Source: Candidatus Tayloriibacteriota bacterium (GTDB lineage Bacteria; Patescibacteriota; Minisyncoccia; Phycocordibacterales; CAIRYW01). Taken from it: 64,000 bases of DNA. Location of the stretch: the NCBI GenBank assembly GCA_029288615.1, contig JARIGV010000003.1, positions 1,068 to 65,067 on the forward strand, given 5' to 3'. Position numbers and translations under genes: made by a program. Below are positions 1 to 64,000 of the stretch, piece after piece; the stretch's first letter is position 1; each line of letters starts with the position of its first letter. The notes beneath the pieces are model-generated. The model had not been told where the DNA came from and did no database searches. It saw only the letters and a program-made list of their open reading frames with translations.

Positions 1-1
1 A

Positions 2-631
2 GAAGCAAAGATCATCACATATCTCGACTCTGACATTCACGCTTCAGGACACGGAAACCGCGATGAGCTTAAGTGGATTCACAACCAGATCAACTACAAA
101 TTCTTTATCCCTCTTCACGGTAACCACTACATGCTCCGCCAACATGCTGAAATGGCTGAAAGTCTTGGTAAGGTTCCTAAAGAAAATATCGTGGTGCCTG
201 ACAATGGTTCTATTATCGAGATTTCTGCCGATGGTAAAAGCATTAATGTCCTCAAAGAAAAAGCTCCGTCAGCACCAGCTATGGTGGATGGATTCGCTGT
301 GGGAGACATGCAGGAAGTGGTGATCCGCGACCGACAGCTTCTTGCACAGGATGGAATGTTCGTCATCATTGCATCAGTCAATTCTCAAACAGGAAAACTC
401 AAAAAATCTCCTGATATTATTTCTCGAGGTTTTGTCTATCTTCGAGAGAATCAGGAGCTTCTTCGACAAGCGCGCATCATCATCAAGAAAACAATTGAAG
501 ATAATGCTCAAGGACAGCATCCAATCAACTTCGAATATCTAAAGACTGTTGTGACAGACCAGGTCGCGCGTTTCCTCTTCCAGAAAACTGCAAAAAGACC
601 AATCGTTATTCCGGTACTTCTTGGAGTCTAA
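2..631 (+). CDS. rnj: Ribonuclease J, C-terminal part (5' end lies outside the window)
   Basis: In-frame translation from position 2 gives ...DIHASGHGNRDELKWIHNQINYKFFIPLHGNHYMLRQHAEMAE... and continues through the 166-aa track ORF. The HASGH / IPLHGE-like metallo-beta-lactamase/RNase J C-terminal motifs are recognisable. Stop at 629-631. Confidence 0.75.
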   Translation, partial: EAKIITYLDSDIHASGHGNRDELKWIHNQINYKFFIPLHGNHYMLRQHAEMAESLGKVPKENIVVPDNGSIIEISADGKSINVLKEKAPSAPAMVDGFAVGDMQEVVIRDRQLLAQDGMFVIIASVNSQTGKLKKSPDIISRGFVYLRENQELLRQARIIIKKTIEDNAQGQHPINFEYLKTVVTDQVARFLFQKTAKRPIVIPVLLGV

Positions 632-645
632 TAAAATCCAAAAAA

Positions 646-680
646 TGCCGCGCCTCTAAAAGAGGCGCGGCATTTTTTTT
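646..680 (+). terminator. Rho-independent terminator (12-bp GC-rich stem tgccgcgcctct/agaggcgcggca, 3-nt loop, T8 run)
   Basis: Perfect inverted repeat at 646-657 / 661-672 followed by tttttttt at 673-680, immediately downstream of the RNase J stop. Confidence 0.7.
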
Positions 681-706
681 GACAATTTCCTAAAAAACAC
701 TATCAT
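679..706 (+). promoter_or_regulatory. Putative sigma70-like promoter (ttgaca - 16 nt - tatcat)
   Basis: TTGACA at 679-684 and TATCAT at 701-706, upstream of the 716 ORF. Sequence pattern only. Confidence 0.3.
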
Positions 707-715
707 TCTCCGTTA

Positions 716-1006
716 ATGAATAGTTCTTCACCATCTCAAGTAGCACAAAAGACCTCTCAAAAGAAGTGGGAAAGCCCATTACCCGTCCTCGCGGGCGCGT
801 TTATTATGGCTTTCGGTCCTCTGGGCATATCCTTTTGCGTCGGTTACATTACGCACCCTGAGGAAAAATATAAGGTCCTCTGGACCATTGTAATTTTTTT
901 CCTCATACCACTCTTTTTCGCGTGGTTTATTAGGATGAGTTATTCGCCGAAAGGATCACCCGACTTCGAGGCATCTCCGCTCAAAGAAGAACCTTCGGGT
1001 CGCTAA
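716..1006 (+). CDS. Hypothetical small membrane protein (two predicted TM helices)
   Basis: 96-aa ORF with hydrophobic segments (LPVLAGAFIMAFGPLGISFCVGYI; IVIFFLIPLFFAWFI). No recognisable family. Confidence 0.4.
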   Translation: MNSSSPSQVAQKTSQKKWESPLPVLAGAFIMAFGPLGISFCVGYITHPEEKYKVLWTIVIFFLIPLFFAWFIRMSYSPKGSPDFEASPLKEEPSGR

Positions 1007-1114
1007 TTGGCCCAAATAGTCTGCATCACCATCCGCCTCACAGCGGGTAATTTTTTTATAAAAGTTTTCTCAATTTTTTGCATTTTTTTATACTGGACAT
1101 GATAAAATTATTTC

Positions 1115-2299
1115 ATGTACACATTACTACGAAAATCAAAATTCCGTCCTGGAAAATATCGTCACATTTTTGTCGCCGCACTTTTCCTCTCTTTTCATTA
1201 TTATCTTGTTACCTACATCAACTCCACATTCCTCAAAGGCATTGTGAGTGAAAATATCATCGGACTTCTCTACGCGATCGGTTCTACGATCACCATCGCA
1301 GTATTTCTTACTATCGCTCCAGCAATTAAAAAATGGGGTCTCTATCGATTTGTTTTCACGCTTTCTCTCGTTGAGATCGCCGCGCTTCTTACCTTAGCTC
1401 TTTCCCACTCGCCTCTTCTTATTCTTTTGGCTTTTATCGTCCACGACGCCAACAATCCAGTCCTTCTCGCTTCTCTTGATGTTTATCTCGAAGATAATTC
1501 AGACATTTCACAGATCGGCAGACTCCGCGGTACATTTCTTACCATTCTTTCTGTTGCTGCTGTTATTTCACCGCTTGCGATTGGCTCTCTCGTCGATGAT
1601 GGAACTTTCACGCCAATCTACATGTTCTCAGCCTTCTTCGCATTCCTTTTTCTTCTTTCTGTCATTCTTAATTTCAAACGTCATGCTGATGGTGAGTTTC
1701 GTGAAATCAAAGTATTCAAAGAGCTTCGAGAATTTTGGAAAGATAAAAACATCAGACATATCGGCATGTGCTCTGCCATCCTACAATTTTTCTATTCATG
1801 GCTTGTTATCTACGTGCCAATTTATCTTGCCTTCAATATGGGATTCTCATGGGCAAATACTGCTCTCATCATAAGCATTTCACTCATTCCTTTTCTTCTT
1901 TTTGAAATCCCTGTTGGACAAAGTGCTGATGGAAATGGAAGTGAAAAACACCTCATCTCTTTAGGTTTCTTTCTTATGACAGTAGCACTCATTCTTTTCT
2001 CGTTCATACCAGCAGGATCTTTTTATGCATGGGCAGCGATTCTGTTTCTAGCACGAAGTGGTGCAAGTATTGTTGAACCAGCAAGTGATAGCTATTTCTT
2101 TAAAAAGAGCAAAGGTCGCGACGAACTTATCGGCATTTATCGCATCGCGAGCCCTGGTGCTTTCGTCGTTGGCTCTGTCTTTGGAAGCATACTTCTCACA
2201 TTTATCCCTCTAGGAAATATTTTCCCAATCCTTGCATCGGTCACCTTTTCAGGTTTTCTTATTTCAAAACTTTTAAAAAATAATACGGTTTCGCTTTAG
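1115..2299 (+). CDS. Polytopic membrane transporter, MFS-like (about 12 TM)
   Basis: 394-aa ORF with about 12 hydrophobic helices arranged in two halves and short loops, as in major-facilitator transporters. No substrate can be inferred. Confidence 0.55.
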   Translation: MYTLLRKSKFRPGKYRHIFVAALFLSFHYYLVTYINSTFLKGIVSENIIGLLYAIGSTITIAVFLTIAPAIKKWGLYRFVFTLSLVEIAALLTLALSHSPLLILLAFIVHDANNPVLLASLDVYLEDNSDISQIGRLRGTFLTILSVAAVISPLAIGSLVDDGTFTPIYMFSAFFAFLFLLSVILNFKRHADGEFREIKVFKELREFWKDKNIRHIGMCSAILQFFYSWLVIYVPIYLAFNMGFSWANTALIISISLIPFLLFEIPVGQSADGNGSEKHLISLGFFLMTVALILFSFIPAGSFYAWAAILFLARSGASIVEPASDSYFFKKSKGRDELIGIYRIASPGAFVVGSVFGSILLTFIPLGNIFPILASVTFSGFLISKLLKNNTVSL

Positions 2300-3165
2300 C
2301 CAGTATTTTCTTTGAGACATGCATTGAATGTGTTTGTCTCGTTATTATATCGTGCAATAACATCCTGCATCTGCGACACAAGAGAGTTGTAGGAATTTAC
2401 GAGAGAATTGTAGGATGCGGCGAGAGAATTGTATGTTTGCTTATCAGTTGTCGCATCTATTTTTGCTTTAAGCGTATCAAGCTCACTTTTCATTGAAAGA
2501 ATTTGTTTTGTGCCATTTGCCGCTTCTGTCGCTAATGTCGAATCTGGTTTATCACAGAGACTTCCTGGTGTGCCAAATTCTTGAACAGCGACCCATTCGT
2601 TCTGACCATTGTAAGATCCATACACAACTGCAACACCGATCTCTTTATAATGGCTTCCTAAGATATTTGCGCGGTGTCCAGGGCTTGCCATCCATGCAGC
2701 CACAAGGTCTGCATCATCTTTAAATCCACCGAGTGCTAGATTCTCGCCGATCGAAAGATAATCATAGCCAACACTTTGTGCGAGTTCTGCAGGACCAACT
2801 CCACTAGGTGAAACATGAGCAAAATATCCTTTGGCAAGAATATCCATGGCCTTTTTTTCTGCAGATAAACTAAGCTTTGCATTAAGCGAAAGATCACCAA
2901 GACTCTCCTTTTCTCTTTCTTTGTTTGTAAGCATCACCACACCACTTACAGTAAGGGCGCTGTTTTTATTCGCAGGGCTTCCTGTCGCAACAAGAGGTTC
3001 TGGAAGTGACACTTTGGGTGCAGTACTTGTACTTGAATTCTCTGATGCAATCTGGATTCCGGTCTCTGCCTGGAACGAAGAAATATCCTCAGCGATCTGA
3101 TCCCTAAAATAATAAACGACCGCTGTGGCAAGAATAAGAAGCACGAGCGATCGTATGAATTTCAT
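2296..3165 (-). CDS. Secreted CAP/SCP/PR-1-like domain protein (YkwD-like) with N-terminal anchor and coiled coil
   Basis: C-terminal region GYFAHVSPSGVGPAELAQSVGYDY...GENLALGG...AWMASPGHRANIL matches CAP-domain signature regions (HxSP...GEN...SxGH.xNIL). N-terminal hydrophobic helix. Confidence 0.65.
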   Translation of the reverse strand: MKFIRSLVLLILATAVVYYFRDQIAEDISSFQAETGIQIASENSSTSTAPKVSLPEPLVATGSPANKNSALTVSGVVMLTNKEREKESLGDLSLNAKLSLSAEKKAMDILAKGYFAHVSPSGVGPAELAQSVGYDYLSIGENLALGGFKDDADLVAAWMASPGHRANILGSHYKEIGVAVVYGSYNGQNEWVAVQEFGTPGSLCDKPDSTLATEAANGTKQILSMKSELDTLKAKIDATTDKQTYNSLAASYNSLVNSYNSLVSQMQDVIARYNNETNTFNACLKENTG

Positions 3166-3174
3166 AGAAGAATA

Positions 3175-3552
3175 TTATTTCTTTGAGGCCTTCTTTGGAG
3201 TTTTCTTTATTTTCTTTTCAGTAGTTACAATATGCTTTTTGATATTCTTCCAGTGTGCAAGCATTTCTTTTTTTACCGCATTGATAGCAGGAGCATGATC
3301 TTCAGCGACTTCATGATATTTCTCAGTCACTTTCTCAACGATATCCTTGTATGCATCGGCATCTAGATTCTTAATCTTCTTTGCGCGTGCAACAACCTCT
3401 CTTTTTGCTTTTACTGCGACATCAGCAATTTTCTTTCCTGTTTTCTTTCCTTCGTCAGTTGCGAAAAAATAATACGCCGCTGCTGCTGCCGCTCCCGCAA
3501 GAACAGCTGGTCCTACATTCGATCCGTGCTTCTGTTTCTTTGATGCTTTCAT
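3175..3552 (-). CDS. YtxH-like small protein (lysine-rich, Ala-rich amphipathic N-terminus)
   Basis: GPAVLAGAAAAAAYYFFATDEGKKTGKK resembles the YtxH/DUF948 N-terminal motif. Highly basic. Confidence 0.45.
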   Translation of the reverse strand: MKASKKQKHGSNVGPAVLAGAAAAAAYYFFATDEGKKTGKKIADVAVKAKREVVARAKKIKNLDADAYKDIVEKVTEKYHEVAEDHAPAINAVKKEMLAHWKNIKKHIVTTEKKIKKTPKKASKK

Positions 3553-3570
3553 GTTATTTAAATAAAATTA

Positions 3571-3849
3571 TTAATCTTCCTTTCTCTTTCTTCTCACAGC
3601 TTTTTGCGCCAAAAAAGAGAAAATGAGAGCAAGCATACTATTGCTTTTCTCTTTGAGAGCCATTCGTGTTTCTCTCACATCACTTAAAATTTCCTGACCC
3701 TCTTCCTTTGCTTTTTCTACCAGAACTTTAAGGTCGCGAAAGATCTTGATGCCATAAATAAGCGCTACTGCAGCAAGGATTGTAACCACAACAACACAGA
3801 TTGTTGTGACAAAAAAGAAAATATCTGATTTGAGAAGTGAATTTTCCAT
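3571..3849 (-). CDS. Hypothetical small membrane protein
   Basis: 92 aa, one strong TM segment (IFFFVTTICVVVVTILAAVALIYGI), charged C-terminal tail. Confidence 0.4.
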   Translation of the reverse strand: MENSLLKSDIFFFVTTICVVVVTILAAVALIYGIKIFRDLKVLVEKAKEEGQEILSDVRETRMALKEKSNSMLALIFSFLAQKAVRRKRKED

Positions 3850-3862
3850 AACTTAAGTATAC

Positions 3863-4357
3863 CTAATTGTTAACATCGACGGAAGAACTGTCTCGAAAAA
3901 AGATCGGCACTTTAATCATTGGCACATTACCAAGTCCTGATGGGTCATCTTTTGTAAGAACAATAAATCCTCTATTATCTGTCGTATCTTGCCATGTAAT
4001 ATCTGCGGAGAAATCGATCATACCTGGCACTGTCCAATCAGTTGCTGCATGTGCTTGCCCTTGACCTAACACCACTCCATCTTCATCAATAACTTCCACC
4101 GGAAATGTTGCCTCGAAAAACCAATTATTTTTTGCCTTTCCTGTGACATGTACTGGATTTGAAATCGTTGAGAGTGGAATAGGGGTTGCGACGCTAATTG
4201 TCTTCGCTACTTTGCTTTCAATACCACCACTTGCAATGGCCACAGATGTCCCTGCGACGATTCCATCCGCTGTCTTCCAGATACCTAAGGATGCAAGACC
4301 GGCGCAAAGCGCGATGATTGCGAGATATATATAATCTTTTGTAGTTTCTTTGGGCAT
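3863..4357 (-). CDS. Membrane-anchored Gmad2 immunoglobulin-like domain protein
   Basis: N-terminal TM anchor, then WFFEATFPVEVIDEDGVVLGQG...GFIVLTKDDPSG, typical of the Gmad2/GerMN Ig-like domain. Confidence 0.5.
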   Translation of the reverse strand: MPKETTKDYIYLAIIALCAGLASLGIWKTADGIVAGTSVAIASGGIESKVAKTISVATPIPLSTISNPVHVTGKAKNNWFFEATFPVEVIDEDGVVLGQGQAHAATDWTVPGMIDFSADITWQDTTDNRGFIVLTKDDPSGLGNVPMIKVPIFFRDSSSVDVNN

Positions 4358-4366
4358 ATATGTATT

Positions 4367-4729
4367 TTACATTTTTCTTTCAAACATAGCATTCAAAGTG
4401 ACAAAGACAATACCGAGGATAAGTGTCCCACTTAGATCCGTGATCGATATATAAGAAGAATTTCCGAATGAAATGTTTGATAAAAGAACAGCCTGAATGA
4501 TTGCGGCAAAAAGAAACACAAGCCCATTGAGATGTAAAACCGTATTTCCTTTCGTTGGTTTTATAAAGGCTGTGAGAAGAAAGCTAATTCCACTCAACGC
4601 AAAAAGCAGTGTTTCAAAGCCGCTTTGCAAAGCTATACCATACACCCCAACAAAGGGGTTCTCTGTAAGAGACGCTACAGCAATACCAAGTGTGACAAGG
4701 CCAAAAGCTATAAGTGTATTTCTATGCAT
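4367..4729 (-). CDS. Hypothetical integral membrane protein (4 TM)
   Basis: 120 aa, four hydrophobic helices. No family recognised. Confidence 0.4.
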   Translation of the reverse strand: MHRNTLIAFGLVTLGIAVASLTENPFVGVYGIALQSGFETLLFALSGISFLLTAFIKPTKGNTVLHLNGLVFLFAAIIQAVLLSNISFGNSSYISITDLSGTLILGIVFVTLNAMFERKM

Positions 4730-4736
4730 GAGCTAA

Positions 4737-5501
4737 TTATTGGAGTACAAAGGAAGCTTTGACAGTCACCATGATGTCTTTGTTCACACTTTGTGTGTCG
4801 TATGATCCATAGTCTGATACATCGACAGAATTTGGTGCTGTTACTTGTACCACTCCAGATGACGCTGACTTAAGCGCACCTACCTTTTTGCCAGAACTTT
4901 CCGCAAGCTTCTCTGCTCTTGCCTTTGCATCTTTGATCGCATCCGAAAGAAGTGATACTCGAAGGTCAGGAAGTTTTGAATAATAGTATTCGAGACTATT
5001 TGTAGAAATGAGCACGCCTTTTCCAGCAAGTGATGCTGCCCCATTTGCAGTTGCAGTCACTTGATCTGTACTGCTTGATGAAAGAGAAATATTTTGAACA
5101 AGATTATATTGCTTCTCAGAATTATAATTTTGATTGTTGTAGCTGTAGTCTTCATTCATGAAAACTGGTGAGATTGTATAGTCGTTTTTTGAAAACCCTT
5201 GTGAGGTCATATACACATCAACAGCGGCAGCATCTTTTGCAATCGCTCCATATCCGTCTTTTAGCGTACTCGCCTTTACCGTGCGAGTAATAGAAGCATT
5301 CCATTTTGCCATATCAGCAACAACAGAAGTTTTTGCAGAGCCAGTCACTGTGACATTGTTATCAAATGATCGGATCTTGTAGAAAGTAATCGCACCGATA
5401 ATAGTCGAGAGAATGAGTGCTGCTCCGACAATAAGTGATGGAAAAATAAAGCGGGTGTCGTTCATGTTATGAATTATACTTCTCTTTAATTTTAGCAACA
5501 A
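4737..5501 (-). CDS. Secreted SIMPL/DUF541-like protein (tentative)
   Basis: N-terminal TM/signal, then ...VTVTGSAKTSVVAD...VQVTAPNSVDVSD..., reminiscent of SIMPL-domain periplasmic proteins. Weak recognition. Confidence 0.35.
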   Translation of the reverse strand: MLLKLKRSIIHNMNDTRFIFPSLIVGAALILSTIIGAITFYKIRSFDNNVTVTGSAKTSVVADMAKWNASITRTVKASTLKDGYGAIAKDAAAVDVYMTSQGFSKNDYTISPVFMNEDYSYNNQNYNSEKQYNLVQNISLSSSSTDQVTATANGAASLAGKGVLISTNSLEYYYSKLPDLRVSLLSDAIKDAKARAEKLAESSGKKVGALKSASSGVVQVTAPNSVDVSDYGSYDTQSVNKDIMVTVKASFVLQ

Positions 5502-6000
5502 TCTCCTCCACTACTTCCTCCAATTTTTTATCACCCGTATTAATAGTTAAATCAAAAGAATTTCCATTTTCAAGATCGGTAATGTTGTAGTAATTTGCAA
5601 ATCGTTCGTAAATGGCATCTTCTCGAGCTCGTGTTTCGCGACGAACTTGCTCGACATCTTTCCCTTCTCTTAATGCTATACGTTCTGTACGAAGATTAAA
5701 ATCACAGATAAATCTGATCTTAAAAGAATCTGGAATAAAGTGCCATGCAAGCCGAGCCTCCACAACAAAGTTGTCATTATTTTTCCCAAATTCTTCTGTG
5801 ATTTTATCTCTTTCTCTGTCGTACTTATCATCTGTCTTTGAGAGCTGCTCAAGTTCATCGATTGTCATACCAAATTTTGCCGCAGTCTCTCTCGCAAAAT
5901 TGCCCGCTGAATAAAATTTATAGCCAAGTTTTTCTGCCACTGCTTTTCCTGCACTTGTCTTTCCTGTTCCTGCCATTCCGAAAATAGTTATTTTTGCCAT
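5467..6000 (-). CDS. Cytidylate kinase-like (archaeal-type CMP kinase / AAA) family protein
   Basis: P-loop GMAGTGKTS at the N-terminus; 177 aa; overall similarity to short (d)CMP kinase family proteins. Overlaps the upstream gene by 35 nt. Confidence 0.6.
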   Translation of the reverse strand: MAKITIFGMAGTGKTSAGKAVAEKLGYKFYSAGNFARETAAKFGMTIDELEQLSKTDDKYDRERDKITEEFGKNNDNFVVEARLAWHFIPDSFKIRFICDFNLRTERIALREGKDVEQVRRETRAREDAIYERFANYYNITDLENGNSFDLTINTGDKKLEEVVEEIVAKIKEKYNS

Positions 6001-6023
6001 ATGAATATTTTACAACTTTAATC

Positions 6024-7787
6024 TTATTTTATGAATCCCTTGTACTGATGATTCCAGAAATTAAAATAAATTCCCTTAAGCGCAAGAAGCGTCTTGTGGT
6101 CTCCTTCCTCCACAATTTGGCCTTTCTCCATCACAATAATACGGTCCATCTTCTCGATCGTTGAAAGCCTGTGCGCAATGACAATAGTTGTTTTTCCATG
6201 CATGAGAGCTGTAAGAGCTTCTTTAATGTGAGTTTCAGAAACACTATCGAGTGCGCTCGTCGCTTCATCGAGAATAAGAATTGGCGCATTTTTAAGAATT
6301 GCGCGAGCGATCGCAACACGCTGTCTTTCTCCACCAGAAAGCTTCACGCCACGCTCACCCACCAGTGTCTCATATCCATGTGAAAGGTTTTCAATGAATT
6401 CATGTGCATGCGCTTGTTTTGCAGCTTCTATAATTTCCTCTTCTGTCGCATCAGGTTTTCCGTAGGCAATATTTTCGCGAAGGGTTCGATGAAAAAGAAT
6501 TGGATCCTGTGGCACATAAGAAATAGTCGAACGAAGATCGTCTTGTGTGATCTTTCGAATGTCTTGTCCATCGATTGTAATCGCACCTCCTGTTACATCA
6601 GCAAAACGAAGAAGAAGTTTTGTAATGGTCGTCTTTCCCGCACCAGATGTACCCACAACACCGATCTTTTCTCCCGGTGCGACATAGAGATTAAAATCTG
6701 TAAGCACTTCTTTGCTATTTTTATAAGAGAAACCAACATGATCAAAAACAATCTCTCCAGCTTTTATTTTTAATGTCTCTGGATGTCTCGGATCGGTAAT
6801 CTCAATGTCTTTCTCGATGATATGAGCAAAGTCTGTAGCATTGGTGTATGCATCGCTAAATTGTCTAAATGAACGGCCAAGTCCGCTCAAACGATTAAAA
6901 AGCGTGTTGCTGTAAGACATCACAAGCACAATGGTACCTGCTGTTGTCATACCCTTGCTCCAGAGAAAAATACTTACAAAAACAAGAGAGCTTTGTGCAA
7001 GAAGTGTGATGGCACCGTTTATTGAGAAAGAGTTATTGGCAACAGTCCATGAGCGTGATCGGGCCACTCTTTCTTCTTCAAGTACTTCATCAAAATATTT
7101 TCCTTCTCTTGTTTTTGAAGAAAATAATTTTAGATTAAGAATATTTGTAATGACATCAGAAAGCACACCGGTAGTTCGTGCTTCTTTTTCTCCTCGTTCT
7201 CGTTCAAGTGGGATTCGTTTTTTTGTCCTGACGAGAATTGCGTACGCAAGGAGAACAAACCACCCAAAAGCGACAAAGCCAAGCGTTGCAGATGTTCTAA
7301 ATAACACAAAAAGAATACCAAGAATGTTGATGACAGCATAGAGAAAATCCTCAAAGAAAAGCGCAGACATTGTTTCAAACGCAGAAGAGAACCTTCGCGC
7401 TTTCGTTACAAGTGATCCTGCAAAATTGTCTGTGAAAAATTGATATGAATGCCGCGACAGATGATTGAGTGCATAGGATGCAATTCTTGCTTCTCCTTTC
7501 GAGGTTGCCGTCGATTCAATATATTCGTATGTACGTGAAAAGAAATACTGAAGCACGTTCACTCCAAGCAAAAGATAGAAAAAGTAATAGATACGGGAAT
7601 AATTCTCCGGCGAAGCCAAAGAATCAATAATGCCTTTGTAGTAGAGCGGCGAAAGAATACCGCCAAAGAAAGCCCCCAAGCTGTAGAAAATACCAGCGAT
7701 AAGAAACATCCAGATGGATTTACCCAAAGCAGCTTTGTAGTGCACCCAAATACTTTTTTGGGTTGTTTTTTCTTGTTCTCGAGCCAT
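6024..7787 (-). CDS. ABC transporter, fused permease/ATP-binding protein (MsbA-like exporter)
   Basis: Six N-terminal TM helices; Walker A GTSGAGKTT, signature LSGGERQRVAIARAI, Walker B ILILDEATSALD, H-loop AHRLST. Confidence 0.85.
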   Translation of the reverse strand: MAREQEKTTQKSIWVHYKAALGKSIWMFLIAGIFYSLGAFFGGILSPLYYKGIIDSLASPENYSRIYYFFYLLLGVNVLQYFFSRTYEYIESTATSKGEARIASYALNHLSRHSYQFFTDNFAGSLVTKARRFSSAFETMSALFFEDFLYAVINILGILFVLFRTSATLGFVAFGWFVLLAYAILVRTKKRIPLERERGEKEARTTGVLSDVITNILNLKLFSSKTREGKYFDEVLEEERVARSRSWTVANNSFSINGAITLLAQSSLVFVSIFLWSKGMTTAGTIVLVMSYSNTLFNRLSGLGRSFRQFSDAYTNATDFAHIIEKDIEITDPRHPETLKIKAGEIVFDHVGFSYKNSKEVLTDFNLYVAPGEKIGVVGTSGAGKTTITKLLLRFADVTGGAITIDGQDIRKITQDDLRSTISYVPQDPILFHRTLRENIAYGKPDATEEEIIEAAKQAHAHEFIENLSHGYETLVGERGVKLSGGERQRVAIARAILKNAPILILDEATSALDSVSETHIKEALTALMHGKTTIVIAHRLSTIEKMDRIIVMEKGQIVEEGDHKTLLALKGIYFNFWNHQYKGFIK

Positions 7788-7817
7788 AAGTGGCTCTATT
7801 TTAGCATAGTCGAGCTT

Positions 7818-8783
7818 TTAAGAAATGAGCTTCTTAAACTCCTCTACCATTGGTACTTCATTGCTTTCTGCACCGTAGACTGCCGCCGTGTAAAAAGCCG
7901 TCCAATCAGCAAGGATAAGTGAATTGAAAATCTTTTCTGCAAATGTGCTTCCTGAAAGCGAAAGTGAAATTGTTTTTATGCCGCGATCCTCGTAGAGTCT
8001 TTCTGTTGTATCCATTCTCTTTTTGATTTGAGAATGGTCATCGTTATCATGAATAAAGATCACAATGAAATTTTTCGAAAGCTCTGCACTATGCACTGTG
8101 ACATCAAAACCAGTCATCTCATTGTGATTGAGTTCGGGGAAAACATTGTAGAAAGCAGGAATCTTTCCTGTTTCGTTGAATTTTATTTTCCAGTTGTATG
8201 CCACTCCAAAGTTTTTTCTCGACGTATAAATGATTGGTACATTCCCTTTTATATGCTCCGCCAATTCCTTTCCTTGCTTCTCAAGATTTGAAGACTCAAT
8301 ATTTCCTTTAAGATTTTCGATCTCAGAAAGAAGCTTTTCATCTTTGAGAAGATGCGCAAGAGCAACCACAGAAAATCCAAGGGCAGACCTTGGCTGAATC
8401 TTTGTATCAGGAATTTGAATGTAAGGAAGTTTTTTCTCTTTTGCTGTTTCAAGAAGTTTGCCACCAACAGAAATAACTACGCAGTTTAGTTTCTTCTCAA
8501 GCGCTTCAGTTAGCCCCGCTACTACTTCCTCAGTATTTCCTGAATATGAACTTGCGATTACCAATGAGTCTTTGAGAAATTCATCAGACACTTTCGGCAG
8601 ACCATAGTCTTCAAAAATTGTAATATCAAGTTCAGGTGAAATATTTTTTGCCACATCTGCAGCCAAATGTGACCCTCCCATACCAAGAAGCAAAATATGC
8701 TTAAAAGATTTGAGATTTTCCTTATTAACTATTTCCGGTACAAAATCGAACTGCTTACCAAAATTTTTTATCGCTTCATCCAT
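7818..8783 (-). CDS. pgi: Bifunctional phosphoglucose/phosphomannose isomerase (SIS-domain, archaeal-type PGI/PMI)
   Basis: 321 aa; SIS-domain signature LLLGMGGSHLAADVAK and a second SIS-like half. Length and architecture match the PGI/PMI family. Confidence 0.6.
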   Translation of the reverse strand: MDEAIKNFGKQFDFVPEIVNKENLKSFKHILLLGMGGSHLAADVAKNISPELDITIFEDYGLPKVSDEFLKDSLVIASSYSGNTEEVVAGLTEALEKKLNCVVISVGGKLLETAKEKKLPYIQIPDTKIQPRSALGFSVVALAHLLKDEKLLSEIENLKGNIESSNLEKQGKELAEHIKGNVPIIYTSRKNFGVAYNWKIKFNETGKIPAFYNVFPELNHNEMTGFDVTVHSAELSKNFIVIFIHDNDDHSQIKKRMDTTERLYEDRGIKTISLSLSGSTFAEKIFNSLILADWTAFYTAAVYGAESNEVPMVEEFKKLIS

Positions 8784-8796
8784 AGTTTTATTTTAC

Positions 8797-9438
8797 TCAA
8801 TTATTATTGCTCATAAGTATAGCTCTTGCAGGTGCTCCATCTATACCACTAAATTTAAGTGGCACACATGAAAGAAAATACTCACCTTCAGACACATCTT
8901 TAAGATTTAATCCTTCGACAATTGGGATTTTTTTTGAAAGAAGCGCGATGTGAGGTCTGTTATCCTTGCTTCCTCGCTGCTTCACGGAAATATAATCAAT
9001 TCCAAAAAGCGCTACACCAATTTCTGCTAAGTATTCTGCCCCATCACCTGACAGATATATGTAATCGGGTCGAAAGCTCTCAAAGCCCATATTACTATTC
9101 TTTGTCTTTGCCAAAACCCTTTCGCCTTTCTGAATATTTTTGCTTTCAAGTGAAGCCCTTGTTATCTCGACGTTCTCAAAGTCAAAATCCAACACACGGC
9201 ATGGCCCGACGAATGCTTCGAGCGGAAATACATCAATTTCACCTGCTCCTTCTATTGCATGCATCGGCGCATCGATATGTGTTCCTGAATGCGAACCCAT
9301 TGTGATTTTTGAAAGATGACTTGAATCGTCCGGGAGGTGTGCGTGATTTTCAATTGTTACGGGCACATTGCCTGGATAGACAATAGTGTCGTTTGTAAGC
9401 GGAAGTGATATATCTATAATCTTAGTTATTTTTTCCAT
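8797..9438 (-). CDS. Cyclase family protein (kynurenine formamidase-like metal-dependent hydrolase)
   Basis: Putative-cyclase motifs HSGTHIDAPMH near the N-terminus; 213 aa. Confidence 0.65.
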   Translation of the reverse strand: MEKITKIIDISLPLTNDTIVYPGNVPVTIENHAHLPDDSSHLSKITMGSHSGTHIDAPMHAIEGAGEIDVFPLEAFVGPCRVLDFDFENVEITRASLESKNIQKGERVLAKTKNSNMGFESFRPDYIYLSGDGAEYLAEIGVALFGIDYISVKQRGSKDNRPHIALLSKKIPIVEGLNLKDVSEGEYFLSCVPLKFSGIDGAPARAILMSNNN

Positions 9439-9859
9439 AAATTCTTTTTAGAATTTCTGCTTGAACATTACCTTCTTTCTCGAGCACAGAAATTGCTTCA
9501 GCGATTTCAAACCAATGCACTTCATCAAGGAGTTCGTCATCCATTGGAGTTTTTTCACATTCACCCACTTTCCGTACTAAAAAATAGCATGTGGTTTTGT
9601 TAATTTCTGTTTCGTCCGCCCTTTTAAAAGTAAAAATCATACCACCAAGATACTTCTCAATTTCTACAAGAAGCCCGAGCTCCTCACGAGCCCCTCTTTT
9701 AACAGCTTCTTCAAGTGTTTCATTGAGAGAAATTGTTTCCGAAGGGACTGTATATTTTTTCTGCTTTTTATGTATAAGAATAACTTTTGAATCATCCTTA
9801 ACGACGATTCCAACGGAAAGATGGTATGGGTTTTCCTTTGTTCCGATAATTTCTGCCAT
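9422..9859 (-). CDS. NUDIX hydrolase
   Basis: Nudix box NETLEEAVKRGAREELGL (GX5EX7REUXEEXGU-like); 145 aa. Confidence 0.7.
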   Translation of the reverse strand: MAEIIGTKENPYHLSVGIVVKDDSKVILIHKKQKKYTVPSETISLNETLEEAVKRGAREELGLLVEIEKYLGGMIFTFKRADETEINKTTCYFLVRKVGECEKTPMDDELLDEVHWFEIAEAISVLEKEGNVQAEILKRIYGKNN

Positions 9860-9917
9860 ATTTCTATTCTATCAGAAAGTTCACCCGGGAAACGAAATAC
9901 GCTATAGTGAGTGCCTT

Positions 9918-10532
9918 ATGGCAACAATTATATTTGATCTCGATTACACGCTTCTTGATACTTCCAAGCTCAATAAAATTTCTCATGAACTTCTTCTTAA
10001 AAATAATATTCCGGAAGATGTTATTGATCTTGCAAATAAAAAGCATAGAGAGATTCATAAAAACCCAGCATTTCTTGAACATGTTGCTGAAATCGAGAAA
10101 CTCGGACATAAAGTCCTCAAAGAAGATATAGATCAATTTCTTTCCACTGACTTAAAAAATTATTTGAAAGGTCCTGTTGATCACGTACTCGCACTTCTCA
10201 TTGAGGAAGGACACCGACTAATCCTCCTTACAAGAGGACATGAATATTTCCAATGTTTCAAAATACGAAATTCTGGTCTGCACATATACTTTGATAAAAA
10301 TATTTATATCTGTGAAGAAAAAAAGGAAGAGATCATTGAGCAGATGCCACTTACTGAAGACGTGTATTTCATAAATGATCATGCAGACGAAATTGAAACT
10401 GTATCAAAAAAATATCCGAATTTTCATTATGTTTATATAAAAGGACCTAAGACGCCACACGACAGATTCATAGATCAGGCACACATTCCAACACTCGACG
10501 ATATCTCAACACTTCCTGATCTCATACATTAG
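9918..10532 (+). CDS. HAD-superfamily hydrolase
   Basis: Start trimmed to the ATG at 9918 (the upstream GTG-initiated extension overlaps the NUDIX gene on the opposite strand). N-terminal DxDxT motif IIFDLDYTLLD. Confidence 0.6.
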   Translation: MATIIFDLDYTLLDTSKLNKISHELLLKNNIPEDVIDLANKKHREIHKNPAFLEHVAEIEKLGHKVLKEDIDQFLSTDLKNYLKGPVDHVLALLIEEGHRLILLTRGHEYFQCFKIRNSGLHIYFDKNIYICEEKKEEIIEQMPLTEDVYFINDHADEIETVSKKYPNFHYVYIKGPKTPHDRFIDQAHIPTLDDISTLPDLIH

Positions 10533-10544
10533 AAAATAAAAATT

Positions 10545-10559
10545 CCAGCATAATGCTGG
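10545..10559. terminator. Short hairpin between convergent genes (ccagc-ataat-gctgg)
   Basis: Inverted repeat in the 30-nt gap between the HAD (+) and PfkB (-) stops. Weak. Confidence 0.25.
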
Positions 10560-10562
10560 ATG

Positions 10563-11489
10563 TTACAACTCACTAATCGAAGGACCGTTCGCTCCGCCGG
10601 GCATAGTGATCTTTTTACCTGCAACTTTCGCCGCAAGCGAGACACCTTCTTTAAGTCGTAGAAGATTGAGATCGTGGACTGTGAGTGCATTTTTCTCAAG
10701 CCACCACACAAGAGTGCCCAGGAACCAATCGCCTGCTCCGGTATTGCTTGTGCAGCTACCTTCAAAAGTAACTGCCTCGAAGCGTTCTTTTGAACCGCCG
10801 ACTGACACGACGCCGCCTTTTTCTGCTTCGGTGACAATGACCACTTTTGGACCAATGCGGTGAACTTCATTGGGTGTGAGCCCAATTTTTTGAAGTTCCA
10901 ATTCGTTGACGACGACCATGTCAGCGCCACGAATCACCTCATGCATATGTTCGGAGGATCCCAATCCCTTGTTGAAATTGAGAATTCGTCGGCCAGGCAG
11001 TATGCGCTCAAAAAGTCTGATCGCAAAAAATTCCTGTCCAGGACGAATACCAGTAGCCACTCCATATGCGTCCTTATCGAGGCTTAGCATATCAATGTCA
11101 GCCTCAGCGCCGCTCACTTTATGTGGCAGTACCTTATGCGTCTGACAGAGGATGATGGGGCTATGGCCGTTCTCATCGATCTGAATCACTGCGATATTTG
11201 TGCCGTCCAAAACGTGTAGTGGCTCGAAAGCCATATTCGCCGTCTTGAGGGCTTCGCGCAGCATAACATCGACAAGGAGTGTGTCGTGTGCAGAAACGAA
11301 TCCTACAAGAAGACCGTCACCGCCGTGCTTTCGCACAGCATGTAGCACATTCGCCGAAGATCCCGCCAAAAGCAGTTCCGAGGGTCGAGTCATGGTTTTT
11401 TTGTCACCATGCTCAAGCGAGTTGAAGTAAAAGAGCTGTTCCGGATTGACTGAGGGACCAGTGACAATCCTATAAAGTTTTTGACTCAT
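10563..11489 (-). CDS. PfkB-family carbohydrate kinase (ribokinase-like; substrate unknown)
   Basis: 308 aa with the C-terminal PfkB signature region ...SCTSNTGAGDWFLGTLVW... (GAGD anion hole). Confidence 0.7.
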   Translation of the reverse strand: MSQKLYRIVTGPSVNPEQLFYFNSLEHGDKKTMTRPSELLLAGSSANVLHAVRKHGGDGLLVGFVSAHDTLLVDVMLREALKTANMAFEPLHVLDGTNIAVIQIDENGHSPIILCQTHKVLPHKVSGAEADIDMLSLDKDAYGVATGIRPGQEFFAIRLFERILPGRRILNFNKGLGSSEHMHEVIRGADMVVVNELELQKIGLTPNEVHRIGPKVVIVTEAEKGGVVSVGGSKERFEAVTFEGSCTSNTGAGDWFLGTLVWWLEKNALTVHDLNLLRLKEGVSLAAKVAGKKITMPGGANGPSISEL

Positions 11490-11535
11490 ACTGGCGCACA
11501 GGGTACACCGAGAAGCCGTCTAAATCAACTAGAAA

Positions 11536-12432
11536 TTATTTCTCTGTCACATCATGTCCTCCGAACATCGTGCGCATCGTAGAAAGAATTTTTCCTATAA
11601 ATGTAGGATTTCCTTTTGACCCCTTTCGAAAATTAAGTGATTCTTCAATGATCGTGACGGGCACATTCATTTCTTTCGCGGTATTCACCGTCCACTCGCC
11701 TTCTCCACTCGCTGCAACTTCTCCAGAAATTCCATCGAGATTTTCTCCGAATTTTTTGAAGCCTTGATAGAGCCAATCGATAAGACGAGATTCGACAACC
11801 GAGCGTCTGTTGTAGAGTTCGGCAACTTCACCAAGAGAAAGATTAAATTCTGATTTTTTGAGCACCTCAAATCCTTCAGCAATCGCCTGCATCATTCCAT
11901 ACTCAATGCCATTGTGTACCATTTTTGCAAAATGTCCTGCGCCATTGTCTCCCAAAATTCTCCATGCACCAGGAGCAGAAAGATCATCATAAAGATGAAC
12001 ATATTTCATTGCTACATTTTTCTTTCCACCAATCATGAGACATGCACCATTGCGGCTTCCTCCAGGACCTCCCGACACACCGATATCCAGGAAATTAATT
12101 TCTTTTGCTTCGAGTTCTTTTGCTCGGCGGAGCGCATCTTTATAAAAACAATTTCCACCATCAATAACTGTATCTCCAGGCGTTAGTAGCGGCACAATTT
12201 CATTTAAAACTTCATCCACTCCTTGATGACTCACCATAATCCATACCGTGCGAGGAACAGGAAGTGCATCAATAAGCTCTTTTACAGTATCAACCACTTG
12301 CACACCCGCACTTCGTCCCTTGTTTCGGCCTTCTTCACTTCTATTCCAACCAACAACATCATGACCCTTCTCTTTCATACGAAGAATCATATTAAGTCCC
12401 ATTTTTCCAAAACCGATATATCCTATTTTCAT
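11536..12432 (-). CDS. gnd: 6-phosphogluconate dehydrogenase (decarboxylating), short YqeC/Gnd-like form
   Basis: N-terminal Rossmann motif MKIGYIGFGKMGLNM, 298 aa, Gnd-like C-terminal region. Immediately downstream of zwf. Confidence 0.7.
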   Translation of the reverse strand: MKIGYIGFGKMGLNMILRMKEKGHDVVGWNRSEEGRNKGRSAGVQVVDTVKELIDALPVPRTVWIMVSHQGVDEVLNEIVPLLTPGDTVIDGGNCFYKDALRRAKELEAKEINFLDIGVSGGPGGSRNGACLMIGGKKNVAMKYVHLYDDLSAPGAWRILGDNGAGHFAKMVHNGIEYGMMQAIAEGFEVLKKSEFNLSLGEVAELYNRRSVVESRLIDWLYQGFKKFGENLDGISGEVAASGEGEWTVNTAKEMNVPVTIIEESLNFRKGSKGNPTFIGKILSTMRTMFGGHDVTEK

Positions 12433-12443
12433 ATCCTTTATAA

Positions 12444-13853
12444 TTAATCTTCTTTTATTTCATGAGCATCAGATCCTTTTGGATACACCAAAAGTGGCAC
12501 ATCCTCTAAAACCTTCTCAATGTCAGACGCAATTCGCCATTGTTCTTTAATCTCATCCGTTGAAACAAAGAGAGTTTGATCACCAGAGATTGCATCACGA
12601 AGAAGTTTTACATATGGATAGACAAAAGGTGTTGCATGTGAACTTTTATAATCGAATGAAAGTTTTTTCTTCTCGAGTTCATACTGAAATGCAGATTTTT
12701 TTGCATAAAATTCAATTGAAATTCCTTCTTTTGGTTGTATATGAAAAGTCAGTTTGTTTGTTGCTGGTACAAACATCGATTCATCAGATTCGTCGCTTGC
12801 CTTAAATGTAATTGAAATTTCTGCAAGAGTATCTTTAAGTGCTTTACCGTGCTCAATAAAAATCGGCACTCCTTTCCATCTTTCATTTTTGATCTCGAGT
12901 TCAGCTCTAAAATATGTTTCTGTGTCCGATCCTTCTTCAATACCTGGTTCATCCTGATATCCATCATATTGTGCGTGCGCAAAATTTTTAATGTCCTCTT
13001 TTACCTTAATTGACGAAAGAAGGGCCGTTCGCGCTTCTCGAATATCTTCCGCAGAAAATGAAAGTGGATTCTCCATCGTAGCGATCGCAAGCATTTGGAG
13101 AAGATGATTTTGTCCAACATCGCGAAGTGCGCCGAGCGCGTCATAGAGTTTTGCCCTTTCTGCAAGAGAGCCTTTTTCACTTGTCTCGTGCATTCGTACG
13201 CAAATTTCTGAAACATGTCGCTTAGACCAGAGTGGCTCAAAAAGTGCATTGCCAAAACGAAACGCAAGAATGTTCTGCAAGATTTCTTTTCCAAGATAGT
13301 GATCGATACGAAAAATCTGATCTTCTTCAAAAAGTTTTCCTAAGAGTTCATCAAGCATTTCAGCATGTTCTGCATCTTTTCCAAAAGGCTTCTCAACGAG
13401 CACACGCACCCAACTTAAAGTTTTGTCACCAAATTCTGGAGCACAAGGAATTGTAAGCCCGGAAGCAGAGAGATTACGGAACACTTTTTCATAAAGATCT
13501 GGAATGACTGCGAGATAGAAAAGCTTTCGTGTGCAAAGTCCCAGCATATCATCGCGCATTGTAAATTCATTCTTAAGCATGTCGTACGTTGCCTTGTCAT
13601 CAATGTCTCCCGATCGAAAGAAAAGATTTTCAACAAATTCTTTCGCAAGTTTTTTATCCTCTGTTTCAATTGAAGATAAAACTTGAGCTCGGAAATCTTC
13701 GTCAGCAATCGAGCGTCGTGACACTCCAAAAAGTGAAAAACCAGGAGCAAGAAATCCATCTTTATAAAGATCAAAAAAAGCCTGAGCAAGCTTTTTCTTA
13801 AAGAGATCTCCTGAAGCTCCAAAGATTACGATTGTAAGCGGATGATTATCCAT
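12444..13853 (-). CDS. zwf: Glucose-6-phosphate 1-dehydrogenase
   Basis: IVIFGASGDL NADP-binding motif and the G6PD active-site signature RIDHYLGKE; 469 aa. Confidence 0.85.
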   Translation of the reverse strand: MDNHPLTIVIFGASGDLFKKKLAQAFFDLYKDGFLAPGFSLFGVSRRSIADEDFRAQVLSSIETEDKKLAKEFVENLFFRSGDIDDKATYDMLKNEFTMRDDMLGLCTRKLFYLAVIPDLYEKVFRNLSASGLTIPCAPEFGDKTLSWVRVLVEKPFGKDAEHAEMLDELLGKLFEEDQIFRIDHYLGKEILQNILAFRFGNALFEPLWSKRHVSEICVRMHETSEKGSLAERAKLYDALGALRDVGQNHLLQMLAIATMENPLSFSAEDIREARTALLSSIKVKEDIKNFAHAQYDGYQDEPGIEEGSDTETYFRAELEIKNERWKGVPIFIEHGKALKDTLAEISITFKASDESDESMFVPATNKLTFHIQPKEGISIEFYAKKSAFQYELEKKKLSFDYKSSHATPFVYPYVKLLRDAISGDQTLFVSTDEIKEQWRIASDIEKVLEDVPLLVYPKGSDAHEIKED

Positions 13854-13856
13854 GAA

Positions 13857-14219
13857 TTAAAAATAGTGTGGATTATCGTAACGTATATTATGCGATGCGC
13901 TTGCTCGTCCTTGTTTTGAAATGATTTCACCTTCGAGATGATGCTTGTCATTTTGGAGACGATGAAGTTCGTTTTGTTTAAGGGTTCGAGTTGAAACATT
14001 TTTCTCACGAGCAATCTCCATAGTAAGCTGCTGAATTCTTCCTTCGAGTGTTTGTTTTTGGAGTCTCATTTGTGAAATCTCACGATTCATTCTGTCAGCT
14101 TCCTGCGCCGCTCGACGTGCTTCCTGCTCTTTTGCTTCACGCATAATACGCTCACGCTGTTCGTTATATGTATTTCCCGCCTGCTTATTCAAATTATTTC
14201 CTAAATCTCCAAGTGACAT
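13857..14219 (-). CDS. Hypothetical coiled-coil protein
   Basis: 120 aa, highly charged heptad-like sequence (EQRERIMREAKEQEARRAAQEADRMNREISQMRLQKQ...). Confidence 0.4.
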   Translation of the reverse strand: MSLGDLGNNLNKQAGNTYNEQRERIMREAKEQEARRAAQEADRMNREISQMRLQKQTLEGRIQQLTMEIAREKNVSTRTLKQNELHRLQNDKHHLEGEIISKQGRASASHNIRYDNPHYF

Positions 14220-14222
14220 AGT

Positions 14223-14501
14223 TTATTTTTTATTCCCCCATCGCCATTCAAGCTTTTCTCCTTTGAGATAGCAGAGAACAATGAGAAGCGCTGTTAATGA
14301 AAAGACTTGTGTAAAAATATACGGAATGACAATAGACGCATTTGATTTATCCGGTTCGACAGAATAGATCTGTGTAATCATTGCAGCAACATACAGAAGG
14401 AGTGAAAGCCAACCTTGCCACGTAACTGGATACCAGCCCAATCCATAACGCTTTGAACGAAACCATAACTTGTTGTGTGTCTGATCTTCTTGCATATCCA
14501 C
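14223..14501 (-). CDS. Hypothetical small membrane protein (2 TM)
   Basis: 92 aa with two hydrophobic helices. Confidence 0.4.
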   Translation of the reverse strand: MDMQEDQTHNKLWFRSKRYGLGWYPVTWQGWLSLLLYVAAMITQIYSVEPDKSNASIVIPYIFTQVFSLTALLIVLCYLKGEKLEWRWGNKK

Positions 14502-14522
14502 ATTATATAACAGACAAAAGAA

Positions 14523-14927
14523 ATGATAGAATCAGTGCAGATGCCTATTCCCACTGTTGTTCTACCCCAAGACAAACAAACGAAACGTCCTCAGGATAAA
14601 CAGCCCATTCTGACGTTTCATATCGTTCACCCTACTGTTGAGGGTTTCTTCCCAAGACTGGATCCACGATTTGACGCAATAATTACATGTCCATTCCAAA
14701 GCGACTTCGTCGCCGCATCTCTTCTCCCAGCTCTTAGCCGCTGGGACATAAAAGTGCTCTTGTATTGCACGCCAGAGACAGCTCACCAATTCTTCGACCT
14801 TGTGTCGAGAAGGCTCGATTTTGGCAACAGCGAACAACTGCACAAAGTTCTTGCAAAAGGAGCACGCGAGATACGTCTCTGGTCCGACACGGATCACACG
14901 ACCGCCTTCTCCGTTCTCTGGAACTAA
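14523..14927 (+). CDS. Hypothetical protein (strand assignment uncertain; locally higher GC)
   Basis: 134-aa ORF. An almost co-extensive 111-aa ORF exists on the minus strand (14562..14897). Neither has recognisable motifs. Confidence 0.25.
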   Translation: MIESVQMPIPTVVLPQDKQTKRPQDKQPILTFHIVHPTVEGFFPRLDPRFDAIITCPFQSDFVAASLLPALSRWDIKVLLYCTPETAHQFFDLVSRRLDFGNSEQLHKVLAKGAREIRLWSDTDHTTAFSVLWN

Positions 14928-14947
14928 GCCGCACTGCGCGGCAATTT

Positions 14948-15409
14948 TTATTTCTGCTTCGAAAGCTCCACGATTCTTTTGAAATGTTTTTCAGACACAG
15001 GCTGAATTGAAAGCCTACTTCCCTTTGCTGCAACAACAATTCCAGAAAGATTTTTGTCTTTTTTTATTTCTTCAAGCGACACGATGCGCGGAAATTTTTC
15101 TACAAATGAAAAATCGACGCATTGCCATGTAGGATTTTCTATTTTTGATTTCGGATCAAAGTATTCACTTTTCTTATCAAATTGAGAGAGATCTGGATGT
15201 GGCTTTGACGATACTTTGGCAATACCAGCAACACCGGTCGGATTTCCCATCGAATGATAGAAGAATGCGAGATCACCAACACTCATATCGCGTACCATAT
15301 AATTTCTCGCCTGATAGTTTCTAATTTCCTCCCACGACACTTTTTTATCTTTTTTGAAATCGTCTATCGAATAGCACCCTTCTTCAGATTTTATGAGCCA
15401 GTATTTCAT
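14948..15409 (-). CDS. EVE (PUA-like) domain protein
   Basis: MKYWLIKSEEG...VGDLAFFYHS...GIAKVSS matches the EVE-domain pattern; 153 aa. Confidence 0.7.
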   Translation of the reverse strand: MKYWLIKSEEGCYSIDDFKKDKKVSWEEIRNYQARNYMVRDMSVGDLAFFYHSMGNPTGVAGIAKVSSKPHPDLSQFDKKSEYFDPKSKIENPTWQCVDFSFVEKFPRIVSLEEIKKDKNLSGIVVAAKGSRLSIQPVSEKHFKRIVELSKQK

Positions 15410-15411
15410 GT

Positions 15412-16302
15412 TTATGAATGGTATGAAAAGAATGAAAGTAAAACAAGTCCAACAAGTGTAATGCAGATGCCCACTTTTTCACGACGACTGACATAATCAC
15501 CGAATGTAAACGACGACAAGATCACAAAAAGTATTGGATAAGATCCACCGATTCCACCCGAGATTTCGGTAAATCCTTTGGAAATAGCAAAGTTAAATGC
15601 AAAGTCGCCTGCACGAAGTAGTAGAGCACACATTACGATTGTAAAAAATAATTTTATCGATGAGTAGTGTGTACCTAACGACTTGGATTCATTTGTTTTC
15701 AGATAAAGAATAAAACCAGTTATGATCGCAAGAATGATTGTTAAAAAATGTGGAAGAAACCAACCAACCTTATCTATAACAATTCTCGTAAAACAAAAAT
15801 AAATCCCCCATGTAATCATAGATATAAATGCAAAACCAATGCCTCTATCTTTAAAGATTTCATTGAAATTTTTTATTTCTCCAAAGCCACAAACAAATAT
15901 TCCGATAAAAATAAGGATAAGTGAAAATAATTCCACACTTGTTACTGAATCATGAAAAAATAAAATCGAGAGAATAATACTTATAGCAGTAAATGACGCC
16001 GCAATTGTTCCAACAAGCGGTGCACTTGATTTTCGAAGTCCGATATTAAGAGAAATATTTCCAGCAATTGCAAAAAGTCCAATAAAAATATTGAAAAGAA
16101 AAAGACCCGATGTATAACTCGAAAAATCGTGCGGTACCAAAGGAAGAACGATGAGCGAAACAACAAAACTTGTTATAGAAACCAGAAGCGATGTTGCAAT
16201 ACCGCCAATCTTTCTTGCTGAATATGTACCAAAAATATCTCCACTTCCCCATCCAACAAATGAAATGAATCCAAGTATGACGCTTAGAAAATAAGTGCTC
16301 AT
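15412..16302 (-). CDS. EamA/DMT-family transporter (10 TM, duplicated 5-TM halves)
   Basis: 296 aa, two repeated hydrophobic halves typical of the drug/metabolite transporter superfamily. Confidence 0.65.
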   Translation of the reverse strand: MSTYFLSVILGFISFVGWGSGDIFGTYSARKIGGIATSLLVSITSFVVSLIVLPLVPHDFSSYTSGLFLFNIFIGLFAIAGNISLNIGLRKSSAPLVGTIAASFTAISIILSILFFHDSVTSVELFSLILIFIGIFVCGFGEIKNFNEIFKDRGIGFAFISMITWGIYFCFTRIVIDKVGWFLPHFLTIILAIITGFILYLKTNESKSLGTHYSSIKLFFTIVMCALLLRAGDFAFNFAISKGFTEISGGIGGSYPILFVILSSFTFGDYVSRREKVGICITLVGLVLLSFFSYHS

Positions 16303-17043
16303 TTATGGATGTAATAATTTTTTCACCTCGTCCTGCATTTTAAAGAATACATCGGAGCGCATATCTCTTGTTCGTGGCAATGTGTTTTCAATAATCCCTT
16401 TTACATGGCCTGGCCTATCAGAGAAAACAACAATGCGGTCAGCAAGCTCGATTGCCTCATCGACATTGTGACTTACCATCACCACCGTCGCGTTATGTTC
16501 TTTCCAAAGACGAAGAAGTTCTTTGCGAAGTTCTTCTGCTGTGAAAATATCAAGTTCTGAAAACGGCTCGTCGAGGAAAATAATTTTAGGCGATGTTACG
16601 AATGCTCGCGCGAGACCAACACGCTGTTTCATTCCTCCTGAAAGTTCATGGGGACTTGAATGATAAAACCTGTCGAGGCCAAATTCTTTAAGTTCTTCTT
16701 GTACAAGTGCTCGCCTTTTTTCTTTAGGAACTTTTTTTCCAATGAGATTCAATTCCACATTTTCTCCGACGGTAAGCCATGGGAGCACGGCAGACTGCTG
16801 AAATACAAAGCTCACCTCTTCTTTCAAAGACTCATCAGAAAAAGAAATTTTTCCGGAAGTCTCTGTATCGAGTCCGCTCATAAGACGCAGAAGTGTCGAC
16901 TTACCGCATCCTGAAGGACCAAGAAGTACCAGGAATTCTCCTTCGCGCACATGAAGTGACACATCGCGAAGTGATTCAAGATCCCTATGTCCCGGATCTT
17001 TAAAAGATTTATGTACATGTTCAACTGTAATAAGACTTTTCAT
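16303..17043 (-). CDS. ABC transporter ATP-binding protein (NitT/TauT-type)
   Basis: Walker A LLGPSGCGKSTLLR, signature LSGGMKQRVGLARAF, Walker B IIFLDEPFSELD. Confidence 0.85.
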   Translation of the reverse strand: MKSLITVEHVHKSFKDPGHRDLESLRDVSLHVREGEFLVLLGPSGCGKSTLLRLMSGLDTETSGKISFSDESLKEEVSFVFQQSAVLPWLTVGENVELNLIGKKVPKEKRRALVQEELKEFGLDRFYHSSPHELSGGMKQRVGLARAFVTSPKIIFLDEPFSELDIFTAEELRKELLRLWKEHNATVVMVSHNVDEAIELADRIVVFSDRPGHVKGIIENTLPRTRDMRSDVFFKMQDEVKKLLHP

Positions 17044-17045
17044 AC

Positions 17046-17783
17046 TTATTCTTCCATTTTTTCATGGCTCCATGCGAGAAGTGGCAGCCAAATACTTTTA
17101 TTAATTGTGAAAATTATCGCAAGAAGTGCCAAGATTCCAAGAAGTGTTGCTTGAGGATTCGTTGAAAACATATTGAAAAAGGTGCCGAGTCCGTATTTCA
17201 CATGAATGATAATTTCGGTTGCCACAAGCGATTCCCACGCATCACCAAGACCAATAATTGTTCCTGTAATGAGTCCTGGCAAACTTACAGGAATAAGAAA
17301 AAGCCTAAGGTAATCAATACCTTTAATACGCGAAATCTGCATTGCCTCATTCCAGTCTCTTCGAATAAGCCTCATCGAGCTCACAATTGAGAAAAATATT
17401 GGCCAGATGATTTCAAGAACAAGAAAAAAGACAACAACGAGTCCACCTGAGCCAAGATACATCACAGCAATAGGAAGTGCGGCAGACGTAGGAAAACTCT
17501 GCAGGAGATCGAAAATCGGAAGCGCCACATCTCCTCGTCTTCCTTTATAGAAAAAGACTGCGCAAAGCCATCCTATGATCATCGCCATAATGCATGCAGA
17601 AAATATTCGAAAAAGTGAAAAACCTAGGTTTTCAAAAAGAGAAGGAAGACCGATCTGTGCGACATATGAAAATAAGAGAAGAAAAACCAGAGGTAAAAAA
17701 ATCATTCCGGAAATTGCCAGGAGATGCCCTTTTGTTCGTTTGATGGCAAACGGATGATACATTCGAGGACGTGCTGTTTTCAT
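17046..17783 (-). CDS. ABC transporter permease (binding-protein-dependent inner-membrane component, NitT/TauT-type)
   Basis: 245 aa, 6 TM, EAA-like loop region (...DAWESLVATEII...). Directly upstream of the ATPase. Confidence 0.7.
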   Translation of the reverse strand: MKTARPRMYHPFAIKRTKGHLLAISGMIFLPLVFLLLFSYVAQIGLPSLFENLGFSLFRIFSACIMAMIIGWLCAVFFYKGRRGDVALPIFDLLQSFPTSAALPIAVMYLGSGGLVVVFFLVLEIIWPIFFSIVSSMRLIRRDWNEAMQISRIKGIDYLRLFLIPVSLPGLITGTIIGLGDAWESLVATEIIIHVKYGLGTFFNMFSTNPQATLLGILALLAIIFTINKSIWLPLLAWSHEKMEE

Positions 17784-17829
17784 GCGTAAATTTTAGCACA
17801 GAAAAATCATAGAAATATATTGCTTTAAT

Positions 17830-19524
17830 TTGTATAATTCACATATGCAAAATTCAACAACAGATACACACATACTTCCCCCACTCGATTCCCTTAAAAA
17901 AATATTTAAAGGCGATCTTGATCAAAGTAACGACACACTGACTTCACACTCTCGCGATGCAAGCCTTTTTGAAATAAAACCAGCTCTCGTTGCCTATCCA
18001 AAAGATTCTGAAGACGTGAAAGCAATTGTGCGATTTGTCTCTGAAAATAAAAAAGAATTCCCTTCCCTTTCTATTACAGCGCGTTCAGCCGGCACAGATA
18101 TGTCTGGAGGTCCTCTCAATAATTCAATTATTCTCGACATGAATCGCTACATGACAGGGATTAAGAAAGTAGAGAAGGAGCAATGTGTAGTGGAGCCTGG
18201 CTGCTTCTATCGTGATCTTGATAAAGAAACAAAGAAAGTCGGAAGCTTTATGCCAGCTTTCACAGCCTCTCGTGAGATATGCACCGTCGGTGGAATGGTT
18301 GCAAATAACAGCGGTGGCGAGAAAGCCATTAAATACGGTAAAACGGAAAACTATATCAATTCTTTAAAAATTGTTTTAGAGGATGGCAATGAATATGAAG
18401 TAAAACCTCTTTCAAAAACTGAACTTGAGGCAAAGATTTCAGCAGGCGGATTTGAAGGAAATCTCTATAAAAATATTTTTGATCTCATTAATGAAAATTA
18501 TGAGATTATCATGTCTGCAAAACCTGATGTATCAAAAAATTCTGCCGGCTATTATCTTTGGAATGTCTATGATAAAACCACGGGCACATTCGATATCTGT
18601 CGTCTTATCTGTGGATCACAAGGAACATTTGGCATTATCACTGAAATAAATTTCAAACTTGTTCCTCTCGCAAAATATTCAAACATTCTTGTCGTATTTC
18701 TTCCCTCTCTCGATCGTGTGAGCGATCTTGTTACAAAAATTGTACCTTACAAGCCTGACAGCCTCGAAACATACGACGACTACAGCATGATCCTCGCCGT
18801 AAAATTCTTCTTTGATTTCTTCAAGCGCCTTGGTTTCTGGGGTGCAATACGACTCGGCTTTCAGTTTATTCCTGAATCTTTCATGATCCTTACAGGCGGC
18901 GTACCGAAACTTATTCTCATGATCGAATTTACTGGAGAAACTGAAGCCGAAGTGAAAAAGAAACTTGAGGAAGTACGCGACCATATCACAGATTTCCATT
19001 TCAAAATGCATATCGCAAAAAATAGTGCTGAGGCTGAAAAATATTGGGATATTCGCCACGAAAGCTTTAACCTTCTTCGCAATCATGTTCATGGACAACG
19101 CACAGCACCATTTATTGATGACATTGTCGTAAAGCCTGAAGTATTGCCAGAGTTCTTGCCAAAAGTACGTGAAGCAATTGATGCATACAAACTCAAATAC
19201 ACTGTCCAAGGACACCTTGGTAATGGAAACTTCCACATCATTCCGCTTATGGATCTCGACTCGCCTTTCTCAGGGAACACTATTCTCGAGCTTTCGAAAA
19301 AAGTATATGACCTCGTACATGAATTCAAAGGCTCTATCACAGCCGAACACAATGACGGTATTATTCGTACCCCATATCTTCTCCAAATGTACGGTGAAAA
19401 GATTGTGGAGCTTTTTGGAAAGACAAAGAAAATATTCGATCCAGAGAACATTTTCAATCCCGGCAAAAAAGTTGGTGGCACTTTTGAAGATATCACCAAA
19501 AACCTCATCAAAAAGAATAATTAA
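17830..19524 (+). CDS. FAD-binding oxidoreductase (FAD-linked oxidase, GlcD/D-lactate dehydrogenase-like)
   Basis: PCMH-type FAD-binding domain region ...ITARSAGTDMSGGPLNNSIILDM... and a C-terminal FAD-oxidase domain; 564 aa. The track start is TTG at 17830; an alternative ATG lies at 17845. Confidence 0.75.
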   Translation: MYNSHMQNSTTDTHILPPLDSLKKIFKGDLDQSNDTLTSHSRDASLFEIKPALVAYPKDSEDVKAIVRFVSENKKEFPSLSITARSAGTDMSGGPLNNSIILDMNRYMTGIKKVEKEQCVVEPGCFYRDLDKETKKVGSFMPAFTASREICTVGGMVANNSGGEKAIKYGKTENYINSLKIVLEDGNEYEVKPLSKTELEAKISAGGFEGNLYKNIFDLINENYEIIMSAKPDVSKNSAGYYLWNVYDKTTGTFDICRLICGSQGTFGIITEINFKLVPLAKYSNILVVFLPSLDRVSDLVTKIVPYKPDSLETYDDYSMILAVKFFFDFFKRLGFWGAIRLGFQFIPESFMILTGGVPKLILMIEFTGETEAEVKKKLEEVRDHITDFHFKMHIAKNSAEAEKYWDIRHESFNLLRNHVHGQRTAPFIDDIVVKPEVLPEFLPKVREAIDAYKLKYTVQGHLGNGNFHIIPLMDLDSPFSGNTILELSKKVYDLVHEFKGSITAEHNDGIIRTPYLLQMYGEKIVELFGKTKKIFDPENIFNPGKKVGGTFEDITKNLIKKNN

Positions 19525-19562
19525 GATTTTGACCACTCTTTCGTCTTGGGATAATGTCAGTT

Positions 19563-19591
19563 TTGACATTATTGCCCGTCTTTGATAAAAT
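19563..19591 (+). promoter_or_regulatory. Putative sigma70-like promoter of the marR-efflux operon (ttgaca - 17 nt - taaaat)
   Basis: TTGACA 19563-19568, TAAAAT 19586-19591. Sequence pattern only. Confidence 0.35.
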
Positions 19592-19602
19592 ACTTAGCAA
19601 AG

Positions 19603-19622
19603 CTAACTATTAGGATAGTTAG
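19603..19622. promoter_or_regulatory. Palindromic operator candidate (CTAACTAT-tagg-ATAGTTAG) between the putative -10 and the marR start
   Basis: Perfect 8-bp inverted repeat arms separated by 4 nt, 18 nt upstream of the MarR ATG. A second, weaker inverted repeat (ttagc-aaa-gctaa) abuts it. Confidence 0.45.
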
Positions 19623-19639
19623 GTATTTAGAACAAGACA

Positions 19640-20056
19640 ATGGAAAACATAGAATTGGCAGCGGCCGCGATATTTAAGATCACTCGCTCAATGCGAGAAC
19701 AAATCGGGAAAAGCAAAGTTCTCGGTTCTCTTTCTGTCGTCCAGATCCGCACTCTCGCTATTATTGATGAGAAAAAACACCCTACAATGAAGGAAATCGC
19801 GGATGAACTCTGTGTTACTTCCCCATCTGCAACTCGTGTCATCGAAAGATTAGTACGGACCGGAGAACTCAAGCGAGAACCTGATCCCAAAGATCGCCGC
19901 ATTATCCGCCTCTGCATAACTACTAAGGGAGAAAAAATCCTTCAAAGCGGACTCCGTGAAGCCGGAAAGAAGATGAAAGACATTGTCACTTCCCTTTCAG
20001 CAAAGGAAAAGAAAGATTTTATGGAGCTTATTAAAAAAGTCGCATCGCATATTTAA
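19640..20056 (+). CDS. MarR-family transcriptional regulator
   Basis: Winged-helix region SVVQIRTLAIIDEKKHPTMKEIADELCVTSPSATRVIERLVRTGEL...DRR; 138 aa. Confidence 0.8.
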   Translation: MENIELAAAAIFKITRSMREQIGKSKVLGSLSVVQIRTLAIIDEKKHPTMKEIADELCVTSPSATRVIERLVRTGELKREPDPKDRRIIRLCITTKGEKILQSGLREAGKKMKDIVTSLSAKEKKDFMELIKKVASHI

Positions 20057-20072
20057 ACATTAATAGAATCGT

Positions 20073-21599
20073 ATGCAAAAATTAATTCACAATAGAGCAT
20101 TTGTTATCGGAGCAAGCGTCGTCTTAGGTCTCTTAAGCGCACTTGTCATTTTCTTACTATCAAATCAAAAACAAAATCTTGCGGTACAAGCGGCGGAAAA
20201 TCGCTCACTTATTGCAGCTGTGTCAGCGACTGGCCAAGTAAAAGCTTCTGAGGAAGTTGATCTTGCCTTTGGAAAATCTGGAACTATTGCAGCGGTGTAT
20301 GCTGATGTAGGACAAGCTGTAAGAAAAGGTCAGACGATCGCAGCTCTTCAAGCTGGAGATCTCCAAGGTCAACTTGCACAGGCAAAAGCAACACTCGCGC
20401 AGAATCAAATAAAATTAGACGAACTTCAAAATGCAGGATCTGCAAGTGCTTCATCTGATGTATCTGCATCGATTGCAAACAATCGTCAGACTGTTGCTGA
20501 TAAACTTCGCACAGCTTACACATCGCTCGATAGTGCTGAGAAACTTTACATCGACCAATTCTTCAAAAATCTTTCAACAAATCCAATCTTTGGTGCAACA
20601 ATAAGCCAGGGAAATGGTTCATACACAATCCAACCTCAGGATGCAAACCTTGAACAGAAAATAAACGGTGAACGAGAAGACCTCGATCGAGCACTTTCTT
20701 CATGGGCAGATGCAAATAAAAATCTAAACGATGACAACTCAATCCAGGCAGCAGAAAATCAGGCAACGATTGCAATCAATGCGGCCGGCGCTCTCCTTTC
20801 TGACATCGCTGACGTTCTCAATTCATATACCCCTTCTGATGCAACAAGCAAAGCTGTATATGACTCATATCGCGCAAACGTAGCAACAGCTCGTGCTGCA
20901 GTAGACAGCGCATCAAGTGGAATTCTTACTGCAAAAGAAGCATATACAAGTGCACAAAGCGCAGTCGGCCCATATTCAATTTCTCTTGCACAGGCAAATG
21001 TTCAAAATGCACAAGGTGCAGTGCAAATTATTCAGGCTCAAATCCAGAATGCTGTGATCGTGGCTCCTTTTGATGGTGTCGTAAGCAGACAGGATGCAAA
21101 AGTAGGTCAGACCGCATCACCAGGACAAACACTTGTTGGTGTTATCTCAAATCAAAAATTTGAAGTAGACGCACAAATCGCTGAAAATGATATTGGAAAA
21201 ATTGCTGTTGGACAAAATGCAAAGATTTCTCTCGACACATACGGTCCAAGCGTTCTCTTCGATGCTTCAGTTTCACAAATTGATCCTGCAGAAACAATCA
21301 CAGATGGTGTAGGTACATACAAAGTGACACTCACTTTCACAAATGATGATCCTCGTATTCACTCAGGAATGACAGCAAACGCTTCTATCATGATTGGTTC
21401 AAAAGATAATGCGCTTTCAGTTCCATCAAGCGCTATCATTCGAAAAGGATCTGATACATTTGTGCTCGTAGAAAACCCTGACAAAACTTTTGCTGAGAAA
21501 CAGGTCGTGGTCGGTATTGAAAGCACAGACGGCTGGAGTGAAATTACTTCGGGACTTAACCAAGGAGACATGATTGCAACATTTGGTAACAATCACTAA
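20073..21599 (+). CDS. HlyD-family membrane-fusion protein (periplasmic adaptor with very long coiled-coil hairpin)
   Basis: N-terminal TM anchor, biotin-lipoyl-like half-motifs, an approximately 300-aa Ala/Gln-rich coiled coil, and a C-terminal beta-barrel region (...VVAPFDGVV...). Confidence 0.7.
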   Translation: MQKLIHNRAFVIGASVVLGLLSALVIFLLSNQKQNLAVQAAENRSLIAAVSATGQVKASEEVDLAFGKSGTIAAVYADVGQAVRKGQTIAALQAGDLQGQLAQAKATLAQNQIKLDELQNAGSASASSDVSASIANNRQTVADKLRTAYTSLDSAEKLYIDQFFKNLSTNPIFGATISQGNGSYTIQPQDANLEQKINGEREDLDRALSSWADANKNLNDDNSIQAAENQATIAINAAGALLSDIADVLNSYTPSDATSKAVYDSYRANVATARAAVDSASSGILTAKEAYTSAQSAVGPYSISLAQANVQNAQGAVQIIQAQIQNAVIVAPFDGVVSRQDAKVGQTASPGQTLVGVISNQKFEVDAQIAENDIGKIAVGQNAKISLDTYGPSVLFDASVSQIDPAETITDGVGTYKVTLTFTNDDPRIHSGMTANASIMIGSKDNALSVPSSAIIRKGSDTFVLVENPDKTFAEKQVVVGIESTDGWSEITSGLNQGDMIATFGNNH

Positions 21600-21628
21600 T
21601 CAAGAATCAAAGCATCTAACACATCACT

Positions 21629-22339
21629 ATGGAAAACAACAAAGAAAATAATATGGAGAAAGATATTCTCAAAAAAGAAAATCAGATTCTTGGTGAAATA
21701 AAAAAAGAGGAGGAAAAACTCGAAAAAGTTGCAGCAAATGTCTGGGTTATCAATCTCATCTTTGCACTTCTTATTATCGGTGCGATCGCTGGATTTGCAT
21801 ACTGGAAAGTATCATCGGGCGTTATTTTTACTGATAAATCTGATATTGAAGGATCTGTCGCAGCTCTCTCTCCTACACAAAACGGTACGCTCGAACAAGT
21901 ATTCGTAAACACAGGTGACACTGTGACAGCAAATGAAGTAGTAGCACGTGTTGGTAATGAACTCATCAAAACAAAGACAGCAGGTATCGTATCAAATGTA
22001 GAAAATAATATCGGAAAGCAGGTTAATTCTGGTGAAGCTGTTGTATCAGTCATTGATCCAGCAACACTTCGACTTGTTGCACACATTGAAGAAGATAAAG
22101 GTCTTAAAGATATTGCGATCGGTGAACGAGCGGATTTCACAGTCGACAGCTTCCCTGGAAAAAAATATCAAGGAATTGTTGATGAAATTTCTCCTACATC
22201 GCGAAGCGGTGACATTGTCTTCAACATCTCTGACAAAAGACAGGTGCAGGAATTTGACGTAAAGGTGCGTTTCGACACGACAGCATATCCTGAACTCCAA
22301 AACGGAATGTCTGCGAAGGTTTCTATTTATAAACAGTAA
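21629..22339 (+). CDS. Short HlyD-like / efflux adaptor (barrel-sandwich) protein
   Basis: TM anchor plus lipoyl-like motifs (GTLEQVFVNTGDTVTANEVVARV ... GIVDEI...); 236 aa, lacks the long hairpin. Confidence 0.5.
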   Translation: MENNKENNMEKDILKKENQILGEIKKEEEKLEKVAANVWVINLIFALLIIGAIAGFAYWKVSSGVIFTDKSDIEGSVAALSPTQNGTLEQVFVNTGDTVTANEVVARVGNELIKTKTAGIVSNVENNIGKQVNSGEAVVSVIDPATLRLVAHIEEDKGLKDIAIGERADFTVDSFPGKKYQGIVDEISPTSRSGDIVFNISDKRQVQEFDVKVRFDTTAYPELQNGMSAKVSIYKQ

Positions 22340-22390
22340 TAAATCTGACCGCGTCGCAGCATTTTAATTGCGCGGTGCGACATTAATTCT

Positions 22391-23893
22391 ATGGCAGAAT
22401 CCTGGGGAAAAACAGAACATGGAATTCCAAAATGGATGGTCCTTCTTACAGTGATCGTCGGTACTTTCCTTGGTCGTCTCGACCAAACGATTGTTAACCT
22501 CGCACTCCCAAAGATCATTAGTGACTTTTCTATTTCTGTTTCTGCTGCCGGCTGGATCGCAACTGCTTACATTCTTGCAAACGCAATCTTCGTACCAATC
22601 TGGGGAAAGCTTGGTGACACCATCGGTCGTAAAAAAGTGTACATCTGGGGATTTGCGATCTTTATTGTTGGTTCTGTACTCGCAGGTCTTGCATGGAATC
22701 TTCCTTCGATGATTGCGTTTCGAATCATTCAAGCGATTGCCGGATCAGCTGACTATCCTACCGCCATGGCTATTCTTGCTGTGACATTTAAAGAAGGAAA
22801 AGAGCGTTCACAAGCTCTCGGTATTTGGTCTTCATCTTTTGCAGCAGCGTCTGTATTCGGCCCCCTCATCGGTGGACCACTCATCGATAATTTCGGATGG
22901 CGTTCAGTCTTTCTTGTAAACCTTCCTGTCGGTCTTATCGGTCTTGGAATGGCGCTCACGTATATTCATGAATCAGTTATTCCGAATGCAAAAGCAAAAT
23001 TCGACTGGTGGGGTGCGATTACTCTTGGAGGCGCATTGGCAGCACTCGTTCTTGTGCTCGATCAAGGTGTCGATTGGGGTTGGGTGTCGTTCAATAGTAT
23101 TCTCTCTTATCTTATTATTCTCGGATTTGGAATTGCCTTTTACTTTATCGAAAAGAAACATCCGGAGCCGATCGTCGACCTCAAGTTTTTCAAAAACAGC
23201 ATTTTCGTCGGTGCACTCGTGAACAACTTCATTGTATTCATGGGTATGATGGGCAGCATTTTCCTTATTCCAATTTACGCTCAAACTTTCATGGGTTACG
23301 ACGCTACGCAGGCCGGTTTCCTTTTCGTGCCGATGGCAGTCGCACTTATGATTGCAGCACCAATTGGAGGAAACCTTATCGGAAAATTCGAGCCGCGGTA
23401 TGTGATCGCTTTCTCTACTTTGGTTGCCGCTGTCGGACTTTATTTCTTCTCATGGCTTGATCCACGCTCTGGAGCATGGGCAATTATGATCCCTCTTTCA
23501 ATCATGGCATTTGGTCTCGGTTTTGGAATGGCACAACGAACAGGAGTGATTGCCGCTGCCGTGGATCCACACGAGATCGGTATCGCTTCATCTGTTCTTG
23601 CGCTTGTGCGAAATATTTCTGGAGCATTCGGTATCGCAATCTTTGCAACCATTCTCAACAGCTTCACTGAAAGCAATGTCCTTTCAATTACAAGACAAAG
23701 TCTTCTACATCTCACCGACCCAACTCAATACAAAGAAGCAATTGCACTCATTAGTCTTAAAGCACAGATTGAAGCATATGGAGAAATATTCCTTATCTCA
23801 GCAGCACTTCTTCTTGTAGGTGCCATCATCGCGCTCTTTATGCGCGTCGAGAAAAATAAAATGGATCCCGAAGTTGAGATTTTTGTGGAGTAA
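22391..23893 (+). CDS. MFS transporter, DHA2 (EmrB/QacA, 14-TM) drug:H+ antiporter family
   Basis: 500 aa, 14 hydrophobic helices, MFS motif A-like GKLGDTIGRKKV. Follows MarR and two HlyD genes. Confidence 0.8.
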   Translation: MAESWGKTEHGIPKWMVLLTVIVGTFLGRLDQTIVNLALPKIISDFSISVSAAGWIATAYILANAIFVPIWGKLGDTIGRKKVYIWGFAIFIVGSVLAGLAWNLPSMIAFRIIQAIAGSADYPTAMAILAVTFKEGKERSQALGIWSSSFAAASVFGPLIGGPLIDNFGWRSVFLVNLPVGLIGLGMALTYIHESVIPNAKAKFDWWGAITLGGALAALVLVLDQGVDWGWVSFNSILSYLIILGFGIAFYFIEKKHPEPIVDLKFFKNSIFVGALVNNFIVFMGMMGSIFLIPIYAQTFMGYDATQAGFLFVPMAVALMIAAPIGGNLIGKFEPRYVIAFSTLVAAVGLYFFSWLDPRSGAWAIMIPLSIMAFGLGFGMAQRTGVIAAAVDPHEIGIASSVLALVRNISGAFGIAIFATILNSFTESNVLSITRQSLLHLTDPTQYKEAIALISLKAQIEAYGEIFLISAALLLVGAIIALFMRVEKNKMDPEVEIFVE

Positions 23894-24047
23894 AACAAGT
23901 CAATTTCTATATTTGACTTTGTAAAAATTCGTGTCATTATGACGCTAGTCGTCCTCTGTTTTAGGTTAACTTACAAGAGGCTGAAAGGGTGTTTAAATTC
24001 CTTTTCAGCTTCTTGAGAAGCAAAACCATCGAAACAGACATAAACCT

Positions 24048-24725
24048 ATGGCAAATGCAATCAGCACTGGGGTCTTTGACCGCAGTGGATCAGACGAAGT
24101 CAGTGCGCAATCCTTCTATGGAGCGCTCACCCTTTCACTTCTGTGGGGGCTTATCGGAACTGCCGTGATCGCACACAAAGCGATCGAAATGCACTACAAT
24201 CCGACTTTGATGGGAATCATCATGCTCGGTCTGGTGGTACCCATTATCGGCATTCTTATCGCCGTGAACAGCGACAACCCGATACTCTCATTTATCGGCT
24301 ACAACATGATCGTGGTGCCCTTCGGCATAATCATCGGCCCAGCAGTCAACCACTACAGTCCAGACGTTGTGCGAAACGCTTTCGCTTTGACAGCGATGAT
24401 CACCTTCTTCATGGGCTTTATGGGAACTTGCTTCCCAGGGCTCTTTAAGAAAATGGGCGCACCGCTTTTCCTGGCACTCGGCGGACTCGTCATGGTCCGG
24501 TTCGCGCAGCTCTTCATCCCTGAACTCGCACACTTGCGTGTCGTTGATTACATCGGAGCGGGAATCTTCTCGCTCTACATCGGCTACGACATGTATCGCG
24601 CCAGTGAAGTTGCGAAAACCCTCGACAACGCCGTCGATATTTCGGTTGATCTCTATCTCGACATCATCAATCTCTTCCTGAATCTCCTAGAAATCCTAGG
24701 CAGCAGCGAAGAGGACGACGATTAA
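24048..24725 (+). CDS. Bax-inhibitor-1/YccA-family membrane protein
   Basis: 7-TM, 225 aa, conserved C-terminal region ...DIINLFLNLLEILGSS. Noticeably higher GC than surrounding genes. Confidence 0.55.
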   Translation: MANAISTGVFDRSGSDEVSAQSFYGALTLSLLWGLIGTAVIAHKAIEMHYNPTLMGIIMLGLVVPIIGILIAVNSDNPILSFIGYNMIVVPFGIIIGPAVNHYSPDVVRNAFALTAMITFFMGFMGTCFPGLFKKMGAPLFLALGGLVMVRFAQLFIPELAHLRVVDYIGAGIFSLYIGYDMYRASEVAKTLDNAVDISVDLYLDIINLFLNLLEILGSSEEDDD

Positions 24726-24772
24726 GAGTTAAGAAATCACATTACAAGGAGCTTTAAAGCTCCTATTTTTAT

Positions 24773-25330
24773 TTAAAATTTCCCTCCGCAGGTGGTTGGA
24801 TTCCAAAGGCCTGCATTTGCCGCTCTCGCCTCACTCTCCTTCTCTTTAAAATCACTTTGATATTCATACGGCACATCGTATGTATATTCATATGCGTATC
24901 CATTCGCAATCATAAATTCATTGAAAAATATTCCATCGTTGGTGTGAGCATATGCAAGAAGTCGTCCGTATTTATCATACTTTGATTGCGTCGGGTCTGA
25001 TTCAAGAAGAACTTTCTTTCCTTCAAGAATTTTCTTTGCTTCATCGCTCGCTTGTTTACCAAAACATTGCACCGGTTTCCGAGGATCGACAGTCTCTGGC
25101 GTGTTAATACCAATGAGGCGTACTTTTTCTTCTTTTCCATCGACGCTCGCAACGAAAGTATCACCATCAACAACTCGAACCACATCATAATATTCTCCTG
25201 TTGATGTAGCTGTCTGAGACGATGCAACACCTCCTGACGGAAAATATCCAAGTTTCCACAAAATCAAAACGAGCACGCACGCAAAAATCAGAGAAAAAAT
25301 TTTATTCTTTTCCCTAGTCGTTAAGTACAT
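24773..25330 (-). CDS. Secreted thermonuclease (staphylococcal-nuclease/SNase-like)
   Basis: Start trimmed to the ATG at 25330 (the track extension overlaps the upstream gene). TM anchor, then VVRVVDGDTFVA...VRLIGINTPE...GRLLAYAH, the SNase signature. Confidence 0.7.
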   Translation of the reverse strand: MYLTTREKNKIFSLIFACVLVLILWKLGYFPSGGVASSQTATSTGEYYDVVRVVDGDTFVASVDGKEEKVRLIGINTPETVDPRKPVQCFGKQASDEAKKILEGKKVLLESDPTQSKYDKYGRLLAYAHTNDGIFFNEFMIANGYAYEYTYDVPYEYQSDFKEKESEARAANAGLWNPTTCGGKF

Positions 25331-26150
25331 ACAAATCCTGATATCCACCTTCTCCGACAAACTTTGCTTTTCCAGAAATGATCGCTTCAAAAGGTTTACA
25401 TGCAAAACATCCGCCGCGAGGACATTCAAAAACTCCAAGCTCTCTCGCCTCTTTTACTTTTTTTGCAGTCTCAAGGACTCGTCGTCTCGATTCATTTTCG
25501 TCAGGAAGTTGTACATCTTTTGGAGTATCGTCGCGATCGAGATACCAATAGCTCGCTCCAGAAATTTTTCTTTTCTGAAGTTCTTTTGCGAGAAGAAGAT
25601 AGATTGGAAGCTGGAGAGAATCCTCACTTTCATCGTGTCGTCCAGTTTTAAAATCAAGAATTTTGACACTATCATCTTCTGGCACATATTCGAGCCAGTC
25701 GATCTTACCGCAAAGAATAATGTTGTCGTCAGAGGAAATGAAAAAATTCGGCGGCATCCCATTTGCTGATTCTTTAAGCTTCACAGCCTTATTGAGAAGT
25801 GGTCCAGGATGCCTAGCGACTCGTTCGATCATTTCTTTCGCTCTTTTCTTATACTCTGCTTCTTCTTCTGGATTTTTAAATCCACCGCGCACACCAGTCA
25901 CCTTTTGCCATGCAACTTCAAGGTCCGCTAAAAGATCGCGATGAAAGCGCTCTTCCGCCTTAAAATTTCCAAGACCTTCCACCACCTCGTGCACAGCAAG
26001 TCCCAAAGAAAGCTGTGGCGTCACGATATTTATTTTTCGTCTTGACTTCGGATCTTTATAGATATTCTTAAGAAAATACGCGCGGGGGCATTTCAGAAAA
26101 TCTCCCATTGAGGAGTGAGACACCCATACCGCGCTGTATTTATCTTGCAT
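25314..26150 (-). CDS. PD-(D/E)xK nuclease-superfamily protein with 4 Cys (Cas4/AddB-nuclease-like Fe-S arrangement)
   Basis: N-terminal Cys (CPRAYF) plus a C-terminal CPRGGCFACK triad. Core motifs ...GKIDWLEY... and ...ILDFKTG... (D / E..K) fit the RecB-like nuclease fold. Confidence 0.55.
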   Translation of the reverse strand: MQDKYSAVWVSHSSMGDFLKCPRAYFLKNIYKDPKSRRKINIVTPQLSLGLAVHEVVEGLGNFKAEERFHRDLLADLEVAWQKVTGVRGGFKNPEEEAEYKKRAKEMIERVARHPGPLLNKAVKLKESANGMPPNFFISSDDNIILCGKIDWLEYVPEDDSVKILDFKTGRHDESEDSLQLPIYLLLAKELQKRKISGASYWYLDRDDTPKDVQLPDENESRRRVLETAKKVKEARELGVFECPRGGCFACKPFEAIISGKAKFVGEGGYQDLYVLND

Positions 26151-26172
26151 CGAACAAAAATTATTTACGAAT

Positions 26173-26901
26173 TTATTTAAGTGTAAATGTTACACCACCA
26201 CTTGTCGCACCCGAAGCGTTTGTCACACTCACAATATATGTGCCGCGCTCTACAGGAATCGAGATAGGACCTGTCGTAATATATGAAGGAATCGTGAGAG
26301 AAATTGTTGTGCCGCCATTTGTAGATGCAACACCAGCTATCTGACCCTTAGCACCAAAATACACATTCACAGTGTTGTTATTTGCACTGAAGCCTGTGCC
26401 ATGGATCGTGATCGTGTCACCAATAGAAGCAGATGTTGGAGAAATCGATGAAAGAGTTACAGAGGATGATACAGATCCGCTCACACTTGCATTTGTACCA
26501 GCAGACGCAGAACCACTTGAAGTTTGTGCAGACCCAGTCACAGTTGTTTTTACAGTAGCAGAACCTGGAGCAGTATTTATTGATCCACCATTTGCAGATG
26601 TTCCGTAGTTTATGCTTGCAGAAGTACCATTTGTACCAAGATGAACTCCTCCTACGTCAATTGAGGCCGAATTACCGTCAGATGAAACCGCTGTGTTTCC
26701 TGATACAACCTGACTTCCTTGATCGTCTCCATTTTGCTGTTCATTTCCTTGAGCTGTAACTTCAGTATTCGCATTTACATCTGTTTTAGCTGTCCCACCA
26801 AAAGCTCCGCTTTTAACAGCTACATATGTAGCACCTCCTCCAAGCGCGAGCGCTACAAGCACAGCAATGAGAATTCCGATAAAACCTTGATTCTTTTTCA
26901 T
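26173..26901 (-). CDS. Secreted Ser/Thr/Gly-rich surface protein with C-terminal IPT/TIG-like Ig domain
   Basis: Signal/TM anchor, low-complexity S/T/G/N linker, C-terminal ISPTSASIGDTITIHGTGF...VNVYFG...IVSVTN. Confidence 0.5.
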   Translation of the reverse strand: MKKNQGFIGILIAVLVALALGGGATYVAVKSGAFGGTAKTDVNANTEVTAQGNEQQNGDDQGSQVVSGNTAVSSDGNSASIDVGGVHLGTNGTSASINYGTSANGGSINTAPGSATVKTTVTGSAQTSSGSASAGTNASVSGSVSSSVTLSSISPTSASIGDTITIHGTGFSANNNTVNVYFGAKGQIAGVASTNGGTTISLTIPSYITTGPISIPVERGTYIVSVTNASGATSGGVTFTLK

Positions 26902-26972
26902 AAAGTTAAAAAATAGTCGTCTTCTAAACTGACAATACTTATTCTAGCACGGAAGAAATTACAAGGTATAAT

Positions 26973-27224
26973 ATGCTTATGAACATCATCGTATATACAA
27001 AAACAAACTGTCCTTGGGCAAAACAAGTAATAGATTTTCTTAATGATAAGAAAATACCATTTGAAGAGCGCGACATTTACAAGAACCCTGATTGGAAAAA
27101 AGAAGTAGAAGAAAAAACCGGCCAATCTAAATCACCAACTCTCGACATCGACGGACATTTTCTTCCCGATTCAGATGCAAAACAAGTAGAAAGTTACCTC
27201 AAAGAAAAAGGAGTATTGAACTAA
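26973..27224 (+). CDS. Glutaredoxin-like protein (CPWA active site)
   Basis: 83 aa; VYTKTNCPWAKQV at the N-terminus with thioredoxin-fold spacing. Confidence 0.6.
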   Translation: MLMNIIVYTKTNCPWAKQVIDFLNDKKIPFEERDIYKNPDWKKEVEEKTGQSKSPTLDIDGHFLPDSDAKQVESYLKEKGVLN

Positions 27225-27667
27225 AGCACAACCGCCGTCTTTGATCTTGTAATCTTCGGGATTTTCTCTACCGGGATAATTCTCACCTGCACAGATTCTT
27301 TTCCTTCCATATATGCTTTCGCGAGCCTATGTACCCCATCAAGGAGTCTGAATTTTCCGTTATGCTCTACCGCATCTAGCGGATACGAAAGATCAGCATT
27401 TTTGATCATTTCGAAGTGAAGCGGATTAAGCTCAGGTTTTTCAATAAGCTCTCTTGGGCTCAGATTGAAATCATCAGTTCCAGTGATATCCCAAAACGGC
27501 TCATCCATGTGCCACATGAGATCTGATATACGGATCAAAATAACAGGCGCTTCAACTTTCCATACGTCACGGGCATCCCATTCGAAGCCAATATTAAGAT
27601 GTGCTGGTATGTCTTTAGAGATTCTCTTCATACTTTCGGGGACGAAAAAATATGAATTACCTGACAA
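27221..27667 (-). CDS. ParB/Srx-like nuclease-domain protein
   Basis: ...FRLLDGVHRLAKAYMEG... corresponds to the ParB N-terminal-domain GxxHR-type motif. The TTG start abuts the stop of the upstream helicase gene. Confidence 0.5.
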   Translation of the reverse strand: MSGNSYFFVPESMKRISKDIPAHLNIGFEWDARDVWKVEAPVILIRISDLMWHMDEPFWDITGTDDFNLSPRELIEKPELNPLHFEMIKNADLSYPLDAVEHNGKFRLLDGVHRLAKAYMEGKESVQVRIIPVEKIPKITRSKTAVVL

Positions 27668-29320
27668 TTAAAGAAAGAGTTTTGCAAGTCTTATTTCAAA
27701 GAATGAAAAATTCGGACCAAGTATTGTTTTTACAGGTGAAAGTCTTCCTTCTTTATCTTTTGCTAAAGATTTTTTCCATGCTTCCGAGATTTTCTTAAAG
27801 CGAGTCGGTGGCAAATAAATATTCTTAAGGTAGAGAATGTCTATTTTTTCTCCTTCTTCAGTAAGCTTTTCAATATGTGAAAGCACTGTTTCTTTTGTAA
27901 GACCTCTCTCTTCAGCAATTTTCTCAAGTGATTTTTTCTCTTCGATGAGCTTCCATGTCTTATGATGTGTCGGCACTTCTTTTTCCTTTTTCACTTTCCC
28001 TAAAGAATTTTTAGAGACAAATTCTTCCTGCATTTTATCTATTTCTTTCTTTCCAGTTTCTTCAAGCCAACTTTCTGATTTCCCCGATTCTTTTCTAAAT
28101 GTTCGGTCCATGTCATGCGCTTCAGGATGGACAAGAAGAGCTGTCTTATTAAAACCCTTGAGTGAAAGCCCTTCAAGACGTCTCACACGTGAAAGCGCCA
28201 CATATCCCATGCCTGGTGTAAAAGAGCGAGAGAGGTCAATCCGTGCCGCATCAAGGCTCATTCCTTGGCTTTTGTGTATTGTAATTGCCCACGCCAAACG
28301 AAGCGGAATCTGTCTTATTTCCGCTCGGATTTTTCCATCTTCTTCAATTCTCCAGCTTTCTGGCACAACCGTAATTTTTCGAGAGTCTAAAGTTTTTACG
28401 ATTGGATTTCCGATATCATCAAAATCTACCACCTCACCAAGTGTTCCGTTCGAATACCCCTTATCAAAAGAATTTTTAACAAACATCACTTTCGCTCCAT
28501 ATTTAAGGAAAAGTCTTTCCGGTGCGAGACAGCTTTTTATAAGAGCCTCAACGAGTCGTGCATTCCCTTTTCTATCCATTTCATACACTTTTTCTCTGCC
28601 TCCAATTTTCGAAAGCTCTGTTTCGTTGAGTTCATCGACATTTATATTGTGTGTCGAAAGTTCTGTTGCAAAAGGTACAGCAAGCTCTTTTCCAACTCGC
28701 TCTTTAAGATGCGAAATAATTTCTTCAGTTACAGAATTTTCACGGATCGCATTAAGAACAGAAAGAAACACCGCATCATCTTGTCGATGAGATTCAGTAA
28801 GATAACAAATTCTAAAATTCATATCCTTCCAGATCTTTGATCTGTATGCGAAATGTCCTTCAGTTTCTCCCGGACGTGAGATCGGCGGGAGCTGGAAGAA
28901 ATCTCCACAGAGTACCACCTGAAGTCCGCCGAAAGGTTTATCGTTTCTTTTGAAGAATTTGCAAAGAGTGTCGAGAAGATCGAAACGAAAATGATGAAGC
29001 ATCGAGATCTCATCAATAATAAGCACTCTCGCCTCTTCATATCTTTTCCAAAGATGTTTTTTTGTCTCAAGATCATCGAGATCTCGTTCTGAAAGCGAGT
29101 CTTTGATGCCAAGCCCGCTCCATGCATGAATCGTCACGCCGCCAAGATGCGTCGCAGCAATCCCCGTCGATGCAGTCACCGCAACAGGAATTCCTTTTTC
29201 TTCCAAGTACGAAATATAAGCTCGAAGTGTGTGCGTCTTACCGCTTCCCGCCGCTCCTGTAAGAAAAACATTCTTTCCAGTCTTTAAAATTGTTAGTGCA
29301 TCAGCGCTTGTCATTGGCAA
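27668..29320 (-). CDS. PIF1-family SF1B DNA helicase with C-terminal helix-turn-helix extension
   Basis: Walker A GAAGSGKTH, LIIDEISML, Pif1 signature GDFFQLPPI, TIHKSQG, ALSRV; C-terminal about 120 aa (helicase-associated HTH-like). 550 aa. Confidence 0.75.
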   Translation of the reverse strand: MPMTSADALTILKTGKNVFLTGAAGSGKTHTLRAYISYLEEKGIPVAVTASTGIAATHLGGVTIHAWSGLGIKDSLSERDLDDLETKKHLWKRYEEARVLIIDEISMLHHFRFDLLDTLCKFFKRNDKPFGGLQVVLCGDFFQLPPISRPGETEGHFAYRSKIWKDMNFRICYLTESHRQDDAVFLSVLNAIRENSVTEEIISHLKERVGKELAVPFATELSTHNINVDELNETELSKIGGREKVYEMDRKGNARLVEALIKSCLAPERLFLKYGAKVMFVKNSFDKGYSNGTLGEVVDFDDIGNPIVKTLDSRKITVVPESWRIEEDGKIRAEIRQIPLRLAWAITIHKSQGMSLDAARIDLSRSFTPGMGYVALSRVRRLEGLSLKGFNKTALLVHPEAHDMDRTFRKESGKSESWLEETGKKEIDKMQEEFVSKNSLGKVKKEKEVPTHHKTWKLIEEKKSLEKIAEERGLTKETVLSHIEKLTEEGEKIDILYLKNIYLPPTRFKKISEAWKKSLAKDKEGRLSPVKTILGPNFSFFEIRLAKLFL

Positions 29321-29417
29321 AAGTATAGCTTTTTTTGTAATAGAAAATCTACTCGGGTTTAATTGACAATGCTCAGAAAAAGTTTAGATTTGTCACAGCG
29401 CAGCCATTTCCATCACT

Positions 29418-29777
29418 ATGTCTGAAATTAACGATCAAACTCCGACCAGCGACCTCATTGATAGATTTGTGAGGAACATCCTCTACGATTGTCATTCAGT
29501 TGAGCGCCGTGTAAATTTCTCCGACGCAAGAAAGGAACTGCAGCGTCGTGGCAGAGTTGTACTGAAAGAAATTGCCGAATATCTCACGAAGACTTTCTCC
29601 GGGAAGGGATTTCGGGAATTTCAGGGATTGGATGAGGACCTCTTCTTGGCCTGGGGCTACCTCCTCTTTGGCATCGCAAGAGACCACAATCTACAGAATC
29701 CTTATCCGAATGTAGTTTTTGGCGATCAGAACATGGGTACGTGGACCCAATTCTGCCTTAGCAACGCAGAAAATTAA
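29418..29777 (+). CDS. Hypothetical protein
   Basis: 119-aa ORF, somewhat elevated GC, no motifs recognised. Confidence 0.3.
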   Translation: MSEINDQTPTSDLIDRFVRNILYDCHSVERRVNFSDARKELQRRGRVVLKEIAEYLTKTFSGKGFREFQGLDEDLFLAWGYLLFGIARDHNLQNPYPNVVFGDQNMGTWTQFCLSNAEN

Positions 29778-29812
29778 TCGCTCATAATGAGCGAATTTTT
29801 TATTTTTGAAAA

Positions 29813-30148
29813 CTAGATTCTTCCAGCGTCATCAACAGGCCGTTTTGGATACTCAGGAATTCCCTCTGCGGCACGAGAAAGCATTGCTTTGTGACTGTCG
29901 AGCTCGGCGCGAAGTGCGTCATTATCTTTCATCAAATTTTTCTTTATTCGATAGTTTTTGAAAACTTCCGGAAGTGACACAAGAATACTAATAAGTACAC
30001 CAGAGACCATTGAGAGAAGAAGGATGAGCGCGAGAGAGCCTTCTACATGCCATGTTATAAATGTAACTGTGATATCGCTAGTATTCTGAAGAGCAAAAAC
30101 GACACTAACTGCACCTAAAAGAAGGCCGAGGACAAGAAATGTGAGCAT
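29813..30148 (-). CDS. LapA/DUF1049-domain membrane protein
   Basis: Two N-terminal TM helices followed by ...NDALRAELDSHKAMLSRA..., typical of LapA-domain proteins. Confidence 0.5.
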   Translation of the reverse strand: MLTFLVLGLLLGAVSVVFALQNTSDITVTFITWHVEGSLALILLLSMVSGVLISILVSLPEVFKNYRIKKNLMKDNDALRAELDSHKAMLSRAAEGIPEYPKRPVDDAGRI

Positions 30149-30153
30149 TTGTA

Positions 30154-30495
30154 TTAATTATTAGACTCTTTTCGGTGTAAACCAAAAAGAGCATTGATAA
30201 AGAAAAGAAGAATCGAGAACAAAAGAGCGTTCCAAAATCCCGACACAGAAAACCCTGGCACAATCATCGCGAGAAGTTCAACGATGAGTGCGTTCACAAC
30301 AAGTGAGAAAAGGCCGAGTGTCAAAATATTGAGCGGAAGCGTCAACAAGAATATGAGCGGCTTTATGAAGGCATTCACAAGCCCAAGAACCACAGCAAGC
30401 ACAAGTGCGCCGATAATTGTCACCGAAACTCCCGGTATCAAATACGCTGCGACTCCGATAGCTATAGCACTTACGATCCAATGCTCGATTTTCAT
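30154..30495 (-). CDS. Phage-holin-family-4 (YvlD-like) membrane protein
   Basis: 113 aa, three hydrophobic helices ...GALVLAVVLGLVNAFIKPLIFLLTLPLNILTLGLFSLVVNALIVELLA..., characteristic of this family. Confidence 0.55.
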   Translation of the reverse strand: MKIEHWIVSAIAIGVAAYLIPGVSVTIIGALVLAVVLGLVNAFIKPLIFLLTLPLNILTLGLFSLVVNALIVELLAMIVPGFSVSGFWNALLFSILLFFINALFGLHRKESNN

Positions 30496-30548
30496 AATAC
30501 ATGTATAATATCACATACATATAGTGGCAAAATAAAGATATAAACAGT

Positions 30549-31148
30549 ATGAACGCTCTCGTCCTCATCATTCAAAAATACCGATATCTTGCCCTCTTCC
30601 CACTCGCAGCTTTCGAAGGCCCAATTATTTCTTTGGTCGTGGGTTTTCTTATTCATTCTGGATATCTCGCAATTCTTCCTTCATATGCAATGCTCGTTTT
30701 GGGCGATATCATTCCCGATACTATCTATTATTATGTCGGCCGCTTCGGTGAAGAAAAAAATCTTATTTCAAAATACGCATCCAAAGAAGGTTTTATCGCG
30801 AACAACTTTCCACTTGTAGAAAAACTCTGGGAAAAACATGGATTTAAAACAATGTTTCTTTCAAAGATTGCATACGGCCTCTCAACAATTTTCCTCGTAA
30901 GCGCAGGCCTTGTAAAAATGCCGCTTAAAAGATTTCTTACATACACAATCCCGATCACACTTTTTCAATACGGCGTTATCATGACCATTGGATATTACCT
31001 CGGCCAGTCTTACGAAGCAGCTTCAAAATATATTGAGTACACAGGATATTTTGCAGCAGGTATTGTTGTAATCCTTATCGTTGTTTATATAATCCTCTCA
31101 AAATACGCCCGTAAGAAACTCATAGAGGAAGTAAAAGAAGATAAATAG
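30549..31148 (+). CDS. DedA/VTT-family membrane protein
   Basis: N-terminal motif ...FPLAAFEGPIISLVVGFLIHSGYL... matches the DedA family; 199 aa. Confidence 0.6.
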   Translation: MNALVLIIQKYRYLALFPLAAFEGPIISLVVGFLIHSGYLAILPSYAMLVLGDIIPDTIYYYVGRFGEEKNLISKYASKEGFIANNFPLVEKLWEKHGFKTMFLSKIAYGLSTIFLVSAGLVKMPLKRFLTYTIPITLFQYGVIMTIGYYLGQSYEAASKYIEYTGYFAAGIVVILIVVYIILSKYARKKLIEEVKEDK

Positions 31149-31152
31149 CCGC

Positions 31153-32334
31153 ATGAAAATAGCATATTTTTCCGACAATTTTTATCCAGAACTTTCAGGA
31201 ATTTCCGATTCAATTATCACAACGGGTATAGAGCTTTCAAAACGCGGACACGAGATACATTTTTTTGCACCTTCCTACAGCGAAAAAAATTATCACTCTT
31301 CAGGACTTTCAGATCAGAGCGAACCACACCTCGGTGAAAATATTTTTATTCATCGTCTTCCTTCAATTCCCTTTCCAGCACCCACAGGCGCAGGCCGCCT
31401 CGCTATACCAGATATTTTTCGAGGATTTGATGTAGAGAAATTTGATATCGTTCATAGTCAAAGCATTTTTGGATGCGGCCTTGATGCACTTATCACATCT
31501 AAAATTTCAAAGACTCCTTTCGTTGGTACAAATCACACACTCATTGAAGCATTTGTTCCAAAATACACCATCGTTCAAAACACGATGCGAAGTTTTGAGA
31601 CATGGTATTACAATCACACAAACTTCGTCACGACACCTTCAGAATTTCTCATAGAAGAAATGCAAAAAAATGGACTTATCGTGAAAGCGAAACCTCTTTC
31701 AAACCCTATCGCTTCTGAATTCTTTCACGCACCCGCTTCAAAAGAAGATCTCAAGAAAAAACTTGGACTTCGCAAGTTTTCCATTCTCTACGCCGGTCGC
31801 ATTTCGCCTGAGAAAAACATCATGGATCTTTTTAATGCTTTTGTGATTTTTGCAAAAGAAAATACTGAAGCTGAACTCATTCTCGCAGGAAACGGAATAC
31901 TACTTCCCTCACTTAAACAAAAAACAAAAGAATTAGGGCTCGAAAATAAAATTCGATTTACCGGACTTTTCCAAGGGGAGAATAAAAAAACTCTCTATGA
32001 ATATTTTCACGCTTCTGATGTCTTTGTCATGCCCTCAACCTCCGAAACGCAAAGCATGGGAGTAATTCAAGCTATGGCTTCAGCCCTCCCTGTCATAGTT
32101 GCAAACTCAGGCCCGCTCCCTACCCTTGTCGCCGAAGATCGTGGCCTTGTATGTGAACCAAATAATCCAGCCAGTCTCGCAGTGACACTCAAAAATATAT
32201 CTGAAGATAAAACACTTCAAGAAAAATTCTCGGTGAATGGCAAAAAATATGCAGAAGAATATTCTGTTTCCAAAATCGCAGATGAATGGGAAAAAATTTA
32301 TAAGGAAACAATAGAAAAATATGCACGAGCCTAA
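31153..32334 (+). CDS. Glycosyltransferase family 4 (GT-B)
   Basis: 393 aa, C-terminal GT4 motifs (...GRISPEKNI... EGFGLV-like ...SETQSMGVIQAMASALPVI...). Confidence 0.75.
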   Translation: MKIAYFSDNFYPELSGISDSIITTGIELSKRGHEIHFFAPSYSEKNYHSSGLSDQSEPHLGENIFIHRLPSIPFPAPTGAGRLAIPDIFRGFDVEKFDIVHSQSIFGCGLDALITSKISKTPFVGTNHTLIEAFVPKYTIVQNTMRSFETWYYNHTNFVTTPSEFLIEEMQKNGLIVKAKPLSNPIASEFFHAPASKEDLKKKLGLRKFSILYAGRISPEKNIMDLFNAFVIFAKENTEAELILAGNGILLPSLKQKTKELGLENKIRFTGLFQGENKKTLYEYFHASDVFVMPSTSETQSMGVIQAMASALPVIVANSGPLPTLVAEDRGLVCEPNNPASLAVTLKNISEDKTLQEKFSVNGKKYAEEYSVSKIADEWEKIYKETIEKYARA

Positions 32335-33043
32335 GATAAGTCTTATCATCTGCGCTTACAACGAAGAGAAATATATTGGAAGCTGTTTGGAGCATGTTCA
32401 AAAAAACGCTCATGATAATTTTTTTGAAATAATCGTTGTTGATAATGCATCAACAGATACAACAAAAGAAATCGCTTCAAGGTTTCATAATGTACGAGTA
32501 GTGGAAGAAATACAAAAGGGTCTTACAAGAGCACGCCAACGTGGTTTTCTTGAAGCAAAAGGAGATGTTTTGGCATATATTGATGCAGATACACAAATGC
32601 CTACTGGCTGGTACGAGAGAGTTTCATATGAATTTAAAGAAAATCCTAAACTTGCTGCTCTTTCAGGCCCTGCACTCTACTACGATATTCCTGCATGGCA
32701 GAGATTCCTTGTTTTGGTTTACTGGTATCTTTTTGGAATGCCTGTCTATTTTGTCGTTGGTTTTATGATCATGGGCTCGAATTTTGCCATTCGAAAAGAT
32801 GTACTACAAAAGATGAATGGTTTTGATACAAAAATTGAATTTTATGGAGAAGATACAAACGTCGCGAGACGTGCGAGCAAATTTGGTAAAGTAAAATTCA
32901 CACCAAAACTTAAAATGTACTTTTCTGGTCGCAGACTTCACAATCAAGGACTCTTAAATACCGGCTACGAATATGTAAAAAATTTCCTCTCCGAAGCATT
33001 TCTTAAAAAACCTGTGACTACACATTATAAAGATTTCAGATAG
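32321..33043 (+). CDS. Glycosyltransferase family 2 (GT-A)
   Basis: ISLIICAYNEEKYI...VVDNASTDTT...AYIDADT (DXD). Overlaps the GT4 gene by 14 nt. Confidence 0.75.
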   Translation: MHEPKISLIICAYNEEKYIGSCLEHVQKNAHDNFFEIIVVDNASTDTTKEIASRFHNVRVVEEIQKGLTRARQRGFLEAKGDVLAYIDADTQMPTGWYERVSYEFKENPKLAALSGPALYYDIPAWQRFLVLVYWYLFGMPVYFVVGFMIMGSNFAIRKDVLQKMNGFDTKIEFYGEDTNVARRASKFGKVKFTPKLKMYFSGRRLHNQGLLNTGYEYVKNFLSEAFLKKPVTTHYKDFR

Positions 33044-33052
33044 AATAATGTT

Positions 33053-33706
33053 ATGAAATCCGCGGCCATTAGATGCAAAGACTGCTTCAGCAATAAGAGA
33101 TTTTTGATCTCGTTTATTTCGGGCATTGTCATGCTTGTTGTAAGCTGCGTCATCAACTATTACGCTGGCACATACGCAGCCGAGAGAGCAAGTAACTACG
33201 TCAACGACATAGTTCTCTCCAATATTCCTGTCTTTGATGTTGATGCGGTTTTTGTATTCGGCCCATTTGTACTGTGGCTTATTGTTGCAGTGCTCTGTCT
33301 TCACGAACCTAAACGCATTCCATTCGTTCTCAAAAGCATCGCACTCTTTGTGGTCATTCGTTCGATCTTTATCACCCTCACTCATATTGGACCATTTCCA
33401 GACCACGACATTCTTGATCGAGGACAAACTCTGGTAAAAGATTTTACATTTGGAGCGGATCTTTTCTTTTCAGCTCACACAGGACTTCCTTACCTTATGG
33501 CTCTTGTATTTTGGGACAACACATTTCTCCGCCGATTTTTCACCATAACCGCAGTCTTCTTTGGTGTCATAGTTCTCATGGGACATCTTCACTACACAAT
33601 TGATGTTCTCTCAGCGTTCTTTATTACATACACAATTTACCACCTCGCGACGATCTTCTTCAAAAAAGACAAAACCCTCTTTGATGAGGGCTTGCCGCTT
33701 CCTTAA
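33053..33706 (+). CDS. PAP2-like (phosphatidic acid phosphatase type 2 superfamily-like) membrane protein (tentative)
   Basis: 5-6 TM; candidate PAP2 C-terminal motifs FSAHTG and GHLHYTIDVLSA. Confidence 0.35.
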   Translation: MKSAAIRCKDCFSNKRFLISFISGIVMLVVSCVINYYAGTYAAERASNYVNDIVLSNIPVFDVDAVFVFGPFVLWLIVAVLCLHEPKRIPFVLKSIALFVVIRSIFITLTHIGPFPDHDILDRGQTLVKDFTFGADLFFSAHTGLPYLMALVFWDNTFLRRFFTITAVFFGVIVLMGHLHYTIDVLSAFFITYTIYHLATIFFKKDKTLFDEGLPLP

Positions 33707-33708
33707 AT

Positions 33709-34104
33709 TTATTTTTTCTCTTCGAGATCAAGACAGACTGAGTTCATACAGTATCTTTTTCCTGTTTGCGTTGGTCCATCATCAAATACGTGACCTAGAT
33801 GTGATTCACAGCGAGCACAGACTACTTCTGTGCGCACCATTCCATGAGATTCATCTGTGATCTCTTTTACAGCACCGGGAAGAGCCTGGTCAAATGACGG
33901 CCAGCCAGTGCCGGAATCAAATTTTGCATCAGATGGGAAAAGTGGATTGCCACATGCTGCACATGTATACATTCCTTCTCTTTTTTCGTGGAGAAGTTTG
34001 CCTGAAAACGGCGCTTCTGTCCCTTTTTGTCGGAGCACCTGATACTGCTCTGGCGTGAGCTTACTCTTGAGCTCTTCTTCTGTTGGGATATTTTTGTCGT
34101 CCAT
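33709..34104 (-). CDS. msrB: Peptide-methionine (R)-S-oxide reductase
   Basis: Two CxxC zinc motifs and the catalytic RYCMNSVCL signature. Confidence 0.85.
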
Positions 34105-34119
34105 ATTTTTGCTATTAAT

Positions 34120-34653
34120 TTATAAAGTATTTAGTAAATTCGCGAAATTCTTTTGTACTTTTTCAAGCTTCGGATTTATTACGACCTCGCAATACGGATT
34201 CCCTGGATGGGTTGCGAAATAATCATGATGATAATTTTCCGCTTCATAGAATTTCTCAAATGGCACCACCTCTGTCACCACTTTTTTCCCTTCTGTACTC
34301 GATGCATTGATATCAGCAATAAATTTCTCTGTCTCACTTTTCTGCGTCTCTGTCGTGTAAAAAATCACTGATCGATACTGCGTGCCCACATCATTTCCCT
34401 GTCTGTTTAAAGTCGTTGGGTCATGACTTCCAAAAAAGACAGTCAGAAGATCTGTATATTTTACGAGCGCAGGGTCATATTCAATATACACCACCTCCGC
34501 ATGTCCTGTTGTACCTGTACACACTTCATCGTATGTCGGATTTTCTTTTGTACCTCCAGAATATCCGGGCGATACTTTCAAAACACCTTTCATCATCTTA
34601 AATACTGCCTCAGTACACCAAAAACATCCTCCTCCAAAAATTGCTTTTTCCAT
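34120..34653 (-). CDS. msrA: Peptide-methionine (S)-S-oxide reductase
   Basis: GGGCFWCTEAVF active-site motif at the N-terminus. Confidence 0.85.
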   Translation of the reverse strand: MEKAIFGGGCFWCTEAVFKMMKGVLKVSPGYSGGTKENPTYDEVCTGTTGHAEVVYIEYDPALVKYTDLLTVFFGSHDPTTLNRQGNDVGTQYRSVIFYTTETQKSETEKFIADINASSTEGKKVVTEVVPFEKFYEAENYHHDYFATHPGNPYCEVVINPKLEKVQKNFANLLNTL

Positions 34654-34655
34654 AT

Positions 34656-35774
34656 TTATCCAAAAGTAAATGTAAATGCTTTTAATCCTGCTGGCGTTCG
34701 TATTTCGAGTACATGTTCGCCATAATCCATTCCCTTCACAATACTATAAAGTCTATTTTCTTTGATATTCACCTTTCCATTAATAACATCGTCTCCTGCA
34801 AAATTCTTATCGATTAGCTTTCCATCAAGATAAATCTGAACACTCACGCCCGTATCTGAACTCGCAACAAAATAGACGTTCTTTGCATTATATTTATACA
34901 CTATTTCGCCATCTCCTTGGCTTAAAGCGTACTCATTCTGTAGATCCCAGTGACCACCAAGATACGGAAAATTTAGCTCTGGCGATGTGTCATTTGCAAT
35001 ATATGAACCATCAACTCCTTTTTGATATTTACTTACATATTGATTTCTCTCAAGACCAAAATAAGTTTCTGGACTCGAAACTTTATCTTCATCCATTGTG
35101 ATAACGTTTTTTGGTGTAGAAATTGTAGTGTTAATCTGTGTCTTTTCACCAAGCACTTCTGCACGTTGTGTGAGAGCTTTTTGTATCGCAGCCTCGGTCT
35201 CATCATAATTCCCCTCACCAATTTGATCGTGCACCACGAAGCCATCGATATCGATAAGATACTCGCGCGGCCAATAGCTATTCTCATATGCATTCCATGT
35301 ACCATAATTGCTATCGAGCACGACTGGATATAAGATGCCATCTTTTTTTACAGCTGCTGCGACATTGTCGTAATTTTTCTCGAAATCAAATTCAGGAGTA
35401 TGCACACCGACAATTTCCAAACCTTGATCTTTATATTTCGCATACCAATTTTCAAGGTAAGGCAATGTACGAATACAATTAATACAACTATATGTCCAAA
35501 AATCGAGAAGGATTACTTTTTTTCCAATAAGACTTTTGAGAGTAAAAGGCTTTGAATTGATATATCCTTGTATATCTTGAAACTCTACTGCTCCAGGATA
35601 CTTATCTACCTTACTCGCAATACGCGCCGCTGTCTGTGAATCTGTCGGTGTGCTCGTCGTAGAAATATTTTCCCCGACAACATTATCACGCATCGGTTTT
35701 TTACTTTGGAGAAACCAAATTGCGCCAATGATCACAAGAAGAACAATAAGTAAGGTTATGTTTTTTCTATTCAT
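34656..35774 (-). CDS. Membrane-anchored thioredoxin-fold (TlpA/ResA-like) protein with approximately 190-aa C-terminal extension of unknown function
   Basis: TM anchor, redoxin domain with WTYSCINC (CxxC); the C-terminal half has no recognisable motif. Overlaps the ccdA stop by 8 nt. Confidence 0.65.
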   Translation of the reverse strand: MNRKNITLLIVLLVIIGAIWFLQSKKPMRDNVVGENISTTSTPTDSQTAARIASKVDKYPGAVEFQDIQGYINSKPFTLKSLIGKKVILLDFWTYSCINCIRTLPYLENWYAKYKDQGLEIVGVHTPEFDFEKNYDNVAAAVKKDGILYPVVLDSNYGTWNAYENSYWPREYLIDIDGFVVHDQIGEGNYDETEAAIQKALTQRAEVLGEKTQINTTISTPKNVITMDEDKVSSPETYFGLERNQYVSKYQKGVDGSYIANDTSPELNFPYLGGHWDLQNEYALSQGDGEIVYKYNAKNVYFVASSDTGVSVQIYLDGKLIDKNFAGDDVINGKVNIKENRLYSIVKGMDYGEHVLEIRTPAGLKAFTFTFG

Positions 35775-36552
35775 TTCCTTTATTTTCTAAGTTATTTTTC
35801 GCAGCAGTTGTTGCAAGATATGAGAGAAAGCCTGGAATGATCGGCAATATGCATGGGCTTAAAAATGAACCAAGTCCTGCAACAAAAGCGATAATGATGC
35901 TAATAAAATTAAGTGATGAGATCCGTCCACCGTACGACCAGCCGAATTTAAAGTTATCAAGAAATCCAGCAACACTCTGGAAGTTTGCTATAAGTGAAAG
36001 ATTTTCCGTGAAGACAAGAATACCGATAATGATAAGAAACACTCCGAAAATATATTCAATATATACAAGCCATTTTCCAAGTTTTTGTATTAAAGCGCTC
36101 GCGCGATCAACAAAAAGTCCAACAAGAAGAAATGGAATACCAATGCCGAGTGTGTAAGAAAAAAGAAGAAGAAATGCACTTGTTGGAGCTGATGCAGCAA
36201 GAGCAAGAATGGCCCCTAGGGCCGCCGAGACACATGGTGTCCAGCCAACAGCAAAAGCTGCACCGAAAGCAAATGAAGTAACAAAGTAAGATTTGAAGCG
36301 TCTTCTGACAGCGAATTTATGGTCGCGTTCAAGAAATGCTGGTGTAAAAAGACGAAGAAGAAAAAGGCCGAAAAGAATTATGACAATTCCTCCTACCCGC
36401 GAAAGCCACATCTGTACTTCAAACGATGAATGGAGAAGCAATGTTTGAAGAAGAATGCCCAGAAGCGAGAAAACGGATGAAAATCCGAGTACAAAGAAAA
36501 GGCTTGATAAAAATACATTCCAATCTCTTTTTGTTTTAAGTGTAGTATCCAT
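35767..36552 (-). CDS. ccdA: Cytochrome-c-biogenesis/thiol-disulfide transporter CcdA (DsbD beta-domain homologue)
   Basis: Two conserved Cys in TM helices (FLSPCILPIIPGF; GWTPCVSAALG); 6 TM. Confidence 0.75.
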   Translation of the reverse strand: MDTTLKTKRDWNVFLSSLFFVLGFSSVFSLLGILLQTLLLHSSFEVQMWLSRVGGIVIILFGLFLLRLFTPAFLERDHKFAVRRRFKSYFVTSFAFGAAFAVGWTPCVSAALGAILALAASAPTSAFLLLFSYTLGIGIPFLLVGLFVDRASALIQKLGKWLVYIEYIFGVFLIIIGILVFTENLSLIANFQSVAGFLDNFKFGWSYGGRISSLNFISIIIAFVAGLGSFLSPCILPIIPGFLSYLATTAAKNNLENKGNE

Positions 36553-36572
36553 GACAGTATTATAATACCACT

Positions 36573-37229
36573 ATGAAAACTAAGTATCTCATTTATATTC
36601 TCCCTGCTCTCATTGTTATTTTCTTTATTTTCGCGTTAGCAAACAATAAACATGAAACGATGCAAAATAGCATTACCGCCACTTCAGCTCCAGAAATAAA
36701 AGGAAGTACCGCGACTACTTCAGAAGCTTCCCTTTTTGTCATGCCGATCTCCGATGCAAAAGATCGTATTACCAAAAAACATTTTGGCATAAAAGTGTCT
36801 CCAGGAAACTCTCCCGTTTCGCCCGAGCGATTTACAGGCATTCATACAGGAGTCGACTTCGAAACATTTCCAAGCGAACAAGACACTGATGTGCCCGTGG
36901 TCGCAATTTGTCCCGGAAAACTCCTCGTAGCAGAATTTGGTTCTGGTTATGGTGGAATGATGGTAGAGTCATGCACACTTAATGGCTCACCAATTACAGT
37001 CGTCTACGGACATGTACGACTTTCAAGCATTAAAGCAAAAGTTGGAGATACAATTTCCGCTGGAGAATTTTTAGCGAACCTCGGCACAGGATATTCAAAA
37101 GAAACCGATGGTGAAAGAAAGCATCTCCACCTTGGAATTCACAAAGGCGCGAGCGTTAATACAAAAGGATATGTAGCAAATTATTCAGATCTTTCCGGAT
37201 GGATCGATTTTGAAAAATATCTTAATTAA
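36573..37229 (+). CDS. M23-family peptidoglycan metalloendopeptidase
   Basis: HTGVDF...VYGHV...HLHLGIH (HxxxD / HxH zinc motifs of M23). Confidence 0.75.
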   Translation: MKTKYLIYILPALIVIFFIFALANNKHETMQNSITATSAPEIKGSTATTSEASLFVMPISDAKDRITKKHFGIKVSPGNSPVSPERFTGIHTGVDFETFPSEQDTDVPVVAICPGKLLVAEFGSGYGGMMVESCTLNGSPITVVYGHVRLSSIKAKVGDTISAGEFLANLGTGYSKETDGERKHLHLGIHKGASVNTKGYVANYSDLSGWIDFEKYLN

Positions 37230-38305
37230 AGACCCAATCCTTTTACGACAGGCGTTGCCACTTCCCCCACTGCTGCAGCTGGTGGAGGAAGTTTCACCTC
37301 AACAGATGCATTGACTGCGCCTGAAGAATTATTCGATGTGTTATTTGATGAATTTGAAGTGTTCGATGTATTAACTGATGCGCCTGCCTGCATAGTATTT
37401 CCTACATTCACATTTGTATTTACATTTGCAGATGAATTAGTGTTTACTGATTGTCCATTTTCTACTGGGGCATTATTTACTTCAGTATGTGTTTGCACTG
37501 TTTCTCCTACTACACCATTGTTTTGCTTCACCTCATTTTTATCTTCTACATTATATGAAGCATCATGAGATGGAATCTGTGGCGAAAGTACTGCATTTAC
37601 AGCAGCAGAGGTTGTAGCACCTAAAACATCAAGACCTTTAAGCACCGCATCCACAGAAGATGCAAATGAAGGCATATTTACTGCAGCTCGAGCAGAATCG
37701 GTCATAATAACCTTAAGGTGAGTGAGGATGTCCTGATGTGCAGTGAGGTTATTTTTAAAATTTGTTGTTAGCGCGTAGCTTGTATCATCGCCTGACTGTT
37801 TCATGTTATCGATATTTTCAAGAGAAGATTTTGAATGTTCAAGGAATGACACTTGAAGCTCGTTTGAAGTCGCGGGATCCAAACGATTCTCTGCAGAAAG
37901 TGCCTCAGCTTCTTTGACTCTCTCGAGTGCTTGATCAGCTTGCACTGACGCATTTGACTGAAAGCCAACAGCAAATGCCGCTCGCACTGCTTCCCCAGCA
38001 ATTTTTACAGGATAGAGATTGTCTCCAGGAAGCGAAGACTCACTTGCTGCATATGTGCCTCCTGCACATATTATAAAAACGGCGAAAGCCAAAGCTAACG
38101 CCCGAGGATTTCTAAAAAACTTCAAAAAAGGCGAGGGAACCGCCCCTCGACTTGAATGTGAAATAATATTGTTTTTTAAATTCGTCGGAAGCGGAACTGC
38201 ATCCATTCTTTTCCGAATGGTATCTTTTATTGTATTTATTTCCACAGAAGAAAGTGACTCGCCTTTCGCTGCCTTGATAATATCTTCAAATCTATTGTTC
38301 ATCAT
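37226..38305 (-). CDS. Putative anti-sigma factor (cytoplasmic N-term - TM - extracytoplasmic domain, which I take to be DUF5667-like) with N/S/T-rich tail
   Basis: Topology and position immediately downstream of (overlapping) an ECF sigma gene. Low-complexity C-terminus NTNSSANVNTNVNVGN... Confidence 0.45.
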   Translation of the reverse strand: MMNNRFEDIIKAAKGESLSSVEINTIKDTIRKRMDAVPLPTNLKNNIISHSSRGAVPSPFLKFFRNPRALALAFAVFIICAGGTYAASESSLPGDNLYPVKIAGEAVRAAFAVGFQSNASVQADQALERVKEAEALSAENRLDPATSNELQVSFLEHSKSSLENIDNMKQSGDDTSYALTTNFKNNLTAHQDILTHLKVIMTDSARAAVNMPSFASSVDAVLKGLDVLGATTSAAVNAVLSPQIPSHDASYNVEDKNEVKQNNGVVGETVQTHTEVNNAPVENGQSVNTNSSANVNTNVNVGNTMQAGASVNTSNTSNSSNNTSNNSSGAVNASVEVKLPPPAAAVGEVATPVVKGLGL

Positions 38306-38801
38306 TATTGAATAGTTTTTTTACTTTTTTGAGGCCTCTATGGTACCTCACTGCTACCGTATTCTCCGTTTCCCCTGTTATCTGCCCTATTTCTTTGAAA
38401 CTCATATCTTCCACACAACGAAGAATTATAACATCCTTGTATTCTGGTGGAAGCTTTTCCAAAAGCTTGAATGCACCTTTGGCGTCGAGTCTCTCCTCAG
38501 CAGACACTTCTTCATACGCAGGTGGGTCAAAATTCTCTTCTTCAGAAAGAGCGTCGAGTGACGAGCTCTTCTTTGATCGATAATGATCAATGATGAGATT
38601 TTTGAGAGTTTTATAAAGAAAAGCTTTAAGGTTCTTAACCTCGGAGCCTTTTGCAATGTAGTCCCAAGTCTTTGTAAAAGAGTCTTGAACCACATCTTTG
38701 GCTATTTCACGGTCGCTAATATGCGCCAAACAATATCTGAAGAGAGGCTGTACGTTCTCTTCGTAAACAGTAATGAAGTTTTGTTCGATATTGGTTTCCA
38801 T
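38292..38801 (-). CDS. ECF-type RNA polymerase sigma factor (sigma-70 regions 2 and 4)
   Basis: Start trimmed to the ATG at 38801. Region 2 ...PLFRYCLAHISDREIAKDVVQDSF... and region 4 ...ILRCVEDMSFKEIGQITGETENTVAVRYHRGLKKV... Confidence 0.75.
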   Translation of the reverse strand: METNIEQNFITVYEENVQPLFRYCLAHISDREIAKDVVQDSFTKTWDYIAKGSEVKNLKAFLYKTLKNLIIDHYRSKKSSSLDALSEEENFDPPAYEEVSAEERLDAKGAFKLLEKLPPEYKDVIILRCVEDMSFKEIGQITGETENTVAVRYHRGLKKVKKLFNNDEQ

Positions 38802-38984
38802 GGTGTTTGACGGATGATCTAGTAAAACATTACAAAGGAAAAATTGACGAAATTTTTTGTAAAAAACGTGAATAAAATCGAAAAGGAAGGTTATAGAGTA
38901 TACCCATAGATGATGCCTTGCAACCTCCACCTGTGGATAACTTTTTATATTGGGGATAGAATAAAAAAACCTATATTTTAAGGC

Positions 38985-39737
38985 CTAGTTTTTGAATTTT
39001 TTGTAGTGGTTTTTTGCCCATTGTCCCATTGCTAGACTTGCAGAAACTGAAGCATTGTAAGATTCACATCTCTCCATCATAGGTATACGAAGAAGTGTAT
39101 CGCAAAGTTGCTTTGTCTTTTCGCGAACCCCTTTTGCTTCGTTTCCGACAATAATTGCTGTAGGTGAATTAAATGTCTGATCAAAAAGTGAATCTTTAGA
39201 ATCCCCTTCAAGACCATAAATAAAGAAGCCTCTTTCCTTAAGATCACGTACTGATGTGTTTATATTCGATACACTAAGTATGGGAAGTGCGAATGTCATA
39301 CCAGCAGAGACTTTTACAACGGTACCAGTAAGTGGAGCTTGGTTGTGTTCTGGGATAAGCACGGCCTGTGCCCCAAACCCAGCCGCAGAACGAATGATCG
39401 CCCCGACATTCTGAGGATCTGAGAGTTCGCCTAAAATGACAAACAAACTATCATCATCTATTGCCGCGCTTTCAATGTAGTCTTTGTATGGTACGAGAAT
39501 TTTTGCAGGATTAATAACAGCGGCAATCCCTTGATGCACAGCTTCTCTATCAAGCCCGCCCGGAAGCTTTCCACCAGAGAGCTCTACTGTTGGAATCTTT
39601 TTTTCTTTGATAGCAGCACGTATGTCTTTGTCTGCAAAATGAGGCACGATAAGAATTTTCTCGAGAGATCTCGGAGCATTTTTGAGAGCTTCACTTATCG
39701 CATGCTTTCCATAAATATATGTAGCTGTTTGCTTCAT
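38985..39737 (-). CDS. TrmH/SpoU-family RNA 2'-O-methyltransferase (RlmB-like)
   Basis: Start trimmed to the internal ATG (about 39737). ...IYGKHAISEALKN... and the SPOUT C-terminal motifs ...LVILGELSDPQNVGAIIRSAAGFG... and ...NASVSASLAM... Confidence 0.65.
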   Translation of the reverse strand: MKQTATYIYGKHAISEALKNAPRSLEKILIVPHFADKDIRAAIKEKKIPTVELSGGKLPGGLDREAVHQGIAAVINPAKILVPYKDYIESAAIDDDSLFVILGELSDPQNVGAIIRSAAGFGAQAVLIPEHNQAPLTGTVVKVSAGMTFALPILSVSNINTSVRDLKERGFFIYGLEGDSKDSLFDQTFNSPTAIIVGNEAKGVREKTKQLCDTLLRIPMMERCESYNASVSASLAMGQWAKNHYKKFKN

Positions 39738-39777
39738 AGTAAGTAGAAGTATAATATACAAAAACAACCAAATTACA

Positions 39778-40500
39778 ATGAAGAAAAAAGGACGACATGG
39801 TGGCAGCAAGCGGGCTAAATCCGCAGAAAAGTATTGGAATACCGAATATTCCAAAGAGAAGCATTTTGCGTTGTCTGAAAATCCAAGCGAAGATTTGATG
39901 AAATTTACTCGCTTTCTTCAAAGACTCAATGTGCAGAAAATTCTCACACCGGTTGCGTCCGCACTCGACCTTGGCTGTGGGAATGGACGCAATCTCGCAT
40001 ATCTCACTGAAAATTTCGGAATGAAAGGTATCGGCTATGATATTTCCGCAGAAGCTATCGCGCTCGCCAGAAAAAGAACAGAAGGCTATCCTATCGAATA
40101 CAATGTTCGTTCAATCGTGGGAGATCTTTCTATAGATGATTCTTCTCAGTCGATCGTTCTCGATATGATGACATCTCATTTTCTTTCAAAAGAAGAGCGA
40201 GAAAAACTCCACTCTGAAGTTTATCGCGTGCTTCGACCTGGTGGTTGGTATTTTCTCAAGACATTTCTTCTCGATGAAGATCCTCATGCAAAAAGACTTC
40301 TCGAAGAAAATCCAGGAGACGAAGAAGGCACATACATTCACCCAAAAATCGGCGTTGCGGAACACGTCTTCACTGAAGAAGAACTTGTCGAGGAACTCGA
40401 AAAAGATTTTTCTATCGAAAAAGTACTTACTTCTCACGGCCATCTTCGTCGCTCTGCAAAAAGACGAAGTATTGTTATTTACGCGAGAAAAAGTTTTTAA
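39778..40500 (+). CDS. Class I SAM-dependent methyltransferase
   Basis: Motif I LDLGCGNGRN and downstream motif ...VLRPGGWYF.... Confidence 0.7.
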   Translation: MKKKGRHGGSKRAKSAEKYWNTEYSKEKHFALSENPSEDLMKFTRFLQRLNVQKILTPVASALDLGCGNGRNLAYLTENFGMKGIGYDISAEAIALARKRTEGYPIEYNVRSIVGDLSIDDSSQSIVLDMMTSHFLSKEEREKLHSEVYRVLRPGGWYFLKTFLLDEDPHAKRLLEENPGDEEGTYIHPKIGVAEHVFTEEELVEELEKDFSIEKVLTSHGHLRRSAKRRSIVIYARKSF

Positions 40501-40526
40501 ATAAAAATAGCCGAATAGTTTCGGCT

Positions 40527-40892
40527 TTAATCTTGACTGATATTAAGAAGACTGAGCACTCGCTCACCTATCGACATCTTGTCGGAGTGATGAGTGCACC
40601 CTTCTTTGACCATAATCTGACGAATGTCAGGATTACCGCTTATAGAAACAATGGGTTTCTTAAAACCCGCATCGAGCAAGTGTCTGAGAATCGGCTGAGT
40701 ATTGAATTTGTATCCGCCGAGACATCCATCGAGACAGACGAGATCAAGCTCGTGCGATTCTTGATCGAAAGTTTCTATTGCAGATTTCTCGTCGGCCGCG
40801 ACAGATGTTGTCACACCGTGAACTTCAAGAAATCTGCTCAAACTACTGAGGACCGATTCGTCATCATCTATAATAAGAACACGCTTTTTCAT
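40527..40892 (-). CDS. Stand-alone response-regulator receiver (CheY-like) domain protein
   Basis: 121 aa; VLIIDDDESV...LVCLDGCL (phospho-acceptor Asp)...K. No output domain, and no histidine kinase in the window. Confidence 0.55.
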   Translation of the reverse strand: MKKRVLIIDDDESVLSSLSRFLEVHGVTTSVAADEKSAIETFDQESHELDLVCLDGCLGGYKFNTQPILRHLLDAGFKKPIVSISGNPDIRQIMVKEGCTHHSDKMSIGERVLSLLNISQD

Positions 40893-40945
40893 AAGTACCT
40901 GAATTTACTTCGATACTACTCCCTTATCGAAAAATTGCAAAGATT

Positions 40946-41998
40946 TTAGAGCACCGGCTCACCATCACGAATTCGCTCAAAGATTGCTTTTTCGGCTGTG
41001 TATTTATCATAGCCATGACACAAAAGAGTTGCTGCAACACCGAAAAGAATAAGGTGTGGCCACACAGCTTCTCCAAAGAATGAAATTGAAAGTGTAATGA
41101 AAGAAATAAAAACGAGTGCCATGAAGCGAATTTCGAAACCGATAAAGAAACAAATACCGATTATTGATTCAACAATAAATGCACCGAGTACGAGGAAAAG
41201 CGGTGTGAAATGGAAATAATTTGTAAGGTGATAATCAGCAACAGTATCAAGTGCGAGATTGCTATGAAGGAATTTTGCATAGAAAGACGCAAAGATAAGC
41301 GCGCTGCCAAAAAACATTCTCATAATAAAGAATGCGTAAGGCTCCAAGATGCGTGCGATTCCAAAAAACATTTTCTCGATTTTAAATGGGCTCATGACAC
41401 GATCGAGTGAGAGTGGTCCACCACCCAGAATGAGAAAGAGAATCATTTCTCCTAAATAATTTGCATATGTGACCATGTAGATTCCGTAATGGGCACACAA
41501 GAAAATATAGAGAATAAGACCAAAGAGTGCCATAAGACGTGTAAGCAGGCCGAAAGAAATAAATACTGCAGCGATCATAACGACTAAAGCGAAAACATGC
41601 TCTGCTTGAGGAGAGAGAAAAACAGAAAATGGAAGCTCGGGACCAAAGAAAGCATGGTGATATCCTGAAAGGAAAACACTGGCTCCCAAAGTAAGTCTTC
41701 CTAAAAGTGGTGCGACTTTTTTAAGCTTCATAAGAAAAGGATCAAAGATTTTTTCAAACATCTTTGAAACAGAAAGTGTTAGCACAAGAAGAACGCCAAC
41801 TGCACAGAGTGCTCCCCAAAAAAGAAACTCCTTCTCTTGCTCAGGAATAACTGTAAAAGGATTCGGAGACGGCATCGCTACAGCTGATCGAATTTCTTCT
41901 GGCGAAAGTACATACACTTCATGTGCAGACGCACAGAATGGTGCAAAAAATAGAATCGCGAGGACAAAACTACAAATGAGTGTATATATTTTTTTCAT
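40946..41998 (-). CDS. Integral membrane protein, DoxX-like (tentative)
   Basis: Signal peptide then 8+ TM helices; LGRLTLGASVFLSGYHH resembles the DoxX family motif. Confidence 0.35.
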   Translation of the reverse strand: MKKIYTLICSFVLAILFFAPFCASAHEVYVLSPEEIRSAVAMPSPNPFTVIPEQEKEFLFWGALCAVGVLLVLTLSVSKMFEKIFDPFLMKLKKVAPLLGRLTLGASVFLSGYHHAFFGPELPFSVFLSPQAEHVFALVVMIAAVFISFGLLTRLMALFGLILYIFLCAHYGIYMVTYANYLGEMILFLILGGGPLSLDRVMSPFKIEKMFFGIARILEPYAFFIMRMFFGSALIFASFYAKFLHSNLALDTVADYHLTNYFHFTPLFLVLGAFIVESIIGICFFIGFEIRFMALVFISFITLSISFFGEAVWPHLILFGVAATLLCHGYDKYTAEKAIFERIRDGEPVL

Positions 41999-42003
41999 AA
42001 TAT

Positions 42004-42378
42004 TTATTTGTTGTTCTCCTTCCTTTTATGGATCATAATCTGATTTCCGTCAGGATCTTCCACGAGCACCATATGACATACTCCTGTTTCGTGCGGTTCC
42101 ATAAGGAACTTAGTCCCCGCATCTTTGAGATCTTTTACCGCTGCATCAAAATCTTCAACCTCGAGCGCTACTCCAGGACCAGTTTTTCCAGGATTAAAGC
42201 TTGGTGCACCTTTACCGATCGCAAGCGTATGATCACCCATGTAATATTCGATAAACACAGAATCTTCTCCTTCCCAGACAGATCCCGGTACAAGTCCGAG
42301 TGTCTTTTCATAAAATTCGCGCGCTTTTGGAATATTAACTATAGGGAAACAAACAAATGCAATTTCTTTTATTTTCAT
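42004..42378 (-). CDS. VOC (glyoxalase/bleomycin-resistance/dioxygenase) family protein
   Basis: 124 aa, beta-alpha-beta-beta-beta modules; C-terminal ...VLVEDPDGNQIMI.... Confidence 0.7.
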   Translation of the reverse strand: MKIKEIAFVCFPIVNIPKAREFYEKTLGLVPGSVWEGEDSVFIEYYMGDHTLAIGKGAPSFNPGKTGPGVALEVEDFDAAVKDLKDAGTKFLMEPHETGVCHMVLVEDPDGNQIMIHKRKENNK

Positions 42379-42435
42379 AGCTTAATTATAACAAAGAAAC
42401 ATCTGCGTCGAATGCAGATGTGGTAATAACTCAAA

Positions 42436-43185
42436 TTATTTTGCAAAAGTGAAAATCACCGTTGCAGCTCCATCGGCTTTGCCAGTTGTATAGTCAAAGT
42501 CATGCAGAGATTTCATGAAAGTAAGATAACTGTAGCGATGATCTGCTCCGTCGACACTATCTCCCGGATCGTTCACAATAAATTCTTTTGTTTTTTCATC
42601 ATAGCCACGGATCACCATAACATGATAGGCAGAGCCTGTTGCCAAAAAAGGAATATGAGAATTATGGAGATCAAATCCAGAGTGGAGTGTAATGACAGGA
42701 TGTCCACTTTCAATTTCATTTTTAATATCTAATACAGACGGATTTTTAACAATTTTCTCACCAAAATCTGCATAGTTATCAATTAAAAATGCCATTCGTA
42801 CTGAATCAGAATTTATATTTGATCCATATTTGAGATCTTCTTCATGAAAAAGCATGTTCATGTAATTTTCAGCATCTGTCGTAGTTGCTGTACTTTGTCC
42901 TTTATAAAAACGATCTACCATAAAAATACTTACTTCTTCGCAAGCGTTTTTCCATGGGCCAGACCATACGCCACGCGGCGCCTCACTCATGTAAGGCACC
43001 GCGAGTTCATCGTAGGTCTTTTTAGGAATGACAATAGATTTTGTTGAAGAAGCTAAGGTAACCGAACCGCCAATCAGAGCTTCTGTTTCGCGTGGAAGTG
43101 AAACTGATCTGCTCCAAAAACACATGAGTGCTATAGCTCCCACCGCAGCGAGAGCCACGAGTGCAAACACATTTTCTGTTTTCAT
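42436..43185 (-). CDS. Secreted C39-like (Peptidase_C39_2/YvpB-like) cysteine peptidase-fold protein
   Basis: Signal/TM; candidate catalytic Cys in ...GPWKNACEEVSI... and His in ...YHVMVIRGYD.... Size and order match papain-like C39_2 proteins. Confidence 0.5.
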   Translation of the reverse strand: MKTENVFALVALAAVGAIALMCFWSRSVSLPRETEALIGGSVTLASSTKSIVIPKKTYDELAVPYMSEAPRGVWSGPWKNACEEVSIFMVDRFYKGQSTATTTDAENYMNMLFHEEDLKYGSNINSDSVRMAFLIDNYADFGEKIVKNPSVLDIKNEIESGHPVITLHSGFDLHNSHIPFLATGSAYHVMVIRGYDEKTKEFIVNDPGDSVDGADHRYSYLTFMKSLHDFDYTTGKADGAATVIFTFAK

Positions 43186-43237
43186 GACGATGAGATTTTA
43201 TCTGTAACTTCTTCGACCGTGATTTCAGTATAACAGG

Positions 43238-43390
43238 CTAAGCAATTGGGTTTCTTCCCTGAATGATTCGGATAAGAAACATGATAATCGCGATCACGAG
43301 AAGGATATGGATAAACCATCCAATGCTGTATACCCCGATAACTCCAAGGAGCCAGAGTAAGAGCAAAATAGTAGCAATTGTTACGAGCAT
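43238..43390 (-). CDS. lmo0937-family small membrane protein (50 aa; absent from the ORF track because it is under 60 aa)
   Basis: Reverse-strand translation MLVTIATILLLLWLLGVIGVYSIGWFIHILLVIAIIMFLIRIIQGRNPIA, the hallmark ...LWLLG..G....G.LIH.LLV.A...... of this family. Lies inside the 105-aa track ORF 43182..43499 in another frame; I consider that ORF spurious. Confidence 0.5.
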   Translation of the reverse strand: MLVTIATILLLLWLLGVIGVYSIGWFIHILLVIAIIMFLIRIIQGRNPIA

Positions 43391-43413
43391 ATATTTTCTT
43401 GTTAGCTTCTAAT

Positions 43414-43623
43414 TTATTTTCTGCTTCGCTTTGATGTGCGACGCGAACTCTTTTTGCGAGGGACTTTACCGCCACTTTTACGGGCCTCTGAAAGGCCAAT
43501 AGCGATGGCTTGCTTGCGGCTTTTTACTTTCTTGCCGCTTTTACCCATGCGAAGCTTCCCTCTCTTAAGCTCATGCATGGCTTTTTTGACTTTTTGTCCG
43601 GCTTTTTTACCGTACTTTGCCAT
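43414..43623 (-). CDS. Small highly basic Lys/Arg-rich protein (conserved hypothetical)
   Basis: MAKYGKKAGQKVKKAMHELKRGKLRMGKSGKKVKSRKQAIAIGLSEARKSGGKVPRK...; 69 aa. Resembles a widespread small basic protein family; function unknown. Confidence 0.4.
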   Translation of the reverse strand: MAKYGKKAGQKVKKAMHELKRGKLRMGKSGKKVKSRKQAIAIGLSEARKSGGKVPRKKSSRRTSKRSRK

Positions 43624-43689
43624 AATATTTTTATTGCTAATAAATAACTTTCCTTAATATAGACGAGCAATATGCATGACTATGACGCA

Positions 43690-45177
43690 TTAATAGCGGA
43701 GTTTATATTCATAGAGAGTGAGCCCTGGCGAAAATTCATCTGAATACAATTTTTGGTAGTGAGTGTCAAAATAAAGCTCTACATCTTTTTGATACCCTTG
43801 GTCATAGCTTAAGAGAAGCCAGAGATTGCTGTGGTTTGCTTCGAGTGTGGCTACATCTTTTACAAGTTCATCTTTTGAATATGCTGGGATCGGACCATTC
43901 GCTTCCTGATTCCAAATAGGAAGCGTTGTAAGTGTTGCTGGCCCACGATAATAATAGAGCATTGGATAAATCGTAAACGGAGCAGAGACGACGATAATAT
44001 CCGAAGCCGATGCATTCCTCTCAAGGAATGTGCTCGCTTCTTCATAATTTTCTTTTACAGGCGTTGATGCTGACACTCCTTCAAAAACAAGCGTTGCTGC
44101 CATGAGAGCGATCAAAATACATTTCACAGCAAGAGAAAGAGTCTTGGGATATGTTGAGAAAAGCCAACCCAAGAAAAGATACATCGATGGAATCGTAAAT
44201 ATAAGATAGCGAGTCAAATAAATCGGCGACAGTGTGAGACTTACAATGAAAGCAATGACGTTTGGAAGAAGAAAGACAATGAGAAAGTAAAGCGTCTCTG
44301 GCGCCATTCCTTTGCCTTTTCGAAGAGCAAGAAATCCCAAAAAAACAGTAAGAGGCCACAAAGACACCAATATGGTATTGAGGTGGTCTGTTTGGAATCC
44401 AAACAAGAATTGAGAGAAGGTGTTAAAAAGATCTACAGTTGAAGGTGCAGTGAGCGCCGGTTCAGAACTTGAAATGCCTCCAAGATATATGACAAAAAGT
44501 GCCCAGGGCAAAAAACAGACAATCAGAAAAATTCCGATCTTGAAGAATTTCTTGAAAGCATCTTTTGGGAAAATTTCCTTATGGAAGAAATAGAAAATCA
44601 TGTCGCAGAGTACGAGAAGGAAAAAGAAATAATGCGTATACATACCACATACCGAAACTAGAGCAAACCAAAACCAATCCATGAAATCTCCCCTCTTCCA
44701 TATTTTTACGAAGAAATATTCATGAAGAATTGCCACAAGCACAAACATGCTGTACATACGGATCTCATTTCCGTACCAATTCATAAATGGCGACAGTGTT
44801 AGGAGCGCCGCAACAAAAATTCCAGTTTTTCTTCCATAGCAAATAGCACCTAAAGAATAAATTGCAGGAATTGATAATAAGAAGAAAACAAGTGAAAGAA
44901 GCCTATCGACGGCAACATCATTTCCAAGAAATATTTGCCACGTATGGAGAATAAGATGATAGAGCGGCACGTGCACATCTTTACCTACAAGAGAAAGCAT
45001 CCCCATAACTGTACGCGATGTCTGCCAAATACTTTGTGATTCATCGAGGCGGAGACTTTGCTCTCTGAAGAATACGATCGAGAGAAGCGCCGCAAATAGC
45101 ATAAGCATTAAAATGATCGGAAAATCTGTCGATATCCACGAAGGCGCAGCTTCTGTTTTTTTAACTTCGTTTTCCAT
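43690..45177 (-). CDS. GT-C fold glycosyltransferase, family 39 / PMT_2-like (polyprenyl-phosphate-sugar-dependent mannosyl/arabinosyl-transferase)
   Basis: 495 aa, about 11 N-terminal TM helices with a C-terminal extracytoplasmic domain. Early loop ...LRLDESQSIWQT..., like the ArnT/PMT DE-motif region. Confidence 0.6.
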   Translation of the reverse strand: MENEVKKTEAAPSWISTDFPIILMLMLFAALLSIVFFREQSLRLDESQSIWQTSRTVMGMLSLVGKDVHVPLYHLILHTWQIFLGNDVAVDRLLSLVFFLLSIPAIYSLGAICYGRKTGIFVAALLTLSPFMNWYGNEIRMYSMFVLVAILHEYFFVKIWKRGDFMDWFWFALVSVCGMYTHYFFFLLVLCDMIFYFFHKEIFPKDAFKKFFKIGIFLIVCFLPWALFVIYLGGISSSEPALTAPSTVDLFNTFSQFLFGFQTDHLNTILVSLWPLTVFLGFLALRKGKGMAPETLYFLIVFLLPNVIAFIVSLTLSPIYLTRYLIFTIPSMYLFLGWLFSTYPKTLSLAVKCILIALMAATLVFEGVSASTPVKENYEEASTFLERNASASDIIVVSAPFTIYPMLYYYRGPATLTTLPIWNQEANGPIPAYSKDELVKDVATLEANHSNLWLLLSYDQGYQKDVELYFDTHYQKLYSDEFSPGLTLYEYKLRY

Positions 45178-45186
45178 GGATTTTAT

Positions 45187-46740
45187 TTAGACTGAAACAG
45201 AAACAGATTTATCAACTGTTCTCGCTACATGTTTTGAATGCGATTTTGCTCCCGATGGAAGAGCGGCATAAATTGACGGAACGAATACTCCGACCATAAG
45301 AGCTGCCCAAGCGATGTTTGCAATAAATGATGCAGAAAATCCTTCACGCATAAGTGCAATAGGAATACCACCAAGAACAAGAACAATATAAGCAATATGC
45401 GGAATAACAAGTGAGACAAAATTTCCCTCCACCTGCTTCTTTGGTGTCACTTGGAATGAAGATTTTTCGCGAGTGATCGCAGCCCAAATAGCTTTGATAT
45501 GGATCGTGAATGCACCCATTGAAAATGTAAGAGCGCGGAATGTGAATGAAAAATTACTTGAAAGCTGAATCATGTAGAGTGTAAGGAAGATATAGGGAAG
45601 GAATATAGCGGCAAGGAACATTGTTGAAACAGTAAACGCGATCATTCCGGTGTAAAGGAAGATAACTGGAATAAGCGCATTCATCACAACCACAAGTCCT
45701 GAGAAATAGAAGCTGATCGAAGAGAAATACTGAAATTTCTGTGCAAGAGAAAGATGGCGTCGACTAAGAAAACCGAAAGCGAGTGCATCAAAACCTCCCC
45801 TTGCCCATCGGAATTGTTGTTTTGAATACGAGAGAAAATCTTCTGGCGCCAAACCTTCAGCGAGGACTTCTGGCACATAGACAGACGTAAGACCTTTTTC
45901 GTGAAGCAAAAGACCAGTAAGAAAGTCTTCAGCAATACTATCTTCCGACATTCCACCTACAGAACAAAGCATGTCACGACGAAGTACCATGTTTGTACCA
46001 CACATAGTCACACCATTGAATCTATTTCGACCACGACAGATCGGGCCAAAGAAAAGTTCCTGCTGTTCCCACGCACTTCGTGTAATATAGTTTTTCGCAA
46101 AATTTCTATAGAACTGCGGAGTCTGTACGAAAGCAACTTTAGGATCAAAAAAGTATGTAGCAGTTTTTGAAAGAAAATCTGCGTGTGGAATATGATCAGC
46201 ATCGAAAATTGCAACGAGTCCATTTCCTTCGCCCCATCCTGTTTCTCGAAGTGCATTATTTATATTTCCCGCTTTCGCACCTCCTGGTGTTTTTCGAGTA
46301 ATACAAAATACACCGAGTTTTTCTGCCACGTCTTCTGCCTCTTTCCAATTCTCCTTCTTCGCAACATATCCATCATTGAGAATATATACAGAAAAATCAG
46401 GATAGGTCATATTCTTTACAGCTCGTGTTGTCTCTTCAACAATATCCGCTTCTTCTCCTGCTACAGTAATGAAAACATCCACATGTGGCGTAAATGATGG
46501 ATCTCTTTTATGAAGATAGCTTGTATCCCATGTTGTGAAAATGAAAGAGAGCACTTGATACACATGAAAAATTTCACCAGCAATAAGAAGAGCGAAGAGA
46601 AGACTGACTCCCACAGGAAAAGTGAAAGCGATCACATAGAAATACACGACCGATAAAATAGCTGTTACCGTGAAAAGTCCTCTATGGCTTCTTGTTTGCA
46701 AAAATGCTGTTTTTGCTTTTTCGAATGAATTATTTTTCAT
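45187..46740 (-). CDS. Processive family-2 glycosyltransferase, cellulose-synthase-like (BcsA/CesA-like catalytic core, no PilZ domain)
   Basis: D, DxD (FDADH), TED-like and QQFRWARG (QxxRW) motifs flanked by TM helices; 517 aa. Confidence 0.75.
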   Translation of the reverse strand: MKNNSFEKAKTAFLQTRSHRGLFTVTAILSVVYFYVIAFTFPVGVSLLFALLIAGEIFHVYQVLSFIFTTWDTSYLHKRDPSFTPHVDVFITVAGEEADIVEETTRAVKNMTYPDFSVYILNDGYVAKKENWKEAEDVAEKLGVFCITRKTPGGAKAGNINNALRETGWGEGNGLVAIFDADHIPHADFLSKTATYFFDPKVAFVQTPQFYRNFAKNYITRSAWEQQELFFGPICRGRNRFNGVTMCGTNMVLRRDMLCSVGGMSEDSIAEDFLTGLLLHEKGLTSVYVPEVLAEGLAPEDFLSYSKQQFRWARGGFDALAFGFLSRRHLSLAQKFQYFSSISFYFSGLVVVMNALIPVIFLYTGMIAFTVSTMFLAAIFLPYIFLTLYMIQLSSNFSFTFRALTFSMGAFTIHIKAIWAAITREKSSFQVTPKKQVEGNFVSLVIPHIAYIVLVLGGIPIALMREGFSASFIANIAWAALMVGVFVPSIYAALPSGAKSHSKHVARTVDKSVSVSV

Positions 46741-47938
46741 AGCTTATTCCCGAGGAAAGATTCGGAAGGAGATTGTCGTAAAGGGCAATTCCAAACCACG
46801 CCCAGTTTGCATCGTAATAACTAAGTGGCGTTTTCCAATTTTCCGTATCTTGGTCGAATAAAATTTTAAGTTTCTGATTATAAACATCGTCTGCATCTGC
46901 AGTGTCTGAAACGGCAAAATAACCTATAGCGCCGCCATACATCGCAGGTACTTCTGAAGACGCAACAATAGAGCCATCATGACCATATACAGAGGCGAGC
47001 ATCTTACTGTTTTGCCACTGTGATGAAAGAAATCCAAGCTTATCGAGGTATTGTTTTGCTTCAGGAGCCTTAAACCATTCATAATCAAGTGCAACTCTCC
47101 ATGGCACACGAAGTGCATCGAAACTAAAGTTTGTCGTGAGATTTGAAATTCCTGTTGCAGAAATTGCAGCTTTTGTTTTATCTATTTCTATCCAATCTGG
47201 TGGAAGACCAGAGGAACTTCCTTTATCAAGTTGTGAAGACGCAGAATTATTGAGAAGTGCATACGAAGTATCGACAAGAGAAACCCAATCATGGCTGCGA
47301 TCTATATTTGCAAAGATGCGATATGCATATGGTTCAAAATATGAAGGGTTGATGATGGGTTTTGAGGAAGAAAATTTCTCAAGATTGTTTGCAGTGAGAT
47401 ATGGCTTTCCTGCTATTACCACTACTTCCTTATCCCAAATATCACCCATGATCGCCTTTGCTTCAGTGAGATATTTTGTGTCATTCCATCTGTCGTATGC
47501 GAAAACAAGTGCGAGCGCAATATCAGTATCAGCATCAGTTGCTGCATTCTGTCCTCCCCTATCTGTAAGAATTCCATATGAGCCGTCTGTTTTTTCTCCA
47601 AAAAGCCACGCAAATAGATTGTCGTCCTTGTGCTTCAAATTATTATTCGTCCACTGCAATCCTTTATCGAAAGTTCCTTTATCATCCATCCACACTGCAC
47701 GCAAAAGCAAATAACCCTGTCCCTCGGATGTTGTAATGTTGTTCTGACTCTTATCGATCGCGCGTCCATCGGGATTTATATAATCGCTCTTATAATGAGA
47801 CCAGAGCGATGTGACCATATCTTTATCAGAAAAGACAAGTGAAGTGTGACCGAAAACGCCATTGAAATAAAGAATTGCAATACACAGGATAACGGCAAGT
47901 ACAATCAACGCATACCCGATGACATAGTTTTTTTCCAT
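46730..47938 (-). CDS. Glycoside hydrolase family 8 endoglucanase (BcsZ-like)
   Basis: GH8 signature ATDADTDIALALVFAY plus ...TSEGQGYLLL...; N-terminal TM/signal. Confidence 0.7.
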   Translation of the reverse strand: MEKNYVIGYALIVLAVILCIAILYFNGVFGHTSLVFSDKDMVTSLWSHYKSDYINPDGRAIDKSQNNITTSEGQGYLLLRAVWMDDKGTFDKGLQWTNNNLKHKDDNLFAWLFGEKTDGSYGILTDRGGQNAATDADTDIALALVFAYDRWNDTKYLTEAKAIMGDIWDKEVVVIAGKPYLTANNLEKFSSSKPIINPSYFEPYAYRIFANIDRSHDWVSLVDTSYALLNNSASSQLDKGSSSGLPPDWIEIDKTKAAISATGISNLTTNFSFDALRVPWRVALDYEWFKAPEAKQYLDKLGFLSSQWQNSKMLASVYGHDGSIVASSEVPAMYGGAIGYFAVSDTADADDVYNQKLKILFDQDTENWKTPLSYYDANWAWFGIALYDNLLPNLSSGISYEK

Positions 47939-47963
47939 GAAATTTTAAGTTAAACAATTGAAA

Positions 47964-48668
47964 TTAATGACCAAGCGACATCTTTCGTGATGAGAAGCGT
48001 GATGAATTTCCCATAATGCTTCTCGGAAGCGCTGTCGCTTTCTCGATCGCCCTCTTACCTTCTTTGCCTGCAATCAAAAGCACACCAAGAAGGCCAAGCG
48101 CGAGCGCAGTGACACCCAATGAAAATGTCATTGGCACACCAAGGCGAGCTTTTTCATATGGTGAAATTGCAGATGCAGTCGAAGCATCACCTGCCGCAGA
48201 TTTTTCATTGCGGAGACCGACTGATGGAGTCCTCGGATTTTTTGGTTTATTTTGAATAGTTGAATAGACTGATCCTGCCGTTGGTATAACTGCCGTAGTA
48301 GTAGCAGTTGTTGTTGCATTTACAGTCGCTTTTGTTGAAGTTGAAGTAGTGATCGGAGTTGTTGTTGCATGATTTGGATTTCCGAAAATAAAAAGTGATG
48401 GGAAAATAAAACTTCGAGTTGTACTTGCACCATTGTCAGGACCAGAAGAAGTATCTGCAGGTGTAGTAGTAGACGAAGCATGTGGCACCAACGAGTTCTC
48501 AGCAGGAGTTGTTCTATTTATTCTATTTGTATTTCGGTCACCATGAGATTGATTCCGTGCCGCAGATGCAACACCTGCAAAAGTAAACATATATATGAAA
48601 GCCATCATGCACGCGAACATGATGCCTATTTTTTTATTTTTCATAAATGTGTTTTGTTTCATGTACAA
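47964..48668 (-). CDS. Secreted Thr-rich protein with C-terminal membrane anchor (hypothetical)
   Basis: Signal peptide, T/S/N-rich low-complexity core, C-terminal hydrophobic helix plus basic tail. Confidence 0.4.
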   Translation of the reverse strand: MYMKQNTFMKNKKIGIMFACMMAFIYMFTFAGVASAARNQSHGDRNTNRINRTTPAENSLVPHASSTTTPADTSSGPDNGASTTRSFIFPSLFIFGNPNHATTTPITTSTSTKATVNATTTATTTAVIPTAGSVYSTIQNKPKNPRTPSVGLRNEKSAAGDASTASAISPYEKARLGVPMTFSLGVTALALGLLGVLLIAGKEGKRAIEKATALPRSIMGNSSRFSSRKMSLGH

Positions 48669-48756
48669 AGAGACGGAGCGCTATAGTGATTATGACAGTA
48701 AGCTCATGTTTGAAATGGCTGTCACGATAGCCATCATTTGTCGTCTACCTTTTTGT

Positions 48757-49227
48757 ATGGAAGAGATTATGCCATTACAAAAAAATACAAAGGATATGAG
48801 AAGAGTTGTGCGATTTATCCTTGTTGGTGTGCTCAACACTGCTATCGATTTTGCCGTACTTAATATTCTTATCTCGGCATTCGGTCTCGGCGGAAATAAC
48901 CATTTCCTTTATATTGTTTTCCGCTCGATCTCCTTCTCAGTCGCTGTGGTTAATAGTTTCTTCTGGAATAAAAGATGGGTATTTAAAAGAAATCGTCGTG
49001 TTCTTCATCAGTACGGTGAGCACACACAGTTTGAGCTTGGAAGTTTCCTTGGTGTAAGTGTTGTAGGCCTTGTGATTAATTCCCTCCTCGCACTTTTCTT
49101 TTTCTCAGTTATGTCACCTGTGCTCCCAACATTCTACGCTGCAAATATCGGCGCGCTCATTGGTACATGTGGTGCCCTCGCTTGGAATTTCATTGGTTAT
49201 AAGAAATTCGTATTCAAAGTAGCCTAA
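48757..49227 (+). CDS. GtrA-family polysaccharide-synthesis membrane protein
   Basis: Start trimmed to an internal ATG (48757; alternatives 48769 / 48796). ...RFILVGVLNTAIDFAVLNIL... and ...AWNFIGYKKFVFK are GtrA hallmarks. Confidence 0.55.
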   Translation: MEEIMPLQKNTKDMRRVVRFILVGVLNTAIDFAVLNILISAFGLGGNNHFLYIVFRSISFSVAVVNSFFWNKRWVFKRNRRVLHQYGEHTQFELGSFLGVSVVGLVINSLLALFFFSVMSPVLPTFYAANIGALIGTCGALAWNFIGYKKFVFKVA

Positions 49228-49241
49228 ATAAATTAAATAAA

Positions 49242-49958
49242 ATGCTTGTATCAATTATTATCCCCGCATATAACGAAGAAAAAAGAATAGGAAAAACCCT
49301 TTCTGCGATTTATTCGTATCTTGCAAAACAAAAATATCAAAGTGAGATCATCGTTGTTGATAACGGCTCAGAAGATAGAACAGCAGAAATCGTCGAGATT
49401 TATAAAAGCAATATTCCAAACCTCAGTCTTATTAAAGAAGCAAGTTATGGAAAAGGCTGGGCAGTAAAACAAGGAATGCTTGCTGCTAAGGGAGATTTTC
49501 GTCTCTTTACTGATGCTGATAATTCCACTGATATTAGCGAACTTGCAAAACTCCTTCGCTTTGCGCAAAACGGTTACGATGTTGTCGTAAGTTCACGTCT
49601 TGCGAAAGGCGCAATTGTCATCCACCCTCAACCAGGTTGGAGAAAGACTCTTGGAAAAGTGTTCGCATGGATTGTGCATCTTCTTGTACCAGTAAAAGTA
49701 AAGGACACCCAAAACGGCTTCAAAATTTTCTCACGTGAAGCTGCGGAAAAAATATTTTCTCATCAGACAATTTTCTATTGGGCATTCGATGTAGAGATTA
49801 TTGCGCTCGCTGAGAAATTTAAATTTAAAGTAAAAGAAGTACCAATCCGTTGGGTCAACGATGACAGAAGCCATATGAGCATGACTGGTATGGTCCGTAT
49901 GCTCTTTGAAGTAACACTTGTGCGACTTCATCTAATGACGAGAGACTACGCATCCTAA
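49242..49958 (+). CDS. Family-2 glycosyltransferase, polyprenyl-phosphate sugar (DPM1/GtrB/Ppm1-like) synthase
   Basis: IIIPAYNEEKRI...IVVDNGSEDRT...TDADNS (DAD)...; 238 aa, size and motifs of dolichyl/polyprenyl-phosphate mannose/glucose synthases. Confidence 0.75.
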   Translation: MLVSIIIPAYNEEKRIGKTLSAIYSYLAKQKYQSEIIVVDNGSEDRTAEIVEIYKSNIPNLSLIKEASYGKGWAVKQGMLAAKGDFRLFTDADNSTDISELAKLLRFAQNGYDVVVSSRLAKGAIVIHPQPGWRKTLGKVFAWIVHLLVPVKVKDTQNGFKIFSREAAEKIFSHQTIFYWAFDVEIIALAEKFKFKVKEVPIRWVNDDRSHMSMTGMVRMLFEVTLVRLHLMTRDYAS

Positions 49959-50095
49959 TTGACGCCGTGGAGCTTCTCTTATACGCTTAATGTGATCATA
50001 CAACCACCTCTCCCACGAAAGCCTCGTGAAAAATCGAGAGGAAGATCAGAATATAAAGCGAACAGGCGGTCGCTTATCAGACAAATACATATAGT

Positions 50096-50332
50096 ATGGA
50101 AGACAAGAAAAGCTTCACGAAAGAAGTCGTTGATGGTATCAAAGAAAGCATTCTTCGAAACATCAAAGACGAAGACGATCGTGAAATAAAGGAAGAAACT
50201 CTTCGCAACTGGCGAAGCTGGGGCTCATGGTTCTCATGGGGTTCTCCAGTAGGTTTAGGCCTCTTTCTCATCTCGATCGGTATCTTTCTCGTCCTGTTGC
50301 ATCTCGCAGGTGGAACAGTTCCGACTCATTAA
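50096..50332 (+). CDS. Hypothetical small protein with C-terminal TM helix
   Basis: 78 aa; charged N-terminal half, WRSWGSWFSWGSP motif, hydrophobic C-terminus. Followed by a strong terminator. Confidence 0.35.
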   Translation: MEDKKSFTKEVVDGIKESILRNIKDEDDREIKEETLRNWRSWGSWFSWGSPVGLGLFLISIGIFLVLLHLAGGTVPTH

Positions 50333-50337
50333 AAAAA

Positions 50338-50369
50338 TCCCTGCCGACTTTATCGGCAGGGATTTTTTT
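50338..50369 (+). terminator. Rho-independent terminator (tccctgccga-cttta-tcggcaggga + T7)
   Basis: 10-bp perfect stem, 5-nt loop, T-run 50363-50369. Confidence 0.7.
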
Positions 50370-50418
50370 GACCTAAAAATTCTTTTCCTGCATAATTTTC
50401 ACCAGCGAAAGGAGTACT

Positions 50419-50826
50419 TTGGAAAGAACTTGTTACTTCATAAAACCTGGTGCTGAAGAGCACGAGGAGCGAATTCTTCGAATCATAGAAGAAGCCGGGC
50501 TTCGAGTGTTGGAATGGAAAGATGTACACTTCACACAGCCGCTCGTCAATCGAATGTATGGCCATTTGTCGCCTGAAACTCTTCAAAAAACTGTGAGTTA
50601 TTTGTGGGGCTCAAACTGCAAAGCATATCTAGTCGAGGGTGAAGACGCTATCGCAAAACTTGTAGTCATTGCTGGGAAAAATTTTTCCGCAAACGAATGC
50701 GATGTGAAAAGCATTCGACACATGTTTGGCAATCGCCTTCCAGGAAGTGAGTACCGTAATGCAATTCATCGCCCGACAACTCCCGAAGAAGCAAGAAGAG
50801 ATTTAGAAATCTTAGGTTTTCACTGA
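50419..50826 (+). CDS. Nucleoside-diphosphate-kinase-like protein with divergent active-site region
   Basis: Aligns along its length with NDK (ERTCYFIKPGA ~ ERTxxxIKPDA; ...RMYGHL... ; RNAIHRPTT ~ NxxHGSDS). The catalytic His is retained, but the GSDS and some Arg positions are changed. Confidence 0.5.
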   Translation: MERTCYFIKPGAEEHEERILRIIEEAGLRVLEWKDVHFTQPLVNRMYGHLSPETLQKTVSYLWGSNCKAYLVEGEDAIAKLVVIAGKNFSANECDVKSIRHMFGNRLPGSEYRNAIHRPTTPEEARRDLEILGFH

Positions 50827-50853
50827 CCGCCCAACATAGCGGTCAATTTTTTT
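50825..50853 (+). terminator. Hairpin (gaccgc-N8-gcggtc) + T-run downstream of the ndk-like gene
   Basis: 6-bp stem followed by aattttttta. Confidence 0.4.
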
Positions 50854-50863
50854 ATATAAAAAA

Positions 50864-50905
50864 GCCGCGCTCGCAGTGTTTTATAGCGAGGCGCGGCTTT
50901 TATTT
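50864..50905. terminator. GC-rich hairpin (gccgcgctcgc ... gcgaggcgcggc) flanked by A- and T-runs; likely bidirectional terminator
   Basis: 11/12-bp stem with one bulge, aaaa upstream and ttttatttt downstream, between convergent genes. Confidence 0.5.
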
Positions 50906-50917
50906 TAATTTTTTACT

Positions 50918-51754
50918 TTACCAGAACTTTAGTCGAGCAAAGAAATCCATGATCTTGCCAAAGAATCCTGCGTGAACACCATTTCCTGGTGGTGTTGATG
51001 TAGGACCATGCATATCTGGCTCACCATTTCGTCCGATTGGAAGTCCATCAATAATTTTTGTTGCTGTCACCGTAGTGCTTGATACGGTACCGACGATTGC
51101 AACATTATCTCCTACCGTAATCGATGAGATTGCTATTGTGCTTGTCGCATTGTTTGCCCATTTTACCGCTGTTGCATTTGTTGCATCAACTGTAAATGAA
51201 GTGTTATTTCGTGAAGCAACTGTAAGAGTGTTTCCATTGACTGCAGAAACTGATCCAACAACGACAGGTCGCTCTGCTCCAAGAATTCCCATCACTCCGC
51301 CGCGATCATTTCCCATTCCTACGCCGTCGATAATTTTTGTAGCAACCACTTTTCCATTTGAGAGTGATCCAAGAACGATCAGTCGATCACCGACAGCAAC
51401 GTTTGCGATTGTCGCAGATGTTGTTGATGCTCCTGCACCAGTTTTCATAAATGTAGCTTTTGATGCATCGACAGAAATAGTCGTGCTTCCCTGTCCTGTA
51501 AGCGTGATTGTTGTTCCGCTAATTGCTTTTACAACACCCATCACTGCAGGATTCCCATTTCGTCCATCATCTCTTCCCATACCTTGTCCCTGTGGTGGAC
51601 GTCCCGGCTGCCCAGCAGGCTGACCCATAGGAGGTCGTCCTACATTCACATTAGCATTAGCTCTTACACCAACATTTACGTCCTGTGCGCTCGCACCACC
51701 TGCTACCGCAAGTGTAAGTGCGAGTGCCGAACCAATAATAATTCCCTTTTTCAT
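50918..51754 (-). CDS. Secreted protein with two tandem approximately 85-aa beta-rich repeats (DUF5666-like, tentative) and a Gly/Pro/Gln-rich linker
   Basis: Signal peptide; two modules each ending ...VATKIIDG / ...TATKIIDG with similar ...TLT...TT(I/F)SVDA(S/T)... cores; PPxGQ low-complexity stretch. Confidence 0.45.
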   Translation of the reverse strand: MKKGIIIGSALALTLAVAGGASAQDVNVGVRANANVNVGRPPMGQPAGQPGRPPQGQGMGRDDGRNGNPAVMGVVKAISGTTITLTGQGSTTISVDASKATFMKTGAGASTTSATIANVAVGDRLIVLGSLSNGKVVATKIIDGVGMGNDRGGVMGILGAERPVVVGSVSAVNGNTLTVASRNNTSFTVDATNATAVKWANNATSTIAISSITVGDNVAIVGTVSSTTVTATKIIDGLPIGRNGEPDMHGPTSTPPGNGVHAGFFGKIMDFFARLKFW

Positions 51755-51884
51755 ACTTAATATTTATAGATTAAACTTTTCCTCATAAAGAAGCTCGAGA
51801 ATGCTTCTTCGCGTATCTCTATTATACGCTACCTTTAAGAAGACGGGTGCAGAGCACCACTCTTACAGATGAGCTTAAAGTGCT

Positions 51885-52640
51885 TTATAAATGCGCAAAG
51901 TCATACCCTTCTGTGGATAAAATAGGGATGAGCTTTGTTAAAGCCTCTTCAGTTTTTGGAGCATTTGGTCCCCCAAGATGCATGATCACGATATTATCTC
52001 CCGGCTTTATTTTTCCAAGTACCATAGCAACAATTTTCTTTGCATCCATCTGATGTGGATCCTCTGAAATAATCCCATCATCACTTTCTTTGTAGCCAAG
52101 TTTTTTTATAAGCTCGCTGTCGCTTTTATTTCTGCAAAGCCCCGGCAGTCGTACATACGTCGGAGCATTTCCTGTAAGATCAGTAATTATTTCTGTCGCC
52201 TTTTTTATTTCTTCTGTCTTTGCTTTCTCCTGCGTAACGACTGAAAGACCATAGCACCCAACTGTAAATGCCGCATGATCATATGTGTGATTTTGTATTG
52301 AAAAAAGCCCACTCATTGCGGCCGCACGAATCACTCCTGGATACATTTCTGCAAACATTCCTGTCGTGAAAATTGTTGCTGGCACTTCCCTTTCTTCAAG
52401 ATATGAAATAATTCCCGGGCTATACCAAAGCCCAACCTTTCCTTTTTCCGCCTCATCTTTCATGTGAGGAGTCATGTCCGCATCAAAAGTAAGATAGACT
52501 GTACCGATCTTTTGCTTCAAGGGTGATGGAATATTTTGCGCCACAACAGCAGAGGCTTCACAAAAAAACGAAAGAAAAATAAAAACAATAAAGAAATTAA
52601 AATATTTTTTACAGCACCGATCTATTTCTTTCATCCCCAT
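51885..52640 (-). CDS. Polysaccharide deacetylase (NodB-homology, CE4) family protein
   Basis: TFDAD (motif 1, Asp-Asp) and ...QNHTYDHAAF (His-His zinc motif); N-terminal TM. Confidence 0.7.
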   Translation of the reverse strand: MGMKEIDRCCKKYFNFFIVFIFLSFFCEASAVVAQNIPSPLKQKIGTVYLTFDADMTPHMKDEAEKGKVGLWYSPGIISYLEEREVPATIFTTGMFAEMYPGVIRAAAMSGLFSIQNHTYDHAAFTVGCYGLSVVTQEKAKTEEIKKATEIITDLTGNAPTYVRLPGLCRNKSDSELIKKLGYKESDDGIISEDPHQMDAKKIVAMVLGKIKPGDNIVIMHLGGPNAPKTEEALTKLIPILSTEGYDFAHL

Positions 52641-53167
52641 ATAAACACAGCAAGCGCAAGTGCTGTAACAAGAATCTCTGCAATTCCAGAAATACTTTTA
52701 AAATGATTTTTAATAACTCCACTCCAGCGCGATATTCGTGGCACATCTTTCTTCGCCCATTCAAATGGAAAAGTAAAAAATTTATCCGACAAAGGCCAGA
52801 ACCATTTGGCCCCAAAGACAAATGAATCACAAAGTAGATGGCTCCACGGTGAGAGCCATACCAAAAGTCCCAAAGCTTTTACAAAATCACTTGCAAAAAT
52901 ATCTCCGCAGAAAAAGACAACGCAGCCAAAAAGAAACCAAAAGATCGCGGTGTGTGTAATATAGCCGCGGTGCCCATCGGTGACTGCAGGAGTCAAAGTT
53001 TTCTTTTTGAGGAAACTTAAGAAAATATCAAAATCTGGACCATCACCTAAAAGGGTACCGATCGTATAGATTGCAATATTTTCATTTCCAGAAAATTGAA
53101 AACCAGCAACATGAAGCACAGCATATGTTGTCAGATATCCAGCAGCTAAATGTCCCGGTAAGATCAT
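52631..53167 (-). CDS. Membrane-bound metal-dependent hydrolase family (YdjM/DUF457-like) protein
   Basis: N-terminal MILPGHLAAGYL and GDGPDFD motifs typical of this family; 4-5 TM. Confidence 0.5.
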   Translation of the reverse strand: MILPGHLAAGYLTTYAVLHVAGFQFSGNENIAIYTIGTLLGDGPDFDIFLSFLKKKTLTPAVTDGHRGYITHTAIFWFLFGCVVFFCGDIFASDFVKALGLLVWLSPWSHLLCDSFVFGAKWFWPLSDKFFTFPFEWAKKDVPRISRWSGVIKNHFKSISGIAEILVTALALAVFIWG

Positions 53168-54261
53168 TCTCTTATTCTACGGCGCAAAAGCACATACAAC
53201 AAGGTAACGATCGCAGCGCATACTAGAAAGATTTTTGTATTTATATTATTACTTTGACTCTGTGTTTCAGGCATTACCTCGGCAGAAGCTTTGCCAATTT
53301 TCATGATCGCAAATCGTGTTAAGTGAGATACTGAAAATGTCACAGTATTTCCATCTATTTTAATGTTCGGTACTTCACTCCATGTATTTTTTGTCGTATC
53401 AAACCAAAATACACCGATCTTCTCGCCAACAAGAGACTCCGGCACAGTCAGTGTAATCGTAAGCGGTTTGCTAAATGTATGAATCTCCTTTCCTGATGGA
53501 TCTTTTGCAACAATATCAAAGAAAACTTTTCCAAGGGTTTCTATGATCACATCGAAAGTGGCATTTACAATGTGTGTTGTGACTGTAATTTTTTGAGGAT
53601 AAGCGCCGGCAGGTACATACACTTTCGCGTGTGAAAGTCCTGACAAATTAGACGAATCATTTGGAAAAACTTTCTTTGGATCATTCTTGTTAGTCACTAT
53701 GTGATTGACGACAGGATAAATAGATGGAAAAAAATTGCTATCACTATGTATGACGCCAGCACTTCCAATTCGTGCCGCTATTGAAGAGGTTCCACTATTT
53801 TGTGTATTTGAAACAGCGTTGCGCACATCACAGAGATTACAATCAAAATTTACTCTACCCACAGCATCTCCTTCATTTCCTGCTATACCACTCCATTTTC
53901 CATCTGTTCCAATTGTCACTCCACTCATAGAAAGCCAACCGAGATTTGGAACCCATGCAGAACCACTGAGATGTCCATTCGCATCAATAGAAACTCCCTG
54001 CCCAGAATTCGTCGGACTGAAATTGATCCAACCATACTCTTTGCTCCACGCATATCCTGTTACAGAAGCGTCTGTTACAACAACGCCTTGATACTCACCA
54101 TTATTTTCCGGGGCAAAATTGATCCATCCCATATTTTCTCCCCATGCATATGAATGCGAAGCATCAACAGTTTGTGATGAAGCAAAGACAGAAGTGGAAC
54201 AAAGAAAAAAAAGTGAGACAAGAATGATGAGTGCGTTATTTTTTCTCACATTTCGAGCCAT
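53164..54261 (-). CDS. Secreted repeat protein (G.AW....GWI.F aromatic repeats, possibly glycan/cell-wall binding) with C-terminal TM anchor
   Basis: Signal peptide; three or more repeats YAWGENMGWINFAPEN / YAWSKEYGWINFSPTN / SAWVPNLGWLSMSG; C-terminal hydrophobic helix + RRRIRE. Confidence 0.45.
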   Translation of the reverse strand: MARNVRKNNALIILVSLFFLCSTSVFASSQTVDASHSYAWGENMGWINFAPENNGEYQGVVVTDASVTGYAWSKEYGWINFSPTNSGQGVSIDANGHLSGSAWVPNLGWLSMSGVTIGTDGKWSGIAGNEGDAVGRVNFDCNLCDVRNAVSNTQNSGTSSIAARIGSAGVIHSDSNFFPSIYPVVNHIVTNKNDPKKVFPNDSSNLSGLSHAKVYVPAGAYPQKITVTTHIVNATFDVIIETLGKVFFDIVAKDPSGKEIHTFSKPLTITLTVPESLVGEKIGVFWFDTTKNTWSEVPNIKIDGNTVTFSVSHLTRFAIMKIGKASAEVMPETQSQSNNINTKIFLVCAAIVTLLYVLLRRRIRE

Positions 54262-54263
54262 AA

Positions 54264-57200
54264 CTATTCTGTAGTCGCTTGATTATCTGGAGTATTTGAA
54301 ACTTGCTCACTCTGTGAATCATCTTGTACTGGGGTTTGAGAAGAATCAGGTGTTGATGTTGCTACAACCTCGGGAGTTGAGGTACTCAAAGTATCTGGCG
54401 AAACACTCATGATATCTGGAGTCGACGTTGATTCCTCAGTAGATGATGTCGCATCTTTAAAAGAAGAAGGTGCTATGTTTTGTTTCGAAAGAAGCTCCTG
54501 AAGTTCTTTTTCAGTGACACATGTGTCACCCACACACAATTTACTTGTATCCACTTCATGAGCAAAAATTTTGTCGAAAATTCCCTCCGCCAATGTATTC
54601 ACCTTCGCATAAAGCTCTTTCACCGCTTCAATGATTACAGCGGTAAGATGTGTGTAATCAAGAGTGTAGTAACCATTTGGTGCCAAATGTACCAAATCTG
54701 GGAATTGCTTTGCCACATCTTGTGCAATAAGACCATAATTTTTAGTTTGTCCGTTCATCATCGGATACATAGAAAGATACGTGCTATTCCAATTGAATGT
54801 CACTGCATCAAGCGCTGTGAGTTTATCGAGAGTCGATGTCGTATCTGATGCGACTGCAAGATTTGTAATATTTGTTTTAAGTCTCATATCTGAGAAAGAG
54901 CTCATACATCCATTTGAAAACTGTGAACAAATATCACCTGATGCAAAAATATCTCCGCCGACATCAAGCTTGTGAGTTGGCGACAAAACGCCAACTCCAA
55001 GATTTCCCGATGTTGTAAGGACCAATTGCGAACCAGTCGCATCATCTGCCCCTCCCCACATACCACTGACCGACAGCGCACTACTTGCTTTTGTAATGAA
55101 AACATTTCCAGAAGGACCATTGTTATCATTCACCAAAGGAAAATAACGAGTCGGAATGTCTTCGCCACTATCCATATGAACACTTAGATTGCCAAGATTG
55201 TGGTTAATAATAATGGCATTATTGAAATTACTTGCGGTACCAATAATAGTGACGGGATCAATTTCAACAGCGTAATGACCACTCGCCACACTATTATCAC
55301 TATCAAATTCAAACACTGTTGATCGACTACCATCACTTACTGTCACTGTGTCGCCGTCAGCGGGCTGAGTATTAATTTTTATTGATCCTCGTGCGGGTGC
55401 AGCCACACTTGTTACAGAATTCGGCATACCAGCATTGAAAGTAAGATTGCCATTAGAATTTCCAATTGCTCCATTTACATCGAGAGCATACGCAGGTGTT
55501 GCAGTACCAATACCAATATTTTCTCCTCCGGTGTATGTCACATATGTTCCATCATCTGTAAAAGGCGAAGTGCTTGCTGCTTTGCCATCAGAAAAGAGCG
55601 AGCCGTTATGATAAATATTTCCCGTGAAATTAATGTCTCCGCTCACATCAAGATTAAATCCAGGCGCAACATTATTCACACCAACAAATCCATTCGATAC
55701 CGTAAGCGGATGTACGACACCATCACTTGGCAGTGCCATGTGATCTGCAGGAATTATTTGGAGTGATTGGTTATTGCTCTCCCATGAAAGATGCAAACAC
55801 TCTCCCGTCGCATCAGAACCTACATAATGCTCGATCTTTATTGCAGTCCATTTATTTTTTACAAGATTTACCGTCGCGGTGTGTGCTGTACATGTCGCCT
55901 GGTCATTCCAGTCGTCGATCACCAAATTTCCATCAATCCACAAACGCACTCCATCGTCGGCGCTCAAATGAATCGTATACGTTTCGCTATAGTCTGCTTT
56001 GATAAATCCAGAGATATTTCCAGCGTAATTATTTTCTACACCTTGTGGAGCATAATCATCGACGTCGACTGGACCAAATTGCGTTGAAAGGATCATGCCG
56101 CCGATTTCAGGATTTGATCCTCCATACCAAAATGAATAGAGTCCGCCGACGTTACCGACAAATGATGTATTTGTTACTCCAAAAGTTCCATACACATCGA
56201 GTTTATGTAGTGGTGTTGTTGTACCGATACCGACATTTCCATTTCCTTTAAATGTCACATTTGGTGTGAAAGTACTTGAATCTCCGCCATAGCCAAATTG
56301 CATATCAGAACTCGAAGTGTCTGTGTACATCTGGAGCAAATAATTTTGGATTCCAAAACCATATGCTGCACCTGGAGCACCATCATACAAAGCAATCTTG
56401 TTACCGAGTGCGCTACCAAGAGAAAGTTTTGCGTTGGGGCTATTCGTACCAATACCAACATTCTCATTGCCGTTGTAATACACATTACTGTTATCATCCG
56501 TAAATGGTGATGATCCGCCGCCAGTAAAAGCCACACCATTTTGATAAAGGTTTCCTGAAAAATTCACATCACCATCAACATTGAGAGCATATGAACCCGC
56601 ATTCGTGCCAATACCAACTCCAGTACCAAAAAATCCCGTTCCATGCACCTGCAAATCCTCGCCATTTCCTGTACCCGTATTGTTGTCACCACCCCAAGCA
56701 TTTCCAACAAGAACATTTCCGTTTGTTGTCACCATAAATGGGAAACTTTCATCTCCACCGCCACCTGTGTGTCCTGGTGTATCGTACACAACAGACATCA
56801 CAGGTTTACCGTCTCGCGCATCAAACCGAAGAATGGAACCACCGAGACTTGTATCGCGATCTCCAAACTGTGCGAAGTTGAGTCCAAGATTGAGAGTCTG
56901 TCTATTTGATTCATCGTTCAAACCATCTCCGATAAATCCTCCGCGCAAATTTCCAATCGTACTTGGAGTTATATAAAAAGCATTTGCTTGTGTTATTCCG
57001 TTTACATCAAGTGACTCTGTCGGATTATTCGTGCCAATACCGACATAGTTACCTCCGTTGTAATAAACTTCTGTACCATCATCGATGAACGGCGAAGAAC
57101 TCGCGCCGAGTCCTGCATACAGCTCACCATTTTTATAAAGATTTCCTGTGAAATTAATGTCGCCGTTGACATCAAGATTGAAAAAAGGATGATCAGTACC

Positions 57201-58190
57201 AATACCGACATTTCCAAATGGAGTAAGTCTCATGATTTCTCTCAAACCAAAATCTCCCCACTCTCCCTGATTTGTACTGAACGCTAGCCCTGCTCCGCCA
57301 GGAGCGTATGCTACAGATTGAATACTTGCAGCCGGGTCAGCAAAAAAGGGCACATTCGTATCACGGAAAGCAATATTTGAACCTTCGTTGTCAGATCCAA
57401 AATTACTTTGAAGTGTAAGCAGTGTATTCTGGCCGCTAGATGTTGTTGCAATATCTAGCATCGATAATGGATTCGTCGTACCGATGCCGACAAATCCATT
57501 ATTCACGATATTCATCACAGGATTTCCATTTGTCGCAAAGACAATTTGTCCTTCGCCATTGAGATCACTGTCTGCTGCAAAAGAAAGATCGTCAGGAGTT
57601 GTGATACCCGTTGTTGTCGATGCAGATGTACCCATGAAAGTACCGTCCGGAAAATAAAGACCGTTGCCAAGTCCAGAAATTTTTAGATTACCGTTTACAT
57701 CAAGTGTGGCAGTTGGATTTGTCGTGCCAATACCAACACTTCCATTTGTATATGTCAGCACTCCTTCACCTTGATCTGTCCACTGACTTCCAGAAAAAGG
57801 AGTTCCGTTTTGGTAGAGAGTTCCTGTGAAATTGATATCGCCGTTTACATCAAGATTGTAGTTTGGCGCATTATTTCCAATACCCACAAACCCGTCGTTG
57901 TAATAAATACTTCCCTCGTTGTTTGACCATTGTGAAGAAATTGGCAGTGTTACTGTACAGTTATCTTCCGTCGGCGCACATTCTGGGTTTAGAGTTTCAC
58001 CAGGATTATACGGACTATTATTCCATGCTGCGGAAGCCCGAAAAGGCGTAAAAAGTATAAAAAATAAAAGTGAGAATATGAGTACTAAATGCTCTTTTTT
58101 GGGCATGTATCGAGTGCGAGAAAGTTTTTTCAAAAAACACCGAAGACACTTCTTCGGCCGGTCATCATGGGTTTTCTTTCGCAAGCTCAA
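54264..58190 (-). CDS. Giant (1308-aa) secreted surface protein: tail-fibre-like G(N)VGIGT/DVNGDINFTGxLYxNG repeats, PA14 domain, C-terminal peptidase-S74 intramolecular-chaperone domain, S/T/P-rich tail
   Basis: Signal/TM at the N-terminus; eight or more copies of the short repeat pair. PA14-like block ...GFIKADYSETYTIHLSADDGVRLWIDGNLVIDDW... (about nt 55700-55975). S74-like block SFSDMRLKTNITNL...LDAVTFNW...GLIAQDVAKQFPDLV...LDYTHLTAVIIEAVKEL (about nt 54545-54880). Acidic S/T/P-rich C-terminus. Confidence 0.7.
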   Translation of the reverse strand: MSLRKKTHDDRPKKCLRCFLKKLSRTRYMPKKEHLVLIFSLLFFILFTPFRASAAWNNSPYNPGETLNPECAPTEDNCTVTLPISSQWSNNEGSIYYNDGFVGIGNNAPNYNLDVNGDINFTGTLYQNGTPFSGSQWTDQGEGVLTYTNGSVGIGTTNPTATLDVNGNLKISGLGNGLYFPDGTFMGTSASTTTGITTPDDLSFAADSDLNGEGQIVFATNGNPVMNIVNNGFVGIGTTNPLSMLDIATTSSGQNTLLTLQSNFGSDNEGSNIAFRDTNVPFFADPAASIQSVAYAPGGAGLAFSTNQGEWGDFGLREIMRLTPFGNVGIGTDHPFFNLDVNGDINFTGNLYKNGELYAGLGASSSPFIDDGTEVYYNGGNYVGIGTNNPTESLDVNGITQANAFYITPSTIGNLRGGFIGDGLNDESNRQTLNLGLNFAQFGDRDTSLGGSILRFDARDGKPVMSVVYDTPGHTGGGGDESFPFMVTTNGNVLVGNAWGGDNNTGTGNGEDLQVHGTGFFGTGVGIGTNAGSYALNVDGDVNFSGNLYQNGVAFTGGGSSPFTDDNSNVYYNGNENVGIGTNSPNAKLSLGSALGNKIALYDGAPGAAYGFGIQNYLLQMYTDTSSSDMQFGYGGDSSTFTPNVTFKGNGNVGIGTTTPLHKLDVYGTFGVTNTSFVGNVGGLYSFWYGGSNPEIGGMILSTQFGPVDVDDYAPQGVENNYAGNISGFIKADYSETYTIHLSADDGVRLWIDGNLVIDDWNDQATCTAHTATVNLVKNKWTAIKIEHYVGSDATGECLHLSWESNNQSLQIIPADHMALPSDGVVHPLTVSNGFVGVNNVAPGFNLDVSGDINFTGNIYHNGSLFSDGKAASTSPFTDDGTYVTYTGGENIGIGTATPAYALDVNGAIGNSNGNLTFNAGMPNSVTSVAAPARGSIKINTQPADGDTVTVSDGSRSTVFEFDSDNSVASGHYAVEIDPVTIIGTASNFNNAIIINHNLGNLSVHMDSGEDIPTRYFPLVNDNNGPSGNVFITKASSALSVSGMWGGADDATGSQLVLTTSGNLGVGVLSPTHKLDVGGDIFASGDICSQFSNGCMSSFSDMRLKTNITNLAVASDTTSTLDKLTALDAVTFNWNSTYLSMYPMMNGQTKNYGLIAQDVAKQFPDLVHLAPNGYYTLDYTHLTAVIIEAVKELYAKVNTLAEGIFDKIFAHEVDTSKLCVGDTCVTEKELQELLSKQNIAPSSFKDATSSTEESTSTPDIMSVSPDTLSTSTPEVVATSTPDSSQTPVQDDSQSEQVSNTPDNQATTE

Positions 58191-58258
58191 CTATTATTTT
58201 AGCCCAAAAAACTCCTTAAAGCACGAGCTTTTTCCCCACTTTCCTTAACAAATACAAA

Positions 58259-58963
58259 CTATTTCTTTCCAGTAGCGATTTTTCGCAAAGTTTCTCGAAT
58301 TGCGATCTTCGGAAGCGATATTTTATTCGCTTCTACATAGTTCGCGATCTCTTTTTTAAAATTCTTTACACCCATGCGAAGCACCCACGAAACTGCTTTC
58401 GTAATAACGATTGGCTTCTCATGTTTAAGAGCTTCAACAATGCCAAGTGAAAAGTCGAGCACTCGCTTTTCTTTAGAGAAATTCAAAGGCTTCACCAGAT
58501 ACACCAATGCAGCACGACGCTTATTGATATTTTTATCTTTCGAGAGTTTTAAAATAAACCTCTCCCACTCTTTCCACCTCTCTATCATTTCTTCGCCTGT
58601 ATAAATTCCCGAGCAGAAAGAATCAATCTCTGCCCAGCCCACAAGTCCGTTTAGCCAGCGGTCTAAATCCGCAAACCGGACTTCCTTTCTCATATACGGA
58701 GAATATTCCAAAAGCATGCTCGCTAGTGTCTTTTCATCATATGAATGCCCGTCATAAAGCTCATCTACAAATGAAAGAAAATCTTTTTTTGAAATATCTC
58801 TGTTTTCCTTAAGCCAGCTCTTTGCGAGTACGCGGCGCTCCGGCACCGTAAACCCATAATAATAATGGGTACTCAAAAGATATCTTTCATTGTCGAAAAA
58901 AGTCTCCTTTGGCTTTCTGCTTTTAAAATGACTTATTATTTTTTTATGATGCGCTGACGACAT
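58259..58963 (-). CDS. DNA alkylation repair protein (AlkD/AlkC-like HEAT-repeat glycosylase family)
   Basis: 234 aa, all-alpha, HEAT-like; conserved ...KSWLKENRD... / ...WAEIDSFC... regions characteristic of the DNA_alkylation family. Confidence 0.6.
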   Translation of the reverse strand: MSSAHHKKIISHFKSRKPKETFFDNERYLLSTHYYYGFTVPERRVLAKSWLKENRDISKKDFLSFVDELYDGHSYDEKTLASMLLEYSPYMRKEVRFADLDRWLNGLVGWAEIDSFCSGIYTGEEMIERWKEWERFILKLSKDKNINKRRAALVYLVKPLNFSKEKRVLDFSLGIVEALKHEKPIVITKAVSWVLRMGVKNFKKEIANYVEANKISLPKIAIRETLRKIATGKK

Positions 58964-59402
58964 TTTCTATATAAAACTTTTCATTTCTTCGAAGCTCCGC
59001 TCGGCATTTTTTCCAGTCAGGAACAGTCCGCGCTACCAAATCCCAAAACTTTTCAGAGTGATTGAACTCTCCCAAATGACAAAGCTCATGGACGATGATG
59101 TAGTCGGAAAGTTTTAGAGGTAGCAGTGCGATCTTATAATTGAAATTTATATTCCCCTTTGCAGAACAGCTTCCCCAGCGCGACACTTGAGCTTTGATGA
59201 AGATCCGATTCCATTTAAATCCATAAAATTGGTTGAAATATTCAAGACGTCTGAGAGCAAGCTCTCGCGCGGCCTCTCTGTATTTTGCGAGCTCTTCTTT
59301 TGTCTTTTTGCTCTGCTTTCTTGGCTTCCTTGCACGCCTCCGCCGCACAATTCGTACCCTTTTTCTTCGAATGATCCACTTAAACATGCGAGTATCATAC
59401 AC
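58944..59402 (-). CDS. YgjP-like metal-dependent hydrolase (DUF45/M48-like; HExxH)
   Basis: ...YIIVHELCHLGEFNHSEKFW... zinc motif; basic N-terminus. The upstream part of the track ORF may be an over-extension. Confidence 0.6.
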   Translation of the reverse strand: MYDTRMFKWIIRRKRVRIVRRRRARKPRKQSKKTKEELAKYREAARELALRRLEYFNQFYGFKWNRIFIKAQVSRWGSCSAKGNINFNYKIALLPLKLSDYIIVHELCHLGEFNHSEKFWDLVARTVPDWKKCRAELRRNEKFYIENVVSAS

Positions 59403-59452
59403 GATTGACCAACGCTTAAAAAACTGTAATCTCGAGAGTAGTCAATCGATCT

Positions 59453-59911
59453 ATGAATAAATTCCCGTTTCTTCCTACAGCACAGCCTGGAACACTTCCA
59501 ATCTACTCCACCACAAAACCCTCAAAGACCTTCACTGACGTGCTCTTCCGGGCTTCCGGACGATCCTCATCATGCATATGCGACCTCTGCGGGCGAATGC
59601 ATTTTGACACTGAGGGTGAAGGCATGGAGGATGAAGAGTATGCAGGCTGGCTTACCAATCAAAAAAGCGAACCCGAGCGGTATATCGGGACTGACGGCGG
59701 ACCCTCGCATGTCATCTTCGCTGGAGTTACAGTCATCTACGACTGCCCCTGCAATGTACTTCGCCCTTTTGAAGAGTTGTTCCTCAACCATCCTGGACTG
59801 ATCTGCGGATTGATCTTCGAGACCTCGAAGGAACGCCTGCGAGTCGCAAGCCGTGACAATCAAAATGCAGCGACGGCATTCGAGGCACTCAAACTTCTCC
59901 AGACAGTATAA
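59453..59911 (+). CDS. Hypothetical Cys-containing protein (higher GC)
   Basis: 152-aa ORF with CICDLCGR ... CPCN (possible zinc ribbon). An alternative 116-aa ORF lies on the opposite strand (59570..59920). Confidence 0.3.
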   Translation: MNKFPFLPTAQPGTLPIYSTTKPSKTFTDVLFRASGRSSSCICDLCGRMHFDTEGEGMEDEEYAGWLTNQKSEPERYIGTDGGPSHVIFAGVTVIYDCPCNVLRPFEELFLNHPGLICGLIFETSKERLRVASRDNQNAATAFEALKLLQTV

Positions 59912-59952
59912 TCGCGTCATCGACGCGAATTTTTATTTAATGAATATAAAAA

Positions 59953-59971
59953 ATGACGCCCTTGGCGTCAT
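59953..59971 (-). terminator. Hairpin (atgacgcc-ctt-ggcgtcat) preceded by A5 on the plus strand (= T5 after the hairpin on the minus strand)
   Basis: 8-bp perfect stem. Oriented to terminate a minus-strand transcript, but the nearest minus-strand gene 5' of it is only a gene fragment (see the pseudogene at 60080..60163). Confidence 0.5.
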
Positions 59972-60079
59972 TTAGAAAACTATTTCTTGTTCTTCTTTGG
60001 TTTCTTCTTTTCTTTTTTGTGTCCGTCTCCTTTTGCCATAATTATTTTTTATTGCTCTTAAACTAACATAGTTATTTTA

Positions 60080-60163
60080 TCATCTTTCTAAGAGTTCTAC
60101 TTCATATCCATCAGGGTCCGTAATGAAAGCCATCTTACGCTCTCCTTTTTGGAATTTTTCTCG
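60080..60163 (-). pseudogene. 3'-terminal remnant of a VOC/glyoxalase-I-like gene (encodes ...REKFQKGERKMAFITDPDGYEVELLER*)
   Basis: Reverse-strand reading frame bounded by in-frame stops at 60164-60166 and 60080-60082. Peptide matches the conserved C-terminus of glyoxalase I-type VOC proteins (AFxxDPDGYxIELxE). No upstream coding sequence remains; the helicase island begins immediately 5' of it. Confidence 0.5.
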
Positions 60164-60318
60164 TCAGTCGTCAGGCAACTGAGCAAAAAAAAGGGGGGTA
60201 AAGAAACACTGAAGCAGAGCACTGCGTAGTGCCAGATTACCTTATCATATCCTCCAACCTTAATTCTTGTGTGTAAAATTAGGCATTTTTATTTAAATAT
60301 TTGTTCTGGTTTGTTAAT

Positions 60319-63027
60319 TTATTCATTTAATTTTAGGAGCAATAACGCAATATCTTTCTTTGTATTTCTTTTTTCTAAGCCATTCAATATTTTATTTTCT
60401 GTTTCCGGAGTCCAATATATTTTTAGCTTCTCTTTTGCTCTCGTGATAGCTGTATAAAAAATATTATGTGTAACCATCTCCTCTATCTCATTAGTTATGA
60501 CAATTTTAACTGAATTGAATTCCAATCCTTGTGCCTTATGAATAGAGACAGCGTAAGAAACCTGGAATGGAACTATCGCTTTTGAAGATGATTCATCATC
60601 ATCTTCATCTGTACTAACATACATATTTACAGAAAAACGAATAATAGATTTACTTCCATCAGAAGTGTTACCAATTAACTGGAAGTCGTAGCCTTCGACA
60701 TCAAACTCATTTACTACCTTATCGATCTCAATGTCAAATTCAATTTTATTTGAGGTTTTTTTGATACCGACGATCTTACCCTTAAGGTTGTTATAAATAA
60801 GCGGTGAGTATCTGTTCATCTCATTGAACAGAACAGGATCTCCTATTTTGTAAGTATGCACGCCCCAATATATAGGGCTATTTTTATTATTACTCTGAAG
60901 GAATCTGTTGATGTTATTGATCCCATATAGACCGTCATAATTCAGACAGAGCACAATCTCGTCATCTTCAGCACTCACAAAGAAAGATTTGTCCAGCTTT
61001 ATGGAGTACTTATTCTTTGTAATATGTTCAAGAATATCATTTTCTATGTTTCTTACTTTATTCCAGAGAGTAATGAGCTTCTCGTTGGTACTTCGATATG
61101 GCTTAGTCAACTCAAATCTTGAGGTCTGAGGAACGAAAGATTGGGCTATGTTAAACCAATTTCCAAAGTTTATAGACTCAATCTGAAACACATCACCAAC
61201 CAGGACAAGAAGCTTGGAGTCTGCCTTTTCAAGTACCAATCGCATATCTGAATTACTGACGGTGCTACACTCATCAATGATCAATATATCGTAATCTGTA
61301 TCAGTATTTTTCAGTGAAATAAATTTACTGATTGTCTTATATGTGCAGTTAGCAGCTTGCACTTTTCTCCTAAGGTTGTCTACTGCGGGATTAGTATTTG
61401 CGAGATAAAGCTTCGTCTTATCATTAAAAAAGTTCGAGATGTGATTTATCATCGTCGACTTTCCCGTCCCTGCAGCACCGTACACCAATGCAACTTTTGA
61501 TTTTTCAAAAAGTTTTTTTAACGCATCCTTTTTCTCTTCGCAGTCAACGATGTGTGTGGATGTTTGAAGCCAAGAATCTATAGAATTTGAATAGTTTCTA
61601 ATACCTGAAGCAGAAAGATCGGTCAATTTTCTAATGATATATAACGCAGCTTCTTCATAACCTTTTATATATACATGGTCCTTAAACTTTTCCAACTTTC
61701 GATATTCATGTTTGAAATACAATAAAGAATTGTATTTCTCAATTAACATGTCGACATTTTTAAATCCTTTAGTTTCACTTATTGGAGTATAAAGCTGACC
61801 ATCAATCTCATTTTTATTCGTTATGAACTTTGCCAACATTTCATGTTCTCGTCCTGTCGCATCGATACAATCGAATAAGTCATGTATTCTTGGCTTATGA
61901 TTAAGCGGCGATGAATTAAAAGGCATTTCATCAAACGGGATACAGCCGTATTCCAGTTTTAAATTTGAAAGTTTGTCGCACTCATCAATACTGTACTGCT
62001 GTTTAATAATCTTATTATTAAGCCTATATAGGAGATATCTGGTTATATTTGTCCCTGGCTTCTTGGCTTTTATAAAAGCACGGACTTTATCCAATACGTC
62101 AAAGATATATTTAGTCTTTGCAGTACTAACTATCTTAGCCCTAACACTTTCGTAGTAATCATCTGACAAATCAATAAACTCTATAAGATTAAGTCCAGTC
62201 TTGGTCAAAAATCTCATCAGTTCCTTATACTCATTTGCATTTTGGATCTTAGGATCTTTTCCAAATATTTTTGCAAAATTATTCAACTCGCAAGGGCGAA
62301 TAGATACTTCCCAATCATTGATGATTTGAATGGGCATATTCTTGTCTATGATCTTAATATTGTCAGTAGTTAAGGACAGTTTAACTGCATAATTATCCGA
62401 AATATCTAACCTAGTGAAAGCGATCACTCTATCAAACTTACTTGTATTGTCGTTTGCGCGTGTAAAAGTAACTTCGTAGTAAACTTCGTAATTAACAAAA
62501 AAGGGCTTTATCTTCTGAATGTAAAATCTATCACTGTGAACACCTTTAGGGTCGACGGGTTTTAGTTGAATTATCTTTTCAGCGATCTTTTCGTGATACT
62601 CTTTGAGGACCGAGTCAGTATTCATTGGGAAAACATCTATATTCTTGAGCACTTCCAAGTCGTAAGTATTTTTTAGATACGACTTTATCTTCAACATATA
62701 CTCATAATACTTAAGCATCAATCTTTCTGAGTTTTCTTCGTCAGGGGTATAGTGAGAAATCGTCTTTTGAAGAAGCTTGTGAAAATTACTCAAAAATCGG
62801 AGTTCACCTCTAGTTTTAACGTAGGTTTCAGCTTTTTTTATATTCTCATATGAGTTGTCAAAATCTTGACCATTACTAAATGCTTTTAATGAGATGTGAT
62901 CAACAAAATTTCTAAGTTGTGACAAAATATTCTGCGACAATAACCCTCTCTCTGAAGTATCAAATCTGTCGATGTTGGCAGATATAGACTTGTCTATAGT
63001 TAAAATTTCTGTGTCAATCTTATTCAT
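60319..63027 (-). CDS. Large (902-aa) protein: uncharacterised approximately 500-aa N-terminal region fused to an SF1B (RecD/Pif1/Dda-like, AAA_30 + UvrD_C_2-type) helicase
   Basis: C-terminal half: Walker A GAAGTGKST, Walker B ILIIDECS, LVLVGDVFQIESI, TKPYRS, SIHKAQGLEFNSV, YTAITRAKEKL. N-terminal half: K/N/I/Y-rich, no motif recognised. The gene and its flanks (about 60170-63100) are markedly more AT-rich than neighbouring genes. Confidence 0.7.
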   Translation of the reverse strand: MNKIDTEILTIDKSISANIDRFDTSERGLLSQNILSQLRNFVDHISLKAFSNGQDFDNSYENIKKAETYVKTRGELRFLSNFHKLLQKTISHYTPDEENSERLMLKYYEYMLKIKSYLKNTYDLEVLKNIDVFPMNTDSVLKEYHEKIAEKIIQLKPVDPKGVHSDRFYIQKIKPFFVNYEVYYEVTFTRANDNTSKFDRVIAFTRLDISDNYAVKLSLTTDNIKIIDKNMPIQIINDWEVSIRPCELNNFAKIFGKDPKIQNANEYKELMRFLTKTGLNLIEFIDLSDDYYESVRAKIVSTAKTKYIFDVLDKVRAFIKAKKPGTNITRYLLYRLNNKIIKQQYSIDECDKLSNLKLEYGCIPFDEMPFNSSPLNHKPRIHDLFDCIDATGREHEMLAKFITNKNEIDGQLYTPISETKGFKNVDMLIEKYNSLLYFKHEYRKLEKFKDHVYIKGYEEAALYIIRKLTDLSASGIRNYSNSIDSWLQTSTHIVDCEEKKDALKKLFEKSKVALVYGAAGTGKSTMINHISNFFNDKTKLYLANTNPAVDNLRRKVQAANCTYKTISKFISLKNTDTDYDILIIDECSTVSNSDMRLVLEKADSKLLVLVGDVFQIESINFGNWFNIAQSFVPQTSRFELTKPYRSTNEKLITLWNKVRNIENDILEHITKNKYSIKLDKSFFVSAEDDEIVLCLNYDGLYGINNINRFLQSNNKNSPIYWGVHTYKIGDPVLFNEMNRYSPLIYNNLKGKIVGIKKTSNKIEFDIEIDKVVNEFDVEGYDFQLIGNTSDGSKSIIRFSVNMYVSTDEDDDESSSKAIVPFQVSYAVSIHKAQGLEFNSVKIVITNEIEEMVTHNIFYTAITRAKEKLKIYWTPETENKILNGLEKRNTKKDIALLLLKLNE

Positions 63028-63110
63028 GATTTGGAATTATGTTTGTACACTACCATACAAAGTTGAAGAAAAAATGAAGAAAAGATAAAGTAGGACTTGG
63101 CAAGATCCTT

Positions 63111-63314
63111 ATGTTTAAAGCTCCCAACAAGGCCACTGTAGAGCCTGAATCTACATCTCAAACAAAGCCTTCAACTTTTTTTGAAGACCTGGAGAAACGA
63201 CTCCGGAGCCCGGAATATATCGCTTCTGTCGAGGAGATTCGGCGGCGGCAATGGGAAGATTTCGCTCGAGGTGAGCGGGAGTTTGAGGAATGGTGTGGCA
63301 AACCAGATCGCTAA
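63111..63314 (+). CDS. Hypothetical small acidic protein
   Basis: 67-aa ORF, GC-richer than the adjacent island. No motifs. Confidence 0.3.
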   Translation: MFKAPNKATVEPESTSQTKPSTFFEDLEKRLRSPEYIASVEEIRRRQWEDFARGEREFEEWCGKPDR

Positions 63315-63376
63315 GGCACTTTGTGCCTATTTTTTATAAATGTACTTGGGAGTTGATAAAAAAACCGAAAGGTGTA

Positions 63377-63658
63377 ATGTGTACCGAAAAGCTCTCTATG
63401 GACCAAAAACCGACCGCAACCGCGGAAAAGCCTCAAGCTGAAAAACCTCACGTTACCGTCCTCTCACCGGTGTTGGAGAAATTCCAAAGCGGTAAAGAGT
63501 TGTCACAGCTCCTACCTGCAACTTACGAGCTCCGAGCTGGTGATATCATTCCGGCCTGGTGGCACGGTGAGGAGCGCGGCACTGCGGAAATCATCAACGT
63601 CGAGCCGGCTGAGAAAAATAAATCGATGGCTCGAGTGACATACAAAAAGGCATCCTGA
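63377..63658 (+). CDS. Hypothetical protein
   Basis: Start trimmed to the ATG preceded by aaaggtgtaatg (SD-like); 93 aa; no motifs. Confidence 0.3.
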   Translation: MCTEKLSMDQKPTATAEKPQAEKPHVTVLSPVLEKFQSGKELSQLLPATYELRAGDIIPAWWHGEERGTAEIINVEPAEKNKSMARVTYKKAS

Positions 63659-63718
63659 CCGCACACAAAGCGGTCAATTTTTATTTATAGTTTATTTCCA
63701 GACTATTACAGTTTAGAT

Positions 63719-64000
63719 CTAGTTTTTGATCTCTTCCAAAAGATCATCGAGGTCTTTGTATCGCGGAAGGACCTGCTGGTTATGCATCATCCAGAAGAAG
63801 TTTGGATTGAATGCTTTGATGAATTCGTAGTCGTGAGTGACAAGAAGTATTGAGCTCTTTGAGTTCACGCATGCAGCAAGAAGGATTTCCCAAGTGACTT
63901 CGTCGATATGATTTGTGGGCTCGTCGAGAATGATGAAATCGGGCTTTAGTCCAAAGACGATAGCAAAACGAAGACGCATTCTCTCCCCTCCTGAAAGATT
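63719..64000 (-). CDS. ABC-F-type ATPase, C-terminal part (5' end outside the window)
   Basis: Reading through the window edge: ...LSGGERMRLRFAIVFGLKPDFIILDEPTNHID... (ABC signature + Walker B), then a C-terminal tail ending at the 63719 stop. Confidence 0.6.
   Translation of the reverse strand, partial: NLSGGERMRLRFAIVFGLKPDFIILDEPTNHIDEVTWEILLAACVNSKSSILLVTHDYEFIKAFNPNFFWMMHNQQVLPRYKDLDDLLEEIKN

Follow-up and report, generated by a model that had tools for sequence, protein, structure and literature searches.

Remnants of a glyoxalase-I-like VOC gene, probably decayed in place, beside a candidate defence helicase in Candidatus Tayloriibacteriota

Introduction

In the course of reductive genome evolution, bacterial pseudogenes accumulate small indels and nonsense mutations and lose internal segments. 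The locus described here lies in a 64-kb stretch of a Candidatus Tayloriibacteriota contig, hereafter called the window, and resembles such pseudogenes in its several independent inactivating changes, its deletion bias and its loss of invariant residues. The only particular point that sets it apart is its position directly 3' of a newly acquired gene. The closest described proteins are the glyoxalase I-like members of the VOC superfamily (PF00903; TIGR00068, NF050074), with which the remnant shares an N-terminal LHTRxxV and a C-terminal AFxxDPDGYxVELLE motif, and whose size fits its ancestral length of about 125 aa. Unlike them, it is a pseudogene: its frame is shifted, about 65 codons are gone from its interior and an invariant Trp has given way to a nonsense codon. 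The closest VOC family comprises more than 2300 members of 126-140 aa. Because intact members score under the NCBIfam glyoxalase I cut-offs (closest intact homolog: 68.9 bits, cut-off 120, and 69.7 bits, cut-off 165), the family is referred to here as Glo-I-like VOC and not as proven glyoxalase I.

Two further known systems are relevant to the locus. PADLOC PDC-S53 is a RecD/Dda-like SF1 helicase and a candidate single-gene phage defence; the neighbouring 902-aa protein matches it end to end, but the helicase is not part of the pseudogene. No paper mentioning PDC-S53 was found in our literature search. A hairpin downstream of the pseudogene resembles Rho-independent terminators: its 10-bp stem is rich in G+C, the loop has 3 nt and a U-run comes after it. 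This hairpin follows a 19-codon ORF and faces a second terminator, that of a convergent plus-strand gene. The features of the locus are compiled in Table 1.

Table 1. Features of the VOC pseudogene locus and its surroundings, in window positions.
Feature	Position	Strand	Remarks
Helicase gene, 902-aa SF1 helicase	60319..63027	minus	AAA_30, UvrD_C_2; PADLOC PDC-S53 match
Whole VOC (glyoxalase-I-like) pseudogene	60080..60286	minus	207 nt, compared with about 378 nt for an intact gene
Start codon ATG (60286-60284) and single stray base C (60283)	60283..60286	minus	read from sequence
N-terminal remnant LILHTRIKVGGYDKVIWHYAVLCFSV	60205..60282	minus	family codons 3-29, one codon deleted
Deletion junction, 26 nt, tctttaCCCCCCTTTTTTTTgctcag	60179..60204	minus	C6 at 60198-60193, T8 at 60192-60185; read from sequence
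C-terminal remnant LPDD-stop-REKFQKGERKMAFITDPDGYEVELLER	60083..60178	minus	family codons 95-126
VOC stop codon	60082-60080	minus	TGA
19-codon Lys-rich ORF MAKGDGHKKEKKKPKKNKK-stop	59980..60039	minus	between pseudogene and terminator
Intrinsic-terminator-like hairpin	59951..59973	minus	10-bp stem, 3-nt loop, then UUUUUUAUAUU; folding and terminator scan
Convergent terminator-like hairpin	59912..59928	plus	directly after the stop of the 152-aa gene 59453-59911

Results

The minus strand from 60163 to 60083 reads as the 27 codons of REKFQKGERKMAFITDPDGYEVELLER, followed by the TGA stop and then by a TAA. The first-pass annotation of this DNA had taken the peptide for the remnant of a glyoxalase-I-like VOC gene, and our searches agree with it. 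When the peptide was compared with all PDB sequences, the 17 matches up to E=10 were without exception glyoxalase I or VOC proteins (best E=1.8e-4), and they fall at the C-terminus or at a domain end. A protein database search with the peptide padded with the read-through upstream residues also led to VOC proteins, for example one with ...EIWPDGWREKFQTGSKMAFVTDPDGYEVELLERQ. A tblastn search of all six frames of the window with a repaired full-length homolog (from the metagenome contig L002, see below) gave a match at 60175-60083 with E=9.5e-11, and a family HMM built from 119 full-length homologs scored the C-terminal piece with 31.7 bits (E=4.5e-11, HMM positions 96-126). Pfam PF00903 covered the peptide with its last 17 profile positions at 12.9 bits (E=0.15) and did not reach the threshold of 20.6 bits. 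The remnant is thus placed in the VOC superfamily (PF00903) by the family HMM, tblastn and PDB, with Pfam alone below threshold. On account of the PDB, database, tblastn and HMM matches we regard the peptide as the genuine C-terminus of a Glo-I-like VOC gene of about 125 aa and not as a chance resemblance.

The C-terminal stump could instead have been kept as a translated micro-ORF of 17 aa (MAFITDPDGYEVELLER): distant homologs share all 17 residues unchanged, and its ATG is preceded, at a distance of 8 nt, by a GGAG of Shine-Dalgarno type. However, the GGAG falls where the family has its Gly106-Gly107 codons, no other part of the family is as strongly conserved as this stretch, and the short 'MKMAF...' proteins in the databases are gene-caller products of frameshifted contigs. 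Since independent conservation as a small gene was not found either, we consider a retained micro-ORF highly improbable.

Three lesions were noted in the C-terminal piece: W95 is replaced by L (TTG, 60178-60176), W99 by TGA (60166-60164) and G107 by E. At the start of the peptide the family consensus is ...eIWPDdWREKF..., compared with ...LPDD-stop-REKF... in the window, so that the TGA aligns with Trp99 and the TTG with Trp95, both of which are Trp in 119 out of 119 family members. The VOC homology continues for four codons beyond the TGA, up to 60178; family positions 91-94 have no match in the window, and the match resumes at position 95/96. The in-frame stop that the first-pass annotation had placed directly upstream of the peptide is therefore present, but it stands in for an invariant Trp and is not the edge of the homology. 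Because it is aligned with this invariant Trp and TGA is a normal stop in this genome, the codon is best read as a TGG to TGA nonsense mutation inside the homologous region. That TGA is a real stop can be seen from the genes 53164-54261, 52631-53167 and 8797-9438, which end in TGA with more stops just beyond. A recoding of UGA to Trp or Gly was also considered for the in-frame TGA and was rejected, as TGA ends real genes and the long ORFs of the window are intact under table 11.

The annotation had further stated that nothing of the first approximately 100 residues was present. Contrary to this, we found family codons 3-29 one base after an ATG (Table 1), in another frame than the C-terminal piece. 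The ATG is located 32 nt past the helicase stop TAA (60321-60319), and only one base is left of codon 2, so that the frame is shifted directly after the start codon. The N-terminus of the VOC family follows M-x-(V/I/L)-F-L-H-T-R, with the consensus vFLHTRvRVsDLdrSIkwY.dhLGF at family positions 3-29, of which the remnant retains seven invariant residues (L5, H6, T7, R8, V11, Y21 and F27); the replacements are R10K, D13G, L14Y, S17V and G26C. Taken alone, the piece is a weak match (tblastn E=0.85 window-wide, family HMM 0.3 bits). It gave no match at E<=10 in PDB or Pfam, and the joined 60-aa conceptual protein gave none in Pfam. In a search of the six frames of the window with the family HMM it nevertheless ranks second, above the true paralogue at 42004-42378, and in block-wise dinucleotide shuffles of the whole window (40 replicates, 5.1 M residues) its score was reached in 0 of 40 cases, the best value being -0.2 bits. 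According to this control the chance expectation for such a match within a 140-residue target is below about 1e-4. The piece lies on the same strand as the C-terminal piece and in family order, one base after the ATG, in the 140 nt that separate the helicase from the C-terminal piece. It is this position, together with the collinearity and the shuffle control, that leads us to accept 60282-60205 as the surviving 5' part of the VOC gene; the context makes the match convincing. Of the two pieces the C-terminal one has decayed less, which may be due to chance.

Between the two pieces, the 26-nt junction with its C6 and T8 tracts stands in place of family codons 30-94 (195 nt; about 65 codons), and the frame is shifted again. 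If the net loss (169 nt) and the two bases lacking in codon 2 are added to the 207 nt of the pseudogene, the sum is 378 nt, or 126 codons with the stop included, and this reconstruction fits family members of 126-129 aa. A functional VOC gene is an uninterrupted ORF for two beta-alpha-beta-beta-beta modules, about 120-140 aa in all; here the frame is shifted after the ATG, codons ~30-94 are absent and a TGA stands at Trp99. In comparison with E. coli GloA, the deleted codons 30-94 would hold two of the four metal ligands, and by this analogy the remnant cannot be an enzyme. Regarding base composition, the G+C content of the pseudogene (0.411) equals that of the window (0.405) and of the intact paralogue (0.413), with 0.338 for the helicase gene. 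Because of this agreement with the window average and the paralogue, the pseudogene looks like resident DNA.

One of the lesions coincides with a homopolymer tract (C6T8), and VOC genes on two metagenome contigs carry obvious frameshift errors, which raises the question whether the frameshift, the stop and the gap are assembly or sequencing errors in a gene that the organism carries intact. Read errors, however, do not typically remove a net 169 nt and replace at least eight invariant or near-invariant residues, and the remaining genes of the window are long uninterrupted ORFs, the neighbours of 902 and 1308 aa among them. We therefore judge an artefact to be very unlikely.

The pseudogene is also bracketed exactly by a 34-nt imperfect inverted repeat (60049-60082 and 60312-60345, 71% complementary), which spans from the helicase stop to just past the VOC stop and is perfect in its outer 9 nt (TTATTGCTC/GAGCAATAA). 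The repeat is AT-rich and probably a product of chance.

Several further members of the VOC family were encountered. The intact paralogue that had been proposed at 42004..42378 was confirmed as a VOC gene by its PF00903 match (E=6e-13). Two close homologs are located on ENA metagenome contigs: the one on L002 (3508-3941) is broken by an 11-nt tandem duplication (GGTGGCATGAA twice) and the one on L003 (174-596) by an extra T in a T-run. These frameshifts account for artefactual proteins of 29-33 aa in the databases that begin with 'MKMAFITDPDGYEVELLE...'. A third contig, L014, of 917 bp, carries a 5'-truncated VOC ORF at 436-828 (family positions ~45-127), immediately next to a short IF-1/eIF-1A-like gene of 55 aa that runs in the opposite direction; either the truncation is real or the contig is chimeric.

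Upstream of the pseudogene, the PDC-S53 profile matched the helicase over residues 1-897 (profile positions 1-891 of 900) with E=0 and 1334.8 bits, which makes the protein a candidate for defence, PDC-S53 being a predicted system. Full-length homologs with 45-55% identity are found on plasmids of Bacillota, Bacteroidota and Actinomycetota, where they adjoin recombinases and toxin-antitoxin genes. A much closer copy (84% aa and 79% nt identity) is present on the IMG/VR contig IMGVR_UViG_3300014208_000734 (L012, GC 0.35), located between a tRNA-Ser gene and genes for a serine recombinase and type I restriction-modification. In its positions 1-6960 the helicase gene comes directly after the tRNA-Ser and is followed by a convergent 444-aa ORF that resembles a large serine recombinase, and by ORFs that resemble subunits S and M of type I restriction-modification; all these roles are assigned from visual inspection of the translations. 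This arrangement looks like an integrated defence island that was classified as viral. With a G+C content of 0.338 against 0.405, a full-length PDC-S53 match, relatives on plasmids of three phyla and a different context on L012, the helicase gene is low-GC, horizontally acquired DNA, in line with the first-pass view of it as foreign. A DNA search of E. coli genomes gave no match. Another SF1 helicase ORF of the window, RecD2/TraA-like and 550 aa long, lies on the minus strand at 27668-29320 and is unrelated to the first.

Nucleotide homology between the window and L012 is restricted to 63044-60347; it begins 17 nt before the helicase ATG and fades in the last ~10 codons. Because of this restriction the foreign segment is essentially the helicase ORF, and its downstream edge can be put at ~60325-60347, so that 40-60 nt separate it from the VOC ATG (60286) further downstream. 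These boundaries bear on the interpretation given in the first-pass annotation, according to which the VOC gene had been interrupted by the helicase gene or had lost its first ~100 codons to it, leaving a 27-codon 3' stump and an orphaned terminator. It is true that the helicase is foreign DNA directly upstream, that the long VOC ORF is gone and that the 27-codon peptide is a true VOC C-terminus. Yet the ATG and VOC codons 3-29 are found downstream of the helicase stop, the homology does not break off at the stop that was taken for its boundary, the similarity between the cassettes ends at ~60325-60347, ahead of the VOC ATG, and nothing VOC-like was seen by HMM search on the far side of the helicase. 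At an insertion scar the homology would stop at the insert boundary and the other part would be absent or on the far side; here both gene ends are on the same side and the missing part is internal (codons ~30-94). Short direct repeats, which had been suggested as a mark of the insertion boundaries, were searched for around 60319-63050, and none was convincing. A truncation of the VOC gene by the helicase is thus hardly credible. A tblastn match beyond the helicase at 63415-63356 was rejected, as its E of 6.4 is at chance level, it breaks the family order and it falls within an ORF of the plus strand.

The VOC remnant is contiguous with the helicase gene, with a spacer of only 32 nt, and might for this reason have hitch-hiked with the helicase as flanking DNA from a donor instead of being a resident gene. 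Against such a common origin, the G+C content of the pseudogene is that of the host and not that of the helicase, the sequence shared with the closest helicase locus already breaks off within the 3' end of the helicase gene, and a VOC neighbour was present at none of the four inspected loci of helicase relatives. We consider joint transfer unlikely, if slightly less so than a truncation or an artefact.

Downstream of the pseudogene, the hairpin that had been reported as a terminator was found in its place. The sequence 59973-59951 folds with a dG of -13.3 kcal/mol (z=-4.8; 0 of 200 shuffles fold as well) into a stem that is followed by T6, so that with a G+C-rich hairpin and a U-tract it is a putative intrinsic terminator. 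It had been called orphaned; however, the 19-codon ORF at 60039-59980 ends 7 nt ahead of it. The start of this ORF (first 13 codons, MAKGxxHKKExKK) recurs as MAKGESHKKEAKK... on the plus strand at the end of the contig L011 (9293-9332), 550 nt from the alkD homolog of that contig and on the same strand. The AlkD protein of L011, at 55% identity, is among the closest homologs; apart from this, L011 is an unrelated-looking, Paceibacterota-like contig. A degenerate pattern for the small ORF has a single occurrence each in the window and in L011; shuffled sequences and viral contigs contained none. There is hence modest evidence, from sequence recurrence, that the 19-codon ORF is a real conserved gene, and it may encode a conserved, unannotated micro-protein of the candidate-phyla-radiation lineage. 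If the small ORF is real, the terminator would belong to it and would not be an orphan. Since the terminator scan gave no other terminator-like site on the minus strand between the helicase stop and 59973, the helicase transcript would probably end there as well. An Rfam search yielded only sub-threshold matches, one of which, an L31-Firmicutes ribosomal-protein leader at 60027-60071 on the minus strand (20.3 bits, gathering threshold 33.3, E=0.14), overlaps the start of the 19-codon ORF and is probably a chance match.

No close relative with an intact ancestral VOC gene or with a helicase-free locus was found in the genome, metagenome and protein collections that were searched. Pattern scans of genome contigs with the 152-aa neighbour and AlkD revealed no related locus, and a scan of metagenome contigs yielded one homolog of the 152-aa neighbour, 41% identical, on a 1.9-kb contig. 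Nine proteins of the window were found in the protein collection, each as the sole member of its 90% identity cluster. The best AlkD homologs (48-57% identity; one named Candidatus Paceibacterota) share no common gene order and have no VOC gene nearby.

Further observations concern the surrounding region. The exact sequence of a minus-strand 116-aa ORF (59570-59920) is present in the NCBI-derived collection and apparently is the annotated call, and the plus-strand 152-aa ORF (59453-59911), which has its own terminator and shares a CGR.HF...TVIYDCPC motif with the 41%-identical homolog, is absent from that collection; the source annotation of 59453-59920 is probably a wrong-strand gene call. 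The flanks of the helicase and pseudogene (59453-59911 and 63111-63658) have an unusually high G+C content of 0.49-0.51 compared with 0.405 for the window, and neither Pfam nor PHROG gave a match for their ORFs. The variable region may thus be a mosaic that extends beyond the helicase. The 1308-aa ORF (54264-58190, minus strand) contains many NVGIGT(T/N)NP-type repeats, and its C-terminus, judged by eye, resembles a tail-fibre chaperone domain.

Discussion

The explanation that we hold to be probable is that of a resident VOC gene of about 125 codons which decayed in place by several independent lesions, beside a recently acquired helicase that is a defence candidate. The lesions are the frameshift after the ATG, the internal loss of ~65 codons, replaced by 26 nt with C6T8, the TGG to TGA change and the replacement of invariant residues. 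An ORF-sized, low-GC helicase cassette lies immediately upstream, adjacent to the VOC gene, which it did not truncate. Without the cassette, ~100 nt would remain between the VOC ATG and a divergent 67-aa ORF at 63111 on the plus strand, and it is plausible that the cassette landed in this intergenic region and cut the VOC gene from its promoter. The VOC gene would have been silenced in this way, and decay would have followed. The helicase transcript would then read through the pseudogene and the 19-codon ORF and end at 59973-59951. We infer the order of events, helicase arrival and gene decay, as well as everything said here on transcription.

A more specific version of these events is possible, although we rate it as doubtful: the PDC-S53 cassette may have landed exactly between the VOC gene and its promoter and may use the resident promoter and the downstream terminator, with the VOC gene decaying in the 3' untranslated region of the helicase. 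The cassette has no mobility gene of its own in this genome. If this version were true, a defence gene would have been gained by the capture of an existing transcription unit.

In an annotation, 60080-60286 should be listed as a VOC pseudogene; the labels small gene and insertion scar do not apply to it. When a short C-terminal remnant ends at a stop codon, this is no proof of truncation by a neighbouring insert: in the present case the stop is a nonsense mutation within the homologous region, and the 5' end has survived in a different frame. Taken by itself this is an ordinary pseudogene with little import beyond annotation; the locus, at the same time, marks the entry site of a candidate defence helicase in a poorly sampled, probably Paceibacterota-like genome and gives the boundaries of the cassette.

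Follow-up and report, generated by a model that had tools for sequence, protein, structure and literature searches.

The gene at positions 60319..63027 (minus strand) of the 64,000-nt contig stretch analysed here (hereafter, the window) is a real, intact and horizontally acquired member of PDC-S53, an already catalogued family of candidate phage defence genes. The ORF call on the window gave exactly these coordinates and an intact reading frame of 902 aa, in agreement with the initial annotation, and the start methionine is kept in the homologues. In a PADLOC scan, the profile PDLC05035 (PDC-S53) matched the protein over the protein's full length (E = 0, 1334.8 bits, aa 1–897 aligned with profile positions 1–891 of 900), and with this end-to-end match the earlier suggestion of an undescribed member can be dropped. 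PDC-S53 is one of 145 catalogued "phage defence candidates" (Payne et al. 2024, preprint, 10.1101/2024.01.29.577857), and PDC families owe their candidate status to being embedded in systems of the BREX, DISARM or Type I RM kind. In the searchable literature and supplements, no mention of PDC-S53 and no experiment on it was found; the validation papers on PDC families assayed other families.

Distribution and gene neighbourhoods

Homologues of the 902-aa protein shared 63–88% identity over the full length, and copies that were 82–88% identical were found in Saccharibacteria and Gammaproteobacteria genomes. The 36 non-redundant loci are spread over at least eight phyla, and the family as a whole (943 clusters at 50% identity, complete proteins of about 900 aa) always carries the N-terminal half fused to the motor, the former being as conserved as the latter. 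Plasmid-borne copies exist, full-length copies occur in 2 of 50,697 phage records, and solo copies are intact and strongly conserved rather than decaying. No synteny was detected among the relatives, even at 84–88% identity. The most frequently recurring neighbour family was present in just four of the 36 loci, these being from related Campylobacter genomes that have nusB and pyrF in common, and the single-gene status, without an obligatory partner, is thereby shown. A 278-aa ORF upstream of the homologue was considered as a general partner and rejected, as it is confined to two phage loci.

Several relatives lie in or beside RM systems: in one locus (L019), the homologue is placed exactly between HsdR and HsdM, and in two others (L016 and L026) it is found beside HsdM or HsdR. 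Further neighbourhoods contained an MmeI-type RM system with an nSTAND protein, Lamassu together with McrBC and RM, or CBASS with an XhoI RM system and ThsB-TIR, and the expected occurrence of homologues in defence islands was thus confirmed for the relatives. In prophages, copies occupy the accessory ends, where their neighbours are recombinases, methyltransferases, a repressor and a Type IIS RM pair, and both phage copies are transcribed divergently from the replication module, adjoining RM and repressor genes. On a L. plantarum plasmid the homologue directly follows rep, and on a C. beijerinckii element it follows the Phage_rep_org_N and DnaC genes, whereas in the majority of loci neither a recombinase nor a rep gene nor any further mobile-element gene is close by. 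The window protein matches PDC-S53 from end to end, likewise encoded by a single gene and without structural difference, but its gene is surrounded by genes without a defence role in a Patescibacteria genome; the embedding in RM systems that defines PDC families is found in relatives, unlike at the window locus, where no defence neighbours were recognisable and the small flanking ORFs had no match in PADLOC or PHROGs.

The patchy distribution, the absence of synteny and of a constant partner, the frequent defence-island neighbours and the carriage by mobile elements form a defence-type pattern and support the single accessory gene that was initially proposed, and the window gene is shown to have been acquired horizontally.

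Base composition and the probable insertion site

No other 2.7-kb stretch of the window is as poor in GC as the helicase gene (33.8% vs. 40.5%; non-overlapping windows have a mean of 40.7%, sd 1.4%); its reported AT-richness therefore stands, at about 34% GC instead of the estimated 30%. The neighbouring genes had been placed at 45–50% GC, but typical genes of the window have 41%, and the two small ORFs abutting the locus, themselves atypical, are alone in reaching 49–51%. The flanks of about 150 nt, which had been counted as part of an AT-rich island, have 31–37% GC and are ordinary intergenic DNA (36 ± 6% on average in the window), so that the compositional "island" does not extend beyond the gene. 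When the GC deficit was split by codon position, it was found at positions 1 (z −2.9) and 2 (z −1.9), because the encoded protein is rich in K, N, I and Y, while GC3 resembles that of the host (z +0.1). The synonymous codon usage is nevertheless an outlier given the length of 902 codons, and PDC-S53-type genes are AT-richer than their own flanks in 34 of the 36 loci. The composition argument of the initial annotation was overstated: the low-GC "island" at 60319..63027 is largely an effect of amino acid composition, a caveat that applies to similar scans.

The 155-nt spacer 3′ of the helicase stop codon (60164..60318, minus strand) bears no similarity to the regions that flank the homologues, and blastn similarity between the window locus and the closest loci stops at 60326–60353. 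It is followed by a C-terminal remnant of a VOC/glyoxalase gene of 27 codons (60080..60163, minus strand; translation …KMAFITDPDGYEVELLER, then stop), which sits behind in-frame stops, so the truncated VOC gene reported at the left edge is indeed there. The Pfam model Glyoxalase matches the remnant weakly (E 0.15), yet at profile positions 105–121 of 121, and an intact VOC paralogue at 42004..42378 shares the DPDG ending. This remnant is possibly the scar of the helicase gene insertion; no N-terminal VOC half was found to the right of the helicase gene within the window. A hairpin with a T-run (59951..59973, minus strand; 10-bp stem with five GC pairs) lies 3′ of the helicase gene, the VOC remnant and a tiny 19-aa ORF (59980..60039). 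This terminator had been described as orphan, which is not clearly the case, as it follows the tiny ORF, and it could end the helicase transcript. At the opposite end, the 83-nt intergenic region upstream of the gene (63028..63110, minus strand, 31% GC) presumably holds the promoter or 5′ UTR; no consensus sigma-70 site was found in it.

Neither flanking direct or inverted repeats around the helicase gene nor a tRNA gene were found in the window, and no Rfam families were found in the sequence searched. The marks of a classical genomic island or integrative element are missing: the window has no att repeats, tRNA target or recombinase, although relatives do carry a large serine recombinase; a tblastn search with a large serine recombinase as query detected no remnant in the 155-nt spacer or elsewhere in the window. 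The empty-site search found no relatives of the neighbouring DNA-alkylation gene in reference genomes. Nucleotide-level similarity over a module of helicase and large serine recombinase is common to three loci (L010, L016 and L055), and a remnant of the recombinase is retained in a fourth (L001). In this closest clade, the gene was probably delivered as the only cargo of a large-serine-recombinase module of about 4.3 kb, the recombinase being subsequently lost, which would leave the window with the bare gene and the truncated VOC gene.

Domain architecture and comparison with known systems

The C-terminal half contains an SF1B (RecD/Dda/TraI-type) helicase core (aa 495–890; 60358..61545, minus strand) in which, as initially read, motifs I, Ia, II, III, IV, V and VI are all present and intact (GAAGTGKS517, IDECS585, GDVFQ611, YR644, SIHKAQGLE828, YTAITRA858). 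The core was matched by the Pfam models Viral_helicase1, AAA_30 and UvrD_C_2, and the best family matches of this half were of the RecD2, RecD, TraA and Dda types (NCBIfam, PDB, PHROGs), including PDB 3e1s (RecD2), 1w36_D (RecD) and phrog_325 ("Dda-like helicase"). Its sequence suggests 5′–3′ polarity.

Residues 1 to about 460 had no Pfam or NCBIfam match, in accordance with the earlier observation that the N-terminal half (about 500 aa) has no recognisable motif. In 27 members, the N-terminal region gave no HEPN Pfam match at E ≤ 10, and a PDB sequence-profile search likewise returned nothing at E ≤ 10. From structural modelling, this front half is predicted to consist of a HEPN-like bundle and DNA-binding folds; a Foldseek search of the N-terminal model against the PDB gave no significant match, and among the structural matches of the bundle several PDB codes are listed as HEPN. 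The putative HEPN-like helical bundle (aa 1–155; 62563..63027, minus strand) carries the near-invariant residues R39, E43, S91-H92, R102, K106 and Y107. It is followed by a predicted five-stranded, OB-fold-like beta domain (aa 165–243; 62299..62535, minus strand) in which aromatic and basic residues are conserved (Y169, K172, K174, Y184, K197, R200, F204, Y213, W239). OB-fold matches for this domain came from two methods, Foldseek against the PDB itself being without a significant match, and it also had MCM-N-terminal-like matches. Further on there are a helical region with winged-helix-like similarity (aa 245–345; 61993..62295, minus strand) and a conserved connector (aa 346–490; 61558..61992, minus strand) with the invariant loop C362-x-P-F365-D/E366-x2-P369 and conserved H377 and E396. 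No fold was assigned to the connector by fold search; RecD2 can be aligned, by its pre-motor region, with the C-terminal part of the connector (NCBIfam alignment, aa 397–876).

Among 92 members, R39 (91/92), H92 and Y107 (90/92 each) and E43 (88/92) are conserved as tightly as the Walker motifs. H92 sits at the position of the catalytic His in the HEPN census, and the conserved acidic residue of helix 2 (E/D43 in 88/92) lies within the predicted helix 24–50. The canonical Rx4-6H is absent, the motif being Qx4H, with Q87 upstream of H92 and four positions in between; position 87 is Q in 63 and R in three of the 92 members. An RNxxEH-like motif in helix 2 was rejected as a canonical HEPN site, since R39 is kept in 91/92 but H44 in 30/92 members and the topology is wrong. 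According to the HEPN census, variant families with relocated residues exist, and HEPN-clan domains that lack the motif act as binding domains. HEPN-type catalysis by the N-terminal bundle is possible but doubtful. Neither folds nor models of the PD-(D/E)xK, HNH or PLD kind were found in the 902-aa protein (PADLOC scan, fold search), nor was a relaxase or primase fold.

These absences speak against the nuclease-helicase architecture of Nhi-like or Hna-like proteins that had been invoked for this gene. Nhi is a single-protein defence system that combines a nuclease with an SF1 helicase, while Hna has an N-terminal SF2 helicase and a C-terminal nuclease. Like the window protein, Nhi and AbiO (whose helicase is predicted to be SF1B) are single polypeptides in which an accessory or effector region at the N-terminus precedes an SF1 helicase, and they are carried by mobile elements; in contrast, the N-terminus of the window protein lacks a PD-(D/E)xK fold or model match in the PADLOC scan and fold search and is predicted to contain the HEPN-like bundle and OB fold instead. 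An Nhi/AbiO-type nuclease-helicase was therefore rejected, as neither PD-(D/E)xK nor another DNase domain was detected, and so was Hna, as the window helicase is SF1B and C-terminal and no Hna model was matched (PADLOC). DARNA (PD-T7-3) has an N-terminal HEPN RNase that is activated by ssDNA bound by phage SSB, and its layout resembles the one predicted for the window protein, with a putative HEPN-type bundle of about 155 aa at the N-terminus before a large region that would sense nucleic acids; DARNA also provides a model for linking the sensing of ssDNA to an RNase. However, DARNA has the canonical R117x4H122 and no helicase, whereas the window protein has Qx4H and its sensor would be the SF1B motor; no sequence similarity between them was detected in the PADLOC scan. 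A design comparable to the predicted one, an N-terminal HEPN domain fused to an NTPase motor in defence loci, is seen in the HEPN-ATPase/helicase fusions of RM-like systems, i.e., HEPN-DUF499 (Hma/"BR" systems) and DUF4145-UvrD/SF-I helicase fusions, where it was proposed as a backup suicide RNase. These, however, belong to multi-gene systems and have recognisable HEPN families, unlike the stand-alone window gene without a Pfam HEPN match.

Possible functions of the PDC-S53 gene

We consider a defence function of the PDC-S53 gene probable, and our best reading, held with moderate confidence, is a mobile single-gene anti-phage or anti-mobile-element protein that would sense through its helicase and OB fold and possibly act through a HEPN-like effector. 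In this scheme the SF1B motor, aided by the OB-fold and winged-helix-like domains, would load onto ssDNA or forked DNA of phage or plasmid replication and translocate, and its engagement would either disrupt replication directly or license the N-terminal HEPN-like domain. This domain may be the effector, and an RNase that leads to abortive infection is then the most plausible activity; its invariant polar residues, which would form a cluster, are R39/E43 in helix 2, S91-H92 where helix 3 ends, and R102/K106/Y107 in helix 4.

The same domains could also act without any RNase activity or abortive infection, if the N-terminal half were a non-catalytic scaffold for nucleic acid binding or oligomerisation and defence consisted of ATP-driven stripping or unwinding of phage intermediates. 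The missing Rx4-6H, the binding role of motif-less HEPN-clan domains, the DNA binding to which the OB and winged-helix-like folds point, and the fully intact helicase motifs are all consistent with such a helicase-only defence, but the near-invariance of R39, H92, Y107 and E43, as tight as that of the Walker motifs, suits an active site better than a scaffold, and we regard this alternative as unlikely. The main rival explanation is that the helicase serves the life cycle of a mobile element itself, i.e., the replication or processing of an excised serine-recombinase element, a plasmid or a prophage, in which case solo chromosomal copies, including that of the window, would be what remains of elements that have decayed, by analogy with Cch in SCC elements and the RecD-like domains of conjugative relaxases. 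The two-gene recombinase module of the closest clade with the recombinase remnant in L001, the plasmid copy directly after rep, the copy after Phage_rep_org_N and DnaC, the PHROG and NCBIfam similarity to Dda-like and TraA/TraI helicases, and the MCM-N-terminal-like matches of the OB region argue for it. Most loci, however, have no mobile-element gene nearby, solo copies remain intact and highly conserved, and some copies lie inside a Type I RM operon or defence islands; moreover, the two phage copies are divergent from the replication module, next to RM and repressor genes, they are the only full-length copies among the 50,697 phage records, and no relaxase or primase fold was detected. On balance, we judge a role in the element's own life cycle to be quite improbable.

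A RecD2-type housekeeping helicase for host repair, whose composition would merely reflect its amino acid make-up, is extremely improbable and effectively refuted. It would agree with the annotation of homologues as "ATP-dependent RecD-like DNA helicase" and with the host-like GC3 and the deficit at codon positions 1–2, and RecD2 (TIGR01448, aa 397–876; PDB 3e1s) does align with the motor core and, in part, with the pre-motor region. Orthology was nevertheless rejected, as the TIGR01448 score of 132.7 bits compares with a curated equivalog cutoff of 500; the N-terminal 400 aa are unrelated to RecD2, and the window gene is non-syntenic and horizontally mobile. Furthermore, identity across phyla greatly exceeds the values for housekeeping genes of the host (host G6PD, used for comparison, has no non-self relative above 62% identity), phage and plasmid copies exist, a truncated VOC gene adjoins the locus, and codon usage is an outlier for the gene length. 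Neither a housekeeping N-terminus nor syntenic orthologues at this locus, which the initial annotation had named as evidence against an accessory gene, were found.

Within the favoured defence reading, we think it unlikely, on present evidence, that PDC-S53 represents a new single-protein kind of abortive infection, in which an SF1B helicase with an OB-fold sensor would recognise DNA from phage replication and activate an unrecognised HEPN family with the catalytic Arg moved to helix 2 (R39/E43) and the His still at its canonical site (H92), and which would have been disseminated by a minimal large-serine-recombinase element carrying no other cargo, also into defence-poor Patescibacteria. The bundle may constitute a HEPN family whose active site has moved, and the predicted map of HEPN-like bundle, OB fold, winged-helix-like region and SF1B motor replaces a blank N-terminus and offers targets for point mutants. 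The 4.3-kb recombinase and helicase module suggests a route for spread between distant phyla. If it is a working defence, PDC-S53 would be a compact one-gene system, present in about 940 clusters and at least eight phyla, in phages, on plasmids and in the ultra-small Patescibacteria.

Family assignment and architecture of the helicase

The 902-aa ORF at 60319..63027 (-) stands exactly as first annotated, with a start codon that agrees with the conserved N-terminus of its homologues. A PADLOC scan matched it end to end to the single-gene candidate family PDC-S53 (model PDLC05035; E = 0, 1334.8 bits, aa 1–897 vs. profile positions 1–891 of 900), and the initial annotation's proposal of an undescribed defence helicase fails, as the family is already catalogued. 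PDC-S53 is one of 145 "phage defence candidates", families whose prediction started from genes that lie embedded in BREX, DISARM, and Type I RM systems (Payne et al. 2024, 10.1101/2024.01.29.577857). Experimental validation studies covered PDC families other than PDC-S53, and no mention of PDC-S53 by name was found in the searchable literature or supplements.

The full SF1 helicase motif set expected in the C-terminal ~400 aa is present (GAAGTGKS517, IDECS585, GDVFQ611, YR644, SIHKAQGLE828, and YTAITRA858), and this motor half matched Viral_helicase1, AAA_30, and UvrD_C_2 in Pfam, RecD2, RecD, and TraA in NCBIfam, RecD2 and RecD in the PDB, and a "Dda-like helicase" in PHROG. The window holds a second SF1B helicase, a PIF1-like protein with an HTH_40 domain (27668–29320 (-), 550 aa), whose architecture is unrelated to that of the PDC-S53 gene.

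The N-terminal half had been described as lacking any recognisable motif and, consistently, residues 1 to ~460 fall in no Pfam or NCBIfam family. Its conservation equals that of the motor, and an exhaustive search recovered 943 clusters (50% identity) that contain it; virtually all complete proteins are ~900 aa long with this region at residues 1–470, and the architecture is therefore fixed. AlphaFold models were confident for aa 1–480 (pLDDT 86.5, pTM 0.83) and aa 156–480 (pLDDT 90.2). For the HEPN-like bundle at aa 1–155, a Foldseek search with the model, as initially proposed, returned nothing significant, and sequence profiles connected it with neither a HEPN family nor a solved structure. 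Helix 3 of the model runs up to residue 90 and is followed by a near-invariant S91-H92 (H in 90 of 92 divergent family members), helix 2 carries R39 (91/92) and E/D43 (88/92), and R102 (77/92), K106 (73/92), and Y107 (90/92) lie at the start of helix 4. Since the position x4 upstream of H92 is Q87 (R in 3/92), the canonical HEPN motif is absent; a HEPN census contains some families with relocated active-site residues, and by analogy this protein could have a putative variant site in which the arginine has moved. Residues 245–345 show a resemblance to ScpB- and OmpR-type winged-helix domains. No known fold was matched to aa 346–490, which carry an invariant loop (C-x-P-F365-D/E366-x2-P369) and, C-terminal to it, H377 and E396 (window region 61840–61941); together these could constitute a second functional site or a motor interface.

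Composition and the left edge of the locus

No other 2.7-kb stretch of the window is as poor in GC as the helicase gene (33.8% vs. 40.7 ± 1.4% in non-overlapping windows), which upholds the low GC of the suggested compositional island, although the figures given for it were exaggerated: ordinary genes here have ~41% GC instead of the ~45–50% claimed for the neighbours, values of 49–51% being reached only in two small abutting ORFs that are outliers themselves, and the ~150-nt AT-rich flanks (31–37%) are ordinary intergenic DNA (mean here 36 ± 6%). Codon positions 1 (z -2.9) and 2 (z -1.9) account for the deficit, reflecting a protein rich in K/N/I/Y; GC3 is host-like (z +0.1), yet for a gene of such length the choice of synonymous codons remains unusual. 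Family-wide, the gene was AT-richer than its own flanks in 34/36 loci (mean difference -6 points, p = 3e-7), with the largest drop, -24 points, in Campylobacter.

Small GC-rich ORFs lie on either side of the helicase (59453–59911, 63111–63314, and 63290–63658, all +); they have 49–51% GC, GC3 of 0.52–0.54 (z > 2), and outlying codon usage, and nothing in Pfam, PADLOC, or PHROG matched them. The interval 59.4–63.7 kb resembles a mosaic of foreign genes with opposite compositions. Elsewhere, another possible foreign gene encodes a Bax1-I/BI-1 family membrane protein (24048–24725 (+)); no gene in the window has a higher GC3 (0.65) or fits the codon usage less well.

The truncated VOC (glyoxalase-type) gene noted at the left edge was recovered as a 27-codon C-terminal remnant behind in-frame stops (60080..60163 (-)), with a weak Glyoxalase match at the extreme end of the profile. 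An intact 124-aa paralogue lies at 42004..42378 (-); the longer antisense ORF overlapping it (42028–42426 (+)) is probably spurious. The other half of the VOC gene was sought in the window, and an empty site in reference genomes, and neither was found; searches for flanking repeats, tRNA genes, Rfam elements, and recombinase remnants at the locus were likewise negative. A candidate lysine-rich ORF of 19 aa (MAKGDGHKKEKKKPKKNKK, 59980–60039 (-)) follows the VOC remnant and is itself followed by a strong hairpin terminator (59973–59951 (-)). Further left, a YgjP-like metallopeptidase ORF (58944–59402 (-)) matches profile positions 88–207 of 207 only and may be N-terminally truncated; it overlaps the start of a DNA-alkylation-repair gene by 20 nt. 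This Patescibacteria genome also encodes a tail-fibre-like surface protein of 1308 aa (54264–58190 (-)), which combines a PA14 domain and many G-I-G-T…LDV-G repeats with a Peptidase_S74 domain (endosialidase/tail-fibre intramolecular chaperone) at its C-terminus.

Distribution, mobility, and genomic neighbourhoods

Homologues are numerous, conserved over their full length at 63–88% identity, and spread over at least 8 phyla, with hosts among Saccharibacteria, other Patescibacteria, Gamma- and Alphaproteobacteria, Bacillota, Bacteroidota, Actinomycetota, Campylobacterota, and Victivallaceae. Horizontal acquisition is best supported by a contrast between two genes of the host, a deep Patescibacteria/Parcubacteria-type organism: copies of the helicase in Saccharibacteria and Gammaproteobacteria MAGs are 82–88% identical, whereas for G6PD every non-self relative stays at or below 62% (named relatives, Taylorbacteria and Parcubacteria, at 45–48%). 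The loci of the closest relatives all differ (rpsB-tsf/M20 peptidase, HSP20/alr, or beside a recombinase), and nucleotide similarity to them (75–78%) stops a few bases from the ORF. Within the window gene's clade, the helicase is paired with a convergent large serine recombinase in a module of ~4.3 kb, common to homologue loci L010/L011 and L016 and an IMG/VR contig at 78–81% nucleotide identity in differing surroundings (L010:31-4377; L016:2952-6944; L055:31-4367). The "solo" locus L001 retains a 47-aa recombinase remnant (79% identity, L001:12718-12858); the window has kept none. The insertion sites of large serine recombinases commonly lie inside genes, which would fit the truncated VOC gene.

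Several annotated homologues lie in defence islands, alongside a MmeI-type RM plus an nSTAND NTPase; a SNF2/MmeI-like methyltransferase, Lamassu, McrBC, and transposases; or CBASS, ParB-methyltransferase, YhcG, XhoI RM, and ThsB-TIR/caspase. One homologue sits inside a Type I RM operon (L019:5432-12293), with HsdR 86 bp upstream and HsdM 88 bp downstream, the textbook "embedded" arrangement. Other copies occur on five or six plasmids, in a prophage-like element with an integrase in C. beijerinckii, and in two phages, at accessory or lysogeny ends adjoining recombinases, a Type IIS RM pair or methyltransferases, and a repressor, where they are transcribed divergently from replication genes. Clustering all ORFs within 4 kb at 36 non-redundant loci yielded no conserved partner gene. 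A 278-aa ORF lies 18 nt upstream of the helicase in both phages (Terrisporobacter TPDSL_ph1, L012:5146-5982; Erysipelothrix phi1605, L053:6146-6982; 83% identical); absent at all other homologue loci compared, it may be a subclade-specific partner.

Proposed role

A housekeeping RecD2 role is effectively excluded by the low RecD2 score, the phylum spread, the absent synteny, and the G6PD contrast. The main rival explanation, that the helicase serves the replication or processing of the mobile elements themselves, would account for the recombinase module and for copies adjoining rep, but we regard it as unlikely: many solo copies are intact, one copy is embedded in an RM operon, others lie in defence islands, and the gene's placement in phages also speaks against it. 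The evidence best supports a mobile single-gene accessory protein whose role is probably anti-phage or anti-mobile-element. In such a protein, the SF1B motor, together with the OB and winged-helix-like domains, would engage foreign DNA in single-stranded or forked form; the HEPN-like bundle might tentatively be assigned as the effector, or it may be a scaffold only. The window gene is a new member of a catalogued, purely computational candidate family, for which the model-based N-terminal domain map, the missing canonical HEPN motif in the N-terminal bundle, the serine-recombinase delivery module, and the presence of a PDC-S53 gene in a Patescibacteria genome appear to be new.
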